Positions 1 to 64,000 of a stretch of 64,000 nt of DNA are shown piece by piece. The translations under genes were made by a program, and so were the position numbers. The stretch comes from Candidatus Micrarchaeia archaeon. Lineage in GTDB: Archaea > Micrarchaeota > Micrarchaeia > CAILAH01. How positions within the stretch are numbered: the first letter of the stretch is position 1; the number at the start of each line of letters is the position of its first letter. The notes beneath the pieces were generated by a model that saw only the letters and a program-made list of their open reading frames with translations, had not been told where the DNA came from and did not search any database. The stretch is taken from assembly GCA_038874595.1 (NCBI GenBank), contig JAVZCB010000003.1, forward strand, positions 59,332-123,331, read 5' to 3'.

Positions 1-166
1 GAATTGCAGAACAAGTTTTATCAATTTTTGAGTCTAATCTTTTAATATTCAAAATATCTATTCCATTCTTTTTATCAATTTTAATAAGGTCGTACTTTTG
101 CTCAAGGTAATTACACAAATTATGACCGATAAAACCTTCTGAACCAGTTATTGCAATTTTTAGCAT
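1..166 (-). CDS. NAD-dependent epimerase/dehydratase, N-terminal part (runs off the window edge)
   Basis: Manual translation from ATG at 166 gives MLKIAITGSEGFIGHNLCNYL..., a GxxGxxG Rossmann motif. Not in the ORF track because it is truncated. Confidence 0.8.
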   Translation of the reverse strand, partial: MLKIAITGSEGFIGHNLCNYLEQKYDLIKIDKKNGIDILNIKRLDSKIDKTCSAI

Positions 167-188
167 ATTATCCTTTGAGATATTATTT

Positions 189-1073
189 TTATAAATCTCT
201 GCTTATCTCTCTTATACCAAAAATCCATTGCAAATAGCCTAATATAACACAGTAAGTAACAATAATTTCTAATAATCCTAAACCCAACGGAATATCCATA
301 CCGTCTTTTATATATCTTATACCGGTGAGCAATCCTTTTAAAAATGGAATAATCCATAAAACAGGAATGATAGATATTACTGAAATAATGCTAGCAAGCA
401 AAAGTTTGAAATCCTTGGTTTTTATTATATAATAAGGGATAGTTCTACCGTACCATACATATCTTCTGCAAAATTTATAAAAATTCATGTCTCCAATGGC
501 GCGTGATACTCCAATATTCTTTGTTAATGAAATATATTTTTTATTATGATATAATTCCTTAGAAAATAGTTTATCCTCACCATACCCTAAAGATTCATCA
601 TATCTAGGGCAAATATTTTTTTTAATTATATGAAAACTAAACGGCTCATCTCTATAATAAATCAATTTTCTTAGATAAGAGAAATTTACCAACTTCTTAA
701 TAGGTCTATAAGATATACCTATGCCTATAAAATCCACTTTTGGGTTTGCCTTGATTATTTCATAAATTTTGTGCAATACACTTCTATCTAATAACCTCCA
801 ATCGGCGTCCATAAATATAACGTACTGACTTTTTGCTTTCTCTAAACCATAGTTTCTTGCAGCAGCAGGACCTTTCTTTTTGCAATTATAAATTTTAATT
901 TCAGGAAATGTCTTTTGGTTTTCTCTAAGATAGTTTATGCTATTGTCTTTTGATCCGCCATCTACAAAAATCAATTCGTCTGCTTTTTTAGTTTGTGATT
1001 TATAATTTTCTAAGAAACAAGCTAGGTTTTTTTCTTCATTTAAAATAGGTATGATTATACTTAGAGTAACCAT
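189..1073 (-). CDS. Glycosyltransferase family 2
   Basis: SIIIPILNEE, VDGGSKD, GPAAARNYG and DAD motifs; hydrophobic C-terminus. Confidence 0.9.
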   Translation of the reverse strand: MVTLSIIIPILNEEKNLACFLENYKSQTKKADELIFVDGGSKDNSINYLRENQKTFPEIKIYNCKKKGPAAARNYGLEKAKSQYVIFMDADWRLLDRSVLHKIYEIIKANPKVDFIGIGISYRPIKKLVNFSYLRKLIYYRDEPFSFHIIKKNICPRYDESLGYGEDKLFSKELYHNKKYISLTKNIGVSRAIGDMNFYKFCRRYVWYGRTIPYYIIKTKDFKLLLASIISVISIIPVLWIIPFLKGLLTGIRYIKDGMDIPLGLGLLEIIVTYCVILGYLQWIFGIREISRDL

Positions 1074-1150
1074 AATATCTCCTTTTATTTTTATAGATGT
1101 TGTATGCTAATTTTTATAAGCTAAATATATAGAATTATAATTGTGTAAAA

Positions 1151-2065
1151 ATGATCTGTGGGATATATACAGGCAAACACCCGGTACATGAGGTCTTATT
1201 TGAAAGTGTTTGTGATAAGACAATTCAGTTTAGGAGGGAATTTCTTCCTTTATGGGTGTTAAAACAAATTATGTACTGTCCAAAAGCAGACAAGTATATC
1301 ACGGAAAACAACTTTTATGCACCTATTGCGAGAAAAATAAGGGATAGACATGTTTCAATAATAAATCTTCTTTCAAGTCCATATATTTTGAAGTATTCCG
1401 CTTTTTTCAAACCTTTTGTAAATTATATAGATAAACAGATTTGTTTGGGAAATTTATCAAAGGACTTGTTTTTAGCGATTTATCCAAACTATAAGAATGA
1501 TGTTAATGTTATTTACCCATTTGTACTCGAGGAAGACTTAAAGTTAATAAAGGAAACAAAAAAGGAAACAAAACAACATACATCATCAAAGAAATCTAAT
1601 GTTTTCATAATAACCACAATTGCAAACGGTGATTATAAAATCAAAGGATTGGATTTGTTGGAGCAAGCAATCTCTACACTCAAAATTCCTCTAGAAGTTA
1701 AGATAGTAGGGAATACAAATTTTATTCCGAAAGATTCACGCATTAAGTTGTTAGGTAAACTCGATAAACGAACTTTGTATGGAATAGTTGCAAATTCTAC
1801 TTTATATGTTCAATCTTCTAGATTGGATATATTCCCCGTATCTGTATTAGAAGCATTACATTTGGGAGTACCTGTGTTGGTTTCTAATATGGTTGGATGT
1901 AAGGAATATTTATATGAAGAGAGCGTATTTCGCACTGAAGATGTTTTTGATTTACGTGAAAAATTACTGGCAAACTTAAGTTGCAGTACTTGTCATGTAA
2001 AGAAAAAGTTACCCTCCCAAAAAGTAGAGCTTATGAAGTTTTATGAGATGATAAATCATGCTTGA
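1151..2065 (+). CDS. Glycosyltransferase family 4 (GT-B)
   Basis: KGLDLL and SRLDIFPVSVLEALHLGVPVLVS motifs. Confidence 0.85.
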   Translation: MICGIYTGKHPVHEVLFESVCDKTIQFRREFLPLWVLKQIMYCPKADKYITENNFYAPIARKIRDRHVSIINLLSSPYILKYSAFFKPFVNYIDKQICLGNLSKDLFLAIYPNYKNDVNVIYPFVLEEDLKLIKETKKETKQHTSSKKSNVFIITTIANGDYKIKGLDLLEQAISTLKIPLEVKIVGNTNFIPKDSRIKLLGKLDKRTLYGIVANSTLYVQSSRLDIFPVSVLEALHLGVPVLVSNMVGCKEYLYEESVFRTEDVFDLREKLLANLSCSTCHVKKKLPSQKVELMKFYEMINHA

Positions 2066-2945
2066 AAGATTTTGGTCTTTCATAGAAGATCACAGAAATC
2101 CTTTGTATATTTATAGATTGATGGATGATATCAGTCTAGTGAAACAACTAAATGAGTACGAACTTAAAAACAGTAGGTTTGACCTCATAATTAGCGTTGA
2201 CGTTGAGCAAGATTTTGGATCTGCATCTAATAAACCAAAAAATAATTATACAAAGAAATTCTTCAAAGAGGTGTTTCCTTTATTACAGTTTAATCAAGAA
2301 TTGTTTATTCAAGCAAACATTCTTCCCGAAATTAGTTCTGATCTACCGAAAAAGATAGGTCTACATGGGTATACACATGATAATTGGAAGCTTGAATGGT
2401 TTTCAAGGGGTCATCAACTTTCTAGATTAGAAAAAGTTGATGCTATTACAAAATCTGTTGATTTGTTTTTAGAATATGGATTTGATAGACCTATCTCTTT
2501 TAGAGCGCCAAACCTCGCAATATATAATTCTGATTATGAAATTTTGGCAGATTTCGGTTTTAAATTTGATTCTTCTTTTCCTTCTTTTAGAAAACCTGGC
2601 ATTAGAATGGAAAAAAACTTTGGGGTTAAAATTATTCCAGTTTCATCAACTCCTTATTGTTATTTTAGTATTCCTAGCAGGAAGCATATAATAGTTAATT
2701 TAGGATTTCTTAGTAAACTTGGTATAGATGAGTTTACTACGCATTGTACAAACATATTAAAATATCAGGAGATTATTGGTGAAAAGAAATATCTTTTGTT
2801 TTTTTATCATCCATGGGAGTTTTTTAAAAATAAAACATTTAGTTATTGTTCGAAAGAAAACGTTTCACGTTTACTAAATTTTATAGATTCCCTTAAGGAT
2901 CAGTTAAATGTTAGGATATCTACTTTTCAGCAGTCTTTTGATTAA
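2058..2945 (+). CDS. Polysaccharide deacetylase (CE4/NodB-like)
   Basis: SVDVE, GLHGYTH, FRAP, FDSS and FYHPWE motifs. Confidence 0.85.
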   Translation: MLERFWSFIEDHRNPLYIYRLMDDISLVKQLNEYELKNSRFDLIISVDVEQDFGSASNKPKNNYTKKFFKEVFPLLQFNQELFIQANILPEISSDLPKKIGLHGYTHDNWKLEWFSRGHQLSRLEKVDAITKSVDLFLEYGFDRPISFRAPNLAIYNSDYEILADFGFKFDSSFPSFRKPGIRMEKNFGVKIIPVSSTPYCYFSIPSRKHIIVNLGFLSKLGIDEFTTHCTNILKYQEIIGEKKYLLFFYHPWEFFKNKTFSYCSKENVSRLLNFIDSLKDQLNVRISTFQQSFD

Positions 2946-4040
2946 CCTAACTATGTTTCCGTTTTCAGGTACAGCAATCTCTTTTAGTCTATTTGGATTA
3001 AAATTAGTTGTTGGTTTATATTTTCTTATTAAATTTATTAGTTCTTTTTCATTCGAAAATGTTTTACAAAATTTTGCATAATCTTCAAGGATATCAAAAA
3101 TGTACGTCTTTTTAGGTGCATATATAAAAACTTCTTTCCCAGCAAACATCGCTTCTAATATTACGTTTGATCCTTCGCTGATTATAATATCATTTTCAGC
3201 CAACTGTTTTTGTAAATCAGAAGAGTTATCTATGATTATATTATTATTTTTAAAATTTTTATACAATGCTAAATCCTCTTCAGGATGTGGTCGTATAGTT
3301 ATGTATACATCACACTGATTTGCAGTTTTGACTATGATATTAATAAATTCAAGCAATTGTTCCTTTTTCCAGTATCCAGCACCATACAAATTTGTAGTTG
3401 CTACAAGAATATGTATTCTTTCATTTAGCCTCCTAAGCGGTTTTTTAATAAAATTAAGTATAGGCCCTCCAGTTACATAGATATTTTCTTGGGGTATTCC
3501 TTTTGATACAAGGATATCCTTTGATTTTTTTCCCCACACGGCAATCTTATCCACGTTTCTGAAAAATTCCGGTTCTTCCTCTTTCTTTATTAAGTTTATT
3601 AATTTATACGCTGCTCGATCAAAAATATACCTTATTGAATACCTTCTAAATCCATCAATAATTTTTTTAAGCGTTATTTTTGCGCGATATTTTGCAGTTG
3701 ATAAATTTAGGACCGGGCCTTCTGCTACCATAAGTGTAAGTATATTTTTTTCCTTTGCAATTCTCACAAATCTGCTTTGAATTGGATCAGTGTCATTAAA
3801 TACTATAACTAGCCTACAATTGTATTTAGACAATATGTCGTTTTCTTGACCAAGTTTATATTCTATGAGATCCTCTTTTTTAATTTCTTTTTTTAGTAAA
3901 GAATTTCTTATCTCTTGAGACAACATTATGTCTTTTTCCTTACTTATATCTACAATTTTATAGGTAATTTTTTTGCCATTGATAATTTTTTTCGTGAGTT
4001 TTAAATTATATGAATTACCGGGAACAAACAAAACGCTCAT
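2904..4040 (-). CDS. GT-B fold protein, capsule/nonulosonate-transferase-like
   Basis: IAVWG, IYVTGGP, IRPHPEE and SNVILEAMFAGK motifs. Confidence 0.6.
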   Translation of the reverse strand: MSVLFVPGNSYNLKLTKKIINGKKITYKIVDISKEKDIMLSQEIRNSLLKKEIKKEDLIEYKLGQENDILSKYNCRLVIVFNDTDPIQSRFVRIAKEKNILTLMVAEGPVLNLSTAKYRAKITLKKIIDGFRRYSIRYIFDRAAYKLINLIKKEEEPEFFRNVDKIAVWGKKSKDILVSKGIPQENIYVTGGPILNFIKKPLRRLNERIHILVATTNLYGAGYWKKEQLLEFINIIVKTANQCDVYITIRPHPEEDLALYKNFKNNNIIIDNSSDLQKQLAENDIIISEGSNVILEAMFAGKEVFIYAPKKTYIFDILEDYAKFCKTFSNEKELINLIRKYKPTTNFNPNRLKEIAVPENGNIVRLIKRLLKSRYPNI

Positions 4041-4049
4041 TTTAAAACC

Positions 4050-4673
4050 TCATTTTTTCATATAAATAACCAAAGGATCACCTAATTTTGTCTCTAGAAA
4101 TATATGATTACCGAATATCTTATAAGTAAGTGGAACTCTTAATATTGGTTTTATAGAGAAAGAAGAAAAATGAAATTCGCTAATGAGTCGTGTCCACCTT
4201 TCAATAGGCATTCTGTTTTTGTTTAATCTCAGTATTTTTACAATGAGATTGGGTCTTGACCCGTTGGGTGTGGTTATAAGTGCTATTCCATTAGAGTTTA
4301 AATGTGTATAAATTGCAGAAATGATCTTTCTATAATTTTTTTTATCTATAAGCCCAAAAGTGCCAAAAGAATAAATAACATCAAATTTTGTTTTAAATGG
4401 AATCCCCTTTGTTATATCCCATTTTTTTATAATGGCTTTTTTGTTTAAGTTTTTTTGTGATTCCTTCACAGCTATGCTCGACTTATCTATGCCATATAAT
4501 TTACATCCCTTAAATAGAGATAATGTGTATCCAAAACCGCAACCGATATCAAGTATGTGCTTTTTTCTTAAGTTTAATAACCCATACTTATCTAGGAGTG
4601 ATTTATGATATGTAATTGTGTATATTTTTTTCCTCTCATATTCTTTGATTGCTTCTTTCGTAAAGTAATCCAT
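4050..4673 (-). CDS. Class I SAM-dependent methyltransferase
   Basis: ILDIGCGFG motif I, FDVI, ITTPN. Confidence 0.85.
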   Translation of the reverse strand: MDYFTKEAIKEYERKKIYTITYHKSLLDKYGLLNLRKKHILDIGCGFGYTLSLFKGCKLYGIDKSSIAVKESQKNLNKKAIIKKWDITKGIPFKTKFDVIYSFGTFGLIDKKNYRKIISAIYTHLNSNGIALITTPNGSRPNLIVKILRLNKNRMPIERWTRLISEFHFSSFSIKPILRVPLTYKIFGNHIFLETKLGDPLVIYMKK

Positions 4674-4681
4674 TCTAACAC

Positions 4682-5335
4682 CTATCTCTTTTTTATTATT
4701 CTTGCAGGTACACCTATCATAATAGACCGTGGGGGAACCTTACCTTTAACAACAGCATTTGCACCTATTACGCTTCCATCTCCAATTATAGAACCTCTCA
4801 ATATAGCGCAGTTATAACCCAACCACACATTATTGCCGATATAGGTAGGTGTTGTAACGAAGTTTTCTTCCTTCATAATTCTATCTTTGTAATTGTGATC
4901 AGTATCAGTTACAAACCCCCCTGCAATCAAACATTCATCACCTATCTCTATTTTCTTAAAGCAATTAACCGCAAAAAACCTACCAATGTAACAATTTTTA
5001 CCTATTTTTAAAACAGACCCATTTGCTGCGTTTAATCTAGCAAATTTTTCAATATGTGTTCCATCACCTATAAATATTTTAGAGTTTTCTCTTGCCCATA
5101 TTTCCAAATTGCCATCTAATCTAACGTTATCTCCAATATGAATTTCGGAATTTTGAAACACTCTTGCATCGATATCTCCCTTTATTCTTACATTTTTTCC
5201 AAACGATTTGCATTTTCTTTTGAAGTTTAAATAATTAAACCACCATATTGGGTTAACAAGCCGTGAAAGTTCACTTAGAGAAAGTTCTACGATTTTAATA
5301 AAACCATATTTTTTCCAGAATTCTATAATCCGCAT
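4682..5335 (-). CDS. Acyltransferase, hexapeptide-repeat (left-handed beta-helix) family
   Basis: Repeated IGDNV/IGKNC/IGDGSVIGANAVV; ends GVPARIIKKR. Confidence 0.9.
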   Translation of the reverse strand: MRIIEFWKKYGFIKIVELSLSELSRLVNPIWWFNYLNFKRKCKSFGKNVRIKGDIDARVFQNSEIHIGDNVRLDGNLEIWARENSKIFIGDGTHIEKFARLNAANGSVLKIGKNCYIGRFFAVNCFKKIEIGDECLIAGGFVTDTDHNYKDRIMKEENFVTTPTYIGNNVWLGYNCAILRGSIIGDGSVIGANAVVKGKVPPRSIMIGVPARIIKKR

Positions 5336-5374
5336 ATTTGTAAGTTATATAGGTAACTTTATTTAATTTTTGTA

Positions 5375-5590
5375 CTATTCGGTATCACATGTGGTGGATT
5401 TATTAATAAAACTAAGTCGATATCCATTTGCAGCACCTATTTCTATCACCTTTTTTGGTTTTATATTAATGATTTCAATAGCTTTCATTATAGGGTCATT
5501 GTCCTCAGTCCTAATAAAAAGCTTATCCTTGTTCCTAACGAACCAATTATCTGCTTCAGTACTTTTGAATATATTATCTTGCGCTGCCAT
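5375..5590 (-). pseudogene. Truncated class I SAM methyltransferase
   Basis: 71 aa that stop shortly after motif I (VIEIGAANG). Confidence 0.6.
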
Positions 5591-5641
5591 ATATAACTAT
5601 CAAACTAAACAATTAAATGATTTATAAGCAAAAAAGAAGCA

Positions 5642-6646
5642 GTGTTGGTTCATATGAAAGAAGAGGAAATTCGACCACAAACGCTAATGTATGAGGATGA
5701 AATTCTTCATAGAATAGATGTAAGTGAAATGTTAAAATGGAAGAATGCATTTGTTAAGATATCCTGTCCGGCGTGCGAATCTTTGGATCATAAACTAATG
5801 TTTGAAAAAGAAGGTTTTTCTTTTGTTAGATGTGTTATGTGCAATACTTTATTTATAAATCCAAGACCCACTTTTAAAATGCTCTCTGATTTTTACTCAA
5901 ATTCAAAAAGTATTAAGCATTGGAATGATAAAATATTTCCCTCCTCAGAAGAAGTTCGACGAGCTAAGATATTTTTGCCTCGTGCTGAGAAAGTGAAAGA
6001 AATCTACTTAAAATACAAAGGCAGATCGGGCGGCACTCTTCTTGATGTAGGTGCGGGGTTTGGGACTTTTTGTGAGGAAGTTAAAAAGACAGGAGCATTT
6101 GACAAAGTAATCGCCGTAGAACCCTCACCAAGTTTGGCGGAAACTTGTAGGCGCAAGGGTCTTAATGTTATTGAGAAACCAATAGAAGAAGTTGAAATGA
6201 GTGATGTGGATCTTATAACTAATTTTGAGCTTATAGAGCATTTGTACTGGCCAAAAGATTTTGTAATTTCGTGTGCCAAGATGCTTCCAAAAAATGGTTT
6301 GTTTGTTTTAACAACTCCTAATATAGAGGGTTTTGATTTAGTTATGTTGGGGCCATTATCTGATAATATTGTAGGTCCTAATCACTTAAATTACTTTAAT
6401 CCATATTCTCTGACGCAGCTTTTGCAGAGATGTGGATTTGAAGTACTTGAAATTACTACTCCTGGTAAATTAGATGCAGAAATTGTTAGAAAGAAAGTAT
6501 TAGATGGCAAATATGATATTTCAAGCTGTCCTTTTCTTAAGGAGATACTTATAGATAGATGGGAAAGTGTAGGTATAAATTTCCAAAAGTTTTTGGTAGA
6601 AAACAAACTTTCATCGCATATGTGGGTTGTAGCTAGAAAAATATAG
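5642..6646 (+). CDS. Class I SAM methyltransferase with N-terminal zinc ribbon (likely start ATG 5654)
   Basis: CPAC...CVMC, LLDVGAGFG, ELIEHL, HLNYF. Confidence 0.85.
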   Translation: MLVHMKEEEIRPQTLMYEDEILHRIDVSEMLKWKNAFVKISCPACESLDHKLMFEKEGFSFVRCVMCNTLFINPRPTFKMLSDFYSNSKSIKHWNDKIFPSSEEVRRAKIFLPRAEKVKEIYLKYKGRSGGTLLDVGAGFGTFCEEVKKTGAFDKVIAVEPSPSLAETCRRKGLNVIEKPIEEVEMSDVDLITNFELIEHLYWPKDFVISCAKMLPKNGLFVLTTPNIEGFDLVMLGPLSDNIVGPNHLNYFNPYSLTQLLQRCGFEVLEITTPGKLDAEIVRKKVLDGKYDISSCPFLKEILIDRWESVGINFQKFLVENKLSSHMWVVARKI

Positions 6647-6654
6647 GTGATTAT

Positions 6655-7962
6655 ATGTCCAAAGGAACTGAATTATGGAAACGTGCAAAAAAAATAATTC
6701 CAGGTGGAAGTCAGCTACTATCAAAACGTTCTGAGATGTTTCTCCCTGAATTATGGCCCTCTTACTATTCTAAAGCAAAAGGAATAGATATCTGGGATTT
6801 GGATGGCAAAAAATATGCTGACATGTGCATAATGGGGATAGGCTCATGTATTTTAGGGTATGCAGATGATGATGTTAATGAAGCAGTTAAAGCTAGGGTA
6901 GATACTGCTAATATGACCACATTCAATTGTCCTGAAGAAGTTGAGCTTGCAGAAAAGCTTATTTCTTTGAATTCATGGGCAGGAAAAGTAAGGTATGCAA
7001 GAACTGGTGGAGAAGCAATGGCTATTGCAGTGCGGATTGCCAGAGCTTTTTCAAAAAAGGATAAAGTGGCATTTTGTGGTTATCATGGATGGCATGACTG
7101 GTATCTTGCCACCAATATTGAAAATCCTAACGGCTTAAACGAGCATTTATTAAAAGGTCTTAGTCCATCAGGAGTTCCAAAAGTATTGTGTGGTACAGCA
7201 TTACCTTTTCATTATAATCACATAGAGGAATTGGAAACAATCGCAGAAAAAAACGATATTGGAGCAATCGTGATGGAACCAATACGTTCACAACAACCAA
7301 AAGAGGATTTTCTCAAGAAAGTGAGGAAGATCGCAGATGAACATAATGCAGTACTTGTATTTGATGAGGTTACTTCTGCTTGGAGATTAACTTTAGGTGG
7401 TATGTATAAAAAGTTTGGAGTTACACCAGATATAGTTGTATTTGGAAAGGCGATGAGTAATGGATATCCTATGGCGGCAGTCGTTGGTAAAAATGAGGTA
7501 ATGGATGTTGCCCAAGATAGTTTTATTAGCAGTACTTATTGGACAGAAGGTATAGGACCAACAGCCGCTCTTGCTACTATAGATAAATTACAAAGAAAAA
7601 ATGTACCTTCACATATAGAAAGAATAGGTAATTATATGTTAGACTTATGGGAGAAGCTAGGTAGAGAAAATGAAGTTAAAATACATGTTGATAGCGGTTT
7701 TCCAGGGATAGGCCATTTTGATTTTGAATATGAAAATAAGCAAGCAATTGCTACTTTGTTTACGCAGGAAATGCTTGCAAGAGGATATTTGGCATCTCGT
7801 GGTTTCTATGTGTCTTATTCCCACACGGAAGAAAGCCTGAATAAATATCATGAGACGGCATCTGAGGTTTTTAAAATTATAAGTAATGCGATAGCTGAGA
7901 ACAAAGTTGAAAAATCTCTTAAAGGGTCGATAGCACACTCCGGATTTCAAAGGCTTACTTAA
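6655..7962 (+). CDS. Class III PLP-dependent aminotransferase (GSA-aminomutase-like, glycan-cluster type)
   Basis: RTGGEA, GYHGWHDW, FDEVTS, FGKAMSNG (PLP lysine). Confidence 0.9.
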   Translation: MSKGTELWKRAKKIIPGGSQLLSKRSEMFLPELWPSYYSKAKGIDIWDLDGKKYADMCIMGIGSCILGYADDDVNEAVKARVDTANMTTFNCPEEVELAEKLISLNSWAGKVRYARTGGEAMAIAVRIARAFSKKDKVAFCGYHGWHDWYLATNIENPNGLNEHLLKGLSPSGVPKVLCGTALPFHYNHIEELETIAEKNDIGAIVMEPIRSQQPKEDFLKKVRKIADEHNAVLVFDEVTSAWRLTLGGMYKKFGVTPDIVVFGKAMSNGYPMAAVVGKNEVMDVAQDSFISSTYWTEGIGPTAALATIDKLQRKNVPSHIERIGNYMLDLWEKLGRENEVKIHVDSGFPGIGHFDFEYENKQAIATLFTQEMLARGYLASRGFYVSYSHTEESLNKYHETASEVFKIISNAIAENKVEKSLKGSIAHSGFQRLT

Positions 7963-8716
7963 CCTTCTTATCTTCCTTTAATGATTTTAAGTATCCTTCG
8001 TTTATCAATCTCCCTTTTACGATATCTGTCAATTGTGGTTTTTCTTCTAACAGTTGAATTACATCTCTATATGTAAATTTGTGATCCAACCCTCTTTTAT
8101 ACATTTCTCTATAAATTCTTCTAGCAAAAATTAAGTCTTCCTTTCTATCTACACTACACTGCAAGTTTTCAAATCTAGGGTCATTTTTTCTATAAAATAC
8201 TCTAAACTTTCCACTGTCTCGCATATAGGGAGTAACATGTTCTCTTTGCGATTTCATATCTGCACGTTTCCAGCTTTCTTCAAGAATTCTGAACGAAAAT
8301 ACCTCAACATCAAACCCATCCATCCAGGGAGGTTTTACGTTAGCAACATAATCATAATTGCCTTTTTTAAAAATATCTATCATTTCATCAACGAGTATAG
8401 GATCATTAAGAGGTGAATCTCCCGTAACTCTAATTATAATATCCAAATTATGCTCCTTTGCAGCACAGTAATATCTATCTAGCACGTCCTCCTCATTTCC
8501 TCTGTAGCAAGGCACATTTTCTTTCTTGCATAAATTTACTATTGGATTATCTTTTTTACTAGTTGTTGTTGCAACTATGATTACATTTGCGTTTTTTGAA
8601 TGTTTCATCCTCTCTATAACATGCCAAATCAATGGTTTCCCACAGATTTTCATCATAGATTTTCCAGGAAGACGAGTGGATCCCATTCTAGCTTGAATTA
8701 TTATTCCTATTTTCAT
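7955..8716 (-). CDS. spsF: SpsF-family cytidylyltransferase (probable CMP-nonulosonate synthetase)
   Basis: IIQARMGSTRLPGK, EEDVLDRY, RVTGDSP, REHVTPY. Confidence 0.85.
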   Translation of the reverse strand: MKIGIIIQARMGSTRLPGKSMMKICGKPLIWHVIERMKHSKNANVIIVATTTSKKDNPIVNLCKKENVPCYRGNEEDVLDRYYCAAKEHNLDIIIRVTGDSPLNDPILVDEMIDIFKKGNYDYVANVKPPWMDGFDVEVFSFRILEESWKRADMKSQREHVTPYMRDSGKFRVFYRKNDPRFENLQCSVDRKEDLIFARRIYREMYKRGLDHKFTYRDVIQLLEEKPQLTDIVKGRLINEGYLKSLKEDKKVK

Positions 8717-9681
8717 ACTTCACACATCTCCCTTGCTTTTAGTGCAATTTTAAGGACGTGCTTTGCTTCATCAATTGTTGAAATATTATTTTCCATTTTA
8801 TTCAGGCAACAATCTATGAAATACTTTATTTCTTCCACATACATCTCATCTATCATCTCATTGATTTTTTCTTCTTTCCAATTTTTTTTATTGCAATCAT
8901 ATATTCGTATAGTTCCTTCCAAAAGATCACAATAGATTGTTCCACTCTCACAAACGATCTCACAATACCTTTTCTTATCTCTTCTTACAAAATCAAGATG
9001 AATATTAACAAGTGCACCTTTATCATTTTTTAGCAACATTTCTACAGTATCCTCAACATTTATCTCTAAATTGCTTAGCTTACCACACGCAGAAGATATT
9101 AATTCCAGTTTACCAAACAGCCAATTTGCGTAATCTATTTCGTGTGAAGCATCTAATATTATTCCGCCACCCATTTCTTTTATTGCACTATAACTTTTTC
9201 TATAATCTTGCCATGGTCTCCAATCAGGAAGATATTGCCCAAACAGAATTTTTGCATATATCATCTTTCCCAAGATACCACTATCCAAAACTTCTTTTAC
9301 TCTTTTTAGACTTCTACTAAACCTCCAATTATATCCAACCATTGTTTTTACATTATTCTTTTTTGCGATCTCTTTTAGTTCATCGATCTCATCCAGTTTA
9401 TTAGAGACCGGTTTTTCAATAAACAAATGAACTTTTTTGAGAGCAAGTTTTTTTCCTAGCTCAACATGAGAGGAGGGAGGTGTACATATTAGGGCGATAT
9501 CAGGAACCATTTTTTGCATTGCAATATCTATATCTTCATAAGTTTTTACTTTGAATTCTTTTTCAACATATTCTCTGTACTCTTGAAAAGGGTCAATCCC
9601 TATAGGTGAATACCCTAATGATATTAGGTTTTTAATATGCCTTCTTCCTATAGAACCACAACCGATCACAAAGATATTCAT
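8713..9681 (-). CDS. Gfo/Idh/MocA oxidoreductase
   Basis: IGCGSIGRRH, IEKP, GGGIILDASHEID. Confidence 0.9.
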   Translation of the reverse strand: MNIFVIGCGSIGRRHIKNLISLGYSPIGIDPFQEYREYVEKEFKVKTYEDIDIAMQKMVPDIALICTPPSSHVELGKKLALKKVHLFIEKPVSNKLDEIDELKEIAKKNNVKTMVGYNWRFSRSLKRVKEVLDSGILGKMIYAKILFGQYLPDWRPWQDYRKSYSAIKEMGGGIILDASHEIDYANWLFGKLELISSACGKLSNLEINVEDTVEMLLKNDKGALVNIHLDFVRRDKKRYCEIVCESGTIYCDLLEGTIRIYDCNKKNWKEEKINEMIDEMYVEEIKYFIDCCLNKMENNISTIDEAKHVLKIALKAREMCEV

Positions 9682-10499
9682 ATTAGTATCCCTCTTCTCC
9701 TATTAGCACATATTCTTAAATTATCCATAAGCATTGCAACGGTTAGAGGGCCAACACCCCCAGGTACTGGTGTTATATTTGCGATTTCTTTTATCTCATT
9801 AAAATCGCAATCCCCAACAAGTTCTCCATTTACCCTGTTAATTCCAACGTCTATAACGGTTGCGTTTGGCTTTACCATATTTTTTGTAATGAGATTCTCT
9901 TTTCCTACCGCAACGACCAAAATATCGGCATTTCTGGTAAATCCATCAAGATTTTTTGTATGACTATGACACACAGTTACGGTGGCATTTTCATTTAGCA
10001 AGAGATAAGATATAGGCCTGCCAACAATATAACTTCTTCCTACAATAACTGCATTTTTCCCTTTTATCCCAATACCATAATATTTGAGCAAGTACATGAT
10101 GCTCTTAGGGGTTGCAGGTATAATTTCGGGTTTATTAAGGAATAACCTGCCCATATTTTGTGGAGTAAGCCCATCAACATCTTTGTCTGGATTAATACTT
10201 GATAGGACGTTGATAGTGTTAACATGGCTTGGTAGCGGTAACTGCACGACAATTCCATCAACATCGTCATTCTTATTTAATTTTTCAATTTCTGATATAA
10301 TCTCCTTCTCTGTGCTTTGTTCATCCATTTTAATGAGTGTTCCTTCTCCTCCAAGTTTTTTTACGGTCTCAAGTTTTCTTTTTACGTAAATCTCGGACGA
10401 GGTGTCATTACCAACAAGTACGATTGATAGATGCTCCCCATTATGAAATCTGATTTCTCTCAGCACTTCTTGTGCCAAATTATTGCCATATAATATCAT
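9678..10499 (-). CDS. folD: Methylenetetrahydrofolate dehydrogenase/cyclohydrolase
   Basis: YVKRK, VQLPLP, KDVDGL, GRSYIVGRP, DVGINR, TPVPGGVGPLTVAML. Confidence 0.95.
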   Translation of the reverse strand: MILYGNNLAQEVLREIRFHNGEHLSIVLVGNDTSSEIYVKRKLETVKKLGGEGTLIKMDEQSTEKEIISEIEKLNKNDDVDGIVVQLPLPSHVNTINVLSSINPDKDVDGLTPQNMGRLFLNKPEIIPATPKSIMYLLKYYGIGIKGKNAVIVGRSYIVGRPISYLLLNENATVTVCHSHTKNLDGFTRNADILVVAVGKENLITKNMVKPNATVIDVGINRVNGELVGDCDFNEIKEIANITPVPGGVGPLTVAMLMDNLRICANRRRGILI

Positions 10500-10551
10500 T
10501 GCAAATAATAGGGTTTTAAGGTATTTTAATTTATCTAAACAAATCTATTTT

Positions 10552-10783
10552 ATGAGAGTACTTGTTATTGCTGCTCATCCTGATGATGAAGTTTTGGGGG
10601 TAGGAGGGACAATTGCAAAACATGTGCACGATAGAGATATAGTAAAAGTGTTAATCCTTGGTAGGGGGGTTGCTTCAAGATACACATCTGTAAGCAAGAA
10701 TGTAAAAAACGAGATTAAAAATTTAAGACAATGCTCAAAGAATGCATTTATATGTTAGGGTAAATGATATAATTTTAGAATAA
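10552..10783 (+). pseudogene. PIG-L family N-deacetylase, frameshifted/truncated
   Basis: MRVLVIAAHPDDEVLGVGGTI motif, stop at 10758; a short VNDIILE continuation in another frame ends at 10783. Confidence 0.65.
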
Positions 10784-10920
10784 AGATTATCCCCTAACGG
10801 TGTATTAACAAATGTTTATTATGATGGGATTTAATTTTATTTAATACTCTAGTGGCGATGTCTTTGCTTGTAATACCATATGTATTTAATACAATGAATG
10901 TATTTAGCTTATTAATCGCT

Positions 10921-11451
10921 TCACTCAACAGTATATCCTTCAATAATGTCGAGTGCTTTTTTAATTGCTGTAGCATAAAGAGGATAAAGTTTATTGTATA
11001 CTTCAGTTTCTGTGTGGCACTCAGATACATCTTCGAAAAGTTCAATTATTACCTCACCAGAATCAATTTTACTTGTCATATAATGTACTCCTACAGAAGC
11101 ACGTGATTCATTATCCTTTAGAAGTCTTGCGATTGGTTTTGCACCCTTGTATTTGTAAAGACAAGGATGAACGTTTATACCTCCAAGGCGTAGAAGTGAT
11201 AGAATTTGATCATTTATAATTTTTCTTCCATGAGCACAAACAAACAAATCTGCTTTGAGTTTTTCTAACTTTGATAGAAAAGTATTATTCTCAATCTCAG
11301 TTGGTAATATAGTTAGCAATCCAAAAGCTGTTGCTACTCTGTTAACAATTTCATCTTGGGCTATAACCATTGCAATTTTATCGCCTCTTGCCATTATAGA
11401 AAGTAAACATATAACTCCAGCTTGCTTACCCCCATAGAAGACTATTTTCAT
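10921..11451 (-). CDS. Formyltransferase (Fmt/PurN N-terminal domain), probable sugar N-formyltransferase
   Basis: INVHPCLYKYKGAKP, GVHYMTSKIDSGEVI. Confidence 0.85.
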   Translation of the reverse strand: MKIVFYGGKQAGVICLLSIMARGDKIAMVIAQDEIVNRVATAFGLLTILPTEIENNTFLSKLEKLKADLFVCAHGRKIINDQILSLLRLGGINVHPCLYKYKGAKPIARLLKDNESRASVGVHYMTSKIDSGEVIIELFEDVSECHTETEVYNKLYPLYATAIKKALDIIEGYTVE

Positions 11452-11464
11452 AAAATACCTCCTT

Positions 11465-12508
11465 TTATTTTATATGTTTCAATTTTAAAGGCATACCGTA
11501 AGGTAGATCTATCACTGCTCTTTTTCCAAGTGATTTTAAATAATACTTTGGGTGTAATCCATAACCTGGTCGAATAACTTTTATGTTATTTCTTGTGAAT
11601 TTTTCACCTTTTTTTATAGGTTTTGTTGTGAATATTGACCGCCTAAAAAACAAGTGTTTTTTAATTCCACTGCTTAATTTGTATGTTACATCCCCAATCA
11701 CCTGCTCAGCATCTCTCACATTCTTAACCATATTCTTAAACTCATGCGGCTCAAGCGAGAACTTGGCATCAGGCCCACCATCGCTTCTCCTTAATATGAA
11801 ATGCTTCTCAATTATTTTTGCGCCCAGCGCAACCGCAACAACAGGTGCAACTATGCCCATACTATGGTCAGAAAGCCCAGGTATAACCTTAAACCTATTT
11901 CTCATATCAGCTATCGTTTTTAGGTTCATCTCATTTAGCGGTGCAGGGTATGCACTAGTACATTTAAGTAGTGCTATCTGATTATTGCCTTCGCCTCTTA
12001 TCGTCTTGAGTGCCAATTTGATATCCTCCAGTTCCGCCACCCCTGTAGATAAAATAACCGGCTTTTTCTTCTTTGCAATATACCTAATCAAAGGTATATG
12101 ATTAATCTCAAATGAAGCAATTTTGTACACAGGCACTTTGAGCTTTTCAAGGAAATCAACTGCAGTTTCATCAAACGGTGTTGAAAAGAAAACTAATCCT
12201 TCTTCTTTTGCTTTATCCTTTAATTGCGGAAACCAGTCCCAAGGAGTATACGCCTCCTTATATAAGTCATAAAGTGTTTTTCCTTCCCAGATGGTTCCCT
12301 TTATCCTGAAGTAATCATTATCACATTTTATAGTCATTGTATCCGGAGTGTATGTTTGGAATTTAACAGCATCAGCCCCTGCTTTTTTTGCCTCTTCTAT
12401 CAGCTTGAGGGCATACGTTTTTTTCTGCAAATGGTTGCATGATATCTCAGCAACAGTAAATACTGGCTCACCATCACCAACCCATCTATTACCTATTTTT
12501 ATTTTCAT
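11465..12508 (-). CDS. pseI: Pseudaminic acid synthase (NeuB family)
   Basis: AEISCNH, VKFQTYT, KIASFE, KCTSAYP, GLSDHS, IEKHF and C-terminal SAF domain; adjacent to pseB/pseC; ATG 12508 preferred. Confidence 0.9.
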   Translation of the reverse strand: MKIKIGNRWVGDGEPVFTVAEISCNHLQKKTYALKLIEEAKKAGADAVKFQTYTPDTMTIKCDNDYFRIKGTIWEGKTLYDLYKEAYTPWDWFPQLKDKAKEEGLVFFSTPFDETAVDFLEKLKVPVYKIASFEINHIPLIRYIAKKKKPVILSTGVAELEDIKLALKTIRGEGNNQIALLKCTSAYPAPLNEMNLKTIADMRNRFKVIPGLSDHSMGIVAPVVAVALGAKIIEKHFILRRSDGGPDAKFSLEPHEFKNMVKNVRDAEQVIGDVTYKLSSGIKKHLFFRRSIFTTKPIKKGEKFTRNNIKVIRPGYGLHPKYYLKSLGKRAVIDLPYGMPLKLKHIK

Positions 12509-12509
12509 G

Positions 12510-13628
12510 CTAACCCCCAATAATTTCCTTTATGGAACCAACAACCTTCTCCAATTCTTCATCTTTAAGTGTTGGGTAAATTGGCAAACTGATTATTTTT
12601 GATGATATCTCTTCCACGTTTGGCAACCGTATCCCCCCAAACACTTGCTTGTAATACGTGAACTTATAAACAGGAATGTAATGCACATTTACTCCAATAC
12701 CTCTATTTCTCATCTCACCAAAAAACCTATCCCTCTCAATTGATTTTACCAAGATGGTATAGAGATGCCATGCGTGCCTAACATTTTTCTTAATGTAAGG
12801 TGTCTTTATACCTTGGATACCGTCAAGCATTTTCGTATATTTATTTGCAATCTCAGTTCTCCTTTCAATGAACCTATCGATTTTCATTATCTGTGAAATC
12901 CCGAGCGCACACTGAAAATCAGTTATCCTATAATTCCTTCCAAGAATTTTCATATCATACCTGTAATCTGCCCTCTCTGAAGGCGTCTTATCTATCCCGT
13001 GATTTCTTAGCAATTTCATTTTTTGGTATAATTTTTCATCATTTGTTGTAACAGCTCCTCCCTCTCCAGTTGTGATAATCTTTACCGGGTGAAAACTAAA
13101 CGCCGTAATATCAGCAATGCCTCCAATCTTTTTACCTTTATATTCCGCACCTAAAGAATGTGCCGCGTCTTCGATTAAGTATAAATTATGCTTTTCAGCA
13201 ATCTCTTTGAGCTCATCAAGATCACACGGCTGGCCAGCATAATCAACACATATTATTGCTTTCGTTTTGCTTGTTATTCTTTTTCTTACATCTTCAGGAT
13301 CTATATTATATGTTTGTGGGTTAATATCAGCAAACACAGGTTTGCAATTGTTGTATAGAATACAATTAGCAGATGCGGCGAACGTAAAAGGAGTTGTAAT
13401 AATCTCACTCCCAGGGGGCAATCCCAAAGATGCAACAGCAATATCAAGCGCGCTTGTCCCAGAGTTGACCGCGACACAAAACTTTGAGTTTACATATTCA
13501 CAAATTTTCTGCTCAAATTCCCTTACTCTAGGCCCTGTTGTAAGGTACTCATCTGTAAGCGCAGTACCTACCGTACTAACATCATCTTTCTCAATTGTTT
13601 GTTTCCCATAAGGTATCATTAAAGCCAT
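12510..13628 (-). CDS. pseC: UDP-4-amino-4,6-dideoxy-N-acetyl-beta-L-altrosamine transaminase (DegT family)
   Basis: IPYGKQ, NSGTSAL, EDAAHSLG, FSFHPVKIITTGEGG, VNVHYIPV; alternative start at 13619. Confidence 0.88.
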   Translation of the reverse strand: MALMIPYGKQTIEKDDVSTVGTALTDEYLTTGPRVREFEQKICEYVNSKFCVAVNSGTSALDIAVASLGLPPGSEIITTPFTFAASANCILYNNCKPVFADINPQTYNIDPEDVRKRITSKTKAIICVDYAGQPCDLDELKEIAEKHNLYLIEDAAHSLGAEYKGKKIGGIADITAFSFHPVKIITTGEGGAVTTNDEKLYQKMKLLRNHGIDKTPSERADYRYDMKILGRNYRITDFQCALGISQIMKIDRFIERRTEIANKYTKMLDGIQGIKTPYIKKNVRHAWHLYTILVKSIERDRFFGEMRNRGIGVNVHYIPVYKFTYYKQVFGGIRLPNVEEISSKIISLPIYPTLKDEELEKVVGSIKEIIGG

Positions 13629-14608
13629 CCCTCTTTTTTCAGAAATTCTTTAAGTTCATTCCCTTTAAGCCACCATTCATTGTTATCACTTGAATAGTAA
13701 AACCCATCTGGGAGATGCTTGTGCTTTTCGTGAGATTCAGAAACCCAGAATGAAAATTCAGGTTCGATAATGAAATAGTCTTCCTTGAGTATAGTATGCC
13801 GCGCCTCGTCAACACTAATAAGCATCTCATGCAGTTTCTCACCGGGCCTTATACCGATTATCTTCCTTTTTGCATTTGGCGCCATTACATCTGCAAGGTC
13901 AGTTATCTTCACGCTAGGTATTTTTGGGACGAATATCTCACCGCCTTTCATCTCCCTGATGCATCTTAATACTAATTCAACCCCCTGCTCCAACGTTATC
14001 CAAAACCGCGTCATCCTCTCATCAGTTATAGTGATCTCCCCAGCTTCCCTTTGTTTTAGAAACAGCGGGATGACACTGCCATTACTGCCAACCACATTAC
14101 CATAACGCACACACGAGAACCTGGTCCTCCTTTTTCCACTGTATGCATTTGCTTGTATAAATATCTTTTCAGCAGCAAGCTTTGTGGTCCCATAAAGGTT
14201 TACTGGCTGGACGGCCTTATCAGTGCTAATTGCAACTACCTTCTCAACCTCATTATCAATTGCAGCATCAACCACGTTTATTGCACCCTCAATATTGGTT
14301 CTTACAGCCTCAATAGGGTTATACTCACAGACAGGGACGTGCTTTAACGCAGCGGCGTGCACCACGATATCAACACCATTCATGGCCCTGTATAACCTGG
14401 CCTTATCTCTAACATCCCCAACAAAAAACCTCAGCCTGTCATCATTAAACTTTCTTTCCATCTCAACCTGTTTGTGTTCCCCTCTTGAGTATATTCTAAC
14501 CGAGGCAGGGTTGTATTTCTTTAGCACAATCTCAGTAAACTTTTGGCCGAACGAGCCTGTACCACCAGTGAGCAGTATTGTTTTTCCGTCGAGTTCCATA
14601 ACCACCAC
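13619..14608 (-). CDS. pseB: UDP-N-acetylglucosamine 4,6-dehydratase (inverting)
   Basis: TGGTGSFG, HAAALKHVP, STDKAVQPVNLYGTTK, RYGNVVGS, RMTRFWI, GIRPGEKLHE. Confidence 0.93.
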   Translation of the reverse strand: MVVMELDGKTILLTGGTGSFGQKFTEIVLKKYNPASVRIYSRGEHKQVEMERKFNDDRLRFFVGDVRDKARLYRAMNGVDIVVHAAALKHVPVCEYNPIEAVRTNIEGAINVVDAAIDNEVEKVVAISTDKAVQPVNLYGTTKLAAEKIFIQANAYSGKRRTRFSCVRYGNVVGSNGSVIPLFLKQREAGEITITDERMTRFWITLEQGVELVLRCIREMKGGEIFVPKIPSVKITDLADVMAPNAKRKIIGIRPGEKLHEMLISVDEARHTILKEDYFIIEPEFSFWVSESHEKHKHLPDGFYYSSDNNEWWLKGNELKEFLKKEGWL

Positions 14609-14716
14609 TATGCAATTATTAAATTATAACACTTTTTAAGGTTTAATTATACGAGGACCGGTGATTTAGCCATAGATTTAGCATTAGATTATATGCTTTT
14701 TTGTCTTTAACTATAC

Positions 14717-15496
14717 GTGAACAGAAGACAGCTCGCAAACAATATACTCTATAGAATAAACCGTGCTTTAGATATGCTTTCAGGGGATGCGGAAGGAAAG
14801 GCACCAGACAAAGCGTTAATGGTAGAAATAAGAAAAGAATTGCTAAATCTCCCTATAATTTATCAACGCATACCATTTAAAGAATTTAAGAATTTTCCAT
14901 ATTATCGTGATCCAGCACCTAGGTTAGAATTAATCAGGAAATATGAGGTTGATTTTAAAGGCAAATCTTTCCTAGATTTAGGTAGCTGTTTAGGATATTA
15001 CTGTTTTTCATTGGCTGGTGAAGTAAAAAGAGGTGTTGGTCTAGAGGGGGATGAAAAACTTGTTAAAATATGTAATATGATTAAGAGAATGAAATCTTTA
15101 GAAAATATTGAATTCTACAACGGGTTTATTACTCCTCAAAATATAAATAAATTTGGCAAATTTGATTTCACCATTTTCTTTTCTACGATGCACCATATCC
15201 TTCCTAGTAAAGAGTACTATCCAAGGCCGTATGGGTGGGACGGTGAGCAAGGAGAAGAGTTTGCGCATTCAATTCTTGATGTTATTTCTAAGAATAGCAA
15301 AAGACTTTACTTTGAAATGGGCGTTCCATACGAAGCAGGATGGGAAAAAAGATTGGCATTTATGTTGCCAGACCCTGTTAAATACATACAAGATATGCTC
15401 TCAGAACATTATCCTTCTATTAAAATTATACGTCCACTTGATCTTAAGATTATTAAGCACAATTTGGATGGTAGACCTATATTTTTATGTGAATGA
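14717..15496 (+). CDS. Class I SAM methyltransferase (WbdD-like domain)
   Basis: FLDLGSCLGYYCFSLA, FDFTIFFSTMHHI, LYFE. Confidence 0.75.
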   Translation: MNRRQLANNILYRINRALDMLSGDAEGKAPDKALMVEIRKELLNLPIIYQRIPFKEFKNFPYYRDPAPRLELIRKYEVDFKGKSFLDLGSCLGYYCFSLAGEVKRGVGLEGDEKLVKICNMIKRMKSLENIEFYNGFITPQNINKFGKFDFTIFFSTMHHILPSKEYYPRPYGWDGEQGEEFAHSILDVISKNSKRLYFEMGVPYEAGWEKRLAFMLPDPVKYIQDMLSEHYPSIKIIRPLDLKIIKHNLDGRPIFLCE

Positions 15497-15509
15497 TACT
15501 AAAGATTAG

Positions 15510-16652
15510 TTGAGATGTATGTATCCGGGCTATCATAATTGGTTATGTCTTTTGGATCTTAAGGATAAAAGTGTATTGCTTTATTCGAAGGAGGATTATG
15601 ATACTATATGTAACTTTATAGAAAAATACGGCGGAAAAATTGCTCATAATGAGAAAGAGGTTGATTATCTTATTTTGGTGAATGTGCCGAAAAGCAAGAT
15701 TGATATAGGAAATATAAAATATACCGTTTTGGTTGAGGTTGCAGATAACAAGATTTCATATTACGGAATTAATCCCTCTGGTCAGGTTTCTATTTTTGGT
15801 AGTTATGATAGATATGTTGTTTTTAGGAGGCCACATGAGAGGGGTTACAAATATGTTGCACCATTTTCTGCGCCCATCGATCTTTATATACCAAGATATA
15901 GCGGTTCTTTTGCAAGAAAAAGTTTTCTTGTCTGGCTGGCGCATGCTTTTAGCCCTTTATTTAAAAGGATGATGCCTGCCGAAATAAGAATTTATGGTAA
16001 GCAAAAGAATCCAATCGAGGAAAAAATAGGAAAAGTTGTGTGGTCAAAATTTAAATCAAAGTACTTTGATTATTCTATAATTGGTGATACAAAAAGAGAT
16101 GACAAGAGTAGGATTGTATGTATTGTAAGTGTTGGTAATAGAAAGTACATAACGAAATTCCCTAGATGGGGGTATAGTGGTAATCTTAATTCAGAATACA
16201 AGAAACTATCGAGGCTTATTTCATTGGGTGTTACAAATCAGAAAGCGATTTATTCAGATAATCCAACATGCTTGATAATTGAGTATGTTGAAGGCAATAA
16301 TCTCTTGGATGAATTTGCTATCACAAGGGATATAAAGTTATTAAAGAGAGCAATTTTAGAGGTTGCCAAGTTTCACAAAAAATCTGCACGCGTAGGGGTT
16401 CCGGTATCTCATGGTGATTTGGGAGCAGTTAATTTTATTGTTTCTAAGAAAGGTGAAATACAAATAATCGATTGGGAGAGCGCCAAATTCACAAGAGACC
16501 AGAAAAGTGATAAGGAGAAAGCAATAAATGCATTATCTATTCTTTATCATAAGGTTATGAGAGAACAATGCTGTTTTGATAACAAGCATTCTTTTATAAG
16601 TAATATGCTTACCGAAGCTTATAATGACTTTTTTAAAAAAGCAGACTTTTAA
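15510..16652 (+). CDS. Protein with C-terminal APH/kinase-like phosphotransferase domain
   Basis: TKFP, IIEYVEG, HGDLGAVNFIV, IIDWE. Confidence 0.8.
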   Translation: MRCMYPGYHNWLCLLDLKDKSVLLYSKEDYDTICNFIEKYGGKIAHNEKEVDYLILVNVPKSKIDIGNIKYTVLVEVADNKISYYGINPSGQVSIFGSYDRYVVFRRPHERGYKYVAPFSAPIDLYIPRYSGSFARKSFLVWLAHAFSPLFKRMMPAEIRIYGKQKNPIEEKIGKVVWSKFKSKYFDYSIIGDTKRDDKSRIVCIVSVGNRKYITKFPRWGYSGNLNSEYKKLSRLISLGVTNQKAIYSDNPTCLIIEYVEGNNLLDEFAITRDIKLLKRAILEVAKFHKKSARVGVPVSHGDLGAVNFIVSKKGEIQIIDWESAKFTRDQKSDKEKAINALSILYHKVMREQCCFDNKHSFISNMLTEAYNDFFKKADF

Positions 16653-16686
16653 GTAGCTTTTTAACTTTCATGATTTAATTAGATAT

Positions 16687-18126
16687 GTGAGTCGGCTTAT
16701 AAAAGATTCATTTTTCACAACGTTTACATTTTTTGCCGAGCGTAGTTTCGGTTTTGTAAGAGAACTTATTCTTGCATCTTTGCTTGGTCCAACAGCGATG
16801 GGCCTTCGAAATATAATTTTAGTATTAAATGGTTATAGTTTGTACTTGCCTCTCGGTGTCAATATCGAGGTTTATAGAAAAATTACAAAAAATCTCAACA
16901 GGAACACACAAGATGTTATAAAAGACCAAAAGATTGTTATGTCATGGAGTTTTTTCACTTCTCTACTACTTACAGTAATAATAGTTCTATATATATTATC
17001 TGCGGATCTTCCTATTGAATTTAGGATTGCACTAATCTTTTTGATTTTGATGTCTATTTTTTTGTTATTTACAAATCCGCTAGCATATTTTTTGCATGCG
17101 GCAGGCGAGTTTAAAAAAGCTAGTATGATTGAATCGGTAAAAGTTTTTCTTGATTTTATCCTAACAGTCCTCCTCGCATACTATTTTGGTTTTCTTGGTG
17201 CGGTCTTAGGCCTTTCAATAGCGCTCTTTATTAGGTATATGCTATACAGAAAAGCATTTAGCAAGTATAATATTTCATTCGAGTGGGATTACATATTCAA
17301 GAGATGGGACGATTTCATAAAAACACTTAAAGCGGGCCTGCGCCTTTTTATGACATCGATTGCGAGCACTATTTACGCGCAGGTTGACAGCTTAATTACA
17401 GTTGTAATGCTTGGCCCTGCAGCGTTGGGTATATATGGCATTGCAACCACCCTTAATCAATTAATCTATGGCACATACGGCTCAACTGTAATCCCGGTAG
17501 GCCAAAGGATGTACAAATCCGCAGATGACGAAGCAAAACTAAAAAGATATTTGGATATGCTCTCAGGCATATCTTCGTATCTGATGGTATTTCCTATAAT
17601 TGCAATAGTTCTAATTTCACCGTATATAATAAACTACTTTATACCAGCATTTAGTGATGCGATCCCGGTAATAGGTGTGCTTGCGGTTGCATCATTCTTC
17701 AATGTAACTTTAAACCCCATTTCAAATTACTTACTTACAAAACGCAAAGAGAACCTAATCACAATCTCAACATTAGTTGCGGCCACACTCAACCTCATTC
17801 TTAATATATACTTAATCCAGCAAGGGTATGGCTTAACGGGCGTAGCGTATGCAACCTCAATTTCCTACTTTGTTAATTTTGCACTTTTGATGTATCTTTC
17901 AAAAGCGCTTGAGCTGGGGAAGGTGCTCGAAGACCTTCTTCCTTTCATTTACCTAATATCTGTACTTTGGGCATGGACTACAAACTATACAATATATTTG
18001 CTGCCTGTGTTTACAATAATTTACGTACCTATTTTACTGTATGTATTTTACAAGCGTGGCATACTTTCTTATTTGCTTAATGTAATAAGCGAGCTCAAGG
18101 CGAAGTTGCTATTGCAAAAGCGTTAA
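16687..18126 (+). CDS. Oligosaccharide flippase (Wzx/MOP family)
   Basis: About 14 hydrophobic segments; LASLLGPTAMG, LGPAALGIYGIA, YGLTGVAYATSISY. Confidence 0.88.
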   Translation: MSRLIKDSFFTTFTFFAERSFGFVRELILASLLGPTAMGLRNIILVLNGYSLYLPLGVNIEVYRKITKNLNRNTQDVIKDQKIVMSWSFFTSLLLTVIIVLYILSADLPIEFRIALIFLILMSIFLLFTNPLAYFLHAAGEFKKASMIESVKVFLDFILTVLLAYYFGFLGAVLGLSIALFIRYMLYRKAFSKYNISFEWDYIFKRWDDFIKTLKAGLRLFMTSIASTIYAQVDSLITVVMLGPAALGIYGIATTLNQLIYGTYGSTVIPVGQRMYKSADDEAKLKRYLDMLSGISSYLMVFPIIAIVLISPYIINYFIPAFSDAIPVIGVLAVASFFNVTLNPISNYLLTKRKENLITISTLVAATLNLILNIYLIQQGYGLTGVAYATSISYFVNFALLMYLSKALELGKVLEDLLPFIYLISVLWAWTTNYTIYLLPVFTIIYVPILLYVFYKRGILSYLLNVISELKAKLLLQKR

Positions 18127-18129
18127 ATT

Positions 18130-18348
18130 ATTGATTCTTGGTTTTTCTTTTAAATAATTTCTTAGTGTTTTTTGTAAAGTTTTTTTAGTGTGGTTTCTTT
18201 TTTAAAAGAAAAAGTACAAGTGTGGTTCTTTCCTTTTCTAAAAGAAAAGAATCCTAAAACTTAGAAAACCAAAACAAGCTTTCTTTTCTAGATATAAGTT
18301 TTCTTTTCTAGTGTAGTTCTTTTCTTTTTCTAAAAGAAAAGAAGTACA
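18130..18348. repeat. AT-rich imperfect tandem palindromes between the convergent flippase gene and rRNA operon (probable terminator zone)
   Basis: Three copies of GTGT(G/A)GTT..CTTT..T(C)TAAAAGAAAA near 18188, 18220 and 18311, each self-complementary. Confidence 0.6.
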
Positions 18349-18379
18349 AGGATGGAAATTTTAAGGAAGTGCATTTGGC
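18349..18379 (-). other. 3' strand of the 23S pre-rRNA processing stem (BHB)
   Basis: Pairs with 21302-21332: AGGATGGAAAT-GAGG-TTG-AAGTGCATTTGGC against GCCAAATGCACTT-CCTT-AAA-ATTTCCATCCT, a canonical bulge-helix-bulge. Confidence 0.85.
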
Positions 18380-18389
18380 ATAGAACTAT

Positions 18390-21290
18390 TGTTAAGGGCT
18401 TTAGTAGCAGTGGACTCGCAAATCGCCGAAGCTCTAAGCTTACATCCCTGCCCTATCAAACCCGTCTGTTACGGGCGCCCATACTGCGTCGTTTCGGGTG
18501 CGGCTTCGACCTTAGATGCTTTCAGGTCTTATCCGCCTGGAGCGCAGCTACCCGGCAGTGCTTTTCACAACCGGTATACCGGAGGCTCCGAGCCATCGTT
18601 CCTCTCGTACTAAATGGTCCTTCCCCTCACGCATAATCACACTTCCAGTAGATACCACCGTACTGTCTCGCGACGTACTGAACCCAGCTCACGTAGCTCT
18701 TTAACGGATGAACAACCCGACCCTTGGCGGCTTATGCACCACCAGGATGAGCTGAGCCGACAGCGATGTATCAAACCGCGAGGTCGATATGTACTCTCGC
18801 CCGCGACCAATCGGTTACCCCCGGGGTAACTTGTCTGACAGCTAGGACCCTCACCAAAAGGGAATGCCTAGGTTCGCTAGACCCGGCTTTCGCCCCTGCG
18901 TTCCACGCTTTTAGGAACACAGTCAGCCCGACATTTGTTCTTGTCCCTTACCGGTGGATTTCTGACCCACCTAAGTCGAGCATTGGGCACCCTTGTTTCC
19001 TTTTCGAGGGCGTACCACCCCAGCCAAACTATCCACCTGCAGCTGTCCTTCGGATGAAGTAAGGGTTATCGTCTCCGTTGGGTGGTGTTACAGGATTGAC
19101 TCCACGCAGCCCAGAAGCTGCGCTTCGACGTCTCCCACCTACGCTCTGCAACAGAAACAATAACCCAACAACAGGATATAGTGAAGCTCCACGGGGTCTT
19201 CTTTTCCCACTGGAAGACCTCGGTATATTCACCGAGTAATGAGTTCACCAGGTCCCGGGTAGGGACAGTAGAAGAGACGTTATGCCCTTCATGCAAGCCG
19301 CCAATTAAGCGGCGAGGTATTACGCTACCTTAAGAGGGTCAGAGTTACCCCCGCTCTTTACCAGCGCTTAGGCCCGTTGGACCGGGCTTTCACGTACTGG
19401 CAGTGAGCAGGCATCGGCCATTGTACTAAGCCTTACGGCTTTGCAATGACCTGTGTTTTTGGTAAACAGTCGCTCTTCCCTTGTCACTGCGACCTGCTGA
19501 TGCAACATTTCTGCAACAACAGCAGGCACCCCTTCTTCCTAAGTTACGAGGCTAATTTTCCGAGTTCCCTTACCCGAGTTCTCCTGCCACGCCTTGGCCT
19601 TTTCAGCCAGGGGCACCTGTATTAGTTCTAGGTACGATCTTGCAGGGTCGTTATCCGCTCACTTTTCGTGGACTCATGGCCTCAACCGAATCCCCAAACG
19701 GGGACCATTCCTCACTTTCAACCACTTCTCCTCATAATGAGTCTCGATGGTTGTATGAGAGTTAGACAGAGTCTCCTCTGCTCGGCCTAGCCGCAAGTGT
19801 CATGAGTGGATCTTGCGTTGCCGCACCTACCTGCAAGGCACCGGAATATTAACCGGTTTCCCTTTCGCTGTAAGGTGATTGGCCTACAGCTTAGGATCGG
19901 CTAACTCTCCGCTGACGAACGTTGCGGAGAAAACCGTGCCCTTTCGGCGTTTGGGATTCTCACCCAAATTTGCTGTTACTAACACCAGGATATTCATTCC
20001 GCACAGCTCCACAGGACCTCACGGCCCTGCTTCTGCACCGTGCCGACGCCTTCCTACTAGATCACACACAGAGTGTGCGCTCCTAGGTATCGGTGGCTGG
20101 TATAGCCCCTTTATCTTCGGAAACTGCCCTCTCGGTTGGTCCGCTATTACGCGTTGCTTAGAGGATGGCTGCTTCTAAGCCTACCTCCCAACTGTCTGTG
20201 AGAGGGGTTTCCTTAGCGTTTAGCACTTAACCAGCACTTGGGGACCTTAACCTAAGTCTCGGTCGTTCCCGTCACGCCCCCCGGGTTTACCCCAGGGCAC
20301 CCGACTGCACCCTTCTACGACGAGCTAATGTTCGGAGTTTAAAAGGGAAGTAGAGCCTTTCGACTCCGTGTTTCCCGATTAGTGCTCTACCACTAGTTCA
20401 GTCTCCAGGTGCGCCATGCTGAGACATGCTTCGGAAGGAACCCGCTATCGCCATGTTCGAATGGACTTTCACCCCTATACGTCGGTCACCTAAGCAGATA
20501 TACTAGCACTAGTTGAGCGCCTCCACCGGTTTTTAGACCGGCTTCGCACTGCCAACGCATAGATCACAATGGCTTCGGGTCTTGCAGTAGTGATTAACGC
20601 CTTTTCAGACGCCCCACCTCGCTTGTACTGCGTGGGCTCGCTTTCGCTCCGCATTTCTGCTCACCACTCCTGCAAACTCCCTGGCTCTTGCTTCGAGAAG
20701 AAAGACAAGACACTGGTCCCCTCATTTCGTTTCCACCCTCTCGAGTGGTCACTTCAATAAGGATCTACCCTTTCGCGCCTTGCCAACATGTCGCCATACA
20801 GTTTCAGGCTCTTTTAACCCTCCTACCTGGAGTGCTTTTCAGCGTTCCCTCACGGTACTAATCCGCTATCGGACTCCGGCATCTGTTTAGATTTAGAGGT
20901 TGGTACCCCCATATTCCGACTCCCTCAGGGAGCCGTACTCTTTGCACCTTCCTCCAGCACAATCCGCTTACGGGGCTATCACCCTTTATCGCAGAGCTTT
21001 CCATCTCACTTCAGCTCATGTACTGGATAGAATTGGTGCACCACATCCGCCCCGAAGTTACCCTCGGGGAGTTCGGTTTGATTCTGTTGGGCGTTCACTC
21101 GCCGTTACTAACCCAATCGCAATTGCTTTCTTTTCCTCCCGCTACTAAGATGCTTCAATTCACGGGGTTACAGCCCATTTCTGGGCAACGGGCGATCTCG
21201 GGTTCAATGGTCGCATGCACCTACCCCGAGCTTATCGCAGCTTGCCACGGCCCAAAGCCGGAACCAGGCCATCCCCTGTATGGCTTAAAC
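18390..21290 (-). rRNA. rrl: 23S rRNA (ends approximate)
   Basis: Sarcin-ricin loop (AGTACGAGAGGAAC), PTC segments, GTAACTCTGACCCTCTTAAGGTAGC, GGCAAGCTGCGATAAGC near the 5' end; about 2.9 kb. Confidence 0.97.
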
Positions 21291-21301
21291 AATAGATATT
21301 C

Positions 21302-21332
21302 GCCAAATGCACTTCAACCTCATTTCCATCCT
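21302..21332 (-). other. 5' strand of the 23S pre-rRNA processing stem (BHB)
   Basis: Complementary to 18349-18379 with two 3-nt bulges around a 4-bp helix. Confidence 0.85.
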
Positions 21333-21373
21333 CCCATTCGGGAAGATGTGAGCACTCAACGAAGGAAACTCAC

Positions 21374-21486
21374 TGTGTCGCTTTTTAGGCAGTTGTGTGT
21401 GAAGCACACAATTTGCAACCGAAGGTTGCAACTCCCAAAAAAGCGTAGTTTTTGGTGTCGCTTTTTAGGCATCCCAAAAAAGCGAC
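21374..21486 (-). repeat. Duplicated hairpin unit in the spacer; second copy carries a 41-nt insertion
   Basis: CGCTTTTTTGGGA/TGCCTAAAAAGCGACAC occurs twice; the downstream copy is interrupted at 21392-21432. Confidence 0.85.
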
Positions 21487-21487
21487 T

Positions 21488-21630
21488 TGCAAAGCGGGCG
21501 CTCTACCGGACTGAGCTATGAGCCCTTGAGCACGTCACGTTTCTCGATACCGTGACCTGCAGGATGGACTCAGCGAGATGCCCAGCACTTTTTTCCTAAA
21601 AAAGTGCTTTTGAACTCGCGGCCTCCCGCT
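21488..21630 (-). tRNA. tRNA-Ala(UGC), circularly permuted: 3' half 21630-21565 (with 30-nt 59/60 intron 21608-21579), 39-nt linker, 5' half 21525-21488
   Basis: 5' half GGGCTCATAGCTCAGTCCGGTAGAGCGCCCGCTTTGCA; 3' half AGCGGGAGGCCGCGAGTTCAAA[intron]TCTCGCTGAGTCCA. Together they give a full cloverleaf with G3:U70 and A73. Confidence 0.92.
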
Positions 21631-21896
21631 TTTTTGGTGTTTCCTTCTCGTGCCTGTACAGGCTTCAAGAGATTTAGCTTGAGCAAAAAGGCAATACTAC
21701 AAACTCTGACCTTGCAACCTTAGAAGATCTCAAATATGCTTACAACCTAACACGTATATTCTTGTTAGGAGGTGATCTATCCGCAGGTTCCCCTACGGAT
21801 ACCTTGTTACGACTTAGCCCCCCTCATGAAACTCTAGTTCGATAACGGCAAGAACCGCTACCTCACTAGAACCTCACTTGGGTGACTTGACGGGCA

Positions 21897-21934
<38 letters not shown>

Positions 21935-21952
21935 CTGACATGCGATTACTAG

Positions 21953-21993
<41 letters not shown>

Positions 21994-22178
21994 CACTGGG
22001 ATGGGGTTTCAGGGATTAGCTCACCCTTTCGGGTTTGCAACCCGTTGTTCCCACCATTGTAGGCCACGTGTAGCCCGGGAAATTCGGGGCATACTGACCT
22101 ACCGTCGCTCACTCCTTCCTCCTGCTTAACGCAGGCAGTCCCCTTAGAGTGCTTCCTGGACGAATCCAAGAATCGCAA

Positions 22179-22673
22179 CTAAGGGCGTGGGTCTCGCTCG
22201 TTTCCGGACCACATAGCCTGAGAGTGGGGTTTGATGAAAGTGAGGAATTCTCTGGGAGGGGATGGAATTAAGTATTTGCCTTCTTTGATGAGCCTGAACC
22301 CAAGGCGCTCTATTAGCATCTGCTTATCAGCGCCGACACTGAACATCCTGGGTATTCCGTTCTCATCAATAAATCCTGATGCATCGAACACGCCCGCAAC
22401 AAATGCGGCGCTGTATGCATTCCTGTGTTTGAACCTGAGGTCCATTTCTTTCTCAACCTCTGAGAAGAATTTTTTGTACCCTGAGTGGTAGAAATATGCC
22501 TTCTTCCCGCTCAGCAGTATCTTGCTTGCGGGCATAAGCCCTGCATTTATAACTGCGCTTATGAAATGCTCACGCACGTGCGGAAGCCCCCGCACGCCGA
22601 TTCCTACCCATGATTTTCGTGTAGACCACATACCTATTATATATGCAAGTTCTGGCGTTAGCTTTATTTTCAT
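22179..22673 (-). CDS. LAGLIDADG-family homing endonuclease-like protein, intron encoded
   Basis: ELAYIIGMW (degenerate first motif) and AAFVAGVFDASG (second motif). Confidence 0.8.
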   Translation of the reverse strand: MKIKLTPELAYIIGMWSTRKSWVGIGVRGLPHVREHFISAVINAGLMPASKILLSGKKAYFYHSGYKKFFSEVEKEMDLRFKHRNAYSAAFVAGVFDASGFIDENGIPRMFSVGADKQMLIERLGFRLIKEGKYLIPSPPREFLTFIKPHSQAMWSGNERDPRP

Positions 22674-22712
22674 AATTTCCCCCCATCAAACCTTATCTCA
22701 AACTCTGTGATT
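22202..22712 (-). mobile_element. Archaeal BHB-type 16S rRNA intron (511 nt) carrying a LAGLIDADG ORF
   Basis: Interrupts GTTAAGTCCGG..AACGAGCG; terminal stem ATCACA/TGTGGT, bulge GAA, helix CCGG/CCGG, bulge AAA; exact register is ambiguous because GTCCGG is at both ends. Confidence 0.88.
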
Positions 22713-22866
22713 TCCCGGACTTAACCGGACAGTTCACACCACGAGCTGACGATGGCCATGCACCACCTCTCGGCTTGTCAAGCAAGGTCTTTAGCCTGGC
22801 TCTCATTCTGCCGTCGTTCCCGGTAAGATTCCCGGCGTTGAATCCAATTGAACCGCAGCCTCCACG

Positions 22867-22901
<35 letters not shown>

Positions 22902-23001
22902 TAGCCTTGCGGCCGTACTCCCCAGGTGGCAGACTTAACACCTACGCTACGGCACGGCAGCCGCTCAAAGCTGCTGCCACACCAAGTCTGCATCATTTAC
23001 A

Positions 23002-23043
<42 letters not shown>

Positions 23044-23115
23044 CTTCGTTCCTCACCGTCGGACGTGTTTTGGTCAGGCGCCTTCGCCACTGCTGGTCCG
23101 CCCAGGATTAACGGA

Positions 23116-23158
23116 TTGTAATCCCGTGGATTGCAAATTGTTGATGCAATCAACAGGT
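23116..23158 (-). other. 43-nt mini-intron in the 16S 690 loop (about E. coli 696/697)
   Basis: Removal restores GTAGGGGTAAAATCCGTTAATCC; BHB-like with helix GTAA/TTAC and bulges AAA and AAT. Confidence 0.75.
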
Positions 23159-23428
23159 TTTTACCCCTACCCCGGGCGTACCCCTGACCTCCCCCACTCC
23201 CAAGCCTAGCAGTATTACTGGCCCGCCCTTCGGTTAAGCCGAAGGATTTCACCAGCAACTTACAAGGCCGGCTACGAACGCTTTAGACCCAATATGCGTG
23301 GGTACCACTAGTAGTGCCGGTATTACCGCGGCGGCTGGCACCGGTCTTACCCACTCCTTATTCGCCTAGTTTTTTAGACTAAGCAAAAGGTCTCCCGAAG
23401 GAGACCACTCGGAGTTCCCCCATCACAC

Positions 23429-23476
23429 TTTTGCACCTTGCAAAGCAAGTGCAAATTGCAAAGCTCGCTTTGCATG
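23429..23476 (-). other. About 48-nt insertion in the 16S helix 15 loop (about E. coli 382)
   Basis: Removal restores CAATGCACGAAAGTGTGA; two hairpins; BHB fit imperfect. Confidence 0.7.
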
Positions 23477-24133
23477 TTCGTGCATTGTGGAGTTTTCGCG
23501 CCTGCTGCATCCCGTAGGACTAGGGCCCTTGTCTCAGTGCCCTTCTGGGGGCTCCCACTTACATGGCCCCTAAGGATTATAGGTTTGGTGGGCCGTTACC
23601 CCGCCAACAGCCTAATCCTCCGCAACCTCATCCTAAAGCGGACACACTCCAATTCGTGTGCCTTTTGAGCGAGAGGGCATTCCAGCGTCTCTCACCTATA
23701 GGGTATTATCCTCAGTTTCCCGAGGTTACCCCCTTCTTTAGGGCAGATTGATTACGTGTTACTCAGCCGTTTGCCACTCGTCCAGGTGAACGGGTAGACT
23801 TGCATGGCTTAGTCGAACTCCGATAGCAGTACCCTCCAGCAGGATCAACTGGAGTTGCTAAGGTCTTGGCATTCGCACCAGTGTTGGTGCATCTAGGTCA
23901 TACCACTTTGCGTGTAGTATCTTACCGTACATATGTGCCTTTCAGCACAGTGCACGTTTGCCTATTGCTCTTTAAGCCTCTCTTGAAGCCTCTATCTAAC
24001 CCGACACATCTTCGGATTATCATCAAGTCGCCGCATGTGCGGCCTATGCGCCACAATGGAAGCAGGCCTCATAGAAAGAGTATCACATCTCGGCCTAGCC
24101 GGGTTATGGCATCTCAACTTTAAGAAGTCTAGG

Positions 24134-24147
24134 TTTATAAGCTTTTC
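24134..24147 (-). promoter_or_regulatory. Probable rRNA operon promoter (BRE-TATA)
   Basis: GAAAAGC-TTATAAA on the minus strand about 280 nt upstream of the 16S. Confidence 0.5.
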
Positions 24148-24235
24148 TACCCGCGTTCTGAAACTTTAAAAACAAAATTGTAGCTTGCGAAAAAATGGCC
24201 TGCACGCAAGCAAAATATTTATAAGTGTGAAATAA

Positions 24236-25396
24236 TTGAATGCACCCATGCGCGTAACATTGATAGATCAAAACGGCAATGTATTTCCAACATACCTTCG
24301 TAAGAATCTGAAGGTTGAGGTGGTAAAGAACCGTGATGGGTTTGTGCGTCTTAAGATGAAGCACGATTCGCTTAAATCTTCTGGCGGTTCACTGAACCTG
24401 CTTGAAAAGCGCTATCTTGCACATATAGGCCCTAATACAAAGCAAATCAAAATTACTGCTGATGTGCTAAGAGCAGTCAGGCTGGTTAAGCACATTCGTG
24501 AAAGTTATGATATCGAGAAGGAAAAGCTCGCAAAATTGTTTGAGTACATATCAAATGCAATCATGCTCTTAGAAAGGCACAATAAAAAATCAAAGCAGTG
24601 CGAAGAGGATTTATCTCTTGCAGAATCTTTTGTTGTAGGGACAATCTGCGGAATGAATCAGGCGCGCTCCTTTTATAAGGTGCTCTCGAAGGCAAAGCTT
24701 GAGAAAGCTGTTTATTATATAAAGAGTGCGCAGATTGCAGAAAATGATTTTGAAATGAATATGCACCTCAAACCCGCATCTTCTATATTATATGCTGCAA
24801 AGAGGCGCTTGGAGATGCGCCTGGATAGTATTGGCAATATAAAGAACTATAATTTGCAGCGTGAGATGCTGCTGCGGGGCATGCGTGATATGTATATACA
24901 CCGCAAGATGTTATCCCTTGCACAATGGCTAACTAATAACCCTGGAACAGTGGTTGATGCGTACCTCTCTGATATAAACATATACAATAGGCTGCTCAAG
25001 CTGCAGGAGAGATGCATGGATAATTATATACGAGAGGGGGATAGGTTTGCAAAGTTCCAAAGTGATTTGGAAGCGCTTGGCAGCTCTCTAAAGCAAATAA
25101 AGGGCAAGGAGAAATTGGTTGACCTTTTGAGAGAGGCGTACGTATGGGGTGTTAAGCGCTTTATGTTTGATATGGCATACCAAATGTTTGACACAGCGGT
25201 TGTTTATGTTGGTGTGAACAAGCCATTCTATATCTGGTCGCAGCTCGAAAAGACAAATGATCCATATACCTCTCCAGTCATATCAAAGCTGCAGGAAGTT
25301 GACGAGCATATGCTTAGCAGGAACCCAAAGGCAGCCCTGGAAAAAGTGTATGACACGATTGGTTTTTATGAGAAGCTGTTCAAAGGTGCGGTGTAG
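24236..25396 (+). CDS. Hypothetical, largely alpha-helical protein
   Basis: 386-aa ORF with TTTATAA about 20 nt upstream; no motif recognised. Confidence 0.7.
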   Translation: MNAPMRVTLIDQNGNVFPTYLRKNLKVEVVKNRDGFVRLKMKHDSLKSSGGSLNLLEKRYLAHIGPNTKQIKITADVLRAVRLVKHIRESYDIEKEKLAKLFEYISNAIMLLERHNKKSKQCEEDLSLAESFVVGTICGMNQARSFYKVLSKAKLEKAVYYIKSAQIAENDFEMNMHLKPASSILYAAKRRLEMRLDSIGNIKNYNLQREMLLRGMRDMYIHRKMLSLAQWLTNNPGTVVDAYLSDINIYNRLLKLQERCMDNYIREGDRFAKFQSDLEALGSSLKQIKGKEKLVDLLREAYVWGVKRFMFDMAYQMFDTAVVYVGVNKPFYIWSQLEKTNDPYTSPVISKLQEVDEHMLSRNPKAALEKVYDTIGFYEKLFKGAV

Positions 25397-25467
25397 GAGA
25401 ATAGAAAAATATATAAACCCAAAATAAAGCAAAAGTAATTACAGATTTAATCATAGGTGTGTAAACG

Positions 25468-26679
25468 ATGAGCACAATTAAGAAAAGACCTGGATATTCG
25501 CTTATGCGCGAAACCCAAAATGAAGAAAAAGGGCGCGAGCTTGCAAAGATGATGAAAACTAATCCAAAGGCGATGCGCTATTTTATGAAGAGGAACCCTT
25601 TTGTAAGGGTTGGCGAGATAGGCGAGATGGTCATCTCGACAGAATCGCACTCAAGAAAGGAATGGCTGCGCTCTGCGTTTTACAATCTTGCAGAGCCCTA
25701 CCTGAAAGATGACAAGATGCGCGATGTTAACATTGAGGGTGCAGTTAAGGGTACGCTTGAGGCGGCAAAGAAAGAAATTATGTCAAAGCCTGTAAAGACT
25801 GAAGATGATTTGAATTGTTTAAAGGTTATTGATGAGATGCTCAAAAAGGATAATGAAATTGACTCATCAAAAATTCTAAAGGACAAGGAAAAATGGTGGA
25901 GGCGCATATTGCGTTTCTTAACAGCAGCAGCTCTAGGTGCTGCGCTTATGCTTCCGTTTATGTCGCGTGAAGGTGATATCGAGCCAAAGGTTGTTGAGAA
26001 GAGGATTGAGGACCCAGAAACAAAGAAATCCCTTGAGGAGTGCCTTGCAGCACTTAACAATAATAAGTGCCCGCCATCCAAGGTTGTTTACAAGAAAGTT
26101 TCTGGAAACATTGATTTGGATAATGTATGCAGTGGCAGGACCGGCCCGCTTGCACAATCACTTCTGACTTGCGAGAATGAGCTTTCGAAACTTAAGGATG
26201 AGCTTGCAAGGATATCCGCACTTAAGGGTGACAATGAGAAATATGCCCAACTTAAAGTAGAGCTTATGGCGAAAGTTGACAGGATATTCAATGGTATTGG
26301 TTTGGAAACTGAGAATGAGTTATACCGGAAGCAGATACGGCCATGGTTCAAGAGCGGTATTGACAAAGATGACCCTGTAATGATAGCACTTGTGATTGAG
26401 ATGGGCGGTGAGCTGCTTGTCCAGAAAATTACTGATAAAAAGGTTGTGGAAATCTCCGAACCAAAGAGCCAGAAAGAATTTTCTGATGTTTTTGAGGAAG
26501 GAAACCTTGCCTATCTTTATGGCATAGCGTTTGATAAAAATAGTGGTAACCGCAGAGACGGGATGAAAAAGGCTGCATGGGAGTATTACAAGGTGAAATA
26601 TAAATTGTTCCAGAATGTCCTTAATAAGTTTAAGAATTCTGATGAAGAAAATTCTGATGAAGATGTGCTAGATAGATAA
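25468..26679 (+). CDS. Hypothetical membrane-anchored coiled-coil protein
   Basis: Single hydrophobic segment after WWRR, followed by a Cys-containing coiled region. Confidence 0.7.
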   Translation: MSTIKKRPGYSLMRETQNEEKGRELAKMMKTNPKAMRYFMKRNPFVRVGEIGEMVISTESHSRKEWLRSAFYNLAEPYLKDDKMRDVNIEGAVKGTLEAAKKEIMSKPVKTEDDLNCLKVIDEMLKKDNEIDSSKILKDKEKWWRRILRFLTAAALGAALMLPFMSREGDIEPKVVEKRIEDPETKKSLEECLAALNNNKCPPSKVVYKKVSGNIDLDNVCSGRTGPLAQSLLTCENELSKLKDELARISALKGDNEKYAQLKVELMAKVDRIFNGIGLETENELYRKQIRPWFKSGIDKDDPVMIALVIEMGGELLVQKITDKKVVEISEPKSQKEFSDVFEEGNLAYLYGIAFDKNSGNRRDGMKKAAWEYYKVKYKLFQNVLNKFKNSDEENSDEDVLDR

Positions 26680-26742
26680 ACGTGTTTTTTAATTATTTAC
26701 TTCCTTTCTTATATTTGTATTGCCTTTGCACAGGTCGGGATA

Positions 26743-27888
26743 ATGCGCATTGCCTATTACACCGAAACATACGTACCAAATGTTGACGGTGTTGTGAAAA
26801 GCATACTTGCATCACGTGAGCAGCTCACAAAGATGGGTGATGATGTATACGTATTTACATGTGGTACCCAACAGCTTATCCAGTCTAACACAGACCCGTT
26901 TGTGTTTTATTATGATTCAATACCATTCAAGCCTTACCCATCCTATCGTTTTGCCATAAATCCCTATCCATCATCATCAATAATCGATTCAAAGAAGATT
27001 GAGCTTGTGCATTCTCATGGTATGGGAACAATGGGGATTGCTGCTGAGCGTATTGCGCGCAAGCGCAAGCTCCCATTTATTGGTTCTTTTCATACACTCA
27101 TTCAATATGCTACGCATTACATCTCAACATCTTCAGCAATACAGGACATTGCAAAGAAGATTGCCTGGAAGTATCTCCGTTGGTACTATAACAAATGTGA
27201 TGTGACAATTGCACCATCTCAAGTAATTACTGATTTATTAACAAAGAATGGGTTTACGAATGTCCGGACAATCCCTAACGGCATTGATATTGACAGGTTT
27301 AGCGTTCGGGAGGCTGAATTTGGGCGTGAGGATTTTGGATTGAAGGAGGATGATAAGGTATTTCTTTTTGTTGGCCGGCTCGTGGTTGAGAAGAACCTGG
27401 ACGTGCTGATTAAGGCCTCAAAGAAAATCTCACGTGAGATACCAGATGCGCGGTTTGTAATTGCAGGTACGGGCCCGGCAGAGCTGTATTACAGGAAGCT
27501 TGTAGATGAGCATAAGGTGTCTGACAAATTCAGTTTTCTTGGGTTTGTGCCTGAGAATAAAATCCCCTCTCTCTACAAAAATTCTGATGTTTTTTTGTTC
27601 CCATCCAAGTTTGAAACGCAAGGCCTGAGTGGCCTTGAGGCAATGGCAAGCGGTCTTCCAGTATGCGGTGCTGACTACCTTGCAATAAGCGAGATAGTCG
27701 TCCCGGGTGTAAATGGGACATTATTTAATCCTGATGATCCAGATGATTGTGCTGAAAATGCAATTGAAGCGCTGCGCAAAAGGAAACAGCTTTCAAATGG
27801 TGCACGTGCAACAGCTGCCAAGTACTCAAACCAGGAGACAGCAATGCAGCTGAGAAAACTTTACGAAGAGCTTCTCAGCCGCAGCTAA
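26743..27888 (+). CDS. Glycosyltransferase family 4
   Basis: ETYVPNVDGV, PNGID, FVGRLVVEKN, FETQGLSGLEAMASG. Confidence 0.92.
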   Translation: MRIAYYTETYVPNVDGVVKSILASREQLTKMGDDVYVFTCGTQQLIQSNTDPFVFYYDSIPFKPYPSYRFAINPYPSSSIIDSKKIELVHSHGMGTMGIAAERIARKRKLPFIGSFHTLIQYATHYISTSSAIQDIAKKIAWKYLRWYYNKCDVTIAPSQVITDLLTKNGFTNVRTIPNGIDIDRFSVREAEFGREDFGLKEDDKVFLFVGRLVVEKNLDVLIKASKKISREIPDARFVIAGTGPAELYYRKLVDEHKVSDKFSFLGFVPENKIPSLYKNSDVFLFPSKFETQGLSGLEAMASGLPVCGADYLAISEIVVPGVNGTLFNPDDPDDCAENAIEALRKRKQLSNGARATAAKYSNQETAMQLRKLYEELLSRS

Positions 27889-27891
27889 AAC

Positions 27892-30504
27892 TTATTTTAA
27901 GAATTCAGCAACCTCTTTTATAGCCATTGTGATTAATTTACCATTAAGCATTGCAATTTTAATGGATGCTCCGTTCGCCCCATAATCGCTTATGCTCTCA
28001 ATAAACTTGTCCTTGTTTTCTTCTGTTGCAAACACAACAATAACTTTTTCCTTACCGCCGATTGCCTGCATTATACGGTCGACGAGGCGTGCGCCTTCAC
28101 CAACGACAACCTTGAAGTTTCCACGCTTGCTTTTTATGTAGACATCACAATCTTTCCTTTCATTAAGGTGCGTGAAAGGTATTGCATTGTTAATAAGAAT
28201 ATCCCTTATTCTTCTGAATACTGAGAGGTACTTGTAGTCAAACCCGCTTGCCTGCTCCCATCTTGAAACAGTATATAAATCAAGATATTCCTTAACAAGC
28301 CCTTCAAACTTAAGCTTGTCAAGTATTATCTGCATATTATAATCTCCTATAAGTATTGGTCTGCCCAGGTATGAAATTTTCCTAAACCCTAACTTAAGCT
28401 CCTTGAGCATTAATGGCATATAATTCCAGCCATAATCCTTGTTTATGCTGTCAAACAGCTCAAGAACCATCTCTTTCTTTATGAATATCTTCTTTTTCTT
28501 TCTTATCTCAAATTCAGGTATATCAATTGCATACCTTACCTTCTCGCGTGCACGGAACATTATGCCTATAAATGCAATACCCCCCGTGAGCATTATTGCA
28601 GCCCAGAACCACCATTGCTCATAATACATCCTGACAATATTTGATACTCCATCGTATTGCAAACCATCAACCAGCTCAAACTTGAACGTATGCAGCTTAC
28701 CCTCTTCAAGAGGCTCATCAACCTTAAAGTATATAACTGGCGTATTGCCGCTTAAACCGGAAGATAACTTTATCTTGTATTTGCCATCTATGACCACGTA
28801 TGTGTTCTCAAGGTTTTTTGTGTATTGTGCAACAGCACTGCCGAGCTCTGGCGACTCAAGCGTGAATACAAACTGTTGTTTTTTCCAATCTATGCTTACC
28901 GGTACAACATCTATTTTTGGGACTATAAGCATCGATGACGCAAGCGTTCTTGGTGGTGACGTTGGTGTTTGTAGGAGTAGTATATACTTTCCAGGTCTAA
29001 GCTGCGGATCATACTGTGCTCTCTGCGTGTATTTTATTGGGAGAATATACTGTGTCCCAAACAACGCCTCACTTTCAATCTCATTGCTCGAATTGATTAC
29101 GCGTATCCACACAGGTGTAGGCTGCCTGAAATCATTCGAGCTTTCATCAAAGAATGCTTCTATATCAAGTTTTGAGCCGCTTAATTTCTGTGGTATGGTG
29201 TACAGGTTGTTTGCAGCAGTGCCCTTCTGCACGCGGTCAACGCGCAGGTATTTTGTTTGTGCATCCACAATGTTATTGTTTTGGTCATATGCGCGTGCAA
29301 ATATGCGCACGTATGCCCGGCTGAATACTGCCTCTTTTCCAAGCGTGTAAAGCGTATCATATGCAGCCTGGCCCTCGCTTGGTATAACATAATCTGCCGG
29401 GCTGGTGCCTATGAATTTGCCATATTCTTTGAGCCAGAGGCTATCCATTATGATCTTAGATATATCCTTGCCGGCCTCTTTTCCACTTTTCCAACCACTA
29501 TCGAGCGTGTTTGGAACAATAATAAGATAGCCCGGCCCGCCCCAGTTAATTACAGATATGCCCCCATATATCAGCTTTACCTGGGTTTTTTGTGGGTCCT
29601 TGGAAGTTACAGAATAACGTGCAATATCAAGATATCCCAATCCGGAAAGCGATGGTGCAGTGCTTGATATATCAAACCCAAGGTTTGATGCAACCTGGGA
29701 TACAGAGTAATCATTGCCTGGGAAAAGCCTCCCTCTACGCTCATCCATTATGCCCTGGTTGAACCCGTACCCTATATATAGTATAGTTACACCCTTTTGT
29801 GCAAGCTCTCTTAGGCTCTTCCCTTCATTACTTGTCAGTGCGAGCGAAGATGGGATATAACCCGTTGGTACTATAACGAGTGGGTTAGTGCCATTTGGAA
29901 GCGATTCCAGCTCATCAAGGTAGATTTCATTAACTACAATGCCATACCCGCCAAGCTCAGTACCAAGTGATTTCTTAAATTCATCATAGTATGTCGCTTG
30001 CTCTCGCCGGGAGTTTAATATATACACCTGGCTTGGCAGCGGGCCGTCCGCAGCATCCATGAATAACTCAACCTCTTTGACCCCACTCCCTTTGACTTCC
30101 ACAATAGCATATGGTGTCATCTTGCTATGCTCCTTAATGTTTGCGATACCGTAATCCTTAACCTCAAGCGTTATGTACGGGCTGACAGATTTCTCAGGCA
30201 ACCGTGCTTCAATCCCAGCACCCTGAATAGTGAACAAGATATATCCTATAAGCAGGCCCAGCATTATTATGAATATGCCGATGTACATAAACACCTGCCG
30301 CAAAGCACCCCTTACAGCAGGCTTGTTCTTTTGAAGTGTCTGCACGCTTTTTGCATCTTGCTTTTGTGCTTTTGTTTTCAATGTCGCTAACACAATATTT
30401 ATTGCATCGCCAATACCGAGCGATTTCTTTTTTGCAGGTGTAAACTTCTTGACATATTTTACTTCCTTTCGCAACAGGAACCTGTATTTTCGGCCTTCAG
30501 CCAT
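27892..30504 (-). CDS. Large two-TM membrane protein with big extracellular domain (T4SS-like operon)
   Basis: TM near aa 72-92 and aa 632-650, beta-rich middle, cytoplasmic C-terminal domain. Confidence 0.75.
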   Translation of the reverse strand: MAEGRKYRFLLRKEVKYVKKFTPAKKKSLGIGDAINIVLATLKTKAQKQDAKSVQTLQKNKPAVRGALRQVFMYIGIFIIMLGLLIGYILFTIQGAGIEARLPEKSVSPYITLEVKDYGIANIKEHSKMTPYAIVEVKGSGVKEVELFMDAADGPLPSQVYILNSRREQATYYDEFKKSLGTELGGYGIVVNEIYLDELESLPNGTNPLVIVPTGYIPSSLALTSNEGKSLRELAQKGVTILYIGYGFNQGIMDERRGRLFPGNDYSVSQVASNLGFDISSTAPSLSGLGYLDIARYSVTSKDPQKTQVKLIYGGISVINWGGPGYLIIVPNTLDSGWKSGKEAGKDISKIIMDSLWLKEYGKFIGTSPADYVIPSEGQAAYDTLYTLGKEAVFSRAYVRIFARAYDQNNNIVDAQTKYLRVDRVQKGTAANNLYTIPQKLSGSKLDIEAFFDESSNDFRQPTPVWIRVINSSNEIESEALFGTQYILPIKYTQRAQYDPQLRPGKYILLLQTPTSPPRTLASSMLIVPKIDVVPVSIDWKKQQFVFTLESPELGSAVAQYTKNLENTYVVIDGKYKIKLSSGLSGNTPVIYFKVDEPLEEGKLHTFKFELVDGLQYDGVSNIVRMYYEQWWFWAAIMLTGGIAFIGIMFRAREKVRYAIDIPEFEIRKKKKIFIKKEMVLELFDSINKDYGWNYMPLMLKELKLGFRKISYLGRPILIGDYNMQIILDKLKFEGLVKEYLDLYTVSRWEQASGFDYKYLSVFRRIRDILINNAIPFTHLNERKDCDVYIKSKRGNFKVVVGEGARLVDRIMQAIGGKEKVIVVFATEENKDKFIESISDYGANGASIKIAMLNGKLITMAIKEVAEFLK

Positions 30505-30521
30505 ATCTTTCCCTCAGTCAT

Positions 30522-31262
30522 CTAGCGAACGGTTTCAAGGTAGCCCTCACGGACCATCTTATTGAGCACCTGCTCAACCCTGCTTTCGCTCAGTTTGTAA
30601 ATCTTGCAAAAATCGCCAATGTTTATTTCCCCACCGTGCTCACGAATCCAATCCTGTATTTTCAGCATGAGCGCATCATCAGAGAATTTCTCAAGCTCAT
30701 CGATCTTAAGCTTGAGCTCATTGCGTTCATCCCTTAGCTCGAGCAGGTCCTTGCTTAGCTTTTCATTGCTCTCTTTCAGCCTGGCATTGAGAAGCTGCTC
30801 TTCCTCAATCTTAGCTAGCAGCGCATCGTATTTCGTGTATAGTTTCTCATAATCCGAAGTGGCAAACTCCTTTATTTCAGCTAGGAATATATCAAGAACC
30901 TGCATATAGCTTCCAAGGTCTACCTCATATGCATCTTTAAGCAGGACTAGCACATTTGAAGTATACCTTAACAACTCAAGCTGTCTCTTACGCATGCTTG
31001 TTTCTGGGGTTATAGTGTATACCACTTCTATATTATCAGGATTGAGGTACATTATGCTGAATAGGTACGGCACACCATCTATGTCCCTGCTGTCAATCTT
31101 GATTATTGCGACACTATCCTTTATCTCGGCAACTTCAGCATCAGGAATACTGTCAACCATCCTTAGCAATTGGTCTTTTGGGACTTTACGTTTCGCACTA
31201 AACTTAAATGAGGCCCCCATCGGTTCAATCACGACATCTGGTTCTTTCTTGTCAGCTGACAT
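30522..31262 (-). CDS. Coiled-coil protein with C-terminal winged-helix domain
   Basis: Heptad region aa ~135-192; IQDWIREHGGEINIGDFCKIYKLSESRVEQVLNKMVREGYL. Confidence 0.7.
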   Translation of the reverse strand: MSADKKEPDVVIEPMGASFKFSAKRKVPKDQLLRMVDSIPDAEVAEIKDSVAIIKIDSRDIDGVPYLFSIMYLNPDNIEVVYTITPETSMRKRQLELLRYTSNVLVLLKDAYEVDLGSYMQVLDIFLAEIKEFATSDYEKLYTKYDALLAKIEEEQLLNARLKESNEKLSKDLLELRDERNELKLKIDELEKFSDDALMLKIQDWIREHGGEINIGDFCKIYKLSESRVEQVLNKMVREGYLETVR

Positions 31263-31264
31263 TA

Positions 31265-31717
31265 TTATATCCCCTCTGTCTTTGGTACATATCTCATATG
31301 TGCTATTGCCAAGAGAAATATGAGAAACAATAGGCCTGCAACAAGCGACCCAATTGATAAATTCATAACAAGGAGCAACATCGTCATGAATATACCAATC
31401 CCTCCGTATATTATGAGCGAGCGCTCAAAGCCACCGCGTTTTTTCAGGTGTTCTTCTATATGCTTTTCGCATACCACAAGGGGATTTCCCTGTTCTGTAT
31501 GCGTTTTTCTCTTAACCCATCTTATAGCGGCAATTACATAATCTTCCTTTATTGGGTAGCCGCTTACAAATTTTGGCTTTGTATCCTCTGCCTTGTCGCA
31601 GTATATGCACACCCCACGCGCCATGTGTGCCTTGTTATGCCTTTGCTGCTTTCTCTTACTCTCACTTTTTCCGCTTCCAAGAAATGATGCAAGAATCCCC
31701 TTCTGTTCTTTAGCCAC
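31265..31717 (-). CDS. Small membrane protein with putative Zn-binding motif
   Basis: CIYC...CEKH followed by two C-terminal TM helices. Confidence 0.65.
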   Translation of the reverse strand: MAKEQKGILASFLGSGKSESKRKQQRHNKAHMARGVCIYCDKAEDTKPKFVSGYPIKEDYVIAAIRWVKRKTHTEQGNPLVVCEKHIEEHLKKRGGFERSLIIYGGIGIFMTMLLLVMNLSIGSLVAGLLFLIFLLAIAHMRYVPKTEGI

Positions 31718-33278
31718 CTAATTCCACCTCCGTGCTTTCCCCTCTTATGCCAAGCTTCTTATAGTCTGCCTCTGAGAATATGTTGATTATTACACTGTCT
31801 TCCACGCCAAGGTCTTTTAGGAATGCAGTTATATCATTCCGGTCCACATCGTACCTTTCCATCATTATTACAAAATCAACAACATCCATATGCCTGTTGG
31901 ATTTGTCAAATAGCGAAGTGATTTCCTCAACTTTATCATCCGCCAGCCCGAACATCCTGAGCTTTTTGCGCAGCTCATCGCGCTCAAATGAAAGTGTCTT
32001 ACCCACAATATCACCTTCTCCAACCAATTTAGGCTTCACATCAAGGAAGTACTCAACAACCGGCTCCTCACCTTCTATTTTTGATAGCAGAAATGTCTCA
32101 GGGTAAGGTGTACTGGTCTGCAATGCCATGTTTACAGCTGCCTGCCCCACACCAAGCCTTGCGATTTGCTTTCGCATATAATCGCTGAAGTTTAGCGAGT
32201 TTTGGAGATAATCAAGGAATTTCTCAAACTTTACGCGCAGTATAAATGTCGTTCCCACATTAGAGAATATTGCCTCGCTTATATCAGTCGGGTTTTGTGA
32301 TGCAACCAGTAGTGCAAACTGGTATTTTCTACCCTCTCTCACTATCATTACGGCATCGCTATTTTCTTCCTTTGCAATCTTCCAAGCCTCATCAAGCACA
32401 ATAATAAGCTTGATACCCTTGCTTTTCTCCCAACCCACCAATCTCATTTTTTCTTTGATAAATTGCAGAACACTCAGTGCGGCTAGTGCACGCATCGTCT
32501 CATCTGGAAGCCCTGACAGGTCTAGGTCAACCATCCCGGAAGATATAAGCGCATCTAAATCTATAGTGCTGGGCTGTGCAAAGAAGTCTTCACCTTCACG
32601 AGTGAATTTCTTCAGCCTGTATATTGCATTCTCTAGCTCAACTGGGAATTCGTAAGTCCCCGCTGCCAGCTTCTCTTCAAGCACTTCAACAACGTTTTTC
32701 AGCGTGGGTGGCTGCATAATGTTTCCAAGCGCATCCTTCTGGTTGCGCTCAGACATCTTGAATCCCTTATTTATGTATGCCTTTTCGATGGCTTCCTCGG
32801 TTAATCTCTTCTGTTCCGGGTAATTGCCTATATCCGTTAATATCTCAAGGCTCCTTGAAATCTGCTTAACCCTATCAAGAGGCCTCATGCCTGCAAGGTC
32901 AAGCAGGTTGAGGTAGGACCCCTTACCGAGTGCAAGCACTTTGCCTCCGGCCTGCTTCACCCACTCCCTATACTCCCCTGCCCAGTCGATTATTAACGCG
33001 TTTGTGCCCCACACGAAAGAGGCCCGCGTGAGGAATGTTTTGATGAAATACGATTTACCGGCACCGGATATCCCAACCACGGCAATGTGCGGGTTGGTAA
33101 CGTTCGTATAGCTCCAGTGGAACGGCTCGTTAAACGTTGCAGTCCTCCCTATATATATTGAGTTTCCGGGGTCGCCTGTTACCAGCTCTGCTGGTGGTTC
33201 AGGAGGCCTGGTTATGATGCCCCTGCTTGCAATATCCGAGCTGTAAAGCTTTTTGTTTTTTACCTTGATTATTCCCAT
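31710..33278 (-). CDS. VirB4/HerA/FtsK-superfamily ATPase
   Basis: Walker A GISGAGKS, IIDWAGEY, Walker B IIVLDEAW, REGRKY..LLVASQNP; true start MGIIKVK at 33278. Confidence 0.88.
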   Translation of the reverse strand: MGIIKVKNKKLYSSDIASRGIITRPPEPPAELVTGDPGNSIYIGRTATFNEPFHWSYTNVTNPHIAVVGISGAGKSYFIKTFLTRASFVWGTNALIIDWAGEYREWVKQAGGKVLALGKGSYLNLLDLAGMRPLDRVKQISRSLEILTDIGNYPEQKRLTEEAIEKAYINKGFKMSERNQKDALGNIMQPPTLKNVVEVLEEKLAAGTYEFPVELENAIYRLKKFTREGEDFFAQPSTIDLDALISSGMVDLDLSGLPDETMRALAALSVLQFIKEKMRLVGWEKSKGIKLIIVLDEAWKIAKEENSDAVMIVREGRKYQFALLVASQNPTDISEAIFSNVGTTFILRVKFEKFLDYLQNSLNFSDYMRKQIARLGVGQAAVNMALQTSTPYPETFLLSKIEGEEPVVEYFLDVKPKLVGEGDIVGKTLSFERDELRKKLRMFGLADDKVEEITSLFDKSNRHMDVVDFVIMMERYDVDRNDITAFLKDLGVEDSVIINIFSEADYKKLGIRGESTEVELGG

Positions 33279-33282
33279 GGCA

Positions 33283-34083
33283 TCATCCCGTTTTTTCAAC
33301 AAGCTCGTTATAGCTCGTTGGGATAGCGTATTCCCATTCCAGGCACATCTCGGCATCCTCGCCAACCAAGTCAACAACCTCCGCGTTGAGGCTGTTTGAA
33401 AGAACAGCTTTAATCTCTTTTGACTGGCTGAGCGCCTTATCGCGTGCCTCATCCATAGTAATACCTTTTGCAACTGTCATAACATACATCACAGCAGCCA
33501 TCGGCTTGACACCACTTGCAAGCCTGCGTAGCAGATTCTCACCTATCTCTTTCTCTTTTTGCCATTTGTCTATTTTGATAACATCCGGTTCGGCTTTCTC
33601 CATTTCTCTTTTAATCCTTAGGCTTGCTTCATACACTTTTGCCTGTATGCTTTCCCTGTATGCAGCGATATCTTTAGATGAGAGAACAAGATTGAGTTTC
33701 ATTGGCGAATTTATCGCTCCGAGTGCAGTTTCAAAGTCGCGCAGGTAGACCTCTGCACGCTCTTCGGATTTGCCGGCAATTTCTTCACGCTCAGGTATGT
33801 TGACCAACATATACTTTGCAGCGATAAACTTGCTCCCAGCCCTTTTGATTATAACATCTTGCCCAGGTGGGAAGATATAGTCACCCTTTGTGTAAGTTAT
33901 CTTCATAATCTTAGTGAATATAGGAGTAAGGATGTAATCTGCGTATAAGTATGCACCTGCAATTATGGCTAGCAGCAATGCAATTATAAATAGTAGTAAC
34001 CCTCCTTGGAATGAAATAAACAGGCTTACAAGCACTACAAACGCCACACCAATAGTCATATACAATTTTGGTATTTTCGGCAT
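33283..34083 (-). CDS. Membrane protein with VirB3/VirB4-N-terminal-like domain
   Basis: Two N-terminal TMs and a cytoplasmic alpha/beta domain with coiled insert; paralog of 34090-34851. Confidence 0.6.
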   Translation of the reverse strand: MPKIPKLYMTIGVAFVVLVSLFISFQGGLLLFIIALLLAIIAGAYLYADYILTPIFTKIMKITYTKGDYIFPPGQDVIIKRAGSKFIAAKYMLVNIPEREEIAGKSEERAEVYLRDFETALGAINSPMKLNLVLSSKDIAAYRESIQAKVYEASLRIKREMEKAEPDVIKIDKWQKEKEIGENLLRRLASGVKPMAAVMYVMTVAKGITMDEARDKALSQSKEIKAVLSNSLNAEVVDLVGEDAEMCLEWEYAIPTSYNELVEKTG

Positions 34084-34089
34084 TAATTA

Positions 34090-34851
34090 TCACCATTCAG
34101 GAGTCATAAACTCCCAATCAAAGCAGGATTTCATCCTGTTATGTGTTAAGTCATCAACGCGGACCGACATGCCGCCACCAAATGTGGCCTTGATTTCACG
34201 TGCGCGTACCTTTGCAGCATTCACTGCGGCCTCTTTTGAAGCGCCCCTTGCGGAAGTTTGTAGAATATACATGATTGCACGCGGCCTGTTTTGTGATTTG
34301 TATAATGATTCAAGCATCCTATCCCACATCAGCCTTTTTCTTTCCAGGACCTCTACGACTCTCTCATCAACCTTTTTCTTTTGCCTTTCTGCTGCAATTT
34401 CACTCTCCACTTTGGCTTTTTCATCTTCGATTGCGCGCACGTACTTGCTGATGTCACGCTCATACAGCACCGTAGATATTTTAACAGGGTCCTTGATGCT
34501 AGATATCGTCCTTTCAAAATACTGTGCATAATCCTTAACTTCATCTTCACTCTTGTTTGTCATTGTTTCATAAACATCAACGCTCATAAACACGCTTGCA
34601 ATATACTCGTCACCTTCTTGTCGTATAACTGCATCCTCGCTCGCAGGTATCTCAACTCCATATTTGACACGTATATCTTTCTGGAACTTCGTAATAAAAG
34701 GAACGTATATGTTACCTCGCGAGTAAAATAACCATCCCATCATTGCAGCAATAATAGCAAGCAATGCAAATGGCTGGAACTGTGTAGCAAATATCATCAG
34801 GAATATTCCTGCTACCAGCGCTGCATATGCGAGCGTTTCATTTAGGTCCAT
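34090..34851 (-). CDS. Membrane protein with VirB3/VirB4-N-terminal-like domain
   Basis: Two N-terminal TMs; KSEDEVKDYAQYFERTISSIKDPVKI; ends CFDWEF like the paralog's CLEWEY. Confidence 0.6.
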   Translation of the reverse strand: MDLNETLAYAALVAGIFLMIFATQFQPFALLAIIAAMMGWLFYSRGNIYVPFITKFQKDIRVKYGVEIPASEDAVIRQEGDEYIASVFMSVDVYETMTNKSEDEVKDYAQYFERTISSIKDPVKISTVLYERDISKYVRAIEDEKAKVESEIAAERQKKKVDERVVEVLERKRLMWDRMLESLYKSQNRPRAIMYILQTSARGASKEAAVNAAKVRAREIKATFGGGMSVRVDDLTHNRMKSCFDWEFMTPEW

Positions 34852-34862
34852 TCATACCCTCC

Positions 34863-35204
34863 TTACAATTTTTCCTTGCAGTTGTACTGGTATGAATCTA
34901 TATCTTCACCCGCAGCGTTTGCAACAACGCTAACTATCCAGGGTGCACTGAACGCAATGATAAGCCCTAATATAGCGCCTATGGCAATCGTTGTAGCCCA
35001 TACATTCGTCCTTGACCTGAACTCTGCCCCAAGCACTTGCCCGCCGGCATAAATCAGCCCTGCAAATACCAGGAGTGTAAACGCAAGAAGTGGCATTACC
35101 GCTTTGATATCAACGCATATGTTGTTCAGCTCCTCCGGGAAGCCCGCAAACGCAAGGGCAAACCCAAGAACAAGTGCCGCAAGCATATACATAGCAAATC
35201 GCAC
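34863..35204 (-). CDS. VirB2/TrbC-like pilin
   Basis: 113 aa: signal peptide ending ALAFA, two hydrophobic helices separated by a short basic loop (EFRSRT), two Cys. Confidence 0.65.
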   Translation of the reverse strand: MRFAMYMLAALVLGFALAFAGFPEELNNICVDIKAVMPLLAFTLLVFAGLIYAGGQVLGAEFRSRTNVWATTIAIGAILGLIIAFSAPWIVSVVANAAGEDIDSYQYNCKEKL

Positions 35205-35261
35205 ATCATCACCTGTTTTTATATTCAGGAGTATATTTTAAAAACTTATATATAAAAAAAG

Positions 35262-35369
35262 CGCCCACGCTGGGATTTGAACCCAGATCAAAGGCTTGCT
35301 TCTTGAAAGCCAAACAGCGTGGCCTTTCAGCCGGAGGCCCTCATTCTATCCAAGTTAAACTACGTGGGC
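35262..35369 (-). tRNA. tRNA-Arg(CCG) with 34-nt intron at 37/38 (35330-35297)
   Basis: GCCCACG/CGTGGGC acceptor, AGGGC-CTCCGG|A-GCCTT anticodon arm, CTGGG-TTCAAAT-CCCAG. Confidence 0.9.
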
Positions 35370-35406
35370 ACGTATGCTTTACTTCTCATATGGCAGGATT
35401 AAGTAG

Positions 35407-35517
35407 CGGGCCCGACGGGATTTTTGGGCGCATAACAGCTGAAATGCAACTGCCACACAGAACCCGTGACCTTCGGATTAAAAGTCCGCCGCTCTGGCCA
35501 AGCTGAGCTACGGGCCC
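35407..35517 (-). tRNA. tRNA-Lys(UUU) with 36-nt T-loop intron at 56/57 (35459-35424)
   Basis: GGGCCCG/CGGGCCC acceptor, loop CTTTTAA; BHB helix GGGT/GCCC with a 12-bp intron stem. Confidence 0.9.
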
Positions 35518-35560
35518 AATTGCAGAGTTATTTATATGAGTTATCCTTATATAGTTAAAC

Positions 35561-36403
35561 ATGGCAGACCCGCAAACCCGCAAACCCAGCGAAATGGTAC
35601 ACAGGCCACTTTCTTCACGCAAATATGACTATGGCCATTTGTTAGTGGTTGGCGGGTCAAAATATTATGCAGGTGCCCCTTTACTGAACGCGCTTGCCGC
35701 ATACATTGCCGGTGTTGATGTAGTGACAATTGCGGCACCGCACCGTGCAGCAGATATTGCGGTGTCACACTCACCAGATATTATTGCATATCCGCTTTCA
35801 GGCGATGTGCTTGGTACAGAACACTTACAGGAAATTAATAGCATAATAAAGCGGAATGTTACAGCAGTGCTCATAGGCGGCGGTATGGGCCGTGAGAAAA
35901 AGTCGTTTGATTTTGTTGTTGAGCTGTACAATGCACATAAAAATCTCCCTTTCATATTCGATGCGGATGCATTACATTGTGCGAGTAGAGTAGATTTTTC
36001 ATCCAAGGATCTTCTAATCCCAAACATAAAAGAGTTTGGGCTCATCTCATCTAGTGATACACCTACACAGGTTTCAGTTAAGACAACAGCTTTCTCAATC
36101 AAGTCCAACCTTCTCGTTAAAGGCCCAGTTGATTACGTTTCAGATGGTAAGCGCGTTAAAGAAATAAAAGATGCTTCCGGCAAGGCAGTTTACCTTGCAA
36201 AAGGTGGCACGGGTGATATTCTTGCAGGCGTGTGCGCCTCTCTCATTGCGCAGGGTCTCACCCCTTTTGATGCGGCGTGTATAGGTGCAGCAGCTGTAAA
36301 GCATGCAGGTGCCGCTCTTGGGAAATTGCACGGGCCGTTTTACCTTCCCACAGATTTGTTACGCGTGCTCCCGGATTCTCTCGTGCACGAGCTTGGAAAA
36401 TAG
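35561..36403 (+). CDS. nnrD: ADP-dependent NAD(P)H-hydrate dehydratase
   Basis: KYDYGHLLVVGGSKYYAGAP, IGGGMGR, DADAL, KGPVD, GGTGDILAG. Confidence 0.9.
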   Translation: MADPQTRKPSEMVHRPLSSRKYDYGHLLVVGGSKYYAGAPLLNALAAYIAGVDVVTIAAPHRAADIAVSHSPDIIAYPLSGDVLGTEHLQEINSIIKRNVTAVLIGGGMGREKKSFDFVVELYNAHKNLPFIFDADALHCASRVDFSSKDLLIPNIKEFGLISSSDTPTQVSVKTTAFSIKSNLLVKGPVDYVSDGKRVKEIKDASGKAVYLAKGGTGDILAGVCASLIAQGLTPFDAACIGAAAVKHAGAALGKLHGPFYLPTDLLRVLPDSLVHELGK

Positions 36404-36451
36404 AAACATTTTTAAACCCTGACATTCCCAAAACGTTAGAGTTAGTTATAG

Positions 36452-38368
36452 ATGGGGGTAAAATGTATGACTCGTTCAATGAAAACACACGAGCTTAAAA
36501 TGGTTTCTGCAAACAGTGCATCAGGTAATGAGTTTGATACTCTGAAAGATGTAGTCGCCACGAAACGCAATGAATCGTGGGTGCGCAAGGTCCCACGTGT
36601 GATGCGCAACGCATTCTACGGCATTGCGATTGCAACGATGCTGTTTTTATCTTCTGAAGCGCGCGCCCAGGATATTCCGGATATACCAGGTGAACCTTCA
36701 GTTCCAGTATCACAACAACCACAACAGAAACAAGAGATGCCAGAAGCACCGTCGGCACCAATTGTGAGCGAGGCTCAACCGCCGGAACAGAAAGTGCAAG
36801 AAAGTGCGCCCAGTGTAAGTTTAAGTGAAGACCTAAAAAGTGCATATGTCTCATATAAGCGTGGCAAAATCAGTGAATCTGATTTAGGTGTTCTGCTCGC
36901 ACGTGAAGCTGCACGCATTGTGAAAGAGCAGAATCTTGAACCGAAGAAGTTTGCAGAGGTTCTATCAAATCTGAAGAAACAGCTTGAAAGCTGGTGCAAT
37001 TGTAATGATGAATGCAGCGGTGCACCCCAGAAAAAAGCGGTGACCGCAAATAAAAAAAGTGGCAAATCTAAAGGAAGTAGTGTCATCAAAAAAGATGGTA
37101 AAAAACGCAAGGCAAATGTTAGTGTTGAAGAGGTAAGCAAAGAGAAGTACGAGCGCAATATTTGTGACCTGGCAGGGAAGGAAGGGGTTCCTCTTGAGGG
37201 ATGCGGAGAGAATGCTGGTAAGAATGAGCCACAGGTTGTAATAATAAAGCGCACAGCTGAACCAAAGAAGGCAGGAGTGGACAAAGAACCAATCTCAACC
37301 GAATCAACCAATGAACCAAATGAAGAAGGTGCAAAGGTTATAGATGCAAATATGGTTGATACTGCCAATGATAATAGCGGAAAGAACGAGAGCCCTCTCA
37401 CTTCAAACGAATCTGTAAATAATGTGCCGCAATCGCAGTATTTTGAGCTGTCAATACCAATGTCAGGTGGGTACTCAAACGTTCTAAGTCCATACAGGGG
37501 TAATAATTACTTAAAGAGTATACGCGGCTCCACTCCTGTTGTGATGGGTGCACTGCTTGGTAATCCACACTTCGGCCTTTCAGTGATGGGCGGATATAAT
37601 GGCAATTACTATCTCTTTAACAGCTTTGATAGTACGGTATACACACGGCATTCATCGCTTGCGGGTGCAGGTATCCTGCTCAGATTTGATAATACAAGCC
37701 TTCACGCACTTCTAACGATGAATGGTTCTTTTGAGCAGGAAAACATGGGCCTTCTTTTGCTTACCAATAACCCGGTATTTAACCTGAGCCTTGCAACCCA
37801 GTTCTGGAGTGAAACACCAACCGAGTTTGCATTGAGGTACTGGAATCCAAATAGCCAATATCCACTGATTTTTGAGTCGAGCGGTTTGTTAAAGGAAGCG
37901 CAGGACACTTCGATAGGTGCTAAATATAGGATTAGTGATTGGGATGCATGGCTTCAGATCCCGCTAGCATATGGCAGTGATAGTGGGGTATACCCGAACC
38001 TTGTACTTGGAGGCAAGTATTACAAGATGAATGCCAACCCGAATGATAGGGAAATAATAGCAGGCAAGGTAGGTGGCTCAATAACCTATAAGTGGCTCAA
38101 CGTAGGTGCGGTATACATTCCGGCATATGCATCTTACACAAGGTTCTTGTTTGGCGAGGATGGGACATATGTTGACAAGAATGGTGTTGAGCATACCGGC
38201 CAACTTTGGGAGACCATCAAATATATCAGTGGTGCCGGCTTGTTTGTAAACGCTAAGATGCTTAGTGGTGATAATGATAGTTGGTACCTAGTAACACATC
38301 TTGATTACGAAAAGATAGGCACTAACTATTGGGTAAACGGATTGTTTACTCTTAATCTCAGGTGGTGA
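36452..38368 (+). CDS. Secreted protein with low-complexity N-terminal half and beta-barrel-like C-terminal domain
   Basis: Signal peptide ending EARA; about 300 aa of amphipathic strands; C-terminus GLFTLNLRW. Confidence 0.6.
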   Translation: MGVKCMTRSMKTHELKMVSANSASGNEFDTLKDVVATKRNESWVRKVPRVMRNAFYGIAIATMLFLSSEARAQDIPDIPGEPSVPVSQQPQQKQEMPEAPSAPIVSEAQPPEQKVQESAPSVSLSEDLKSAYVSYKRGKISESDLGVLLAREAARIVKEQNLEPKKFAEVLSNLKKQLESWCNCNDECSGAPQKKAVTANKKSGKSKGSSVIKKDGKKRKANVSVEEVSKEKYERNICDLAGKEGVPLEGCGENAGKNEPQVVIIKRTAEPKKAGVDKEPISTESTNEPNEEGAKVIDANMVDTANDNSGKNESPLTSNESVNNVPQSQYFELSIPMSGGYSNVLSPYRGNNYLKSIRGSTPVVMGALLGNPHFGLSVMGGYNGNYYLFNSFDSTVYTRHSSLAGAGILLRFDNTSLHALLTMNGSFEQENMGLLLLTNNPVFNLSLATQFWSETPTEFALRYWNPNSQYPLIFESSGLLKEAQDTSIGAKYRISDWDAWLQIPLAYGSDSGVYPNLVLGGKYYKMNANPNDREIIAGKVGGSITYKWLNVGAVYIPAYASYTRFLFGEDGTYVDKNGVEHTGQLWETIKYISGAGLFVNAKMLSGDNDSWYLVTHLDYEKIGTNYWVNGLFTLNLRW

Positions 38369-38374
38369 GCGTAA

Positions 38375-41300
38375 ATGGATAACAAGGCAATCATAATCAT
38401 AGGGCTCATCTTCCTTCTTGCATCTGCATCTGCATTTGTAGTGAACATAAAGGGAGATACCATATATAATATAAGCTCAGGCAATATCCAGGCCGCACCG
38501 AGCGGTTTGAGTGTCTACCCGCAAGTTGTCCCTAGGTATTGTGATGTTACGGTAACATCAGCACCCAACAAGCAGATTAAGGTGTACGCACGTAACTACA
38601 TAGATACTGGGCTCGGGTGCAAGACAAACTCAAACGGTGTGTGTACATTTAGGTTTACTAGTGCACAGCCGCAGGGCACTTATTACATCTCAGGGAACAA
38701 TTTGCAGGTTGCAGTTGTGCTCGACCCGTCAGCACACTGTGAAAAGCAGGTATCCTCTTTATACTTCCAGCAGGATAACGTAAAAGTCGTGGCAGGTGTG
38801 CCTTACATATTTAATACAAGTGCATATGCGCCTGATGGCTCTGCGGTGGTTCCTAAACCAACATTCTCGCTTGTTAATAATAGTATAGGCATACTCTCAT
38901 ACCCAGATTACTTAACACCCAACCAGGTTCAGTTTGTAGGTGTAAAGGTTGGCACAACATCTTTGGTGGCAGAGTACGGTGGCAAGACTGCCACAGCAAC
39001 AGTTACAGTGGCACCTGGCAGGTGTAACATATTAAGCGTTTCAAAGCCGGATGTTGCATATGTGGTAGGTAGTGACGCTTACCTTCTTGTTAATACTTCA
39101 GATAGGTATAACAATACTAAAAGTGATGTAGAGGTTATTGTAAAGTATATACAGCCTGATGGTAAGGTGTTTGAGACAACAGCATATTCAAATGCTAACG
39201 GCATAGCTGAAATCTCTGTTCCAGTTGGGACAATAGCGGGTACCGGCCGCCTCGCGGTTGATACAAAGCCGCAACTGTTATGTCCAGCTCAGAAGAGCGA
39301 GTACTATTTCAATGTTATCCCTGATAATCCCGAATCGGTTGTGGTTTCGCCGCAATCTAGGACACTCAACGTTCACGATGCTGAGAAATTCAGGGCATAC
39401 GTTTATGATAAGTATGGAAACGAGATAAAAGATGCGGTTGTTAGCTGGGAGAGCAGTGATCCGGCAGTTGCAAGTGTTGACAGTGCAGGTGTAGCTACTG
39501 CGAACAGGCCAGGTAACACTGTGGTAACAGCAACTACATCTTATAATATGGTGGTGGTTACACCACAGTGCTCAGGTGTTATGTGTGTTCCAGTAGCATC
39601 TGTTGTGCAAGTGCCAGTCAGTGGCAGTGCACAGGTTACTGTCCTGAACGGCAGGGAAGATCACATAGTAATAAGCCCAGTTGCACCAACAGTTGTGGCT
39701 GGAGACACGCGGCAGTTTACTGCAACGTTGTATGATGAGTATAACGCCGTTGTGCCAAACGCGGTGTTTGCATGGTCCGCCGTTAATGGTACAATAACTC
39801 AGGGCGGCTTGTACACTGCACCACAAAAGGTTGGTGTTGATAAGGTCACAGTATCTTCAGGGTCTGTGCGTGCAAGCACAGAAGTAACAATTGTGAACGG
39901 CCCGGCAGCAAAGATAGATGCGTTTTCTGAAGGGCCGAGCGCTATTGTAAACAGCCCACACGTGCTATTTGCAAATGTGACCGACCAGTACGGCAACCCG
40001 GTAAGTGGTGTTGCTGTTAACTATGAAGTTGTGAGTGGCACTTTGCAGCCATCAAGCGCACAGGTTACCACCGGTGCAGATGGTATCGCATCTATCGTAG
40101 TTATAACCGGCCAAACAGAGGGTAAGGTTATATACAGCATGAACATTGATGGCACATCAATCACTGATAACGACCAGTTCTCAGTGTATATACCAAACGT
40201 ATCTCTTTCAGGGAGTGTTGCGGAGTATTACTCATCTGCACCTCTAGAAGGCGTATTAGTGCAGATAGAGGGAACGCCTTACACAGCACTTACAAATGCG
40301 AGTGGTGATTACAAGATTGATAATGTAAACCTTAACGGCAGGTATAACATCTCATTCAGCAAGAGCGGTTACAGAAGTGAGCGTGTCCTGGATTTCGAGA
40401 TGCTTAAGGATAATGAGGATAATGCATACACTCTTGACATGCATTTGAGAGTCTTGACTCCTATTTCAGGTACTGTGAGGAATGAGAGCGGGCACTTAAT
40501 GCAGGGTGTAAACGTAACACTTTACGAAAATGGTGCATACAGCACAAGCATGCTCACAGATGCAAACGGCCGTTACGGGTTTAATGTTGCGCCAGATTCT
40601 GCAGGGGCACAGTTCCTTGTGACCGCAACAGCCCCAGGTTATGACACGGCATCTGCGGGTACGATGATAACACCAGGTGTGCCCGTAGTACTTGACCTTA
40701 CACTTCGCGGTCTTGACAACAACCCACCAGTGGTTATGTTTGTTGACCCAACACCTGTGGATGGTGCATACCTTGGTAGCGACTTTATAATATCAACGCT
40801 CGCATCAGACCCGCATTACAGCTCAACTTTGATAGAGGTTGTAAGCGGTGCAACTACAACCGCTGTTGCTGCGTGTGCATCTCCAATATGTACTGCAATG
40901 ATTACTGGCGGCACGTTCCCAGATGGGGCGATTACGGTTATTGCAACCGCCAATGATACACGCGGTAACACGGCATCTGTTCAGCGTAATTATTACCTTG
41001 ACTATGTGGCCCCACTCATTAGCTTTGTTGTACCTACACCTGCTGATGGCAGCACGCTGAAAGCACCGTTCGTGATTAATGTGAGCGCATCTGATGACAC
41101 AGGTGTGAATAAGATTGAACTTGTAATAATACAAGATGGAGCAACGGTGCATACTGAGCAATGCGGTGCAAGTGTATGTGAATATCTACTTAACAACTCA
41201 GTATACAGCGGTGTAATTGATGTTGTTGCAACAGCGTATAGTGAATTGCAATCATCTACAGTACAGAGGTCATTCACTGTACTCCCACCCGACCCAATCT

Positions 41301-43201
41301 TGACATCATTGCTTATTACCACCTCTGACAATACCGCATATGTTGGTGACACAGTTACAGTAACTGCAAAAGCTCTTGATGAAAAAGGGAAGCCAATGGT
41401 TAATGTTCCTGTTGACTTTACGGTCACAGGTGGTAACTTACCGGTACAGCACGCACTGACAAATTCCAGTGGTGATGCAACTGTCCAGTACCAGTTCCAG
41501 TCAGCTGGCGTATATACGGTTACTGCCAACTCAAGCAAGCTGAGCAACTCAACCCAAATAACTGTGGTGGAGGTGCCGGTAGAAGTCCTTGAAATAAACG
41601 CTATCCCAAACAACTTGCTTGTAGGGCAGGTGAGCACGGTTACGGCAAGGGTTTTAAACGCACGCGGCCAGCCTGTTGCAAACGCGCCAGTATCCTTTGT
41701 TGCAAGTGGTGGGATAATATTACCATCATCAGCAACCACTGATGCAAACGGTCTTGCGATTGCACAGTTTGTATCTCTCATTCCTGGTGTGTACCAGGTT
41801 AATGCAAGTACGGGTACACTTGTCAACAGCACTTCAGTATTGGTAAACGTAATTCCACCAGCATCTTTAGATCTTGCAGCGGTTCCTGCTGAGATACAGA
41901 CAGGACAAACTAGTGTGGTTACTGCAACTGTGCGTGATATGCTCGGCCAGCCGATAAGCGGTGTCACAGTCAACTTTGCATCTGATGGTGGCACGATAGC
42001 GCCGTTATCGGCACTTACGGATGCAAACGGCCGTGCATCTGCATACTTCACTGCACCTGTGGTAGGTTTGTACACAGTTAACGCAACTGTGGGCACACTT
42101 GTTGCATCCGTGGAAGTTAATGTGAGTGCAGGCTCCGTCCCAACACAGCTCCAGATTACAGCAACACCAGCTACAATATCAACTGTTGGTGAGAGCGAGA
42201 TTGTTGTGCGTGTTGTGGACCAGTACGGCAACGGCCTTCCTGGCCAGCAGGTTTCATTTGCATCTGATGGTGGCACGCTATCTGCACAATCTGCACTTAC
42301 AAACTCAACAGGGTATGCAAAAGTGAAGTTCAACTCTTCACAGGCGGGCACTTATGAGGTTAATGCAACATCTGGCACGCTCCAAAACTCAACAATTATA
42401 GAGGTAACACTTGCACCTGTTGCCACATCACTGGTCGTGCAGGCTAGCCCGGACACAGTACCGGCAGGTGTTTCCAGTGTTATAACTGCAACTGTGCGTG
42501 ACCAGTACGGTGCACCGATGGCGGGCCAGCAGGTACAGTTTAGCGCAACAGGCGGGAACATTGCACCGCAATCCGCGGTTACAGGGCAGGATGGCCGTGC
42601 AGTGGCACAATTCAGTGCATTAACACCTGGCAACTATAACATAACCGTAGTATGCGATGTGCTTTCAAACATTACAAATGTTACAGTCACACAACCTTCA
42701 GGTAACGGTGTGCTCACAGGCACAATAACTAATGCTAGCGGCGCACCTGTCCAGGGAGCGAATGTTAGTGTTATGAAGAATTATGCTGTGCTGTTCAGTG
42801 CGCTCACAGATGCTTCTGGTAAGTATACATTTAACATGCCAGCTGACACGTACGATGTAATAGTAAACGCTCCAGGTTATCTTCCTGTAAGGGAGTATGG
42901 TGTGGATGTGCAGGCAGGTGGCACCACAGTTAAGGATTATCAGCTTACAAAGTTATCGCGTCTATACGGTGTAGTGACTAATAGCACAGGGCAACCAGTT
43001 GATGGTGCTACACTGAAAGCATATAGAAATGGTAACCTGGCAGGCACGGCAGTGTCACAGGCAAACGGTGCATATGAATTCCATCTTGCTTCTGGTGTTT
43101 ATGTGGTTGAGACTACACACCCATCATACCAGAGGTCATTGTACACAATCTACCTGCCACCTACATCTGAGCTTGCAAAGGATGTGGTGCTGTATAGGTG
43201 A
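38375..43201 (+). CDS. Invasin/intimin-like secreted protein with Ig-like (Big_1, Big_2) and carboxypeptidase-regulatory-like repeats
   Basis: Signal peptide; WESSDPAVASVD; repeated VTATVRDQYGxPxxGxxVxF..TDANGxA; C-terminal GxVTNxxGxPVxGA domains. Confidence 0.85.
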   Translation: MDNKAIIIIGLIFLLASASAFVVNIKGDTIYNISSGNIQAAPSGLSVYPQVVPRYCDVTVTSAPNKQIKVYARNYIDTGLGCKTNSNGVCTFRFTSAQPQGTYYISGNNLQVAVVLDPSAHCEKQVSSLYFQQDNVKVVAGVPYIFNTSAYAPDGSAVVPKPTFSLVNNSIGILSYPDYLTPNQVQFVGVKVGTTSLVAEYGGKTATATVTVAPGRCNILSVSKPDVAYVVGSDAYLLVNTSDRYNNTKSDVEVIVKYIQPDGKVFETTAYSNANGIAEISVPVGTIAGTGRLAVDTKPQLLCPAQKSEYYFNVIPDNPESVVVSPQSRTLNVHDAEKFRAYVYDKYGNEIKDAVVSWESSDPAVASVDSAGVATANRPGNTVVTATTSYNMVVVTPQCSGVMCVPVASVVQVPVSGSAQVTVLNGREDHIVISPVAPTVVAGDTRQFTATLYDEYNAVVPNAVFAWSAVNGTITQGGLYTAPQKVGVDKVTVSSGSVRASTEVTIVNGPAAKIDAFSEGPSAIVNSPHVLFANVTDQYGNPVSGVAVNYEVVSGTLQPSSAQVTTGADGIASIVVITGQTEGKVIYSMNIDGTSITDNDQFSVYIPNVSLSGSVAEYYSSAPLEGVLVQIEGTPYTALTNASGDYKIDNVNLNGRYNISFSKSGYRSERVLDFEMLKDNEDNAYTLDMHLRVLTPISGTVRNESGHLMQGVNVTLYENGAYSTSMLTDANGRYGFNVAPDSAGAQFLVTATAPGYDTASAGTMITPGVPVVLDLTLRGLDNNPPVVMFVDPTPVDGAYLGSDFIISTLASDPHYSSTLIEVVSGATTTAVAACASPICTAMITGGTFPDGAITVIATANDTRGNTASVQRNYYLDYVAPLISFVVPTPADGSTLKAPFVINVSASDDTGVNKIELVIIQDGATVHTEQCGASVCEYLLNNSVYSGVIDVVATAYSELQSSTVQRSFTVLPPDPILTSLLITTSDNTAYVGDTVTVTAKALDEKGKPMVNVPVDFTVTGGNLPVQHALTNSSGDATVQYQFQSAGVYTVTANSSKLSNSTQITVVEVPVEVLEINAIPNNLLVGQVSTVTARVLNARGQPVANAPVSFVASGGIILPSSATTDANGLAIAQFVSLIPGVYQVNASTGTLVNSTSVLVNVIPPASLDLAAVPAEIQTGQTSVVTATVRDMLGQPISGVTVNFASDGGTIAPLSALTDANGRASAYFTAPVVGLYTVNATVGTLVASVEVNVSAGSVPTQLQITATPATISTVGESEIVVRVVDQYGNGLPGQQVSFASDGGTLSAQSALTNSTGYAKVKFNSSQAGTYEVNATSGTLQNSTIIEVTLAPVATSLVVQASPDTVPAGVSSVITATVRDQYGAPMAGQQVQFSATGGNIAPQSAVTGQDGRAVAQFSALTPGNYNITVVCDVLSNITNVTVTQPSGNGVLTGTITNASGAPVQGANVSVMKNYAVLFSALTDASGKYTFNMPADTYDVIVNAPGYLPVREYGVDVQAGGTTVKDYQLTKLSRLYGVVTNSTGQPVDGATLKAYRNGNLAGTAVSQANGAYEFHLASGVYVVETTHPSYQRSLYTIYLPPTSELAKDVVLYR

Positions 43202-45192
43202 TGATGATGACAATCAGGAACACACTCATAGCATTGGTTTTTGCAATTGTGGTTTTTGCATCACCGCTTATGGCAGGGACGCTCACAGGCAAGATTGCTG
43301 ATGGGGTTACATTAGCAGGTGTTGATGGAGCGCAGGTTTATGTATACGATACAGATAACGTGCTCATCTCACAGCTAGCGACTGAACAGGACGGCACATT
43401 TACTATCCAGAACGTTACCGGGCATTTAACTATACGCGTGGTGCGCGCTGGCTATTCTAATGGCATTTTTACTGCTAATCTCGGTTCAGGCGTAACCAAT
43501 ATGGGCAATCTGTTACTTGTGCCGCTTGCAACACTTCGTGTATCTGTGAAGGATAACGCATCGGCACCGCTCACAAACGGTATGGTCCGTGTAATCCAGG
43601 ATGGTAATGAGGTTGTTGCACGTTTTGATGGCGCATCTGGTGATATCCAGGTTTCTCCAGGTGATTATTTTGTAGTGTTTAGTGCACCTTTCCATACAGA
43701 GCAAGCATACCGTGTAATTGTGGCTCCGGGCGAGGTAAAATCACTCACCTCTGCACTTGAGCCAACCTCAATTGATATGACCCCCATTGTGCAGGCGGTT
43801 GATGTGCAGCTTGGAAACTCGAATGTTGGCGCTGGCAGTGAAGTTACGCTAAAGGCAATTGCAACTTATAATGATGGCCACACGGAGGATGTTACATATG
43901 CTGCGGCGTGGGATTCTAATGGTGCCGGTAGCATATATCTTCCTGTACTGGTTGCAACAGGTGCAGGCACACGTACGATAACTGCATCGTTCGGTGGCAA
44001 GAGCGGTTCAGCTACACTCACAGTCGACTTTGGTATGGTGCGTGCGCTTGATGTGCAGGCCAGCCAGACGCAGATATACACTGACCAGTCAGTAACGCTA
44101 ACATCATATCTCGTTGATGTATACGGTAACAGGCAAGCAACTTCAAGTGTCAACTACTCTACAACTTGTGGTAGTGTGCAGGGGAATGTGTTCAGCAGCA
44201 CATCTGCGTGCACCGCACAGGTAACTTCAGTTTACACTGCAAATGCTGGCCTGAACGATACTGTCTTGATAACAGTATCAAAACGGAACAGTGATTCCAA
44301 TTCAAGGAGCAGGAGTTATGAAGGTGGCTCATCATCGAGAACCACCTCATCCAGCAGTGACACTTCAGGTGCAGATTCAGGTATCCTCTCCCAGACACAA
44401 AACCCGCAACCACAGGATACCGTAACATTAGTGAAGTTCATCTTTCCACCTTTAGCTTACGTGGGTGACGTTGTTGAGGTCACAGTGCTTGACAGTCGCA
44501 GCAACCCTGTTGATGGTGTGCTAATAACAGTTGTAATGCCCGATGGCAGGGATATATCATTGGTTACAACAAACGGCGGCAAGGTTACACTTATACCAGC
44601 CACACCCGGTGATTACATATTCAAATCCCCGAGGTATGTAGTTTCAGGCACTAACGTGCTTACAGTGAAGGAAGTGCAGATGGTTGATAAGCCGCCAGTA
44701 AAGCCGCTCGACCTTGGTGGCCAGGATATAACACAACCGAATACCAATACAGAAAGTGTACCACAGCAGCGTGATATGCTGGGTGCGATATTTGCAGCGT
44801 TCAGTGGTGAGATCTCACCTGCGGATGCAATCAAGGCTACAATGCCGCTCTGGACAATATTAGGTGTTCTGATATTTGCAGCAGCAGTTTTCTTTGTTGT
44901 CTATACTTATATGGTGGGCGGCACACACCCGGCAGCTGTGCCTCCAGAGCAGGCAAATGAGAGGAGCAGGCAGGAAGTTCGTGTGCCAGCCAGCTCAGTC
45001 CAGGTCGCTGTTGGAGAGATGGCGCCAGCATCAAACGTCCCACAAGCGTTTGTTGAACCAAAACAACAGTCAAAAGCGAAGGGCAAAGAGCAGGCGAGGA
45101 AGGTTAACGATGAGATAGAGAGTCTTGAGCAGGAGCTCAGGGAGAAGATGGCTCGCCTTAAGCGCCTTAAGGAAGAACAGCAGCGCCTTTAA
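43198..45192 (+). CDS. Membrane-anchored Ig-like surface protein with cytoplasmic coiled-coil tail
   Basis: Signal peptide, carboxypeptidase-regulatory and Big_2-like domains, Ser-rich linker, TM LWTILGVLIFAAAVFFVVY, coiled C-terminus. Confidence 0.8.
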   Translation: MMMMTIRNTLIALVFAIVVFASPLMAGTLTGKIADGVTLAGVDGAQVYVYDTDNVLISQLATEQDGTFTIQNVTGHLTIRVVRAGYSNGIFTANLGSGVTNMGNLLLVPLATLRVSVKDNASAPLTNGMVRVIQDGNEVVARFDGASGDIQVSPGDYFVVFSAPFHTEQAYRVIVAPGEVKSLTSALEPTSIDMTPIVQAVDVQLGNSNVGAGSEVTLKAIATYNDGHTEDVTYAAAWDSNGAGSIYLPVLVATGAGTRTITASFGGKSGSATLTVDFGMVRALDVQASQTQIYTDQSVTLTSYLVDVYGNRQATSSVNYSTTCGSVQGNVFSSTSACTAQVTSVYTANAGLNDTVLITVSKRNSDSNSRSRSYEGGSSSRTTSSSSDTSGADSGILSQTQNPQPQDTVTLVKFIFPPLAYVGDVVEVTVLDSRSNPVDGVLITVVMPDGRDISLVTTNGGKVTLIPATPGDYIFKSPRYVVSGTNVLTVKEVQMVDKPPVKPLDLGGQDITQPNTNTESVPQQRDMLGAIFAAFSGEISPADAIKATMPLWTILGVLIFAAAVFFVVYTYMVGGTHPAAVPPEQANERSRQEVRVPASSVQVAVGEMAPASNVPQAFVEPKQQSKAKGKEQARKVNDEIESLEQELREKMARLKRLKEEQQRL

Positions 45193-45251
45193 GTGAAATT
45201 TGATTTTTTAAATATTCATTTTTTATAATATGTGCGTTAGAGCGTGAAACT

Positions 45252-45410
45252 ATGGGCAAGTTCTCAATATCAACACCGGCATCAAGTGCCGGCCTTATGA
45301 GGTTCAATGATGTGAATGCAGGCGGGGTAAAGGTTGAGCCGCAGCACGTGCTTCTCGCAGCGGTGTTCATAATAATTGCGATTTTCCTACTGCATTTGAT
45401 TGTTGGCTAA
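45252..45410 (+). CDS. secG: Preprotein translocase subunit Sec61beta
   Basis: Manual translation MGKFSISTPASSAGLMRFNDVNAGGVKVEPQHVLLAAVFIIIAIFLLHLIVG; below the ORF-track length cut-off. Confidence 0.9.
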   Translation: MGKFSISTPASSAGLMRFNDVNAGGVKVEPQHVLLAAVFIIIAIFLLHLIVG

Positions 45411-45512
45411 AATCTATTTTTCATTTGTTTTTGTATTTTACAGCAGTATCAGGGGGCGTGTTGTATAGCACCTCCAAATAGCTTTTAATATTTGCCAGTT
45501 TATCTTACCTTT

Positions 45513-46214
45513 ATGCCTCAAAAGGAATTCGTTGATGAACTCACACCAACAGACCTTTTCCCATTATTTGAATCAATCCGCAAATCACTGTCATACTATT
45601 TTGCAACGCACGTAATCCAACATCCCAACCTACGCAGCCAAATGCTTTCTCGCCCGTGCGGTGTATTCATTGCTTACCGGGACCGGAAAGGCAGCCCGCG
45701 GGGCTGTATGGGCCTGCTTGATACCGATCGCCCGCTCATGTACGCGGCTGTTGATTGTGCAATTGCAGCGGCTGTTGATGACCCGAGGTATGAGCGCATA
45801 ATAATAGATGATGTGGTTGGGATTTCAATTGAGATGACCCTTATTAAAGACATCCATGATATAACACAAAATCTTGACGATGCGCGTGCGCAGTTTATAG
45901 CAGGTGTGCACGGTCTTTACGCAGAAAGCGGTGTCAAAGCAGGTGTACTGCTCCCTCGTGATATCTCAAGCCTCGGCCTTGATTTTGATGGTGCGCTCAG
46001 GAAAGTACGTGCCAAAGCTGGCATTGCTGCCACTGCTGCTTCCGCAGATGTTATGTATCATATGTTTGCTGCACGCGTGTTTGTACAGGCAGGGCTTGGC
46101 ACCGAAGTGACAGACTTGTCAGTTAGGCCAAAAAAGCAGGGCGAGGGCAAGCAGGATAATAAGCAGGCACCCATTCAAAGGAAAGGGATCTTATCTTTTT
46201 TCAAAGGCGTTTAA
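45513..46214 (+). CDS. AMMECR1-family protein
   Basis: GVFI..PRGCMG, AIAAAVDDPRY, GVHGL, GVLLP; ATG 45513 preferred. Confidence 0.85.
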   Translation: MPQKEFVDELTPTDLFPLFESIRKSLSYYFATHVIQHPNLRSQMLSRPCGVFIAYRDRKGSPRGCMGLLDTDRPLMYAAVDCAIAAAVDDPRYERIIIDDVVGISIEMTLIKDIHDITQNLDDARAQFIAGVHGLYAESGVKAGVLLPRDISSLGLDFDGALRKVRAKAGIAATAASADVMYHMFAARVFVQAGLGTEVTDLSVRPKKQGEGKQDNKQAPIQRKGILSFFKGV

Positions 46215-46215
46215 A

Positions 46216-47178
46216 ATGAAAATAGTTGATTATGATGCAGAAACGTATGCAATACTCGTGAAGAAGCACCACCTTGAGAATGCTGGCTTCCAGCGTGGCG
46301 AGGATGTGTACATAATCACGCTTGAGAAGGGAATGCTTGCAGTGATACGGAAATCATCGTTCCGTGAGCATCTTAAGGAGAAGGTGCGCTCTTCACTGGG
46401 GCTTTCTAAGATGCCGCCCGTGGAGCTTAATGCAGATGACATTGCATTGCTTAAGAAAATCACATCAGTGAAGTTTGAGGAGCGTATCCCTGAAAATGTC
46501 CTTCGCATGCTTTCTGAAGATGAGATGGAAACATTGAAATCGCTCGTGGATAGAGGTGTACTTAGTGTTTATAAGGGAGGGAAGTACCAGGCGAAAGGCG
46601 TTTATACAATCTCAAAAGATATTTACAAGTTTGTTCGCCAGCTTATTCAGGATAAGGAGCAGCAGGAGAAAGAGGAGAAGATTGGAGGGGAGTATGTGCA
46701 AAAGGATGCTGAAGATGGCAAGGTAAGTGCACCTGCCGCAAAAGCATCACACGTTTTAAGAAATCAACCTGCACAAAAGCCAAGTCTCTCTGCAGTTTCG
46801 GCTTCTGAGCCGCAGGTTCCGGATTACAAGCAGGTCGGTGATGCCATAAAGGCGCTTGAAAAGGAAGGGATACTCGTAATTGCAAACGATGAGCTTGCAC
46901 GCAGCATTTCCATGACATTGCAGGAAAAAATAAAGAAAGGGGCAGTTATGGGCATGAAGGGGTTTGATGGCAAGTATTACATTATGACATCAAAAAAGTA
47001 TGCTGAGGCTGAATCATTGATACGCACATATCTAATGGAAAACAGGCGCGCCACACTTTCTGAGCTTTCAAAAAGCCTGGGGCTTGCTGAAAGCGTGTGT
47101 AAAGGTGTGCTTAACTTCCTGCTTGAAAACGGGGATGTGATAGAGAAATCACGCGGCAAGTATGAGCTTGTTGCATAA
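46216..47178 (+). CDS. Hypothetical protein with AbrB-like N-terminus and winged-helix domains
   Basis: AGFQRGEDVYI; C-terminal ATLSELSKSLGLAESVCKGVLNFLLENGDV. Confidence 0.6.
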   Translation: MKIVDYDAETYAILVKKHHLENAGFQRGEDVYIITLEKGMLAVIRKSSFREHLKEKVRSSLGLSKMPPVELNADDIALLKKITSVKFEERIPENVLRMLSEDEMETLKSLVDRGVLSVYKGGKYQAKGVYTISKDIYKFVRQLIQDKEQQEKEEKIGGEYVQKDAEDGKVSAPAAKASHVLRNQPAQKPSLSAVSASEPQVPDYKQVGDAIKALEKEGILVIANDELARSISMTLQEKIKKGAVMGMKGFDGKYYIMTSKKYAEAESLIRTYLMENRRATLSELSKSLGLAESVCKGVLNFLLENGDVIEKSRGKYELVA

Positions 47179-47216
47179 ACAAAAGCATCCTAAATAAAAT
47201 AGGGTATAATTATGGA

Positions 47217-47522
47217 CTAAGCGGAAGAATAACTTGGTTGTGGATTTGCCTTTATTTTGGGGATGCTTGTACGTATTTTTGATTTGATTAATTTTACTAC
47301 TTCAAGTGTTTTTGTAGTATCTGGGTTTTCATATGTCATTTTCTTAATAGTTTTATCTTCAATCATCTCAAGTATTCTATGCGCGTAATAAGCGCTGATG
47401 TTTCCAGTTCTAAAAGCATTAAACACTTTATAACATACATCTTCACTTCTGCTCATTTTAGCAAGTGCTTCAAGAGAAGCCTCCTTTACTTTCAAGTTCT
47501 TATCTTTTAAGACATTTATCAA
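47217..47522 (-). CDS. Short HEAT-repeat protein, possibly a fragment
   Basis: LKDKNLKVKEASLEALAKM. Confidence 0.45.
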   Translation of the reverse strand: MINVLKDKNLKVKEASLEALAKMSRSEDVCYKVFNAFRTGNISAYYAHRILEMIEDKTIKKMTYENPDTTKTLEVVKLIKSKIRTSIPKIKANPQPSYSSA

Positions 47523-47560
47523 AGCAACTATTGTATTATTGGTTTCAATTATTTGCTTTT

Positions 47561-48700
47561 TTAATCCCTATACAGCTCTTTTCCTTCGCCATATACGAGC
47601 ACCGGGTAGGCATCAAGGCTGAAAGGGTCCCCATTCCAGCAGGTGAACGATGCCATCTTGCCTTTTTGTAGGGATCCTATTTTATCATCAACCCCGAGTA
47701 TCTCTGCAGCGTTCACAGTGATTTTTGAGATACATTCCTCCTTTGATAGCCCAAACCTCCTGAAAAATCTCATTTGCAGCAGCAGGTTCCTCTGGAGCAC
47801 AACAGAATGGTCAGTCATTACAGCATACTTTACACCGCTCTCAATCAGGTATTTAACATTCCTCCAACTCTCGTGCATAAGCTCTGCCTTATAAGGGAAG
47901 CTGTCGATTGGCCCAAACACGAGAGGTATGTTCTCTCTCGTAAATTTCTGAAATGATTCTTTTTTGTGAAAATCACCTGCATGCTCCACAACAACATCCA
48001 ACCCATATTCGTTTTTCAACCTAATCAGCGTGTTCAGGTCATCTTCTTTATGAAGATGTACCCTTAGCTTCTCTTCCTTGTTTAGCAGCCTAATTATGAC
48101 ATCATCTGCAGGGTCAAGCTCTTCCTTTTCTTTTTTTCCTTTCGCAACGAGCTCCTTAATTCTTCTGCCGCTCTCAAGCGCATTCCTGAGCATTGCAACT
48201 GCACCCAACCGTGTAGTTGGCCTTTCTCCTTTCCATTCATATGTGCTCTTAGGATTCCAGCCCAGAGCAGCTTTTATCCCGCCACTCTTAATATACGCTT
48301 CATCTTTTGATTGTGCAAAATTGCGGATTACGGCACCTTTCCCGCCAACGATATTTCCACTCCCTGGCACTACGCATGAGTACAGCACGCCAAACTCGAT
48401 AGATTCACGAAAAGATAGGTCTTCCATTATAAGCCCATCGTACACATCCAGCGTAAACATTAGTGAGTTCATCTTATCATTGGTATCGGACTCATCAAAC
48501 GGCTCACCTGCCCTGTCAAGCCCAATATGCGAATGTGCATCTATAAATCCAGGCGTGATAACATCATACTCACCAATAACTTCGCAATTTGGCTTCTGCC
48601 CGCTGACATCAACAATCTTTCCATCATCACCATAAACCACGTAGGTGTTTGCAACAGACTCGCGGCCAGTATAAACAGTTCTTCCGAAAACAGCTTTCAT
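47561..48700 (-). CDS. Metal-dependent amidohydrolase
   Basis: PGFIDAHSHIG, VVEH, MTDH, KIGSLQKGKMA; start moved to MKAVFG because the upstream extension overlaps a tRNA. Confidence 0.9.
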   Translation of the reverse strand: MKAVFGRTVYTGRESVANTYVVYGDDGKIVDVSGQKPNCEVIGEYDVITPGFIDAHSHIGLDRAGEPFDESDTNDKMNSLMFTLDVYDGLIMEDLSFRESIEFGVLYSCVVPGSGNIVGGKGAVIRNFAQSKDEAYIKSGGIKAALGWNPKSTYEWKGERPTTRLGAVAMLRNALESGRRIKELVAKGKKEKEELDPADDVIIRLLNKEEKLRVHLHKEDDLNTLIRLKNEYGLDVVVEHAGDFHKKESFQKFTRENIPLVFGPIDSFPYKAELMHESWRNVKYLIESGVKYAVMTDHSVVLQRNLLLQMRFFRRFGLSKEECISKITVNAAEILGVDDKIGSLQKGKMASFTCWNGDPFSLDAYPVLVYGEGKELYRD

Positions 48701-48721
48701 TAAACCACCTATAAAAAACCA

Positions 48722-48908
48722 CGCCGGAGAGGAGATTCTCATTGCCCGCAACTGAGCCGTGCGGTAACTTTGAACTCCTAAGTCCTTGCGGACACTAGAT
48801 TTCCCGTGCGCGCGTTTGCGCCAGGAACTCGAGTCTAGCGCATTACCGGGTTGCATGCCGTAATGCCATGTGTGAACACATAACATACCAGCTTTCTGCC
48901 ACTCCGGC
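48722..48908 (-). tRNA. tRNA-Ser(CGA) with three introns: 15/16 (48893-48851), 37/38 (48827-48801), 59/60 (48768-48736)
   Basis: GCCGGAG/CTCCGGC acceptor with G73, CTAGA-CTCGAG|A-TCTAG, long variable arm GTCC-GCAA-GGAC, AGGAG-TTCAAA|T-CTCCT. Confidence 0.88.
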
Positions 48909-49042
48909 GTAGGGGTACCTATAATACTTAATACCCTAACCACTATTTAGGCACACTCTAATTAAAAAACTAACGAGTTTTGATAACCATCTTGAGAACG
49001 AGAAAATATCAACAACTGCATATGCAGTGCTCTTGCTTTATG

Positions 49043-50257
49043 TTAGTAGCTAAGCGCCTGGACGGCAGGGATTTTAGATGCGTTGTATGCAGGTATCACC
49101 CCAGCAACCGCGCCTATAAGCATTGAGAATATCAGCACTACAACAACAAAAGTCGGGTCGACATAAGTGTTTATGCCAAATGAAGATACAAACGATGCAA
49201 TCCACCAGCCGAGCGCAGTGCCAATGAGCCCTCCTATGAGCCCTATTATGCTTGCTTCTATAATAAATAGCAGCAAAATCTCTCTTCTTTTTGCGCCGAG
49301 TGATTTGAGTACTCCTATTTCGCGTGTCCTGTCAAGCACGCTCATAAACATCGTGTTTGATATTCCAATCCCGCCTACAAATGCTGATACTGAGGATATC
49401 AGCAGCAGGAATAAAGTCAGGGTCCCAGTAACATTATCAATCGTTTTTCTTATGAAATCCGGTGTGATTACCGAGTAATCACGCGTATCCTTATTAACCC
49501 TGTGGTTTGCATCAATTTGTACCTCTATGCGCTCCTTAACTGCGTTTATGTCATATCCCTTCTCAACAAGTGCATAAATCATTGTAATCTCGTTCTGGAG
49601 CACAGTCGATTTGAATAGTTCTCTACCTGCGCGTACTGGCACATAGATTGCAAAATCATCCTGCGATGACATTGAAGTGCCTATCTCATCAAGTATCCCG
49701 ACAACCCTGAAATCCTGCCCACCAATTTGTATGATGCTGTTTACAGACACCTTATCCTTGCCGAACATCTCATTTGCAGCTTTATATCCCAGTACCACAA
49801 CGTTCTTTTCATAATCCTCGTAGTACCTTCCGGAGCTTATTGTTAGGTACTCTGGATACGCATCAAACGCCGCTTTGTCAATCGCATAGACTGGTGAGGT
49901 CAAGCTCTTGCCCTTAAATGATATTGTTGTTCTCCCAATTATCAGGCGCGCACCTTTACTGACCCCTGGAGTTGAGACTGCCTTCTCATAATCACGCTCG
50001 TATAATTTTCCTGCTGTGGATGTCCTGATAAGAGAAGTTAGCGATTCCCCCTCAATGTTAACCGGCACTATTATGAGCAGGTTATCCCCCATCTCAGCTA
50101 ATTGTGAATCTATATCCCTTTTCACCCCGTCCCCCACAGATACAAGCGCGATTATTGTTGCAACACCTAGAACAATCCCTATTATGGTTAGCCACGAGCG
50201 CAGCTTCTGTGTGCGCAGGTACTTTATTGAGTATATGAACATATCCGCTATTTTCAT
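49043..50257 (-). CDS. ABC transporter permease (MacB/FtsX type)
   Basis: RSWLTIIGIVLGV, GISNTMFMSVLDRTREIGVLKSLGA. Confidence 0.93.
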   Translation of the reverse strand: MKIADMFIYSIKYLRTQKLRSWLTIIGIVLGVATIIALVSVGDGVKRDIDSQLAEMGDNLLIIVPVNIEGESLTSLIRTSTAGKLYERDYEKAVSTPGVSKGARLIIGRTTISFKGKSLTSPVYAIDKAAFDAYPEYLTISSGRYYEDYEKNVVVLGYKAANEMFGKDKVSVNSIIQIGGQDFRVVGILDEIGTSMSSQDDFAIYVPVRAGRELFKSTVLQNEITMIYALVEKGYDINAVKERIEVQIDANHRVNKDTRDYSVITPDFIRKTIDNVTGTLTLFLLLISSVSAFVGGIGISNTMFMSVLDRTREIGVLKSLGAKRREILLLFIIEASIIGLIGGLIGTALGWWIASFVSSFGINTYVDPTFVVVVLIFSMLIGAVAGVIPAYNASKIPAVQALSY

Positions 50258-50258
50258 C

Positions 50259-51476
50259 TTACTCGTACCTCAACGCCTCAATTGCAGGTATTTCTGAAGC
50301 ATTCTTTGCCGGGATGATCCCTGCCACCATCCCTATTATGAACGCAAACACGGCACTCCCAATTACAAGTTCAATTGTGACGACCGTTTTTATCCCTAGA
50401 TATATAAGTGAAATTGAAAATAATGTGCCCACCAGTACCCCTATAAACCCACCAACCAGCCCGATAATGCCTGCCTCAATCATAAACGTGAGCAGTATAT
50501 CCCTCTTTGTTGCCCCAATCGCCTTAAGCACGCCAATCTCGTGCGTCCTCTCCATCACAGCCATGAACATCGTGTTTGAGACGCCGATTGAGCCGACAGC
50601 GAGCGCGATCGCAGCAACCGCGCCGAGGAATATTGTAAGTATCCCTATTATATCATCAATCTGTTTCCCAACAGCCTTGGCATCAAGAACAGTAAAATCC
50701 TTCTCATCTTTTGTGACACGGTGCGAGCTCAGTAATGCATCCTCGATGTTTTCGCGCACTTCCTGGACATCAAACCCATCTGCCACGAGTACCTGTATTA
50801 TAGATATTTCATTGGGAAGCAGCAAATCACTGAATAACTGCCTTCCCTCATCAAACTGTACAAAAACCACATTATCAAAGTTCACCATTGTGCCTGCTGA
50901 CTTGTCCATTATTCCTATTACCTGGTACTTACGCCCTGCAATCTCAATTATGGAGCCAACCTCAATCTTCTTGTCAAACGTATCGTGCGCAATGTTATGG
51001 CCGAGCACCGCAACTCCCCTATCAGAGGATTGCAGGAACCTGCCCTCCTTGATGCTTATTGTTGATACCTCTGTTACTACATCTGGCTGTACACCAGATA
51101 CCGTAGTTGTAATTATCTTATCACGGTATTTCACAGGCGCCCTGTTTGTGATGCCTTTGGCAATTTTGCTAACACCGGGGATGCCTTTTATCCTTTGGTA
51201 ATCCTTATCATAAAGCTTGCCCATTGTGGGTATGAGAGACCCTATCCCGCCACTACCAGTAGGCATACCACCAAAGCTGCTTGGGAATATTACAATCACG
51301 CGCGTGTCAAAGCTTGAGAGCTGTTTCTCAACATTAGCTTTAAGCCCAGCAGCAAGGCTAATAAGTATTATAATAGTGGCTATGCCCACCACTATCCCTA
51401 GCACGGTAAGCCATGTCCTGAGCTGCCTGTATCTCAGGTTATGCAGTGCATAATCGAATCTTTCCATTAAGTTCAT
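50259..51476 (-). CDS. ABC transporter permease (MacB/FtsX type)
   Basis: RTWLTVLGIVVGI, NTMFMAVMERTHEIGVLKAIGA, PAIEALRYE. Confidence 0.93.
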   Translation of the reverse strand: MNLMERFDYALHNLRYRQLRTWLTVLGIVVGIATIIILISLAAGLKANVEKQLSSFDTRVIVIFPSSFGGMPTGSGGIGSLIPTMGKLYDKDYQRIKGIPGVSKIAKGITNRAPVKYRDKIITTTVSGVQPDVVTEVSTISIKEGRFLQSSDRGVAVLGHNIAHDTFDKKIEVGSIIEIAGRKYQVIGIMDKSAGTMVNFDNVVFVQFDEGRQLFSDLLLPNEISIIQVLVADGFDVQEVRENIEDALLSSHRVTKDEKDFTVLDAKAVGKQIDDIIGILTIFLGAVAAIALAVGSIGVSNTMFMAVMERTHEIGVLKAIGATKRDILLTFMIEAGIIGLVGGFIGVLVGTLFSISLIYLGIKTVVTIELVIGSAVFAFIIGMVAGIIPAKNASEIPAIEALRYE

Positions 51477-51539
51477 TTCATATTACCTTTTGGCCCATTG
51501 ATTGGCAGGTGCCTGTGCACACCTGCCATACAGGCGGGT

Positions 51540-53018
51540 TTATTTTTTATTGCCTTTTGGCCTTAACAGCAGCCAGTATGCGGCAATACCGGCAATCACT
51601 ACAGCTATCAGCACTGTAATATCAACCCCTTCTTTACCGTTCACAGTAGCAGGTTTTACCTCCGCATTGATAGTTACTACTTTCTTTTTGTATTCCCCGC
51701 TTGCATCACTATAACTCACAGTTATTTTCAGTGGGTAAGTGCCTGCCGTGGCGGGTGTTTTTACTTTATACTGTACGCTGCTGAAGTCATCCTTGCTAAG
51801 GCCTCCAATATACTGCTCTGGCTGTATGCTCTGCAGGATAAACCCATCCCCCTCAAGCTCAACGGTGGTTGCCTTGATTGGGTACGAGCCCAGGTTTGAC
51901 ACCGTCACGGATATTGTGTGTTCCGAGTCTGCGTATAGAGGTGTTGGCTTTGCTTCAAGGTATACACCAACATCCGCATCGGAGCTTACCTTAAGCGGGA
52001 CGTTCTTTGTGCCTTCCCTACTCTGGCCGTTCTCAATCCATTTTAAGTCAAACTTGACCGAAGTGGTCCCGGGCTCAACGTTTGCAAGCAGTGGCAGGCG
52101 TATTGTTTTTGATTCGCCGCGCCCGAGCGTACCAATTTGTATTTCACTTATACCTATAAGTTGCACACCGCCGCTTAGTACTGACAGCCTGACATCCTGC
52201 GCCTCGTCACCCTCATTCTTTACGCTTATTTCAACTATACTCTCTTTTCCTGTTACCAATGTGCCAGTTTGTGTAAACACAAAATCCCCACTTTCTTTCT
52301 TTATGGTTATTGGCAATTCCCTCATAACCGTGTATGTGTTTCCAAGCTCATCCTCATATGTCACTTTGAGTAGCAGCTTTTGTGACCCTTCATTGGCATT
52401 CCTGGCATCTAAAGATATTGGTATGCTTGCTTCCTTATCAATTCTCGCAGCATACACAACGTCCTGGTTGAAAAAGCCTATATCATTATTCGCAATGCTT
52501 ACATATACATTCTTAGCTGTACCGCCATCATTCTTTATATTAATTGCAGTACTGCTTACTTCATTCAATTGACTGCTTGCAAGCGAGAACTGAAGCACAG
52601 GCTGCTTTACAACTTTTATTGTTGTGACAATGCGCTTATACTCGGTCTGTGTGCCGCTCCCGGAAGGCGCCTTTGACAGCCCATATATGTAAAGGTCAAT
52701 GGGATATATCCCAGTTGGCGTGTCCTGTGATACGCTGAATGGTACTGTGAGCGTTACGGAGTTGGCAGGGCCTAGGTCCCCCACAACAACCTGGTTTGTC
52801 ATGCTTATGTAGCTGCCGCTTTTGATTTCTATTGTTATCCCCTGCACGCTGTTTAGCGCATCGCCGTTTGTCACGACAAGCGTAACAGTCCCCATCTGCC
52901 CAGGCGAAGCCTGCTGTGGGGATATGGTGATACTGCTCACAGAAAATGAAGCAAACACTCCTGAAAGGAGGACCAAAAACACCATTATCCATAACATATG
53001 CCTGTTCACAACATACAC
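51540..53018 (-). CDS. COG1361-type S-layer-domain protein associated with the ABC exporter
   Basis: Signal peptide, repeated Ig-like domains (IKNDGG, VGDLGP, YPLKITVSY), C-terminal TM. Confidence 0.8.
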   Translation of the reverse strand: MYVVNRHMLWIMVFLVLLSGVFASFSVSSITISPQQASPGQMGTVTLVVTNGDALNSVQGITIEIKSGSYISMTNQVVVGDLGPANSVTLTVPFSVSQDTPTGIYPIDLYIYGLSKAPSGSGTQTEYKRIVTTIKVVKQPVLQFSLASSQLNEVSSTAINIKNDGGTAKNVYVSIANNDIGFFNQDVVYAARIDKEASIPISLDARNANEGSQKLLLKVTYEDELGNTYTVMRELPITIKKESGDFVFTQTGTLVTGKESIVEISVKNEGDEAQDVRLSVLSGGVQLIGISEIQIGTLGRGESKTIRLPLLANVEPGTTSVKFDLKWIENGQSREGTKNVPLKVSSDADVGVYLEAKPTPLYADSEHTISVTVSNLGSYPIKATTVELEGDGFILQSIQPEQYIGGLSKDDFSSVQYKVKTPATAGTYPLKITVSYSDASGEYKKKVVTINAEVKPATVNGKEGVDITVLIAVVIAGIAAYWLLLRPKGNKK

Positions 53019-53037
53019 CTCTTATCTCTATAAAGCA

Positions 53038-53790
53038 TTACCTAAATGTGCACTTCTCATTCCTGCCATGCACGCCCATATCACTTATGATTTGCCCATC
53101 TTTTATCTTGATTACCCTGTCTGCGCAGTGTGCAATCTCCTCATCGTGTGTAACGATAAGTAGCGTTTTCCCTTTTTTATGCAGGGCATCAAATATATCA
53201 ACAACTTCCTGGCCGGTTTTTGAGTCAAGGTTTCCGGTCGGCTCATCTGCAAGTATGATTGGCGGGTCGTTTGCAAGTGCGCGTGCGATTGCCACACGCT
53301 GCCTCTGCCCACCGCTTAATTCATTCGGCTTGTGTCCAGCCCTCTCTTCCATACCAAGCTGCTCAAGAAGCCTCATAGCCCTCTCCTCGCGCTCTGCAGC
53401 AGGCACATCGTAAATCATCATTGGAAGCATAACGTTCTCAAGTGCAGTCAAGCTGTTAACCAAATTGAAAGTCTGGAACACAAACCCTATCTTCTTACCG
53501 CGGATATATGCCCTCTCATCCTCGCTTAGCTCCTCAACGCAGTGCCCGTCCAGGCATATCCTCCCGCTTGTTGGCACGTCAAGTAGGCCTATCATATGCA
53601 GTAGTGTACTCTTCCCACTACCGCTCGGGCCAAGTATGCTGATATGCTCTCCCTTATGCACACGCATACTTATGCAGCTGAGCGCCTTTACTGTATTGCC
53701 ACCGCCCATATCATAAATCTTTGATACGTCTGATAGCTCTAGCAGTATGCTTTCGTGGCTTTTTGATTTGGGTCTGGAAACGCCCATCAC
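53038..53790 (-). CDS. ABC transporter ATP-binding protein (LolD/MacB type)
   Basis: GPSGSGKST, LSGGQRQRV, ADEPTGNLD, VTHD. Confidence 0.95.
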   Translation of the reverse strand: MMGVSRPKSKSHESILLELSDVSKIYDMGGGNTVKALSCISMRVHKGEHISILGPSGSGKSTLLHMIGLLDVPTSGRICLDGHCVEELSEDERAYIRGKKIGFVFQTFNLVNSLTALENVMLPMMIYDVPAAEREERAMRLLEQLGMEERAGHKPNELSGGQRQRVAIARALANDPPIILADEPTGNLDSKTGQEVVDIFDALHKKGKTLLIVTHDEEIAHCADRVIKIKDGQIISDMGVHGRNEKCTFR

Positions 53791-53791
53791 T

Positions 53792-54322
53792 TCATTTCAC
53801 CTCGTTACCTATCTTTCGGCATTTCTCTATGTGCTCCTTAAGCTGCTTTACGAACTCAAGGTCGGATTTGAGCTTAGTTAAAGACTCAATCCGCTTTTGC
53901 GCAAGCTCACTCTCATCGCATTTGCCGCGCTTTGCAATATTGCTATATTTCTCAATAATGCCGGGGATGGCTTCCCTCACGGGCTCAATCTTAATCTCAT
54001 ACATTTTCATAAACATATTATACATCGCTTCCTGCCAGCTCTTATGCATCCGTACGTAAACCTTCTTTGTACCTGACTTCGGCACTCTCAGGATAAGGTT
54101 TATCATTTCCATATTTTTTACGTTCGTGCTTATTGTAGAAAGGCTATACCCAGTCTTCTTTGATATCTCCTCAAGGCTCATCTCACACCCTTCCAGTGTC
54201 AGTGCACTTATTATTTTGGGGACAACAGGCGGTAACCCGTAGACACTATTTATATTTACGAGAAGTGCCTCAAACTCCTTATCTATATCCTGGATGCAGC
54301 CGCGTTTCATGCATACCCCCAC
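53792..54322 (-). CDS. GbsR/MarR-family transcriptional regulator
   Basis: YGLPP, MSLEEISKKTGYSLSTISTNVKNME. Confidence 0.85.
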   Translation of the reverse strand: MGVCMKRGCIQDIDKEFEALLVNINSVYGLPPVVPKIISALTLEGCEMSLEEISKKTGYSLSTISTNVKNMEMINLILRVPKSGTKKVYVRMHKSWQEAMYNMFMKMYEIKIEPVREAIPGIIEKYSNIAKRGKCDESELAQKRIESLTKLKSDLEFVKQLKEHIEKCRKIGNEVK

Positions 54323-54484
54323 ATTTTTTTAAAACAGCATATTTTATATATTTTGTAAATACCGAAAATTAAAAAAACTGCCCTCACAACCGCAACTTAT
54401 TTATTACTTATGCGCTTGAATACACACACGAATTATATTGCATAATTCTGAGGGTAATGCTAAAATAGAAATAGAGGTGAGATT

Positions 54485-56143
54485 ATGGCAACAGCTAATA
54501 TGAATGGACAACCAGTACTAATCCTGCCGGAGGGTTCCAGCAGGATGATTGGCCGTGATGCACAGCGCACGAACATTGCAGTTGCTTATGCAGTGGCAAG
54601 TGCGGTGCGCACGACACTTGGCCCTAAGGGCATGGATAAGATGCTGGTGAGTGACCTCGGTGATATTGTAATAACAAACGACGGTGCTACAATACTTGAG
54701 GAGATGCACCTCGAGCACCCCGCAGGAAAGCTGGTCGTTGAGGTTGCAAAAGCGCAGGATAAGGAGGTTGGTGATGGGACTACCACCGCAGCGGCGATTG
54801 CAGGCGAGCTGCTGAAGAACGCCGGTGACCTTCTTGACCAGAACATCCACGCAAGCACGATCGTTAAGGGGTACAGGGCAGCATCCGAGAAGGCGTGCGA
54901 ATACCTGAAATCAATCGGTGAGAAGGTTGACCCAAAGGATAAGGCCACGCTTGTTAAGATTGCAGAGGTTTCCCTTGGCTCTAAGAGTGCCGGTGTTGGG
55001 ACTTCCAAGACGCACCTGGCAAACCTTGTTGTCGATGCAATCCAGCTCGTTGCAGAGGATAAGGGCACTTTGCTTGATATTGACATTGAGCAGGTAAAGA
55101 TAGAGAAGAAGGAGGGTGGGAGCACTGATGACACCACACTCATACGCGGTGTCCTCGTTGACAAGGAGATTGTGCATTCAGGGATGCCTAAGGTTATCAA
55201 GGGTGCAAAGATTGCACTTGTTGATGCTGCGTTTGAGATTGAGAAGCCCGAGACGGATACAAAGATAGAAATCACTGCACCTGAGCAATTGACAGCATTC
55301 CTCAGGCAGGAAGAGGAGATGCTCAAATCGATGGTTGACAAGATTGCAGCAACCGGCGCGAATGTCCTGTTCTGCCAGAAAGGAATTGATGATATTGCAC
55401 AGCATTTCCTTGCAAAGAAAGGGATTGCAGCGGTGCGCAGGGTGAAGAAGAGCGATATGGAAAAGCTGGCGCGTGCAACGGGTGCTAAGATTATAACATC
55501 GCTTGATGACGCATCAAAGGATGACATAGGGTTTGCAGGCCTGGTTGAGGAGAAGAAGATTGGCGGCGAGGCGATGGTGTTTGTACAGGAGTGCAAGAAC
55601 CCGAAGAGTGTCACGCTGTTCATACGCGGTGGCAGTGAGCACGTGGTTAATGAGGTTGAGCGCGCAATAAAGGATGCGCTCGGTGCCGTCTCAAGTGCGA
55701 TCGAGGATGGCATGTATGTTACCGGTGGCGGGAGCACCGAAATTGCCCTTGCGGAGAAGCTTCGCGTGTTCGCGCGCGAGATTGGCGGCCGTGAGCAGCT
55801 GGCCGTTGAGGCGTTCGCCCGCTCGCTTGAAGTTATCCCGAAGACGCTTGCAGAAAGTGCAGGGATGGATGCGATTGATACGCTCGTATCACTCCGTGCA
55901 AAGCACAATGAGGGTCAGAAATCGGCAGGTGTTGATGTCCACGCAGGCAAAATCAATGATATGCTGAAGCTAGGTGTTATAGAGCCCGTGAAGGTGAAAA
56001 GGCAGGCGATTGTGAGCGCATCAGAAGCGGCAGAGATGATTCTCCGCATAGATGATGTGATTGCAAGCAAGGGCAAGCCGCCCGCACCAGCCGGCGGTGC
56101 CGGGGGCGCAGGTGGTATGGGCGGTATGGGTGGTATGGAGTAA
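54485..56143 (+). CDS. ths: Thermosome (group II chaperonin) subunit
   Basis: [35 protein letters not shown] tail. Confidence 0.97.
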
Positions 56144-56158
56144 GCCCGGCCAAACTTC

Positions 56159-57223
56159 TTATTTTTTATTTCCTGTTTTTTGGATATCCTGTTTTTCTTT
56201 CAGTTTCCTAAATTCTTTATCAAAATCTATGCCGACACCGAGCGCTTCAAGCTCTTTAGAGATGCGTTTCTTCCTGTCCCACCAGTTATAGAAAATTAAT
56301 ATCGTAATTATAAGCATGAGTGCAACAACCATCATCGGGCTGAATATGTAATATTGCAGCACGAGCGAGTTTACACCAATTATATCTACGATTGCGAGCA
56401 CGTTGAATGCGGTGTGTGTGAGTGCAGCTACAAAGAAAGGTACCATAATACGCACAACCCAGTGTACCCTGCCAACCTCTCTGATTTTTCCAAGCACCGC
56501 GCCGCCGATTGCTGTGAACGCACCGTGTGCAAGCGTGTTATACAATGCCCTAAACACCAACAGCTCGATTGAGTTTTCAGGTATTTTTGTGGCGGCATAG
56601 AATATGTTTTCCATCATTGCAAACCCCGTGCCTACCGAGAACCCTATGAGTATACCGTCCAGCGGCCCCTTGAAGTTTTTATGGCCTGCGATGAGGACCA
56701 CACCAACCATCTTAAGTGCTTCCTCAACGATAGGTGCTGTCGCTATTAAGAGGAGTAATCCCATCCTTTCCCCAAATTCAATGTTAAGCCATATATTAGC
56801 CATTGAGTTTATGAAGAACGCAAAGAGTGCGCACACGGCACCGTAGCTCATTGCCCCAAATACGAACCTTAGCGGCTCGTGGTACTTTCCTTCACTGAAC
56901 CATATCACTAACGGGTCAAACAGCGCAAAGAAAATCACAACAGCAAACGAGAACACGAGCCATTCGTACCCAATACCTGTCTGGTTGACACTGAACAGTA
57001 GCGAGATTGTGAAAAACGCGATAATTGCCACTGATACAATCCAGAATAATGGGTGTACAATAATGGATGCAATCTCACTGCGCGCATCAAGCCCCCTCAG
57101 CTCAGGCAGCAGGATATCCACAACCTCAAGCCATCCTTTCCTGTGGAGCGCGGTGTACACTATACCTAGAAGCATAACTGCCATTACGACGACGAGCAGC
57201 ACTGTAATTTCAGTATACACCAT
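56159..57223 (-). CDS. PrsW-family intramembrane metalloprotease
   Basis: APIVEEALK, GFAMMENIFY, AHGAFT, HTAFN. Confidence 0.9.
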   Translation of the reverse strand: MVYTEITVLLVVVMAVMLLGIVYTALHRKGWLEVVDILLPELRGLDARSEIASIIVHPLFWIVSVAIIAFFTISLLFSVNQTGIGYEWLVFSFAVVIFFALFDPLVIWFSEGKYHEPLRFVFGAMSYGAVCALFAFFINSMANIWLNIEFGERMGLLLLIATAPIVEEALKMVGVVLIAGHKNFKGPLDGILIGFSVGTGFAMMENIFYAATKIPENSIELLVFRALYNTLAHGAFTAIGGAVLGKIREVGRVHWVVRIMVPFFVAALTHTAFNVLAIVDIIGVNSLVLQYYIFSPMMVVALMLIITILIFYNWWDRKKRISKELEALGVGIDFDKEFRKLKEKQDIQKTGNKK

Positions 57224-57275
57224 TGTTTATGATTAAACCGCCATCTTAATATACTTTATACACTAAAACACAACC

Positions 57276-58724
57276 ATGCCCGAGCAGGAAACACAATTCA
57301 TCAAGAAATCAGATTATGTATGGGAGATGCGACCCTATGGTGGCATGCGTGTCCCCGCAGTGGTGTTCGCATCCGAGAGGATGCTTGACAAGATGAAGGC
57401 CGACCGTACGCTGAAACAGCTTTGTAACGTTGCATCATTACCAGGGATTGTGCGTGCCGCTTATGTAATGCCGGATGGCCACGAAGGGTACGGGTTCCCA
57501 ATAGGCGGTGTTGCAGCGTTCCGTGACGAGGAAGGCATAATCTCACCAGGCGGTATCGGGTATGATATCAACTGTGGTGTTAGGCTAATCAAGACCAACC
57601 TGATGTATAAGGATGTTGCACAGCATCTCAAGCCGCTTATCAATGCGATTTATGATAACTGCCCGTCAGGTGTAGGCTCAAAGGGCAAAGTTCGCCTTGG
57701 CCCGGCAACACTAAAGAGTGTGTTAACTGAGGGTGTTGAGTGGGCTATACGTGAAGGGTATGGCTGGGAGCGTGACCTCCAGTACATAGAAGAGGGTGGG
57801 CGCATGGCCGATGCCGACCCATCCAAAGTAAGTGATATGGCGATATCACGCGGCAAGCCGCAGCTTGGCACGATAGGGTCAGGCAATCATTTCATTGAAT
57901 TGCAGGAAGTTGGCCAGGTGCTTGACGAGGATGTTGCAAAGAGGTTTGGCCTGTTTCAGGGGCAGTTCGTGATAATGGTGCACACAGGCTCGCGCGGGCT
58001 CGGGCACCAGGTTGCATCTGATTACATACGCATCTTCAATTCTTATGTGAGCAGGAATAACATACAAGTAGCGGACCGTGAGCTCGTGTATGCACACGTT
58101 AACTCAAAAGAAGGCCAGGATTACATTAAGGCGATGAACTGTGCAGTCAATTTTGCATTCGTGAACAGGCAACTGTTAACGCATTGGGTGCGCGAGGCAG
58201 TTGGTATTATACTGAAACAGGACCCTGAGGAGTTAGGGATGGAAGTGCTTTATGATGTGTGCCATAATATAGGCAAGCGCGAGGAGCATCTCCTTGAAGA
58301 TGGCAGGAGAGGGTATGTGTGGGTGCACAGGAAAGGTGCAACACGCGCCATGCCGGCAGGACGGCCAGAAGTGCCTGCCGCATACCGTGACGTAGGCCAG
58401 CCCGTAATAATCCCTGGCAGTATGGGCACTGCATCATATGTTCTTGTAGGCACACAAGATTCAGCTGAATCTTTCCATTCGGTGTGCCACGGTGCCGGCA
58501 GGGTGATGAGCAGGCATGAGGCGATACGCGAGTACCCTGTCTCAAAAGTGAAAGAGCAGCTTGGCGCGAAGGGCATTTACATACGCTCTGCCGAGACGGA
58601 GGTTATATCAGAGGAGGCGCCCGGTGCTTACAAGGATATTGATGATGTTATAGATTCAGTTGTGGGCGCTAAGCTTGCAAAAGCGGTTACGCGTATGGTA
58701 CCGCACGGTGTGGTGAAAGGGTAA
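57276..58724 (+). CDS. rtcB: RNA-splicing ligase RtcB
   Basis: MPDGHEGYGFPIGG, GYDINCG, GSGNHF, HTGSRG, HRKGATR, PGSMG, HGAGR, EEAPGAYK. Confidence 0.97.
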   Translation: MPEQETQFIKKSDYVWEMRPYGGMRVPAVVFASERMLDKMKADRTLKQLCNVASLPGIVRAAYVMPDGHEGYGFPIGGVAAFRDEEGIISPGGIGYDINCGVRLIKTNLMYKDVAQHLKPLINAIYDNCPSGVGSKGKVRLGPATLKSVLTEGVEWAIREGYGWERDLQYIEEGGRMADADPSKVSDMAISRGKPQLGTIGSGNHFIELQEVGQVLDEDVAKRFGLFQGQFVIMVHTGSRGLGHQVASDYIRIFNSYVSRNNIQVADRELVYAHVNSKEGQDYIKAMNCAVNFAFVNRQLLTHWVREAVGIILKQDPEELGMEVLYDVCHNIGKREEHLLEDGRRGYVWVHRKGATRAMPAGRPEVPAAYRDVGQPVIIPGSMGTASYVLVGTQDSAESFHSVCHGAGRVMSRHEAIREYPVSKVKEQLGAKGIYIRSAETEVISEEAPGAYKDIDDVIDSVVGAKLAKAVTRMVPHGVVKG

Positions 58725-58728
58725 TCAG

Positions 58729-59316
58729 ATGAAAAATGAAAAAAGGCATCCGATAAAGCCTTATCTTACAGATGACCTTACGAAGCTGCAACGCGGTGCT
58801 GCGGTTGTTCTTCCAAAGGATTTTGGCATAATTGTCGCATATACCGGATTAACACGTGATTCTGTTGTTGCTGAGGCTGGTACGGGCACGGGCTTTATGG
58901 CGGTGCAGCTCGCGCGCATCGCAAAGAAGGTATACTCATACGAAAACCGCGAGGAGCATTATGAAACTGCAAAATTAAATCTTGATAGGCTGCACACTGA
59001 TAATGTTGAGCTCAGGCTCGGCTCAATCGAAAATCTCGACGTTGACAATCTTGATATGATATTCCTTGATTTTAAGGGCTCAGATGCGCTCGTTGGGAAG
59101 ATGCGCACGCACCTAAAAGACGGTGGCTTCATAGTAGGCTACTGCCCTAACATCGAGCAGGCGAAGAGCTTCCACTTAAACGCAGAAAATTCCGGATACA
59201 AAAAAGTATTCACACTTACCACCTCAGTAACTGATTATGAGATTAGGGAGTTTGGGTGCAGGCCCGCGCATTTTGGCCTTTTGCATACTGCCTATTTGGT
59301 TTTTGCAAAAAAGTAA
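58729..59316 (+). CDS. trmI: tRNA (adenine-57/58-N1)-methyltransferase
   Basis: RGAAVVLPKD, EAGTGTG, IFLD, YCPNIEQ, HTAYLVFA. Confidence 0.85.
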   Translation: MKNEKRHPIKPYLTDDLTKLQRGAAVVLPKDFGIIVAYTGLTRDSVVAEAGTGTGFMAVQLARIAKKVYSYENREEHYETAKLNLDRLHTDNVELRLGSIENLDVDNLDMIFLDFKGSDALVGKMRTHLKDGGFIVGYCPNIEQAKSFHLNAENSGYKKVFTLTTSVTDYEIREFGCRPAHFGLLHTAYLVFAKK

Positions 59317-59326
59317 ACGGTATTAT

Positions 59327-60184
59327 TTATTTTGACCATTTGCATTTCCCTTCAATGCACCTGCAAACCACACCGTATGTTGTAGGCCTGTAGCAGTCTT
59401 TCCATTCACAGCTTGATACTAGTATCCCTTCAGATTTGGATTGGCAGATTTGCGAGTTGCACCCGCCGTGTATGCAATCCTTATCACTCTCGCACGGCCC
59501 ATCAGTTGACCAGCCGCAGAAGCCTTCACCGGGCTTGCTATCCTTTTCCACACACTTGACTATTGCAGGGAACGATGTGGATACTGTGCAGTCCTTCTCA
59601 GGTGGGCATAACTCGCACGGGTCGCCAAAATAACACCTGGGCTTTGCATACCCGGGCAGCCTGTAACAGTCGGCACCCTTTTGGCAATCTGAGACTGAAG
59701 TGCACTCAGGCCCAACGTTTTGTTCTGGGGTAGTCGCCTGCTCTTTCTTTATTATCTTACACTGGTGGTTTACACACCTGGTTTCAAACATCCCGCCTAT
59801 GCCTGTACAATAATCGGGGCATTGTTTTTCAACATTGACAAATTCTTTTGACCCTACAAAGCACTCCCCGCTCTTTATGTGCGTGCCGCACGCACAATCA
59901 CTATCGGTTGTGCAGTAGTTTGGCTTTTCAGGTGAGCATTCGCCCCTGTAATATGCCCACTCCTCGCATTTTGCACCATTAGCAAATTCGCAGACCCCAT
60001 ACTCGCCATTTGTTTCCTTTACAATGTTCAATCTCCCTCCCATTTTTGCACAATGCTCGGAAGCGGGGTTAGCAATCCCTACCCCATCGCCATTATAGGC
60101 TCCATCTTTCTGAAAATCCGGGAGTGTACACCCAGCCATGATTATAAAGCATACTGCCAATGCGATAACCAAAACGCTTCTCAT
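59327..60184 (-). CDS. Cys-rich lipoprotein with DUF333 and eight-cysteine-cluster domains
   Basis: Lipobox MAGC; IANPASEHC..GG..CEEW; FCGWST..C..D.DC..GGCNSQIC. Confidence 0.8.
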   Translation of the reverse strand: MRSVLVIALAVCFIIMAGCTLPDFQKDGAYNGDGVGIANPASEHCAKMGGRLNIVKETNGEYGVCEFANGAKCEEWAYYRGECSPEKPNYCTTDSDCACGTHIKSGECFVGSKEFVNVEKQCPDYCTGIGGMFETRCVNHQCKIIKKEQATTPEQNVGPECTSVSDCQKGADCYRLPGYAKPRCYFGDPCELCPPEKDCTVSTSFPAIVKCVEKDSKPGEGFCGWSTDGPCESDKDCIHGGCNSQICQSKSEGILVSSCEWKDCYRPTTYGVVCRCIEGKCKWSK

Positions 60185-60298
60185 AATTCCAGATTACCAA
60201 TCAAGGCTTTTAAATAATATGCAATTGTTAGGGGGCTTATAACTATCACCCAGCACGAGCACTTTGGCCCCTGCCAAAATATCAACACCCATATTGAT

Positions 60299-61384
60299 TT
60301 ATTTTGCAAAAATCTGGATTACATCCCCATCCATAACTACGTGGTTAAGACCTACACGCTGGCTCCTGAACTTTGCGCTCGGTCCCGTTACGATTGCATA
60401 CTTGAAATTCTTCCTTAAATCCCGGTGTATTGAGATGCACACATCTTCAACTGTTGACCCGCTTTTTATTACGAGCGGCTCATCATAATCAACCCCTTCA
60501 AACCTGGATTTTGTGTACACCCTGATTAGCTCAAGTTTTTGGAATAGTGCTTCCTTGAATTCCTCAATCCCTTTACCTGACTCTGCCGACATCGGTATAA
60601 ACTCCCCGCATTTCTCCCTGAGCTGCTCTAGGTATTTCTCGTTTACCAAATCAGTCTTGTTTACAACCCTTAGAGATTTTGAATAAACCCTGTTTCCCAC
60701 AATGACATCAATCAGGTCATCCTGTGTAATGCTCTCCCTTATTATGACATCTGCGCTGTGTACACCATACACACCGAGGATATCAGCAATCATCTTATCG
60801 TCAAGCCTGGGTGTTTGCACCGTCCTGCTTATGCTGAGCCCCCCAGTATCCCTCTTTTTAATTACGACGTCAGGCTTTTTCTTGTCTAGCCGTATCCCTA
60901 CATCGTTCAGCTCTTCCACCAGCCCGTCAAATTCGGGGTTGAAAACATCAACAAATAACACAATCAGGTCTGCGCTGCGAGCAACTGCAAGCACCTCTTT
61001 TCCCCTCCCAGTCCCTTTTGATGCGCCCCTTAATATCCCTGGCAGGTCCAACAGCTGTATTTTTGCGCCCTTATACTCTATCAATCCAGGCACGACATCT
61101 AGCGTGGTAAATGCATACGCTGCCGATTTTGATTTTGCGTTTGTGACTTTTGATAGCAGTGTGGATTTTCCTGTTGATGGATAGCCGATTAGTGCCACGC
61201 GTGCGTCCCCGCCTTTCTTGATATCAAACCCGCCGCCACCGCCACCACCTTTCTTTGATATCGCCTGTGCTTTCAGCTTTGCAATCTTTGCTTTCAATAG
61301 CCCGATATGGTGCTCGGTGGCCTTGTTATACTGTGTCCTTCTGATTTCCTCTTCAATCTCTCTTATTTTCTCCTGTATTCCCAT
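60299..61384 (-). CDS. drg: DRG-family GTPase (OBG superfamily, TGS domain)
   Basis: TQYNKATEHH, GYPSTGKST, AYAFTT, DLPG, NKTD, QRVGLNH. Confidence 0.95.
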   Translation of the reverse strand: MGIQEKIREIEEEIRRTQYNKATEHHIGLLKAKIAKLKAQAISKKGGGGGGGFDIKKGGDARVALIGYPSTGKSTLLSKVTNAKSKSAAYAFTTLDVVPGLIEYKGAKIQLLDLPGILRGASKGTGRGKEVLAVARSADLIVLFVDVFNPEFDGLVEELNDVGIRLDKKKPDVVIKKRDTGGLSISRTVQTPRLDDKMIADILGVYGVHSADVIIRESITQDDLIDVIVGNRVYSKSLRVVNKTDLVNEKYLEQLREKCGEFIPMSAESGKGIEEFKEALFQKLELIRVYTKSRFEGVDYDEPLVIKSGSTVEDVCISIHRDLRKNFKYAIVTGPSAKFRSQRVGLNHVVMDGDVIQIFAK

Positions 61385-61493
61385 ATCGGCTCTTATTATC
61401 CAAAACCATATTTTTAAGGTTGAGATATCCAGCCCATAATCTGGTTATGGGAAACCGAAATGTATATAAATATATGACAAAATATCTCTTCTT

Positions 61494-61931
61494 ATGAGCT
61501 TTACAAAACAGGATGTTAAGAAAGTGAAAGAGGAGCGCTTTGGCAGGAAGGTTGCAAAAAAGCTTGCTAGCCTGCTTTTGGCAGCATCAATATTTACCAC
61601 CACTTCATGTGCCACGATTATTTCCCCGTTTATAGGAACAAAAACGCCAGAGGGTATGTTAAAGTCCGCAGCATGTGGCCTTGTCGCTGATGGCATAGGA
61701 GTAGCATCTATTTACTCAATCAATAGTCTACCACATGAGCCAGGGCATAAATCAACGACTGCTGAAAAATTACAACTTTATAGTGGGTTGGCTGGTTCTA
61801 TTGTGCCTGCTGTTGGATTGCTCTATTGTAGCCTGGTGGTTGGAGATCCGAAATTGTCAGATAAAAAATATGACCCGGATGCTGTAAGAAACTGGCAAAA
61901 TTACCAGCAATGGCAACAAACTCCAAAGTAA
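61494..61931 (+). CDS. Hypothetical membrane/lipoprotein
   Basis: Basic N-region, hydrophobic stretch ending TTSC, two further hydrophobic segments. Confidence 0.55.
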   Translation: MSFTKQDVKKVKEERFGRKVAKKLASLLLAASIFTTTSCATIISPFIGTKTPEGMLKSAACGLVADGIGVASIYSINSLPHEPGHKSTTAEKLQLYSGLAGSIVPAVGLLYCSLVVGDPKLSDKKYDPDAVRNWQNYQQWQQTPK

Positions 61932-62022
61932 TCTTTTTTTAATTACTCCTGTACTTTGCGGTACCTGTTTTATAGAAAATTTTATATACTAAATATACCA
62001 GAATTTATGCGCCGGTGGTATA

Positions 62023-62871
62023 GTGCAACATATGAGGCATAAGAAAGCCAGCACACTTTCAAAGGAAAATATTAACTCCTTATTAGGCGATTTATTGCTT
62101 GATGACTGCAGGATGTCCAAATCCAAAGTTACCTATATCTCCTACTCACTTTCACGGGCATACTTTTCAGAATCAGATGTGCATACCAAAACCACCATCA
62201 TAACCGTACTTTCACAGCTTTATGAGCAGGGCCTGCTGCGCCACATCCCAAAGCCGATAGTTGGAGGGCTGTTACTGAACAATGATGATGCGTACCAGCT
62301 GTTTTCATTATTATCCAGGCATTCACCATCACTGTTTGCAAACAAGATTATTCAGCTCCTTAACTGTGAGCGAATAACACCTGAAAATCAGAGGGTATTG
62401 TTTAATATTCTTGAGAACCTCGTGAGCAATAATGAGGTTAATCTTAAGTATTCACTTTTCTCTGATATGCTGCATTCAGCGGTTGAGCAGTTTGCACTCT
62501 CCAACCAGCCACAAATATCCTGTGAGGAAGATTGCATTACCACTGAGAAGCTGTCCAGGAAAGCAGAACTTATCTCGAAGATTGTAAAGTATTATAGTAT
62601 TCGCAACAGTGACCAATTAACATATTGTTTTTTGCTGCACCAGCTTGTCGATAGGCGGTTTTTCAGTCATATGGTGGAAACAGTAAAGAACTCAAATATT
62701 ACAGACGGCGCGCGGGTGAGCATGTTCGTTGGGTTATACCTATACTTGGACTGGTACTCAAAAATTAAGAAAATGGAAAAGGACGAGTTTATAGGGATAA
62801 TGGAACATATCTACAAATACCTGCTGGAAGAATTCAACATATTCGTTTTCGTGCCACGCAGTCATCTTTGA
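62023..62871 (+). CDS. Hypothetical alpha-helical (ARM/HEAT-like) protein
   Basis: Leu-rich helical ORF; TTTTATATA upstream. Confidence 0.55.
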   Translation: MQHMRHKKASTLSKENINSLLGDLLLDDCRMSKSKVTYISYSLSRAYFSESDVHTKTTIITVLSQLYEQGLLRHIPKPIVGGLLLNNDDAYQLFSLLSRHSPSLFANKIIQLLNCERITPENQRVLFNILENLVSNNEVNLKYSLFSDMLHSAVEQFALSNQPQISCEEDCITTEKLSRKAELISKIVKYYSIRNSDQLTYCFLLHQLVDRRFFSHMVETVKNSNITDGARVSMFVGLYLYLDWYSKIKKMEKDEFIGIMEHIYKYLLEEFNIFVFVPRSHL

Positions 62872-62925
62872 TTGCGGAAAGTAATGTTTAAATTTTAGTT
62901 TTAAGATGAGTATAGCCGTGCTTAT

Positions 62926-63525
62926 ATGAAATCCGCAAAAGAGCTGCTTGCCGATTTGAGGCACGAAGACCCAAACATCCGCGCATCAGCAGTGCTTATT
63001 TTGGGAATCATTGGAAAGGAGACAGACAAGTTAATCCCGAAATTCTTGGAGATGACATATGACCCAAGCGCAATGGTGCGCTTTAATGCGATAAATTCCC
63101 TCGGGTCAATATGTAAAGACGCATCAGTGATTCTCCCCCGCATTATAGACATATTAAAGGACGCTAACGAGGACAACAATGTCCGCATTACCGCTCTTGA
63201 TGTGCTTAAGGGATTAAAAAGTGATGCATTGCCGGCTGTGCCATACATACTCCCGCTTACATATCACCCGCACATCGAGCTTTCAATACGTGCGATGGCG
63301 GCGCTCAAACGGATATGCGGCACCAGCGATACCAACGAGGTTGAGAAAATAATCAGGGATATGGAAAACCGCCCTGAAAAAGATAACGCTTCAAAACGCA
63401 CACATAAAACCTGTATGCGCACCTCACAAAAATGTGTCGATGAATCCTCTTATAAAATTATGAAGGCGTTTAGAAAGAAAAAGCATGGCCAAGCCTATAA
63501 AGTCCCCAAGAGCAGGATTAAATGA
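62926..63525 (+). CDS. HEAT-repeat protein
   Basis: DPNIRASAVLILG, SAMVRFNAINSLG, NNVRITALDVL; basic C-terminal tail. Confidence 0.8.
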   Translation: MKSAKELLADLRHEDPNIRASAVLILGIIGKETDKLIPKFLEMTYDPSAMVRFNAINSLGSICKDASVILPRIIDILKDANEDNNVRITALDVLKGLKSDALPAVPYILPLTYHPHIELSIRAMAALKRICGTSDTNEVEKIIRDMENRPEKDNASKRTHKTCMRTSQKCVDESSYKIMKAFRKKKHGQAYKVPKSRIK

Positions 63526-63589
63526 GCTCTTTCATCTCTTCTACAGTTTCGATAAGGTTTATATATTTTATCCATTTTAACATACTCAC

Positions 63590-63620
63590 TCCGTTATTAC
63601 CGCCTGAGGCGGGAGGACGT
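63590..63620 (+). promoter_or_regulatory. Putative L1 autoregulatory mRNA leader overlapping the Shine-Dalgarno
   Basis: CCGTTATTACCGCC-TGA-GGCGGGAGGACG resembles both strands of the 23S L1-binding site. Confidence 0.55.
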
Positions 63621-63624
63621 TTAC

Positions 63625-64000
63625 ATGATAGACAACAAATCCTTAAAGGCAGCAATAGAAGAAGTGCTCAAGGAAAAGGGCAAGCGCAAGTTCAAGCAGA
63701 CTGTTGACTTGAGCATTAATTTTAGGGGGATAGACTTCAACAAGCCAGAGAATAGGCTTAACCTGGAAGTCCCGCTTCCAAAAGGCAGGGGCAAGCAAGT
63801 TAAGGTGGCAGTGTTTGCTGATGGGCAGGGCGGCACAGATGCAAAGAAGGCGGGTGCGGACCTCGTGCTCGGCAGTGATGCCATCGAGAAATACTCAAAG
63901 GATAAGATTGCATTGAAGAAGCTTGCAAACGAGTACACGTTCCTTGCAGAGCCGAAGCTTATGGTCAATATAGGTAAATCGCTCGGTGCAGTGCTGGGCG
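63625..64000 (+). CDS. rpl1: 50S ribosomal protein L1, N-terminal part (runs off the window edge)
   Basis: Manual translation MIDNKSLKAAIEEVLKEKGKRKFKQTVDLSINFRGIDFNKPENRLNLEVPLPKGRGKQVKVAVFA. Confidence 0.95.
   Translation, partial: MIDNKSLKAAIEEVLKEKGKRKFKQTVDLSINFRGIDFNKPENRLNLEVPLPKGRGKQVKVAVFADGQGGTDAKKAGADLVLGSDAIEKYSKDKIALKKLANEYTFLAEPKLMVNIGKSLGAVLG

Follow-up and report, generated by a model that had tools for sequence, protein, structure and literature searches.

A permuted tRNA-Ala(UGC) gene lies in the rRNA operon of a tiny hot-spring Candidatus Micrarchaeia archaeon, and the 39-nt segment directly behind its 5' half is probably the 37/38 intron of an ordinary spacer tRNA-Ala(UGC), kept whole beside that half after a rearrangement that began with a tandem duplication. 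The parts of this reading differ in strength. It is very likely that the gene broke at its ancestral intron and that both copies of a 10-nt repeat at the splice junctions come from intron sequence; a tandem duplication of DNA is the route we favor, with noticeably less assurance.

The 16S-23S spacer contains a permuted tRNA-Ala gene

We analyzed a window of 64,000 nucleotides (contig JAVZCB010000003.1, positions 59,332 to 123,331), part of an archaeal genome of 917,795 bp in seven contigs. An rRNA operon occupies the minus strand of the window, with the 16S gene at 23855-21767 and the 23S gene at 21300-18381, and the permuted tRNA-Ala gene lies in the spacer between them. All features described below are on the minus strand, where their order is leader, 3' half, linker, 5' half, 39-mer and a second hairpin. 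The leader ends in the 10-mer ACACCAAAAA (21631-21640), directly 5' of A38 (21630). The 3' half of tRNA-Ala(UGC), from A38 to A73 (21565-21630), is similar to the 3' halves of relatives and contains a 30-nt T-loop intron between A59 and U60 (21608-21579). A 39-nt linker (21526-21564), within which sequence reading and folding place a small hairpin, connects A73 to G1 of the 5' half. The 5' half (G1-A37, 21488-21525) is 100% identical to that of G006, a genome from another genus of the family. Together, the halves give a complete cloverleaf (acceptor stem with G3:U70, A73, anticodon UGC, and D, T and anticodon arms), and they share 92-100% identity with orthologous unpermuted genes. Both ARAGORN and the Rfam tRNA model missed the gene in the window because it is permuted. 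No second tRNA-Ala(UGC) gene was found in the assembly, so reading of GCA codons should depend on the permuted one.

Reading the minus strand confirmed what the initial annotation had described, namely a 39-nt hairpin segment directly after A37 and the same 10-mer before A38. The 39-mer (21449-21487) starts directly 3' of A37 (21488) and consists of an A, a hairpin and a tail that ends in ACACCAAAAA (21458-21449). This first hairpin (21486-21457) has a 10-bp stem, formed by 21486-21477 with 21466-21457, and the loop region UGGGAUGCCU. Hairpin 2 (21375-21445) follows the 39-mer after CUA and has no CCAAAAA tail. It had been called a degenerate copy of the first; a copy it is, but not a degenerate one, since its arms match hairpin 1 at 30 of 30 positions (13/13 over 21445-21433 and 17/17 over 21391-21375) and have a 41-nt twin-hairpin insert between them (21432-21392). 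The permuted tRNA and both hairpins are surrounded by a 9-bp clamp, in which GAAGGAAAC (21647-21639) pairs with GTTTCCTTC (21369-21361) as an inverted repeat complementary at 9/9 positions. The clamp is present in the minimum free energy fold, and its 3' strand is kept in an X3 contig, discussed below. The block CTCACATC (21352-21345) lies 22 nt beyond hairpin 2. A protein encoded in the flank of the locus has homologs at 48-53% identity.

The arrangement recurs in an independent sample and in relatives

We found the same locus in several other sets of contigs. In X2, from an independent hot-spring sample, the entire spacer lies in a single contig with one base change. X4, a contig from an RNA library, represents a diverged relative and has the same order of leader, 3' half, linker and 5' half; it differs from the window by six substitutions, several of them in the linker, which has also lost 10 nt, and by 6 nt added to the T-loop intron, and no differences are listed over 21631-21650. 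The X4 contig is unspliced and is therefore evidence of the arrangement, not of its processing. Among the assembled contigs of RNA run X11, from the same study as X2, none covered the spacer, which is not proof of absence. The X2 and X4 contigs show that the permuted arrangement is not an assembly artefact.

The contigs of X3, a relative, show which parts of the locus are held constant and which are not. Neither their 5' half nor any of their 39-mer differs from the window, but the 20 nt upstream of G1 do not align to the window's linker. Their order is hairpin, ACACCAAAAA, GCAAGT, hairpin, GAGA and AGTTTCC, and read depth over the hairpin is doubled. The second hairpin has no 41-nt insert and is directly preceded by GCAAGT, and G35-C36-A37 is repeated ahead of it. 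This layout shows that duplication or invasion is at work in the hairpin region too. Because the region is dynamic in relatives, hairpin 1 need not descend directly from the ancestral intron.

Unpermuted orthologs carry an intron at 37/38

The initial annotation had proposed that the spacers of close relatives be compared for an unpermuted tRNA-Ala with a similar 37/38 intron, and such genes do exist. We searched 40 related genomes and read their spacers; the same-genus bins G001 and G002 have no rRNA operon, and the same-genus spacer sequence that we compared consists of partial contigs. Three genomes of the same family have an assembled spacer (G004, G005 and G006, from three other genera), and every one of them encodes an unpermuted tRNA-Ala(UGC) with both a 37/38 intron and a T-loop intron. 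The 37/38 intron of G005 is made up of one A, a hairpin and a 3' end in CCAAAAA immediately 5' of A38. From this CCAAAAA through A38-A59, 22 nt of exon, G005 and the window are identical at 29 of 29 positions. In G004 and G005, A73 is immediately followed by CTCACATC, the block that the window has past both hairpins.

Unpermuted spacer genes for tRNA-Ala(UGC) also occur in other families of the class. A 37/38 intron ending in CCARAA before A38 is found in families f1 and f4, with CCAAAAC, CCAGAAT or CCAAGAT as the ends in f4, and family f6 has the T-loop intron only. This outgroup comparison indicates that the unpermuted, intron-bearing gene is the ancestral state. The CCARAA tail, which can pair with U32-G35, is likewise an old feature. 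The presence of related introns in the orthologous genes, combined with the identity of the hairpin and tail as a genuine intron module, argues that the gene was broken at its 37/38 intron. In G038, which belongs to another family, the 5' end of this tRNA-Ala gene is partly duplicated in tandem, so such duplications do occur in these spacers. We also considered the introns of this genome's tRNA-Ala(GGC) and tRNA-Ala(CGC) as support; they are unrelated to the 39-mer except for an A-rich 3' end.

A 10-nt repeat lies at both splice junctions

In the window, ACACCAAAAA occurs at two sites only, both of them splice junctions, against 0.31 expected, and 4 of 100 shuffles reached two copies anywhere. 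Across both strands of the 917,795-bp genome there are 12 copies, compared to about 3 expected from base composition. With two copies in the window and 12 in the genome, the 10-mer is rare and is thus not a frequent intergenic word. The initial annotation had named such a frequency, together with unrelated or missing introns in the unpermuted genes of relatives, as what would refute its reading, and neither holds here. The exact repeat stops at 10 nt, with A at position -11 in the leader and G in the copy after the hairpin. We take the leader 10-mer, by its sequence and position, to be the 3' end of the ancestral 37/38 intron. The possibility that it is a target-site duplication was rejected, as the tRNA itself sits between the repeats.

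Could the repeat and the hairpins have arisen by chance in an A/T-rich spacer? A-rich words are over-represented in this genome, as the count of 12 against about 3 illustrates, and this gives the idea some footing. Against it, both 10-mers lie exactly at splice junctions at a copy number that few shuffles match, the tail is common to orthologous introns, and the hairpin covaries and is conserved in relatives. We regard a chance origin as scarcely credible.

The 39-mer belongs to a dispersed intron family

Pieces of hairpins 1 and 2 match many loci in genomes of the same genus and family. The hairpin and tail recur in other tRNA genes as a module, which we define as a hairpin (a U-rich/A-rich stem, the tip GGGAUGCC and a variable outer stem) followed by an ACCARAAA tail. 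The module begins 0-2 nt past the 5' splice site in introns of both the anticodon loop and the T-loop. Anticodon-loop introns that contain it are found in a G001 tRNA, in tRNA-Asn(GUU) of G002, and in tRNA-Gly(UCC) and tRNA-Leu(CAG) of this genome, and T-loop introns that contain it in tRNA-Asp(GUC) of this genome and several tRNAs of G001. The 39-mer itself is 94% identical over 36 nt to the anticodon-arm intron of a G001:C9 tRNA, and a T-loop intron in another G001 tRNA matches hairpin 2 with 96% identity over 69 nt. The long form of the module has the same 41-nt insert as hairpin 2. In an alignment of 11 copies, pairing reaches 92% and 5 of 12 pairs show compensatory changes, a level that none of 500 shuffles reached. 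A covariance model, R1, detected 1-18 copies per genome in all nine genomes of the family; it scored the 39-mer at 62.8 bits and the anticodon-loop intron of tRNA-Gly(UCC) in this genome (G000) at 59.9 bits.

The 39-mer matches genuine introns (those of G005, G001 and tRNA-Gly(UCC)) in both register and module, as expected if it were a 37/38-type intron. By this comparison, it is a full member of the intron family, in the exact register A37|A-G-hairpin. At present, it has A37 before it and CUACGC, the start of hairpin 2, after it in place of A38. The 39-mer is today a trailer and would count as an intron only when linked to the 3' half that lies upstream.

The wide distribution of the module suggests a different account, in which a dispersed mobile element inserted beside A37 after the permutation and gave rise to hairpins 1 and 2. 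The family is indeed dispersed and possibly mobile. Apart from tRNA introns, the module was seen between two protein genes and at the 3' flank of the 23S gene, and some copies are bounded by direct repeats of 11-15 nt. The near-identity of hairpin 2 to the intron of another tRNA fits this account, as does GCAAGT in X3, which flanks the hairpin and tail in the manner of a target-site duplication. The tail is conserved throughout the family, including where it is unpaired with the exon, and on this account the 10-mer repeat would be explained by a conserved ACCARAAA tail that resembles a leader itself constrained by pairing with U32-G35. Because the module is dispersed, the claim that the 39-mer descends directly from the ancestral intron is weakened. 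Several observations nonetheless speak against late insertion. Positions -8 to -10 vary among orthologous introns (UUC in G005, ACA in the window), yet the leader and the hairpin tail agree there. The hairpin begins in the exact intron register, and all of the sister genera have an intron at this place, which makes it ancestral and a new insertion unneeded. Additionally, an insertion would leave the swap of the two halves unexplained. We therefore consider an origin of the hairpins as later insertions unlikely and retain the reading of the 39-mer as the gene's own intron.

Predicted folding and splicing of the precursor

We folded a 361-nt precursor (21700-21340, minus strand). The ground state, with an extended anticodon stem, has a free energy of -135.4 kcal/mol. 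A possible 3-4-3 bulge-helix-bulge (BHB), a relaxed form of the motif, is predicted from the anticodon stem, an AA|A bulge, a UUUG:CAAA helix and a CA|A bulge; its outer helix would be either 2 bp formed with the leader or the hairpin, reached across a junction. In the productive conformer, the leader's CAAA pairs on U32-G35, both 3-nt bulges are formed and the hairpin is closed, at -131.8 kcal/mol. This conformer lies 3.6 kcal/mol above the ground state, compared to 3.7 kcal/mol for the ordinary intron of G005. A strict hBHBh' conformer, with the 2-bp leader outer helix and the hairpin partly open, reaches -125.6 kcal/mol and was rejected; it is 6 kcal/mol worse than the version with hairpin 1 closed, so the hairpin is preferred as the outer helix.

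The initial annotation had suggested that the retained intron copy competes with the productive BHB, and in the model this competition is thermodynamically real. The conformer with the retained tail on U32-G35 has a free energy of -132.2 kcal/mol, against -131.8 kcal/mol for the productive one, and pair probabilities of the retained tail are about twofold above those of the productive helix. The retained tail is thus predicted to be a competitor of equal strength for U32-G35. We expect the cost of this competition to be modest, because the competing conformers differ only in a 4-bp helix.

The hairpin stem of the family's ordinary introns forms the outer helix beside the 5' splice-site bulge, and it can still do so in the permuted precursor. 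As modeled, the permuted BHB would in effect be the ancestral BHB opened between hairpin and tail. The term fossil, which had been applied to the intron, does not fit such a structure, nor does it fit the conservation of the hairpin, which is 100% in X3 despite the unalignable linker. A neutral relic should drift. Because X3 has kept the hairpin intact but not the linker, the hairpin is probably functional, still serving as the helix beside the 5' splice site.

Maturation could then proceed as follows. Nucleotides C-6 to A-3 of the leader tail would pair with U32-G35 to form the central 4-bp helix of the BHB, with AA|A38 (A-2, A-1 and A38) as the 3' bulge and CA|A as the 5' bulge. The hairpin stem beside the 5' bulge would supply the outer helix, as it does in the family's ordinary introns, and the 9-bp clamp would keep the leader and the distal trailer together. 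An epsilon-type endonuclease would cleave both bulges and RtcB would circularize the tRNA, after which RNase P and tRNase Z would excise the linker; the T-loop intron would be spliced separately. The tail retained in cis would not be required for this splicing.

The genome encodes the endonuclease, the ligase and the RNase P RNA for these steps. Endonuclease fragments at the start of contig 7 match, in order, residues 151-254 and 264-387 of the 395-residue chain 4fz2_A (E about 1e-39), which we take to be the ARMAN-2 endonuclease. The ARMAN-2 enzyme is a single-chain, three-unit epsilon-type endonuclease (PMC3239211, PMC12397907). On the basis of their sequence, the fragments fit an epsilon-type enzyme of broad specificity. 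RtcB (572 bits) and RNase P RNA (91 bits) are also present.

Origin of the permutation

In the published model, a permuted tRNA gene arises through tandem duplication of an intron-bearing gene and loss of the outer exons (PMC3978253, section 10), and the initial annotation had inferred this course for the spacer gene. Here, an ancestor with the order 5' half, intron and 3' half, as in the sister genera, would have been duplicated in tandem. The upstream copy would have shed its 5' half and its intron except for the last 10 nt, and the downstream copy nearly its entire 3' half. The outcome would be the order tail, 3' half, linker, 5' half and full intron. The permuted unit has a terminal redundancy in the form of the exact 10-nt repeat, with one copy per junction, and this would be the overlap of the two deletions. 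The ancestral state, the break at the intron and the 10-nt overlap all agree with the proposal, whereas the remnants it calls for are weak and its intermediate did not turn up. Of the routes considered, this one is the simplest and most economical, but it is unproven.

We looked for what the lost halves might have left behind. The right-hand flank CTCACATC is still at the expected ancestral 3' end. The 11 nt ahead of it, TTCGTTGAGTG (21353-21363), abut the block and form a candidate remnant of the 3' end of the lost outer 3' half; they resemble the true 3' end (TCGTTGAGT versus TCGCTGAGT), at p of about 0.03-0.05, a weak match. A remnant of the 3' half would require that the T-loop intron was lost too, which counts against the duplication. 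Unanchored local alignment found no significant remnant of the 5' half upstream (p = 0.22) or of the 3' half downstream (p = 0.07), and the latter match consists of the hairpin U-run only. We also compared the linker to the upstream flank, of which it could be a copy (CCTG..CAGG..CACG..GAAAC); the likeness looks suggestive but is not significant (p = 0.18-0.21) and was set aside. No tandem intermediate was found in the spacers of the 40 related genomes or in pattern scans of public contigs. The latter were four exact-pattern scans of public metagenome and genome contigs, with the source genome left out. They targeted a 5' end lying 15-45 nt behind a tRNA-Ala 3' end, and the hairpin behind a 5' half; none gave a match, a weak negative. 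The local duplication or insertion of the module in X3 is a further point against the duplication, as it means that hairpin 1 could be secondary.

An alternative route leads through RNA. A circle or concatemer of the intron-containing pre-tRNA, copied over slightly more than one unit, could have replaced the gene, which corresponds to models B and C of PMC3978253. The redundancy terminates precisely at the intron/exon boundary, and a right-hand breakpoint at exactly this position hints at an event defined by RNA and not at random deletion. The X3 order of hairpin, tail, GCA and AGU-hairpin is near what the junction of a circularized intron would give, and the poor support for outer-half remnants also suits a route that leaves none. 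Such a route would, however, leave the 39-nt linker without an obvious source in the mature tRNA ends and would need precise replacement in situ within an rRNA operon. The weak 3'-end remnant beside CTCACATC (see above) instead favors decay in place. We think a passage through RNA improbable and continue to prefer duplication at the DNA level.

A broader scenario can be put forward tentatively. In it, the module would be a mobile, self-contained "portable splice-site arm" that spreads within the family, through anticodon loops and T-loops of tRNAs, rRNA spacers and intergenic DNA, and is tolerated since it brings the outer helix of its own BHB. Its duplication and recombination would drive the scrambling of tRNA genes, including this permutation, and the retained copy with its tail would have been selected as a two-state switch that times the release of tRNA-Ala against rRNA processing. 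We offer this as speculation.

Discussion

The permuted tRNA genes known so far come from a few algae and one crenarchaeon. The kind of gene described here and the model for its origin are familiar; new are the place where it lies, the intron copy and overlap that it retains, and the survival of unpermuted orthologs. In the literature consulted, we found no report of a permuted tRNA from Micrarchaeota, from DPANN archaea or from an archaeal rRNA spacer.

The closest parallels are the algal and nucleomorph genes of Cyanidioschyzon merolae, prasinophyte green algae and the Bigelowiella nucleomorph, which are type II genes with a 37/38 junction (PMC3978253). As in those genes, one strand carries the 3' half ahead of the 5' half with a 37/38 junction, a leader-trailer BHB and maturation through a circle are predicted, and duplication of an intron-containing gene has been proposed as the origin. 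Unlike them, the gene described here is archaeal, lies in the spacer of an rRNA operon and has an additional T-loop intron. Its locus also keeps a complete copy of the intron and a 10-nt terminal redundancy, unpermuted orthologs survive at the same locus in sister genera, and the predicted outer helix is made of the intron hairpin and a distant clamp instead of simple leader-trailer pairing. In Ostreococcus lucimarinus, an extra 5' half has been suggested to be an intermediate (PMC3978253).

Among archaea, the two known permuted tRNAs are both from Thermofilum pendens and have their junction at 59/60 (PMC3218864, PMC3978253). That organism shares with ours an archaeal permuted tRNA, a splicing endonuclease of broad specificity and many non-canonical introns; it belongs to the Thermoproteales, whereas ours is a Micrarchaeota-like DPANN archaeon with the junction at 37/38. 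The passages searched in PMC3218864 mention neither a retained intron copy nor an orthologous unpermuted locus for Thermofilum pendens.

The module family also has a counterpart in the tRNA intron "transposition" families of the Thermoproteales (cited in PMC3239211 and PMC4090602). Those families likewise involve near-identical introns across tRNA genes and positions (anticodon loop and T-loop), which suggests spread. The unit here, in contrast, is a defined, covarying hairpin with an ACCARAAA tail in Micrarchaeota-like genomes. It is not confined to tRNAs (copies are found in the spacer, between protein genes and at the 23S 3' flank), and it has a short form and a long form with the nested 41-nt insert. 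The same evolutionary logic, in which a tandem duplicate loses its outer segments, has been applied to permuted two-piece tmRNA and permuted rRNA genes as well, in the duplication-and-loss model of Williams 2002, as cited in PMC3978253. By that account, those RNAs remain in two pieces or are otherwise processed, whereas the BHB splice predicted here restores a normal tRNA.

Until now, the proposed origin of permuted tRNAs from duplicated intron-containing genes has been based on plausibility and one suggestive algal locus. The spacer gene permits a closer reconstruction, as it combines a surviving ortholog, a break at the intron, a full intron copy with its overlap and diverged relatives of the same arrangement. 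It makes the duplication model directly testable and provides rare direct evidence on how a scrambled tRNA originates. It also widens the range of permuted tRNAs to a Micrarchaeota-like DPANN archaeon, to the 37/38 junction in archaea and to the interior of an rRNA operon. In this organism, the endonuclease and ligase that release the 16S and 23S rRNAs would also rebuild an essential tRNA.

Hairpin types and the 3′ splice site

The permuted tRNA-Ala(UGC) gene in the 16S–23S spacer carries an intron in its T-loop as well as the two hairpins that follow the 5′ half (hairpin 1, 21487–21449; hairpin 2, 21445–21375; minus strand). The T-loop intron (21579–21608, AGCAC-U6-AGG-A6-GUGC..) is closer to the 37/38 anticodon-loop intron of the unpermuted spacer tRNA-Ala (locus L003) in G005, a genome of the same family, than hairpin 1 is. 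Conversely, CGCUUUUUUGG is common to the G005 T-loop intron and the hairpins of the window. The two hairpin types look as though they were swapped between intron positions in the window genus relative to the G005 genus.

The junction between the leader and the 3′ exon, CCAAAAAAGCG (21627–21637), is complementary at all 11 positions to the 5′ arms of both hairpin 1 (21474–21484) and hairpin 2 (21435–21445), forming inverted repeats I6 and I7. Pairing of this junction with a hairpin arm, a possible alternative structure not seen in the minimum-free-energy fold, would mask the 3′ splice site. The splicing endonuclease gene of the same genome (G000:C7:3-733) is truncated at the contig start and broken by a run of N, and its full architecture is unreadable in this assembly.

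The module elsewhere in the genome

Hairpins of this kind also lie outside the spacer. Two of them lie shortly beyond the 3′ end of the 23S gene (window 18302–18350, G000:C3:77633-77681); in each, ACACUAGAAA comes after a stem with U-rich and A-rich strands, and one of the two gives a weak match (25 bits) to R1, the covariance model of the module. The 16S gene (21767–23855) is 2089 nt long, whereas its model has 1478 positions, so that insertions account for about 600 nt of it.

Outside the window, on the minus strand, a tRNA-Gly(UCC) gene (G000:C1:~134490-134720) is interrupted by introns in the anticodon loop and the T-loop. Both introns contain the hairpin module, apparently in reverse orientation in the T-loop. 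This gene was overlooked by ARAGORN and is not among the 22 Rfam tRNA matches; of the tRNAs expected in this genome, standard tools recover only about half.

Duplication and insertion among relatives

In G038, from another family of the class, the spacer tRNA-Ala is partly duplicated in tandem (locus L005, positions 140–222 after the 16S end). The duplicated unit, CTCGGGCCCGTAGCTCAG, comprises the first 15 nt of the tRNA and about 5 nt of upstream flank. Its two copies lie 61 nt apart, with the duplicate upstream of an otherwise normal gene.

The tip of hairpin 2 carries a 41-nt twin-hairpin insert (21392–21432, minus strand), placed exactly between GGGA and UGCC. Other tRNAs of G001 and G002, both of the window genus, and of G007 have introns with the same insert at the same point, whereas the second hairpin of a close relative (sequencing run X3) lacks it. 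Direct repeats of 11–15 nt border long-form copies of the module, those with the insert, in G001: L035 (G001:C20:1-420), L038 (G001:C68:14600-14847) and L032 (G001:C10). In L035 the repeat matches, in reverse complement, the T-stem and acceptor strand at the 3′ end of a tRNA; a copy of the final 14–15 nt of the tRNA therefore lies on either side of the element, which is reminiscent of a target-site duplication or an att-like layout.

Follow-up and report, generated by a model that had tools for sequence, protein, structure and literature searches.

[quoted passage not shown] One review counted 34 such genes, two of them archaeal, both from Thermofilum pendens and both joined at position 59/60 (PMC3978253). 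These two genes are single copy, place the 3' part first, bear a BHB motif at the junction and an extra ordinary intron at 37/38, have linkers of 7 and 1 nt, encode CCA, and possess their own promoter (PMC3218864). Type II permuted tRNAs, joined at 37/38 through an hBH-type motif, are eukaryotic nuclear or nucleomorph genes of Cyanidioschyzon merolae, prasinophytes, and the Bigelowiella nucleomorph, with linkers of 1 to 74 nt and CCA added later; they are not reported within an rRNA operon. Algal permuted tRNAs have been shown to pass through a circular intermediate in which the linker is kept (PMC3978253). Split tRNAs of Nanoarchaeum equitans, Caldivirga, Aeropyrum, and Staphylothermus are also assembled from BHB-joined halves, often at 37/38 and with complementary flanks, and are encoded as separate, trans-spliced genes (PMC3218864). 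In normal order, tRNA-Ala(UGC) sits between the 16S and 23S processing stems in M. maripaludis (PMC10515664) and in Micrarchaeia. [quoted passage not shown]

Here we describe a tRNA-Ala(UGC) gene in a hot-spring Micrarchaeia archaeon, a member of the DPANN as the initial annotation had guessed from the DNA. All coordinates are positions within the window, the 64,000-nt stretch of contig JAVZCB010000003.1 (GCA_038874595.1) that was analyzed, and all features of the locus lie on its minus strand. Between the 16S rRNA gene (21767-23855, matched by the archaeal model, with insertions) and the 23S rRNA gene (18381-21300, model match), the spacer reads, in order of transcription, tRNA positions 38 to 73, interrupted at 59/60 by a 30-nt intron, then a 39-nt linker and positions 1 to 37. 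The 3' half is composed of positions 38-59 (21609-21630; the variable loop and T loop together with the anticodon 3' strand and T-stem 5' strand), the intron (21579-21608), a canonical BHB with a 4-bp central helix, two 3-nt bulges, and a 10-bp inner helix, and positions 60-73 (21565-21578), which include U70 and the discriminator A73 and end without an encoded CCA. The linker (21526-21564) is a hairpin that closes the acceptor stem with 4 unpaired nt on each side, and the 5' half (21488-21525), carrying the anticodon UGC, is 38 nt long owing to one extra D-loop base. Pairing and repeat analysis identified the end of the leader (21631-21640) as a 10-mer that matches the ancestral intron's 3' end exactly; it supplies the 4-nt strand of the 37/38 central helix (21636-21633) plus a bulge. 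Leader and trailer are further held together by a 9-bp helix between 21639-21647, with a pairing probability of 0.96 to 1.0 at 37 °C, and 21361-21369, paired base by base. Cofolding placed the whole arrangement between the 3' arm of the pre-16S processing stem (21660-21696, partner ~23958-23995) and the 5' arm of the pre-23S processing stem (21303-21332, partner ~18350-18380), the limits of both being approximate.

When the exons are placed in tRNA order, they form a 74-nt tRNA-Ala(tgc) with G3:U70 and A73, as called by ARAGORN and supported by the fold and by identity with orthologs. Hence the order and coordinates of halves and linker, the cloverleaf with its alanine identity elements, the 59/60 intron, and the distal leader-trailer pairing, all of which had been proposed from the sequence alone, were reproduced. 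The expectation that standard scanners would fail was also borne out, since ARAGORN returned nothing from the raw window and Rfam missed the gene at its gathering score. With two halves on one strand, the 3' half upstream, a short linker, a canonical rebuilt tRNA, and, by computation, a BHB-type motif formed from leader and trailer at 37/38, we confirm that the locus is a genuine member of the permuted tRNA class. Chance resemblance is excluded by the rebuilt tRNA, which is 1 of 74 nt from its orthologs, together with the stability of the spacer fold (z = -5.8).

The locus nevertheless departs from each described system. With T. pendens it shares an archaeal host, a single copy, the 3' part first, a junction BHB, and an extra ordinary intron, yet the positions are mirrored, the junction being at 37/38 and the ordinary intron at 59/60, which sets it apart from the type IV arrangement. 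The linker is also longer (39 nt), CCA is not encoded, the gene is located inside the pre-rRNA, and the host is a DPANN archaeon with an epsilon2 enzyme rather than a crenarchaeon. Junction position, the hBH-type motif, a linker within the algal range, and later CCA addition are common to the Type II genes; the permuted Ala(UGC) of C. merolae, unlike this one, is joined at 59/60. In contrast to split tRNAs, which are separate transcription units, both halves lie 39 nt apart in one transcript between the 16S and 23S processing stems. The site and the exons are those of the normal spacer tRNA-Ala(UGC), and the spacer genes of the nearest relatives have the same two intron sites.

All helices could be paired base by base, namely the outer 9 bp, the 4-bp central helix at 37/38, the anticodon, T, acceptor, and D stems, and the BHB at 59/60. 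The anticodon, T, and acceptor stems and the leader-trailer helix dominated the computed ensemble from 37 to 70 °C. A strict BHB at the 59/60 intron cost 3.6 kcal/mol over the minimum free energy. The BHB core claimed at 37/38 stood in part: its 4-bp central helix does pair, but the motif is better described as a relaxed hBH (+3.6 kcal/mol), as the strict hBHBh' form is costlier (+9.8). Although this central helix had a probability below 0.05 in the computed ensemble, its cost falls inside the range of 2.8 to 9.6 kcal/mol found for ordinary 37/38 introns of six relatives and is no greater than that of genes in normal order.

Every processing enzyme named in the initial annotation is encoded, as is a CCA enzyme. 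RtcB, the RNase P RNA, and the CCA enzyme scored over their cut-offs, and a probable RNase Z, full length, scored 288.6 bits against a curated cut-off of 292.95, about 4 bits under. The nearest named homologs of the endonuclease are 373- to 396-aa proteins of Micrarchaeia and Micrarchaeota, and its best PDB match, over residues 151-387, is the epsilon2 enzyme of ARMAN-2 (4FZ2). It keeps Y160 and K161 of the ARMAN-specific loop, Y236, H251, R275, K282, and W384 (residue roles per PMC12397907), and it fits the epsilon2 type, defined by a three-unit chain of ~390 aa, the loop, and the catalytic Y/H/K. The copy in this genome has lost its N-terminus at a contig end, and its apparent frameshift is a 10-N scaffold gap (L066:340-349, contig C7); a 373-aa protein, P0001, is identical to the product on both sides of the gap. 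The ARMAN-2 enzyme cuts both strict and relaxed motifs in vitro (PMC3239211).

We consider it likely, with a probability of roughly 0.85, that this is a functional, recently arisen, circularly permuted tRNA-Ala(UGC), cotranscribed in the pre-rRNA and spliced by EndA and RtcB. In silico, the halves are predicted to fold into a cloverleaf in which the linker closes the acceptor end and the anticodon loop opens to the rest of the transcript. The epsilon2 EndA would cut both BHB motifs, the relaxed one at 37/38 and the strict one at 59/60, and RtcB would join 37 to 38 and 59 to 60, as motif geometry, gene presence, and the published activity of the ARMAN-2 enzyme suggest. RNase P and RNase Z act on the pre-rRNA backbone in the case of the normal spacer tRNA, whereas here their predicted sites sit in a closed loop, so that EndA alone would be able to free the tRNA. 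Splicing would then most likely release it as a linker-containing circle, RNase P and RNase Z would excise the linker at the predicted sites flanking the acceptor stem, and the CCA enzyme would finish the 3' end. By analogy with C. merolae, the released circle probably retains its linker. In a less probable order of events, RNase P and RNase Z would remove the linker first and EndA and RtcB would join the paired halves afterward, as in a split tRNA. [quoted passage not shown] This route is a variant of the best explanation, from which it differs only in the order of steps.

The layout of the spacer also bears on how the permutation arose. Comparison within a hairpin family that recurs in tRNA introns of this genome and of its taxonomic family showed that a complete 39-nt intron of the 37/38 type (21449-21487) is retained behind the 5' half, such that 5' half, 39-nt piece, and 3' half would together make up an ordinary intron-containing gene. 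The final 10 nt of this retained intron occur again immediately upstream of the 3' half (8 of 1,000 shuffles), although 6 of the 10 nt are required by the junction anyway. Farther downstream, a 71-nt hairpin element (21375-21445) is a possible relic of a 59/60 intron; in genomes of the same genus and family it occurs as a free-standing element as well as within tRNA introns at 59/60 and 37/38, and T-loop introns of G001 and G007 contain it. A possible decayed copy of exon 60-73 (21354-21362) matches at 8 of 9 nt, a weak and nonsignificant signal (shuffle p ~0.06), and lies just before a conserved helix that trails the tRNA in G004 and G005, the place of the 3' exon in these relatives. The spacer showed neither an upstream remnant of the 5' half nor a downstream remnant of exon 38-59, and an origin of the linker as a copy of the leader was not significant (p 0.06 to 0.16). 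A local splice between the 5' half and the end of the intron retained behind it was rejected as a dead end, having no anticodon stem. A different tRNA intron in the genome contains tandem repeats.

Two models compete for the origin of permuted genes, duplication in which the outer exons are lost and reverse transcription (PMC3978253). The retained intron, the repeated intron end, the 71-nt element, and the 3'-exon match form the layout that the duplication model predicts. On balance, these traces are suggestive of tandem duplication of an intron-containing spacer gene, after which the first copy lost its 5' half and the second its 3' half. Reverse transcription and reinsertion of a circular or permuted pre-tRNA, rather than duplication and decay of DNA, is an unlikely origin. 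It is listed as an alternative in the same review, and intron elements of the host family do look mobile, but an opened circle would split the intron once, while here the whole intron stays with its 3' end present twice, and the gene has remained at the ancestral spacer position. Two related hairpin elements (window 21375-21487; L049-L061) were observed in tRNA introns, inside the 23S gene of G005, and free-standing, in several copies lying between or within genes, in G001. The hairpin elements of 21375-21487 look like a mobile, intron-forming family.

To place the permutation in time, we compared spacers across Micrarchaeia. The 5' half of tRNA-Ala(UGC) was recognizable in 140 of 401 genomes, and in all 139 others with a recognizable gene (121 from sequence and 18 from coordinates) the 3' half lies downstream, in normal order; 15 loci left unclassed by the script were normal on inspection. 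Family members with a spacer (G004, G005, and G006) have the normal order and introns at 37/38 and 59/60, as does the closest relative found, a JGI contig (L077) whose 23S is 95.6% identical. The spacer is absent from the same-genus MAGs G001 and G002 and from the family MAGs G003, G007, and G008. Outside Micrarchaeia, scans covered Ala(UGC) with a linker of 15 to 45 nt. The GTDB genomes gave 16 matches, all tRNAs in normal order, and the JGI metagenome contigs gave two chance matches, one in a coding region and one in a bacterial Ala-Ile spacer. A phage collection yielded 23S matches only. Since normal order is universal among the 139 other Micrarchaeia genomes with a recognizable gene, the permutation is recent and, within the genomes searched, limited to this species.

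Of 46 standard archaeal tRNAs, 45, most of them broken by introns, were located in the genome, which is 93.5% complete in seven contigs; Arg(CCU) was the only one not found. The alanine tRNAs are GGC, CGC, and the permuted UGC, and no second tRNA-Ala(UGC), intact or otherwise, was present among the 45; an intact copy, combined with a lack of junction-spanning RNA reads, had been named in advance as grounds for abandoning the permuted gene. In a rough count over long ORFs, GCA accounted for 9,214 of 18,727 alanine codons, about half, and was the commonest. Under standard wobble rules, decoding of GCA requires a UGC anticodon. As the sole Ala(UGC) located, the gene must work. Its mature sequence differs by 1 of 74 nt, a variable-loop base, from the normal-order orthologs in L077 and G006, whose flanks offer no alignment to the leader, linker, or trailer, as expected under purifying selection on the exons. 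It is improbable that the locus is a rearranged pseudogene, with GCA read by an intact tRNA-Ala(UGC) from a host or from unassembled DNA. A second copy could sit in a gap of the incomplete assembly, Arg(CCU) is likewise not found, and RNA contigs do not cover the gene; against this stand exons kept to 1 nt beside diverged flanks, two intact splice motifs and an intact leader-trailer helix, and a spacer that is the ancestral locus of tRNA-Ala(UGC). Contigs of two RNA runs (X3 and X16) do not reach the tRNA, those of X3 including pieces from a relative that match 21138-21365 and 21704-21825 and both end short of it.

No further permuted tRNA was found in the genome, and two script matches (C4 and C6) were rejected for having no tRNA features. 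A tRNA-Lys(UUU) with an intron within the T loop (window ~35407-35517, minus strand) is in tandem with a tRNA-Arg(CCG) carrying a 37/38 intron (~35262-35369, minus strand), and both are missed by ARAGORN run without an intron search. A tRNA-Leu(UAG) on contig C3 (148867-149240) has one intron in the D loop and a second, long one at 37/38 built of ~72-nt tandem repeats. On contig C1 (42071) there is a tRNA-Ile with a UAU anticodon, and no Ile(CAU) candidate was seen; ARMAN-2 likewise has Ile(UAU).

The initial annotation had asked whether the order might be mis-assembled. Each of two hot-spring runs of 2024, drawn from two studies, yielded one unbroken 1,109-nt contig over 20900-21796, at depths of 8.3 and 9.5, and the contig of the second carries a SNP at 21446. 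A second assembly of the species, GCA_038891275.1, has the permuted order and the same SNP, with 99.9% identity over 20.7 kb. This genome may itself derive from one of the runs, and a single campaign may lie behind both studies; we therefore count this support, drawn from contigs and not raw reads, as two samples and four assemblies. It is very improbable that assembly swapped the halves around repeated hairpins: depth is just 8 to 10, the spacer has short repeats, and contigs alone were compared, but the order recurs in four assemblies of at least two samples, which are told apart by a SNP in one of them, the longest direct repeat of 17 nt is too short to mislead graph assembly at the usual longer k-mers, and the complementary leader-trailer helix makes sense solely in the permuted order.

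Other features of the rRNA operon and its surroundings were also noted. The 16S gene exceeds the model by ~600 nt, contains several short insertions, and lacks a 132-nt insert (site 22090) that L077 has in 16S, as the 23S gene lacks a 633-nt insert (site 19346). ORFs overlapping the 16S gene matched no family, and no 5S gene was present in the window. An A/T-rich, repetitive, self-complementary tract (18130-18345) follows just after the 23S processing stem. At 24236-26679 are two ~390-aa proteins of no family, the first of which has only four homologs, marking the host lineage and often located beside an rRNA operon. In other genomes, a CRISPR-like repeat-spacer array was observed ~190 nt downstream of a stand-alone 16S gene (G010 and G021; L018 and L019), and a duplicate of the 16S 3' end with its trailer, resembling an integration scar, ~415 nt past the 16S end (G032; L015).

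The literature searched, with most subscription journals outside its coverage, held no report of an archaeal tRNA permuted at 37/38, a permuted tRNA from DPANN, or one in an rRNA operon, in keeping with the novelty first claimed for the locus. As far as that literature extends, the gene is the first of each kind and the third permuted tRNA gene reported from prokaryotes, the previous two, both 59/60, coming from one crenarchaeon. It brings a 37/38 junction of algal type to the conserved tRNA in the rRNA operon spacer and offers a recent, traceable case for the origin of scrambled tRNA genes, previously argued from models. The ancestral order persists in a relative whose 23S is 95.6% identical, and the locus itself preserves both the intact intron and a duplicated intron end, so near relatives can serve to test the origin models. 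The pathway is open to testing in vitro, given a substrate of ~310 nt and an ARMAN-2 enzyme available as recombinant protein. Tentatively, this first archaeal tRNA permuted in the anticodon loop may have been caught soon after tandem duplication, its spacer tRNA forming a third EndA-excised circle beside pre-16S and pre-23S, so that EndA and RtcB would dismantle the whole operon and RNase P and RNase Z would no longer cut its backbone. More generally, tRNAs that seem to be missing from DPANN genomes can be blind spots of the scanners.

Follow-up and report, generated by a model that had tools for sequence, protein, structure and literature searches.

Seven co-oriented open reading frames occupy positions 27892-35204 of the window (the whole 64-kb stretch of DNA that was analysed), all on the minus strand and as tightly packed as the original prediction had them: the distances from g1 to g7 are 11, 6, 4, -8, 2 and 17 nt, which is to say one overlap of 8 nt, between g4 and g5, and gaps of 2-17 nt elsewhere. 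Read in order, g1 (34863-35204, 113 aa) would encode a VirB2/TrbC-type pilin precursor; g2 (34090-34851, 253 aa) and g3 (33283-34083, 266 aa), two membrane-anchored VirB4-N-like proteins; g4 (31710-33278, 522 aa), a VirB4/CedB-type ATPase core; g5 (31265-31717, 150 aa), a small zinc-ribbon-like protein with a transmembrane (TM) part; g6 (30522-31262, 246 aa), a cytoplasmic coiled-coil/winged-helix protein; and g7 (27892-30504, 870 aa), a two-TM protein with a large ectodomain. On its upstream side g1 is directly preceded by two tRNA genes, and between the tRNA 3' end and g1 inspection picks out an A/T-rich, TATA-like stretch (35241-35260, minus strand), likely the promoter of the operon, as well as a GGTGA ribosome-binding motif (35208-35213). 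A GT4 glycosyltransferase gene (26743-27888, plus strand; Pfam Glycos_transf_1 at 6e-42) converges on g7, and about 3 kb upstream of the operon sits a cluster of large Ig-repeat proteins (36452-45192).

What kind of protein is g1? It has a signal peptide ending in LAFA, followed by two hydrophobic helices with a charged loop between them (a hydropathy scan marks three hydrophobic segments), and by itself it matches Pfam TrbC weakly, below the Pfam cut-off (E 0.18). Two paralogs encoded elsewhere in the genome (C4:32281-33010) match g1 at E 4e-22 and pass both relevant cut-offs, with 34.4 bits for TrbC (cut-off 27.9) and 32.4 bits for T4SS_pilin (cut-off 26.6). By way of these paralogs (family alignment A7), the assignment of g1 as a VirB2-type pilin is supported at the level of sequence, as had been suspected of the 113-aa protein. 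A pilin adjoins the operon in some lineages only. Glycosyltransferase genes are kept beside the pilin paralogs.

The 522 residues of g4 are counted from a conserved ATG (the open frame extends upstream to a TTG at 33473), and they include the Walker A and Walker B motifs (GISGAGKS at residue 69; IIVLDE at residue 292) and the extra C-terminal domain that had been described, an extension of about 120 residues with no family match; the C-terminal part is a separate reading frame in relatives L031, L034-L041 and L043. The protein has no N-terminal domain of its own. Mean column identity in the family alignment (A6) is 71%, and in one relative an intein sits in the P-loop region. Pfam finds AAA_10, DUF87 and the TraG P-loop in g4, while the NCBIfam scores run from CedB (81.5 bits) through CedD (67.5) to VirB4-like CD1110 (65.5) and TraC (64.3), all of them far under the curated cut-offs (700 bits for CedB). 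One could argue that such a protein is simply the motor of a HerA/FtsK-superfamily membrane complex that secretes nothing, working for instance in DNA segregation, in repair or in the reshaping of membranes during division, and that its likeness to a type IV secretion system (T4SS) is superficial. HerA models and HerA structures do match the g4 core, and conservation this high would fit a housekeeping role; however, no HerA model scores above 53 bits and the HerA matches extend over the C-terminal third of the core only, whereas VirB4-type models span all of it. In 26/26 family members scored against NCBIfam, the top E-values belong to CedB and CedD and every HerA model ranks behind them, and a genuine HerA is encoded separately in the same genome (C1:64213-65727). 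These comparisons support g4 as a VirB4/CedB-type ATPase distinct from the genome's own HerA.

Part of the domain that g4 does not have appears to be encoded next door. The products of g2 and g3 are paralogous (BLASTP, 28% identity over 209 residues, E 1e-25) and have in common all the motifs earlier ascribed to them: P-x-x-(E/Q)-D-x-(V/I)-I, DIxxY, (R/K)EIKA and CxxWE. In g2, a VirB3-like TM hairpin precedes a soluble domain. The two form one family (A1), the fold of which was tested on g3: with its AlphaFold2 model (pLDDT 85.1, pTM 0.70), the top 14 Foldseek matches in the PDB are all TrwK, the VirB4 of R388 (best E 8.4e-4, probabilities 0.90-1.00), and the PDB holds no comparable match other than TrwK/VirB4. 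VIA-align places g3 residues 66-257 on TrwK residues 220-378 with Z from 11.6 to 8.5 and an rmsd of 3.0-4.3 Å over 148-158 residues. On the strength of the model, a fold corresponding to the latter half of the N-terminal domain of VirB4 is supported for the g2/g3 family, and the split VirB4 that had been proposed survives with it. The further proposal, that the VirB3/VirB4-N module is duplicated, is right for this genome but describes only about half of the sampled lineages. Against NCBIfam's TrsD model, neither g2 nor g3 gives a match even with an E threshold of 1.

The remaining three genes have the features first reported for them, and none of the three matches a T4SS component. In g5, a zinc-ribbon-like head (CxxC...CxxH here, CxxC...CxxC/H as a family pattern), predicted to be cytoplasmic, gives way to a hydrophobic C-terminus, which we read as two TM helices (a simple hydropathy scan flagged one, at 120-138); C37 is invariant and C40 and C83 are nearly so in its alignment (A5), and neither Pfam nor NCBIfam offers a family. 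The g6 protein, also predicted to be cytoplasmic, begins with a conserved domain, continues into a coiled coil and ends in a winged helix, with weak Pfam matches to the EAP30/Vps36 winged helix (2.8e-5) and to MarR_2, a profile match to the CdvB winged helix 2xvc (E 0.012) and a mean identity of 48% in alignment A4. No sequence family was found for g7. Its TM helices, near residues 75-93 and 632-650, flank the ectodomain, which in the AlphaFold2 model (pLDDT 83.4) is built of beta-sandwich domains and a ThuA/GATase1-like alpha/beta domain, and in the cytoplasmic C-terminus the model shows first a winged helix and then an alpha/beta domain. Residues 159-356/403 resemble domain B of GH42/GH164-type enzymes (Z 9-10) and residues 674-748 resemble winged helices (Z 7-7.6), with Ig-like and S-layer-like structures among the matches as well. 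Winged-helix domains can also make protein-protein contacts.

The original prediction described a seven-gene operon; the unit is larger than that. Away from the operon, the genome encodes 13 polytopic membrane paralogs, a family that occurs in 178/201 Micrarchaeota genomes, with family-by-family counts identical to those of g2/g3 (counts that overstate the support, because related genomes are not independent samples). Five or six of these paralogs lie directly upstream of g2/g3 in 9/20 relatives' loci, and in L035 the polytopic paralogs, two pilin genes and the operon stand in one cluster. Since the paralogs co-occur with and adjoin the operon, and pilins can join them there, the seven genes belong to a system larger than themselves; the link between paralogs and operon is new in this analysis. 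The search of the genome that had been proposed, for VirB6/CedA-like and VirD4 genes, yielded a polytopic family with no detectable sequence similarity to VirB6/TrbL or to any PDB chain and no match among the NCBIfam models (CedA included), and it yielded no coupling-protein (T4CP) family match. The polytopic paralog operon here adjoins two genes that, judged by their first residues only, look FtsZ-like.

Those FtsZ-like neighbors, together with the weak resemblance of the g6 and g7 winged helices to those of ESCRT-II and CdvB, could be held to favor a HerA/FtsK-type complex for division or segregation. We nonetheless consider that reading very improbable: the model gives the g2/g3 family next to g4 the fold of one particular domain, that of the VirB4 N-terminus; in several lineages the cluster includes VirB2-family pilins; and several families of the phylum have no such system, so it is not universally needed.

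Could the operon instead be an integrated conjugative element, or the remnant of one, inserted beside tRNA genes? The two tRNA genes are where such an element would want them, a pilin and a VirB4 are the core of conjugative elements, and some Micrarchaeota also carry a canonical full-length CD1110-family VirB4 with pilin-like neighbors. Yet the order g2/3-ATPase-g5-g6-g7 is kept in 20/20 relatives' loci (g5, g6 and g7 each present in all of them, g5 beside the ATPase) while the genomic neighborhoods differ; the g2/g3 family is found in 178 of the 201 genomes; ATPase identity among relatives is 55-97%; the GC content of the operon is the genome average; the upstream tRNA 3' end has no second copy within the window; and the genome has neither a tyrosine integrase nor a T4CP. 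The integrated-element reading is close to refuted. As far as sequences can tell, the machine is chromosomal and vertically inherited across Micrarchaeota, not a mobile element, and the core of the original prediction, a domesticated machine with a VirB4-like ATPase apart from HerA, a pilin, a conserved gene order and no VirD4, integrase or att repeat, is supported.

Where among known systems does it belong? The Ced system (CedA, CedA1, CedA2 and CedB, with CedD and CedE, of Sulfolobales/Desulfurococcales) and the Ted system (TedA, TedB and TedC, of Thermoproteales) import DNA with VirB2-, VirB4- and VirB6-like parts only (PMC9905601). The Micrarchaeota system is, like them, a chromosomal, domesticated archaeal T4SS derivative with a VirB2-like pilin, a VirB4-like ATPase and one or more polytopic partners, and with no coupling protein or integrase. 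As in Ced, where the VirB4 N-domain is divided between CedB and CedD (PMC11868833), that domain is shared out between two proteins; but CedB and CedD each keep an ATPase, whereas g2 and g3 have none, g4 reaches 81.5 bits against the CedB cut-off of 700, no similarity to CedA can be detected in the family of 13 polytopic paralogs, g5, g6 and g7 have no counterpart in Ced or Ted, and the host, unlike the free-living crenarchaea, lives as a symbiont with a reduced genome, with no UV or repair context known here. A stand-alone VirB4-N-related protein encoded beside the ATPase is also found in the TrsC-TrsD-TrsE set (VirB3-like, VirB4-N-like and VirB4) of pGO1/pSK41-type MPF-FATA conjugation systems. 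The Patescibacteria, in which TrsD is widespread, are genome-reduced epibionts with a chromosomal, phylum-wide T4SS; in the only strain tested, epibiotic growth depends on it as an essential system, and the essential genes listed for one cultured strain include a TrsD homologue (PMC12102498). The relation of g2/g3 to TrsD would be one of fold only, g2/g3 carry their own TM hairpin, the Micrarchaeota ATPase has no N-domain at all, the host belongs to another domain of life, and the accessory genes are unrelated. Compared with canonical VirB4 (TrwK of R388, or the CD1110 family of monoderm elements), the ATPase core motifs and, in the g3 model, the N-domain fold are alike, while the Micrarchaeota version is split into two or three polypeptides, has no counterpart of the first half of the N-domain, has a coiled-coil hairpin inserted in what remains and adds the C-terminal domain of g4. 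Finally, Nanohaloarchaeota pair a T4SS-related, VirB4/TraG-like ATPase domain with an Ig-rich surface protein, proposed to act at host contact (PMC10266531), and by description these SPEARE-type giants and their VirB4 neighbors are another DPANN case of such an ATPase with a large surface protein; there, however, the ATPase is fused to the giant and the neighboring VirB4 keeps its N-domain, whereas here the ATPase, the surface protein g7 and the N-domain are encoded apart from one another. As for the statement that the gene set matches no recognised system, our literature search found no paper on this operon, and for a separate N-domain protein TrsD and the CedB/CedD pair are precedents.

We regard it as highly probable that the operon is part of a T4SS-derived machine, of which the seven genes would be the motor-and-pilin half. 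In such a machine, g1 and its two paralogs would supply VirB2-type pilins, and g2/g3, a VirB4 N-domain-like module anchored in the membrane by a VirB3-like hairpin, would recruit the g4 core. The polytopic paralogs may provide the membrane platform or channel, as VirB6 and CedA do in known systems, and g5, g6 and g7 would be lineage-specific partners, presenting a zinc ribbon and two winged helices to the cytoplasm and a large ectodomain to the outside. The homologies, the conserved gene order, the distribution and the co-occurrence are shown; beyond them we infer joint assembly, a direction of transport and a substrate, picturing a short pilus or conduit that reaches a partner or host cell and draws nucleic acid in. 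The genome has neither PurD nor PyrF, markers of de novo purine and pyrimidine synthesis that are both present in 14/14 control genomes, and it does have ribonucleotide reductase. Because the system, like Ced/Ted, has no coupling ATPase or integrase, and because the tested synthesis markers are missing, nucleic-acid import seems the most likely job, though we would put it forward only tentatively, at somewhat under an even chance. Taken whole, a vertically inherited T4SS-derived machine that is most likely a Ced/Ted-like, nucleic-acid-importing conduit has, in our judgment, slightly better than an even chance of being the right explanation. A tiny symbiotic archaeon would then possess a stripped-down, chromosomal relative of the bacterial conjugation machine, its motor split into separate genes, and with this nearly phylum-wide machine it may draw on a partner cell for DNA, RNA or other material.

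The same machine might instead serve contact or export, as an adhesive pilus or bridge to the host, for outward delivery of proteins or other effectors or simply for holding cells together, as has been proposed for the VirB4-bearing giant proteins of nanohaloarchaea, and this we think possible but rather unlikely. The large Ig-like and alpha/beta ectodomain of g7 is typical of surface and adhesion proteins, the Ig-repeat cluster lies close upstream, and glycosyltransferase genes are kept beside both g7 and the pilin paralogs; nanohaloarchaeal T4SS-like proteins have been interpreted as effector "straws" (PMC10266531), and the Patescibacteria genes essential to epibiotic growth have an unknown substrate (PMC12102498). 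But the genome encodes no coupling protein for substrate recruitment, the operon is not accompanied by candidate effector genes in relatives' loci, the archaeal systems that come nearest in ATPase score are importers, and a cytoplasmic zinc ribbon and winged helices suit nucleic-acid handling at least as well. An ortholog of the GT4 glycosyltransferase holds the same convergent position in 10/20 relatives' loci, at 33-71% identity, and is possibly, if tentatively, an accessory to the system.

How DPANN archaea take up host building blocks is, to our knowledge, an open question, and our literature search found no molecular candidate for such uptake in Micrarchaeota. The seven minus-strand genes treated here (g1 to g7, window 27892-35204) provide a candidate: a strongly conserved, multi-gene machine, predicted to span the envelope and found in about nine in every ten genomes sampled from the phylum, with an ancestry (conjugation, Ced/Ted) that points to the transfer of macromolecules from cell to cell. 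We class the operon as a T4SS-derived, Ced/Ted-like system. A full-text literature search found no paper joining Micrarchaeota with VirB4, VirB2, T4SS or Ced-like systems, and the Micrarchaeum harzensis co-culture paper is silent on pili, secretion and ATPases of this kind. In public annotations the ATPase goes by "ATP-binding protein," "DUF87" or "HerA," and those relatives of g7 that have a name by "hypothetical."

The window corresponds to positions 59332-123331 of contig 3, and close homologs of its proteins belong to metagenome-assembled genomes of Candidatus Micrarchaeota/Micrarchaeia, which makes the source a DPANN archaeon. The seven open reading frames lie where the original prediction had placed them, all on the minus strand, from g1 (34863-35204) to g7 (27892-30504), separated by gaps of 11, 6, 4, 2 and 17 nt and, in one case, overlapping by 8 nt. 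An A/T-rich, TATA-like stretch and a GGTGA motif stand 5' of g1. Directly upstream, Rfam places two tRNA genes (window 35262-35369 and 35405-35517), one matching over 108 nt and the other over 59 nt only, with an apparent 3' part some 40 nt beyond; an ARAGORN scan of the whole window reports zero tRNAs. Since they are detected by Rfam only, and with long or split matches, both tRNAs probably carry introns, one of them non-canonically placed.

What sort of machine do these genes encode? One line of evidence comes from g2 and g3, two paralogs (28% identity, E 1e-25) that share the sequence motifs first quoted for them. In the structure model of g3 (pLDDT 85.1, pTM 0.70), two transmembrane helices lead into an alpha/beta domain that is interrupted by a helical hairpin. 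When that model was searched against the PDB with Foldseek, the 14 best matches were all to TrwK, the VirB4 of plasmid R388 (best E 8.4e-4, probabilities 0.90-1.00), the next matches being unrelated and having E > 0.06. VIA-align laid g3 residues 66-257 on TrwK 220-378 (Z 11.6, 9.2, 8.8, 8.7 and 8.5; rmsd 3.0-4.3 Å over 148-158 residues), and its other matches of comparable Z were confined to the helical hairpin. The placement on TrwK argues that, of the VirB4 N-terminal domain, g2 and g3 carry the second half and no more: by the modeled fold of g3, this is the portion found immediately before the ATPase in VirB4. The suggestion that VirB4 is split here, its N-domain residing on separate proteins, is thus borne out by a fold match specific to TrwK.

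An alignment of g2, g3 and 28 homologs from the loci of 15 relatives gave coiled-coil or chance matches only in a sequence-profile search of the PDB, and as a profile it did not match the N-domains of the relatives' canonical long VirB4 proteins. There is a precedent for a stand-alone VirB4 N-domain in TrsD of pGO1-type systems and Patescibacteria (PMC12102498); g2 and g3 resemble TrsD/TraD in role and in VirB4-N fold only, and the NCBIfam TrsD model (NF041427) does not match either of them at E up to 1. For a divided N-domain the precedent is the Sulfolobales pair CedB and CedD, whose N-domains map by superposition onto different portions of that of VirB4 (PMC11868833). A fused N-domain-ATPase form was not found among longer proteins (weak evidence). 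An exhaustive profile search of 1.84 billion representatives gave 279 matches, and among the best 150 of these none reaches into an ATPase, nearly all being proteins of 240-280 aa or fragments.

The ATPase itself, g4, would begin at an ATG at 33278 to give 522 aa, a start supported because the frames of relatives run to 504-545 aa. It has a Walker A motif at residue 69 and a Walker B at 292, no transmembrane segment was found in it, and its N-terminus lies some 40 residues ahead of the stretch that can be aligned to the ATPase domains of CedB (model positions 252-542 of 590), CD1110-type VirB4, TraC and others. Might it be no more than a housekeeping HerA? The model scores speak against that. 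Models for CedB, CD1110, TraC, VirB4_plasma and VirB4_CagE cover the whole core (residues 39-379), whereas HerA models reach at most 53 bits and align with residues 240-382 only; the genome has a separate, genuine HerA (contig 1, C1:64213-65727) that scores 163 bits to the HerA models; and in all 26 members of the ATPase family, CedB, CedD and VirB4-type models have better best E-values than any HerA model. The VirB4-like identity first proposed for g4 therefore stands. Its scores fall below every curated cut-off (81.5 bits vs. 700 for CedB, NF041017; 67.5 vs. 600 for CedD, NF053655), so they support membership of the superfamily or clade and do not make g4 an equivalog of either Ced protein. 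Modeling g4 together with the soluble portion of g3 gave no answer (score 0.00), which counts neither way.

The partition of VirB4 goes further in the relatives. Among 20 loci compared (20 genomes from about a dozen families), the N-domain gene occurs in two copies in 12 and in one copy in eight, and the last ~100 residues of the ATPase form a separate gene in 10. In one genome (locus L040, 9485-12628), the ATPase is interrupted right behind its Walker A region by an intein that bears a LAGLIDADG endonuclease (Pfam Intein_splicing, 1.7e-20; LAGLIDADG_3, 8.7e-24). The known plasticity of VirB4 is in this way extended to an N-domain, a core and a C-terminal module that can be separate genes, with an intein in one lineage. 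Similarly enlarged ATPase frames occur in two other genomes, G041 (1176 aa) and G038 (1067 aa).

The pilin is the second T4SS part. Taken alone, g1 matches Pfam TrbC weakly (E 0.18, 12.4 bits), and its assignment comes by way of two tandem paralogs on contig 4 (C4:32281-33010), whose matches to g1 have E-values of 4e-22 and 3e-21. One of these exceeds the Pfam cut-offs for both TrbC/VirB2 (34.4 bits vs. 27.9) and T4SS_pilin (32.4 vs. 26.6); the second falls slightly below them (25.8 and 24.8 bits). Through these sequence relatives, we count g1 as a member of the VirB2 family, in keeping with the pilin originally proposed. In an alignment of the pilins, a signal peptide that ends in AFA is followed by a pair of hydrophobic helices flanking a charged loop. 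Seven of its 10 sequences have a cysteine near the mature start (in a ..IC...K context) and another near the C-terminus, and the other three lack both; the paired cysteines could form a disulfide joining the two ends of the pilin, which would recall the head-to-tail cyclisation of TrbC/VirB2. In the longer stretch C4:32281-36092, the two paralogs are followed by two glycosyltransferase genes of the PMT_2 family (dolichyl-phosphate-mannose type), which suggests glycosylation of the pilin or of the envelope. The pilin gene adjoins the operon in only five of the 20 loci and lies 7 kb off in one more.

A third, candidate set of parts lies outside the window. Six co-oriented genes for polytopic membrane proteins occupy C3:36873-45146, about 14 kb before the window on the same contig, and a profile made from them finds seven more paralogs at contig ends (C1:1-2563 and C4:0-4317). 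The family is present in 178 of 201 genomes, with counts in each family of the phylum identical to those of g2/g3 (down to two of 10 in family f7), counts in which the genomes are related and not independent; in nine of the 20 loci, five or six polytopic genes stand directly upstream of g2/g3 in the same orientation. One locus (L035) brings everything together in a single cluster: pilin, pilin, six polytopic genes, g2, g3, ATPase, ATPase C-terminal module, g5, g6 and g7. Given this adjacency and co-occurrence, it is very likely that the polytopic paralogs are functionally linked to the operon. As candidates for a VirB6/CedA-type channel, they have no match to Pfam (TrbL included), to NCBIfam or, by sequence, to the PDB (44 paralogs were scanned with Pfam and NCBIfam). 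One paralog has a weak, sub-threshold TrbC match at its N-terminus (1.2e-4, a hint only), and an hhalign comparison of the pilin alignment with the polytopic paralogs, which looked for a pilin hairpin of the CedA1/CedA type at their N-termini, was not significant (E 0.028, probability 1.8%). Directly after the six-gene operon, at C3:45563-47723, are two genes that are FtsZ-like by their first residues only.

The remaining partners, g5 to g7, are peculiar to the lineage. The first, g5, has a conserved CxxC...CxxC/H head and two transmembrane helices; in g6, a conserved N-terminal domain and a coiled coil come before a C-terminal winged helix weakly similar to those of EAP30/Vps36 and CdvB. For g7, a model built from 29 sequences (pLDDT 83.4) runs from a transmembrane helix through an ectodomain and a second transmembrane helix to a cytoplasmic part. 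The ectodomain is composed of beta-sandwiches and a ThuA/GATase1-like alpha/beta domain that matches domain B of GH42/GH164 (Z 9-10), and the cytoplasmic part, the most conserved region of g7, consists of a winged helix (Z 7-7.6) and, after it, an alpha/beta domain. Pfam and NCBIfam gave no informative family for any of the three; sequence profiles of g6, g7 and the polytopic proteins met only coiled-coil or chance matches in the PDB; and the ESM Atlas, searched with the whole of g7 and with its C-terminal part, returned nothing above chance level. None of the three resembles any known T4SS component. Should they and the expanded polytopic family prove to belong to the machine, they would be new T4SS-associated components. 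A GT4 glycosyltransferase gene convergent on g7 is kept in 10 of the 20 loci.

Is this a resident system or a passenger? An integrative conjugative element was considered and is very unlikely. The ATPase occurs in 52 of 61 sampled relatives at 55-97% identity (mean column identity of its alignment, 71%); the g2/g3 family occurs in 178 of 201 sampled genomes of the phylum and in 134 of the 152 of high quality; and the order (g2/g3)-g4-g5-g6-g7 is identical in all 20 loci, as the original prediction would have it. The GC content of the operon region (42-45%) equals that of the genome (43-45%). No tyrosine integrase was found in the source genome (918 kb in seven contigs, 93.5% complete), and one was found in each of 14 control genomes; the window holds no second copy of the tRNA 3' end. 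In the same genome, the ATPase core, N-domain and pilin components of a T4SS were matched and a coupling protein, which conjugative systems and most effector systems require, was not found (PF02534, no match; PF10412, P-loop-level matches of 14 bits only). The early remark that VirD4, integrase and att repeat are missing holds for VirD4 and a tyrosine integrase across this genome and for a repeat of the tRNA 3' end in the window. The operon belongs to the chromosome and is passed on vertically; it is not an integrated element. In the 201-genome sample, the g2/g3 family was not found in families f2, f11, f14, f17, f22, f24 and f26 or in most of f7.

Conjugative-type systems do occur in the phylum as something separate. 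Canonical full-length VirB4 proteins of the CD1110 family (up to 327 bits, cut-off 325) are encoded at L126:4435-7089, L132:3720-6098 and L130:2910-5918 (genomes G033, G049 and G010), and small pilin-like genes lie nearby in L126, L129 and L132; these loci are a second, conjugative-type T4SS, distinct from the conserved operon. On a metagenome contig (L133:2109-6146), a divergent N-domain protein of 246 aa directly precedes a 372-aa DUF87 ATPase in a different small operon, and many genomes of families f5 and f9 have a third match to the g2/g3 profile; to judge by these sequences, a second paralogous N-domain/ATPase system probably exists.

What, then, might the conserved machine do? Its parts list comprises pilins of VirB2 type, a motor resembling VirB4 and polytopic membrane proteins, and neither a coupling protein nor an integrase was found (relaxase left aside). 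The same list is known from the Ced/Ted DNA importers (PMC9905601, PMC11868833), with g5 to g7 standing outside it as lineage-specific additions. The source genome, at 93.5% completeness, has no match for PurD (GARS_A) or PyrF (OMP decarboxylase), both of which are present in 14 of 14 control genomes, and it does encode a ribonucleotide reductase (contig 5, C5:44756-46252). With the PurD and PyrF markers absent, nucleotides must come from outside. In lifestyle, Patescibacteria are the bacterial counterparts of Micrarchaeota. They keep a chromosomal T4SS that is essential for epibiotic growth in the one strain tested (PMC12102498), and a 2026 preprint (10.64898/2026.06.21.733656) describes a cultured member that feeds on RNA of its host and has what may be T4SS pili where the two cells meet. 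We infer the assembly, transport direction and substrate of the machine. The Ced/Ted-like parts list, the need for nucleotides and the parallels with the essential T4SS of these ultra-small bacteria together favor a conduit through which nucleic acid would be imported from a partner or host, a reading to which we would give somewhat less than an even chance. Its main rival, an apparatus for contact or export, we regard as a little less likely still.

Carried to its fullest form, the import of nucleic acid would make the machine a feeding organ of the whole phylum, a conjugation machine working in reverse, and this larger proposal we hold to be doubtful. Pilins and a heteromeric channel of a dozen VirB6-like paralogs would link the cell to its host; host DNA or RNA would be drawn inward by a VirB4 motor in three pieces (anchor, core and C-terminal module); in the cytoplasm, the nucleic acid would be taken over by g5, g6 and g7 with their zinc ribbon and winged helices; and what is imported would supply all the nucleotides of a cell unable to make them. 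Among archaea, such a machine would correspond to the essential T4SS of Patescibacteria, having evolved independently from the same ancestral machine.

The surroundings of the operon merit a few remarks of their own. In the first 18 kb of the window (1-18000), the GC content is 29-38%, where the genome averages 44%; this suggests an island that is compositionally foreign or specialised. Window 18381-23855 holds an archaeal rRNA operon, and its 16S rRNA match (21767-23855) spans 2089 nt where the model has 1478, so the 16S gene would contain a large insertion. On the other side, beyond the tRNAs and a gene for NAD(P)HX dehydratase, three coupled genes (window 36452-45192) form a large surface/adhesion cluster near the operon; it includes a 1608-aa protein of Big_1, invasin-D3 and CarboxypepD_reg repeats and a 664-aa protein of the same domain type.
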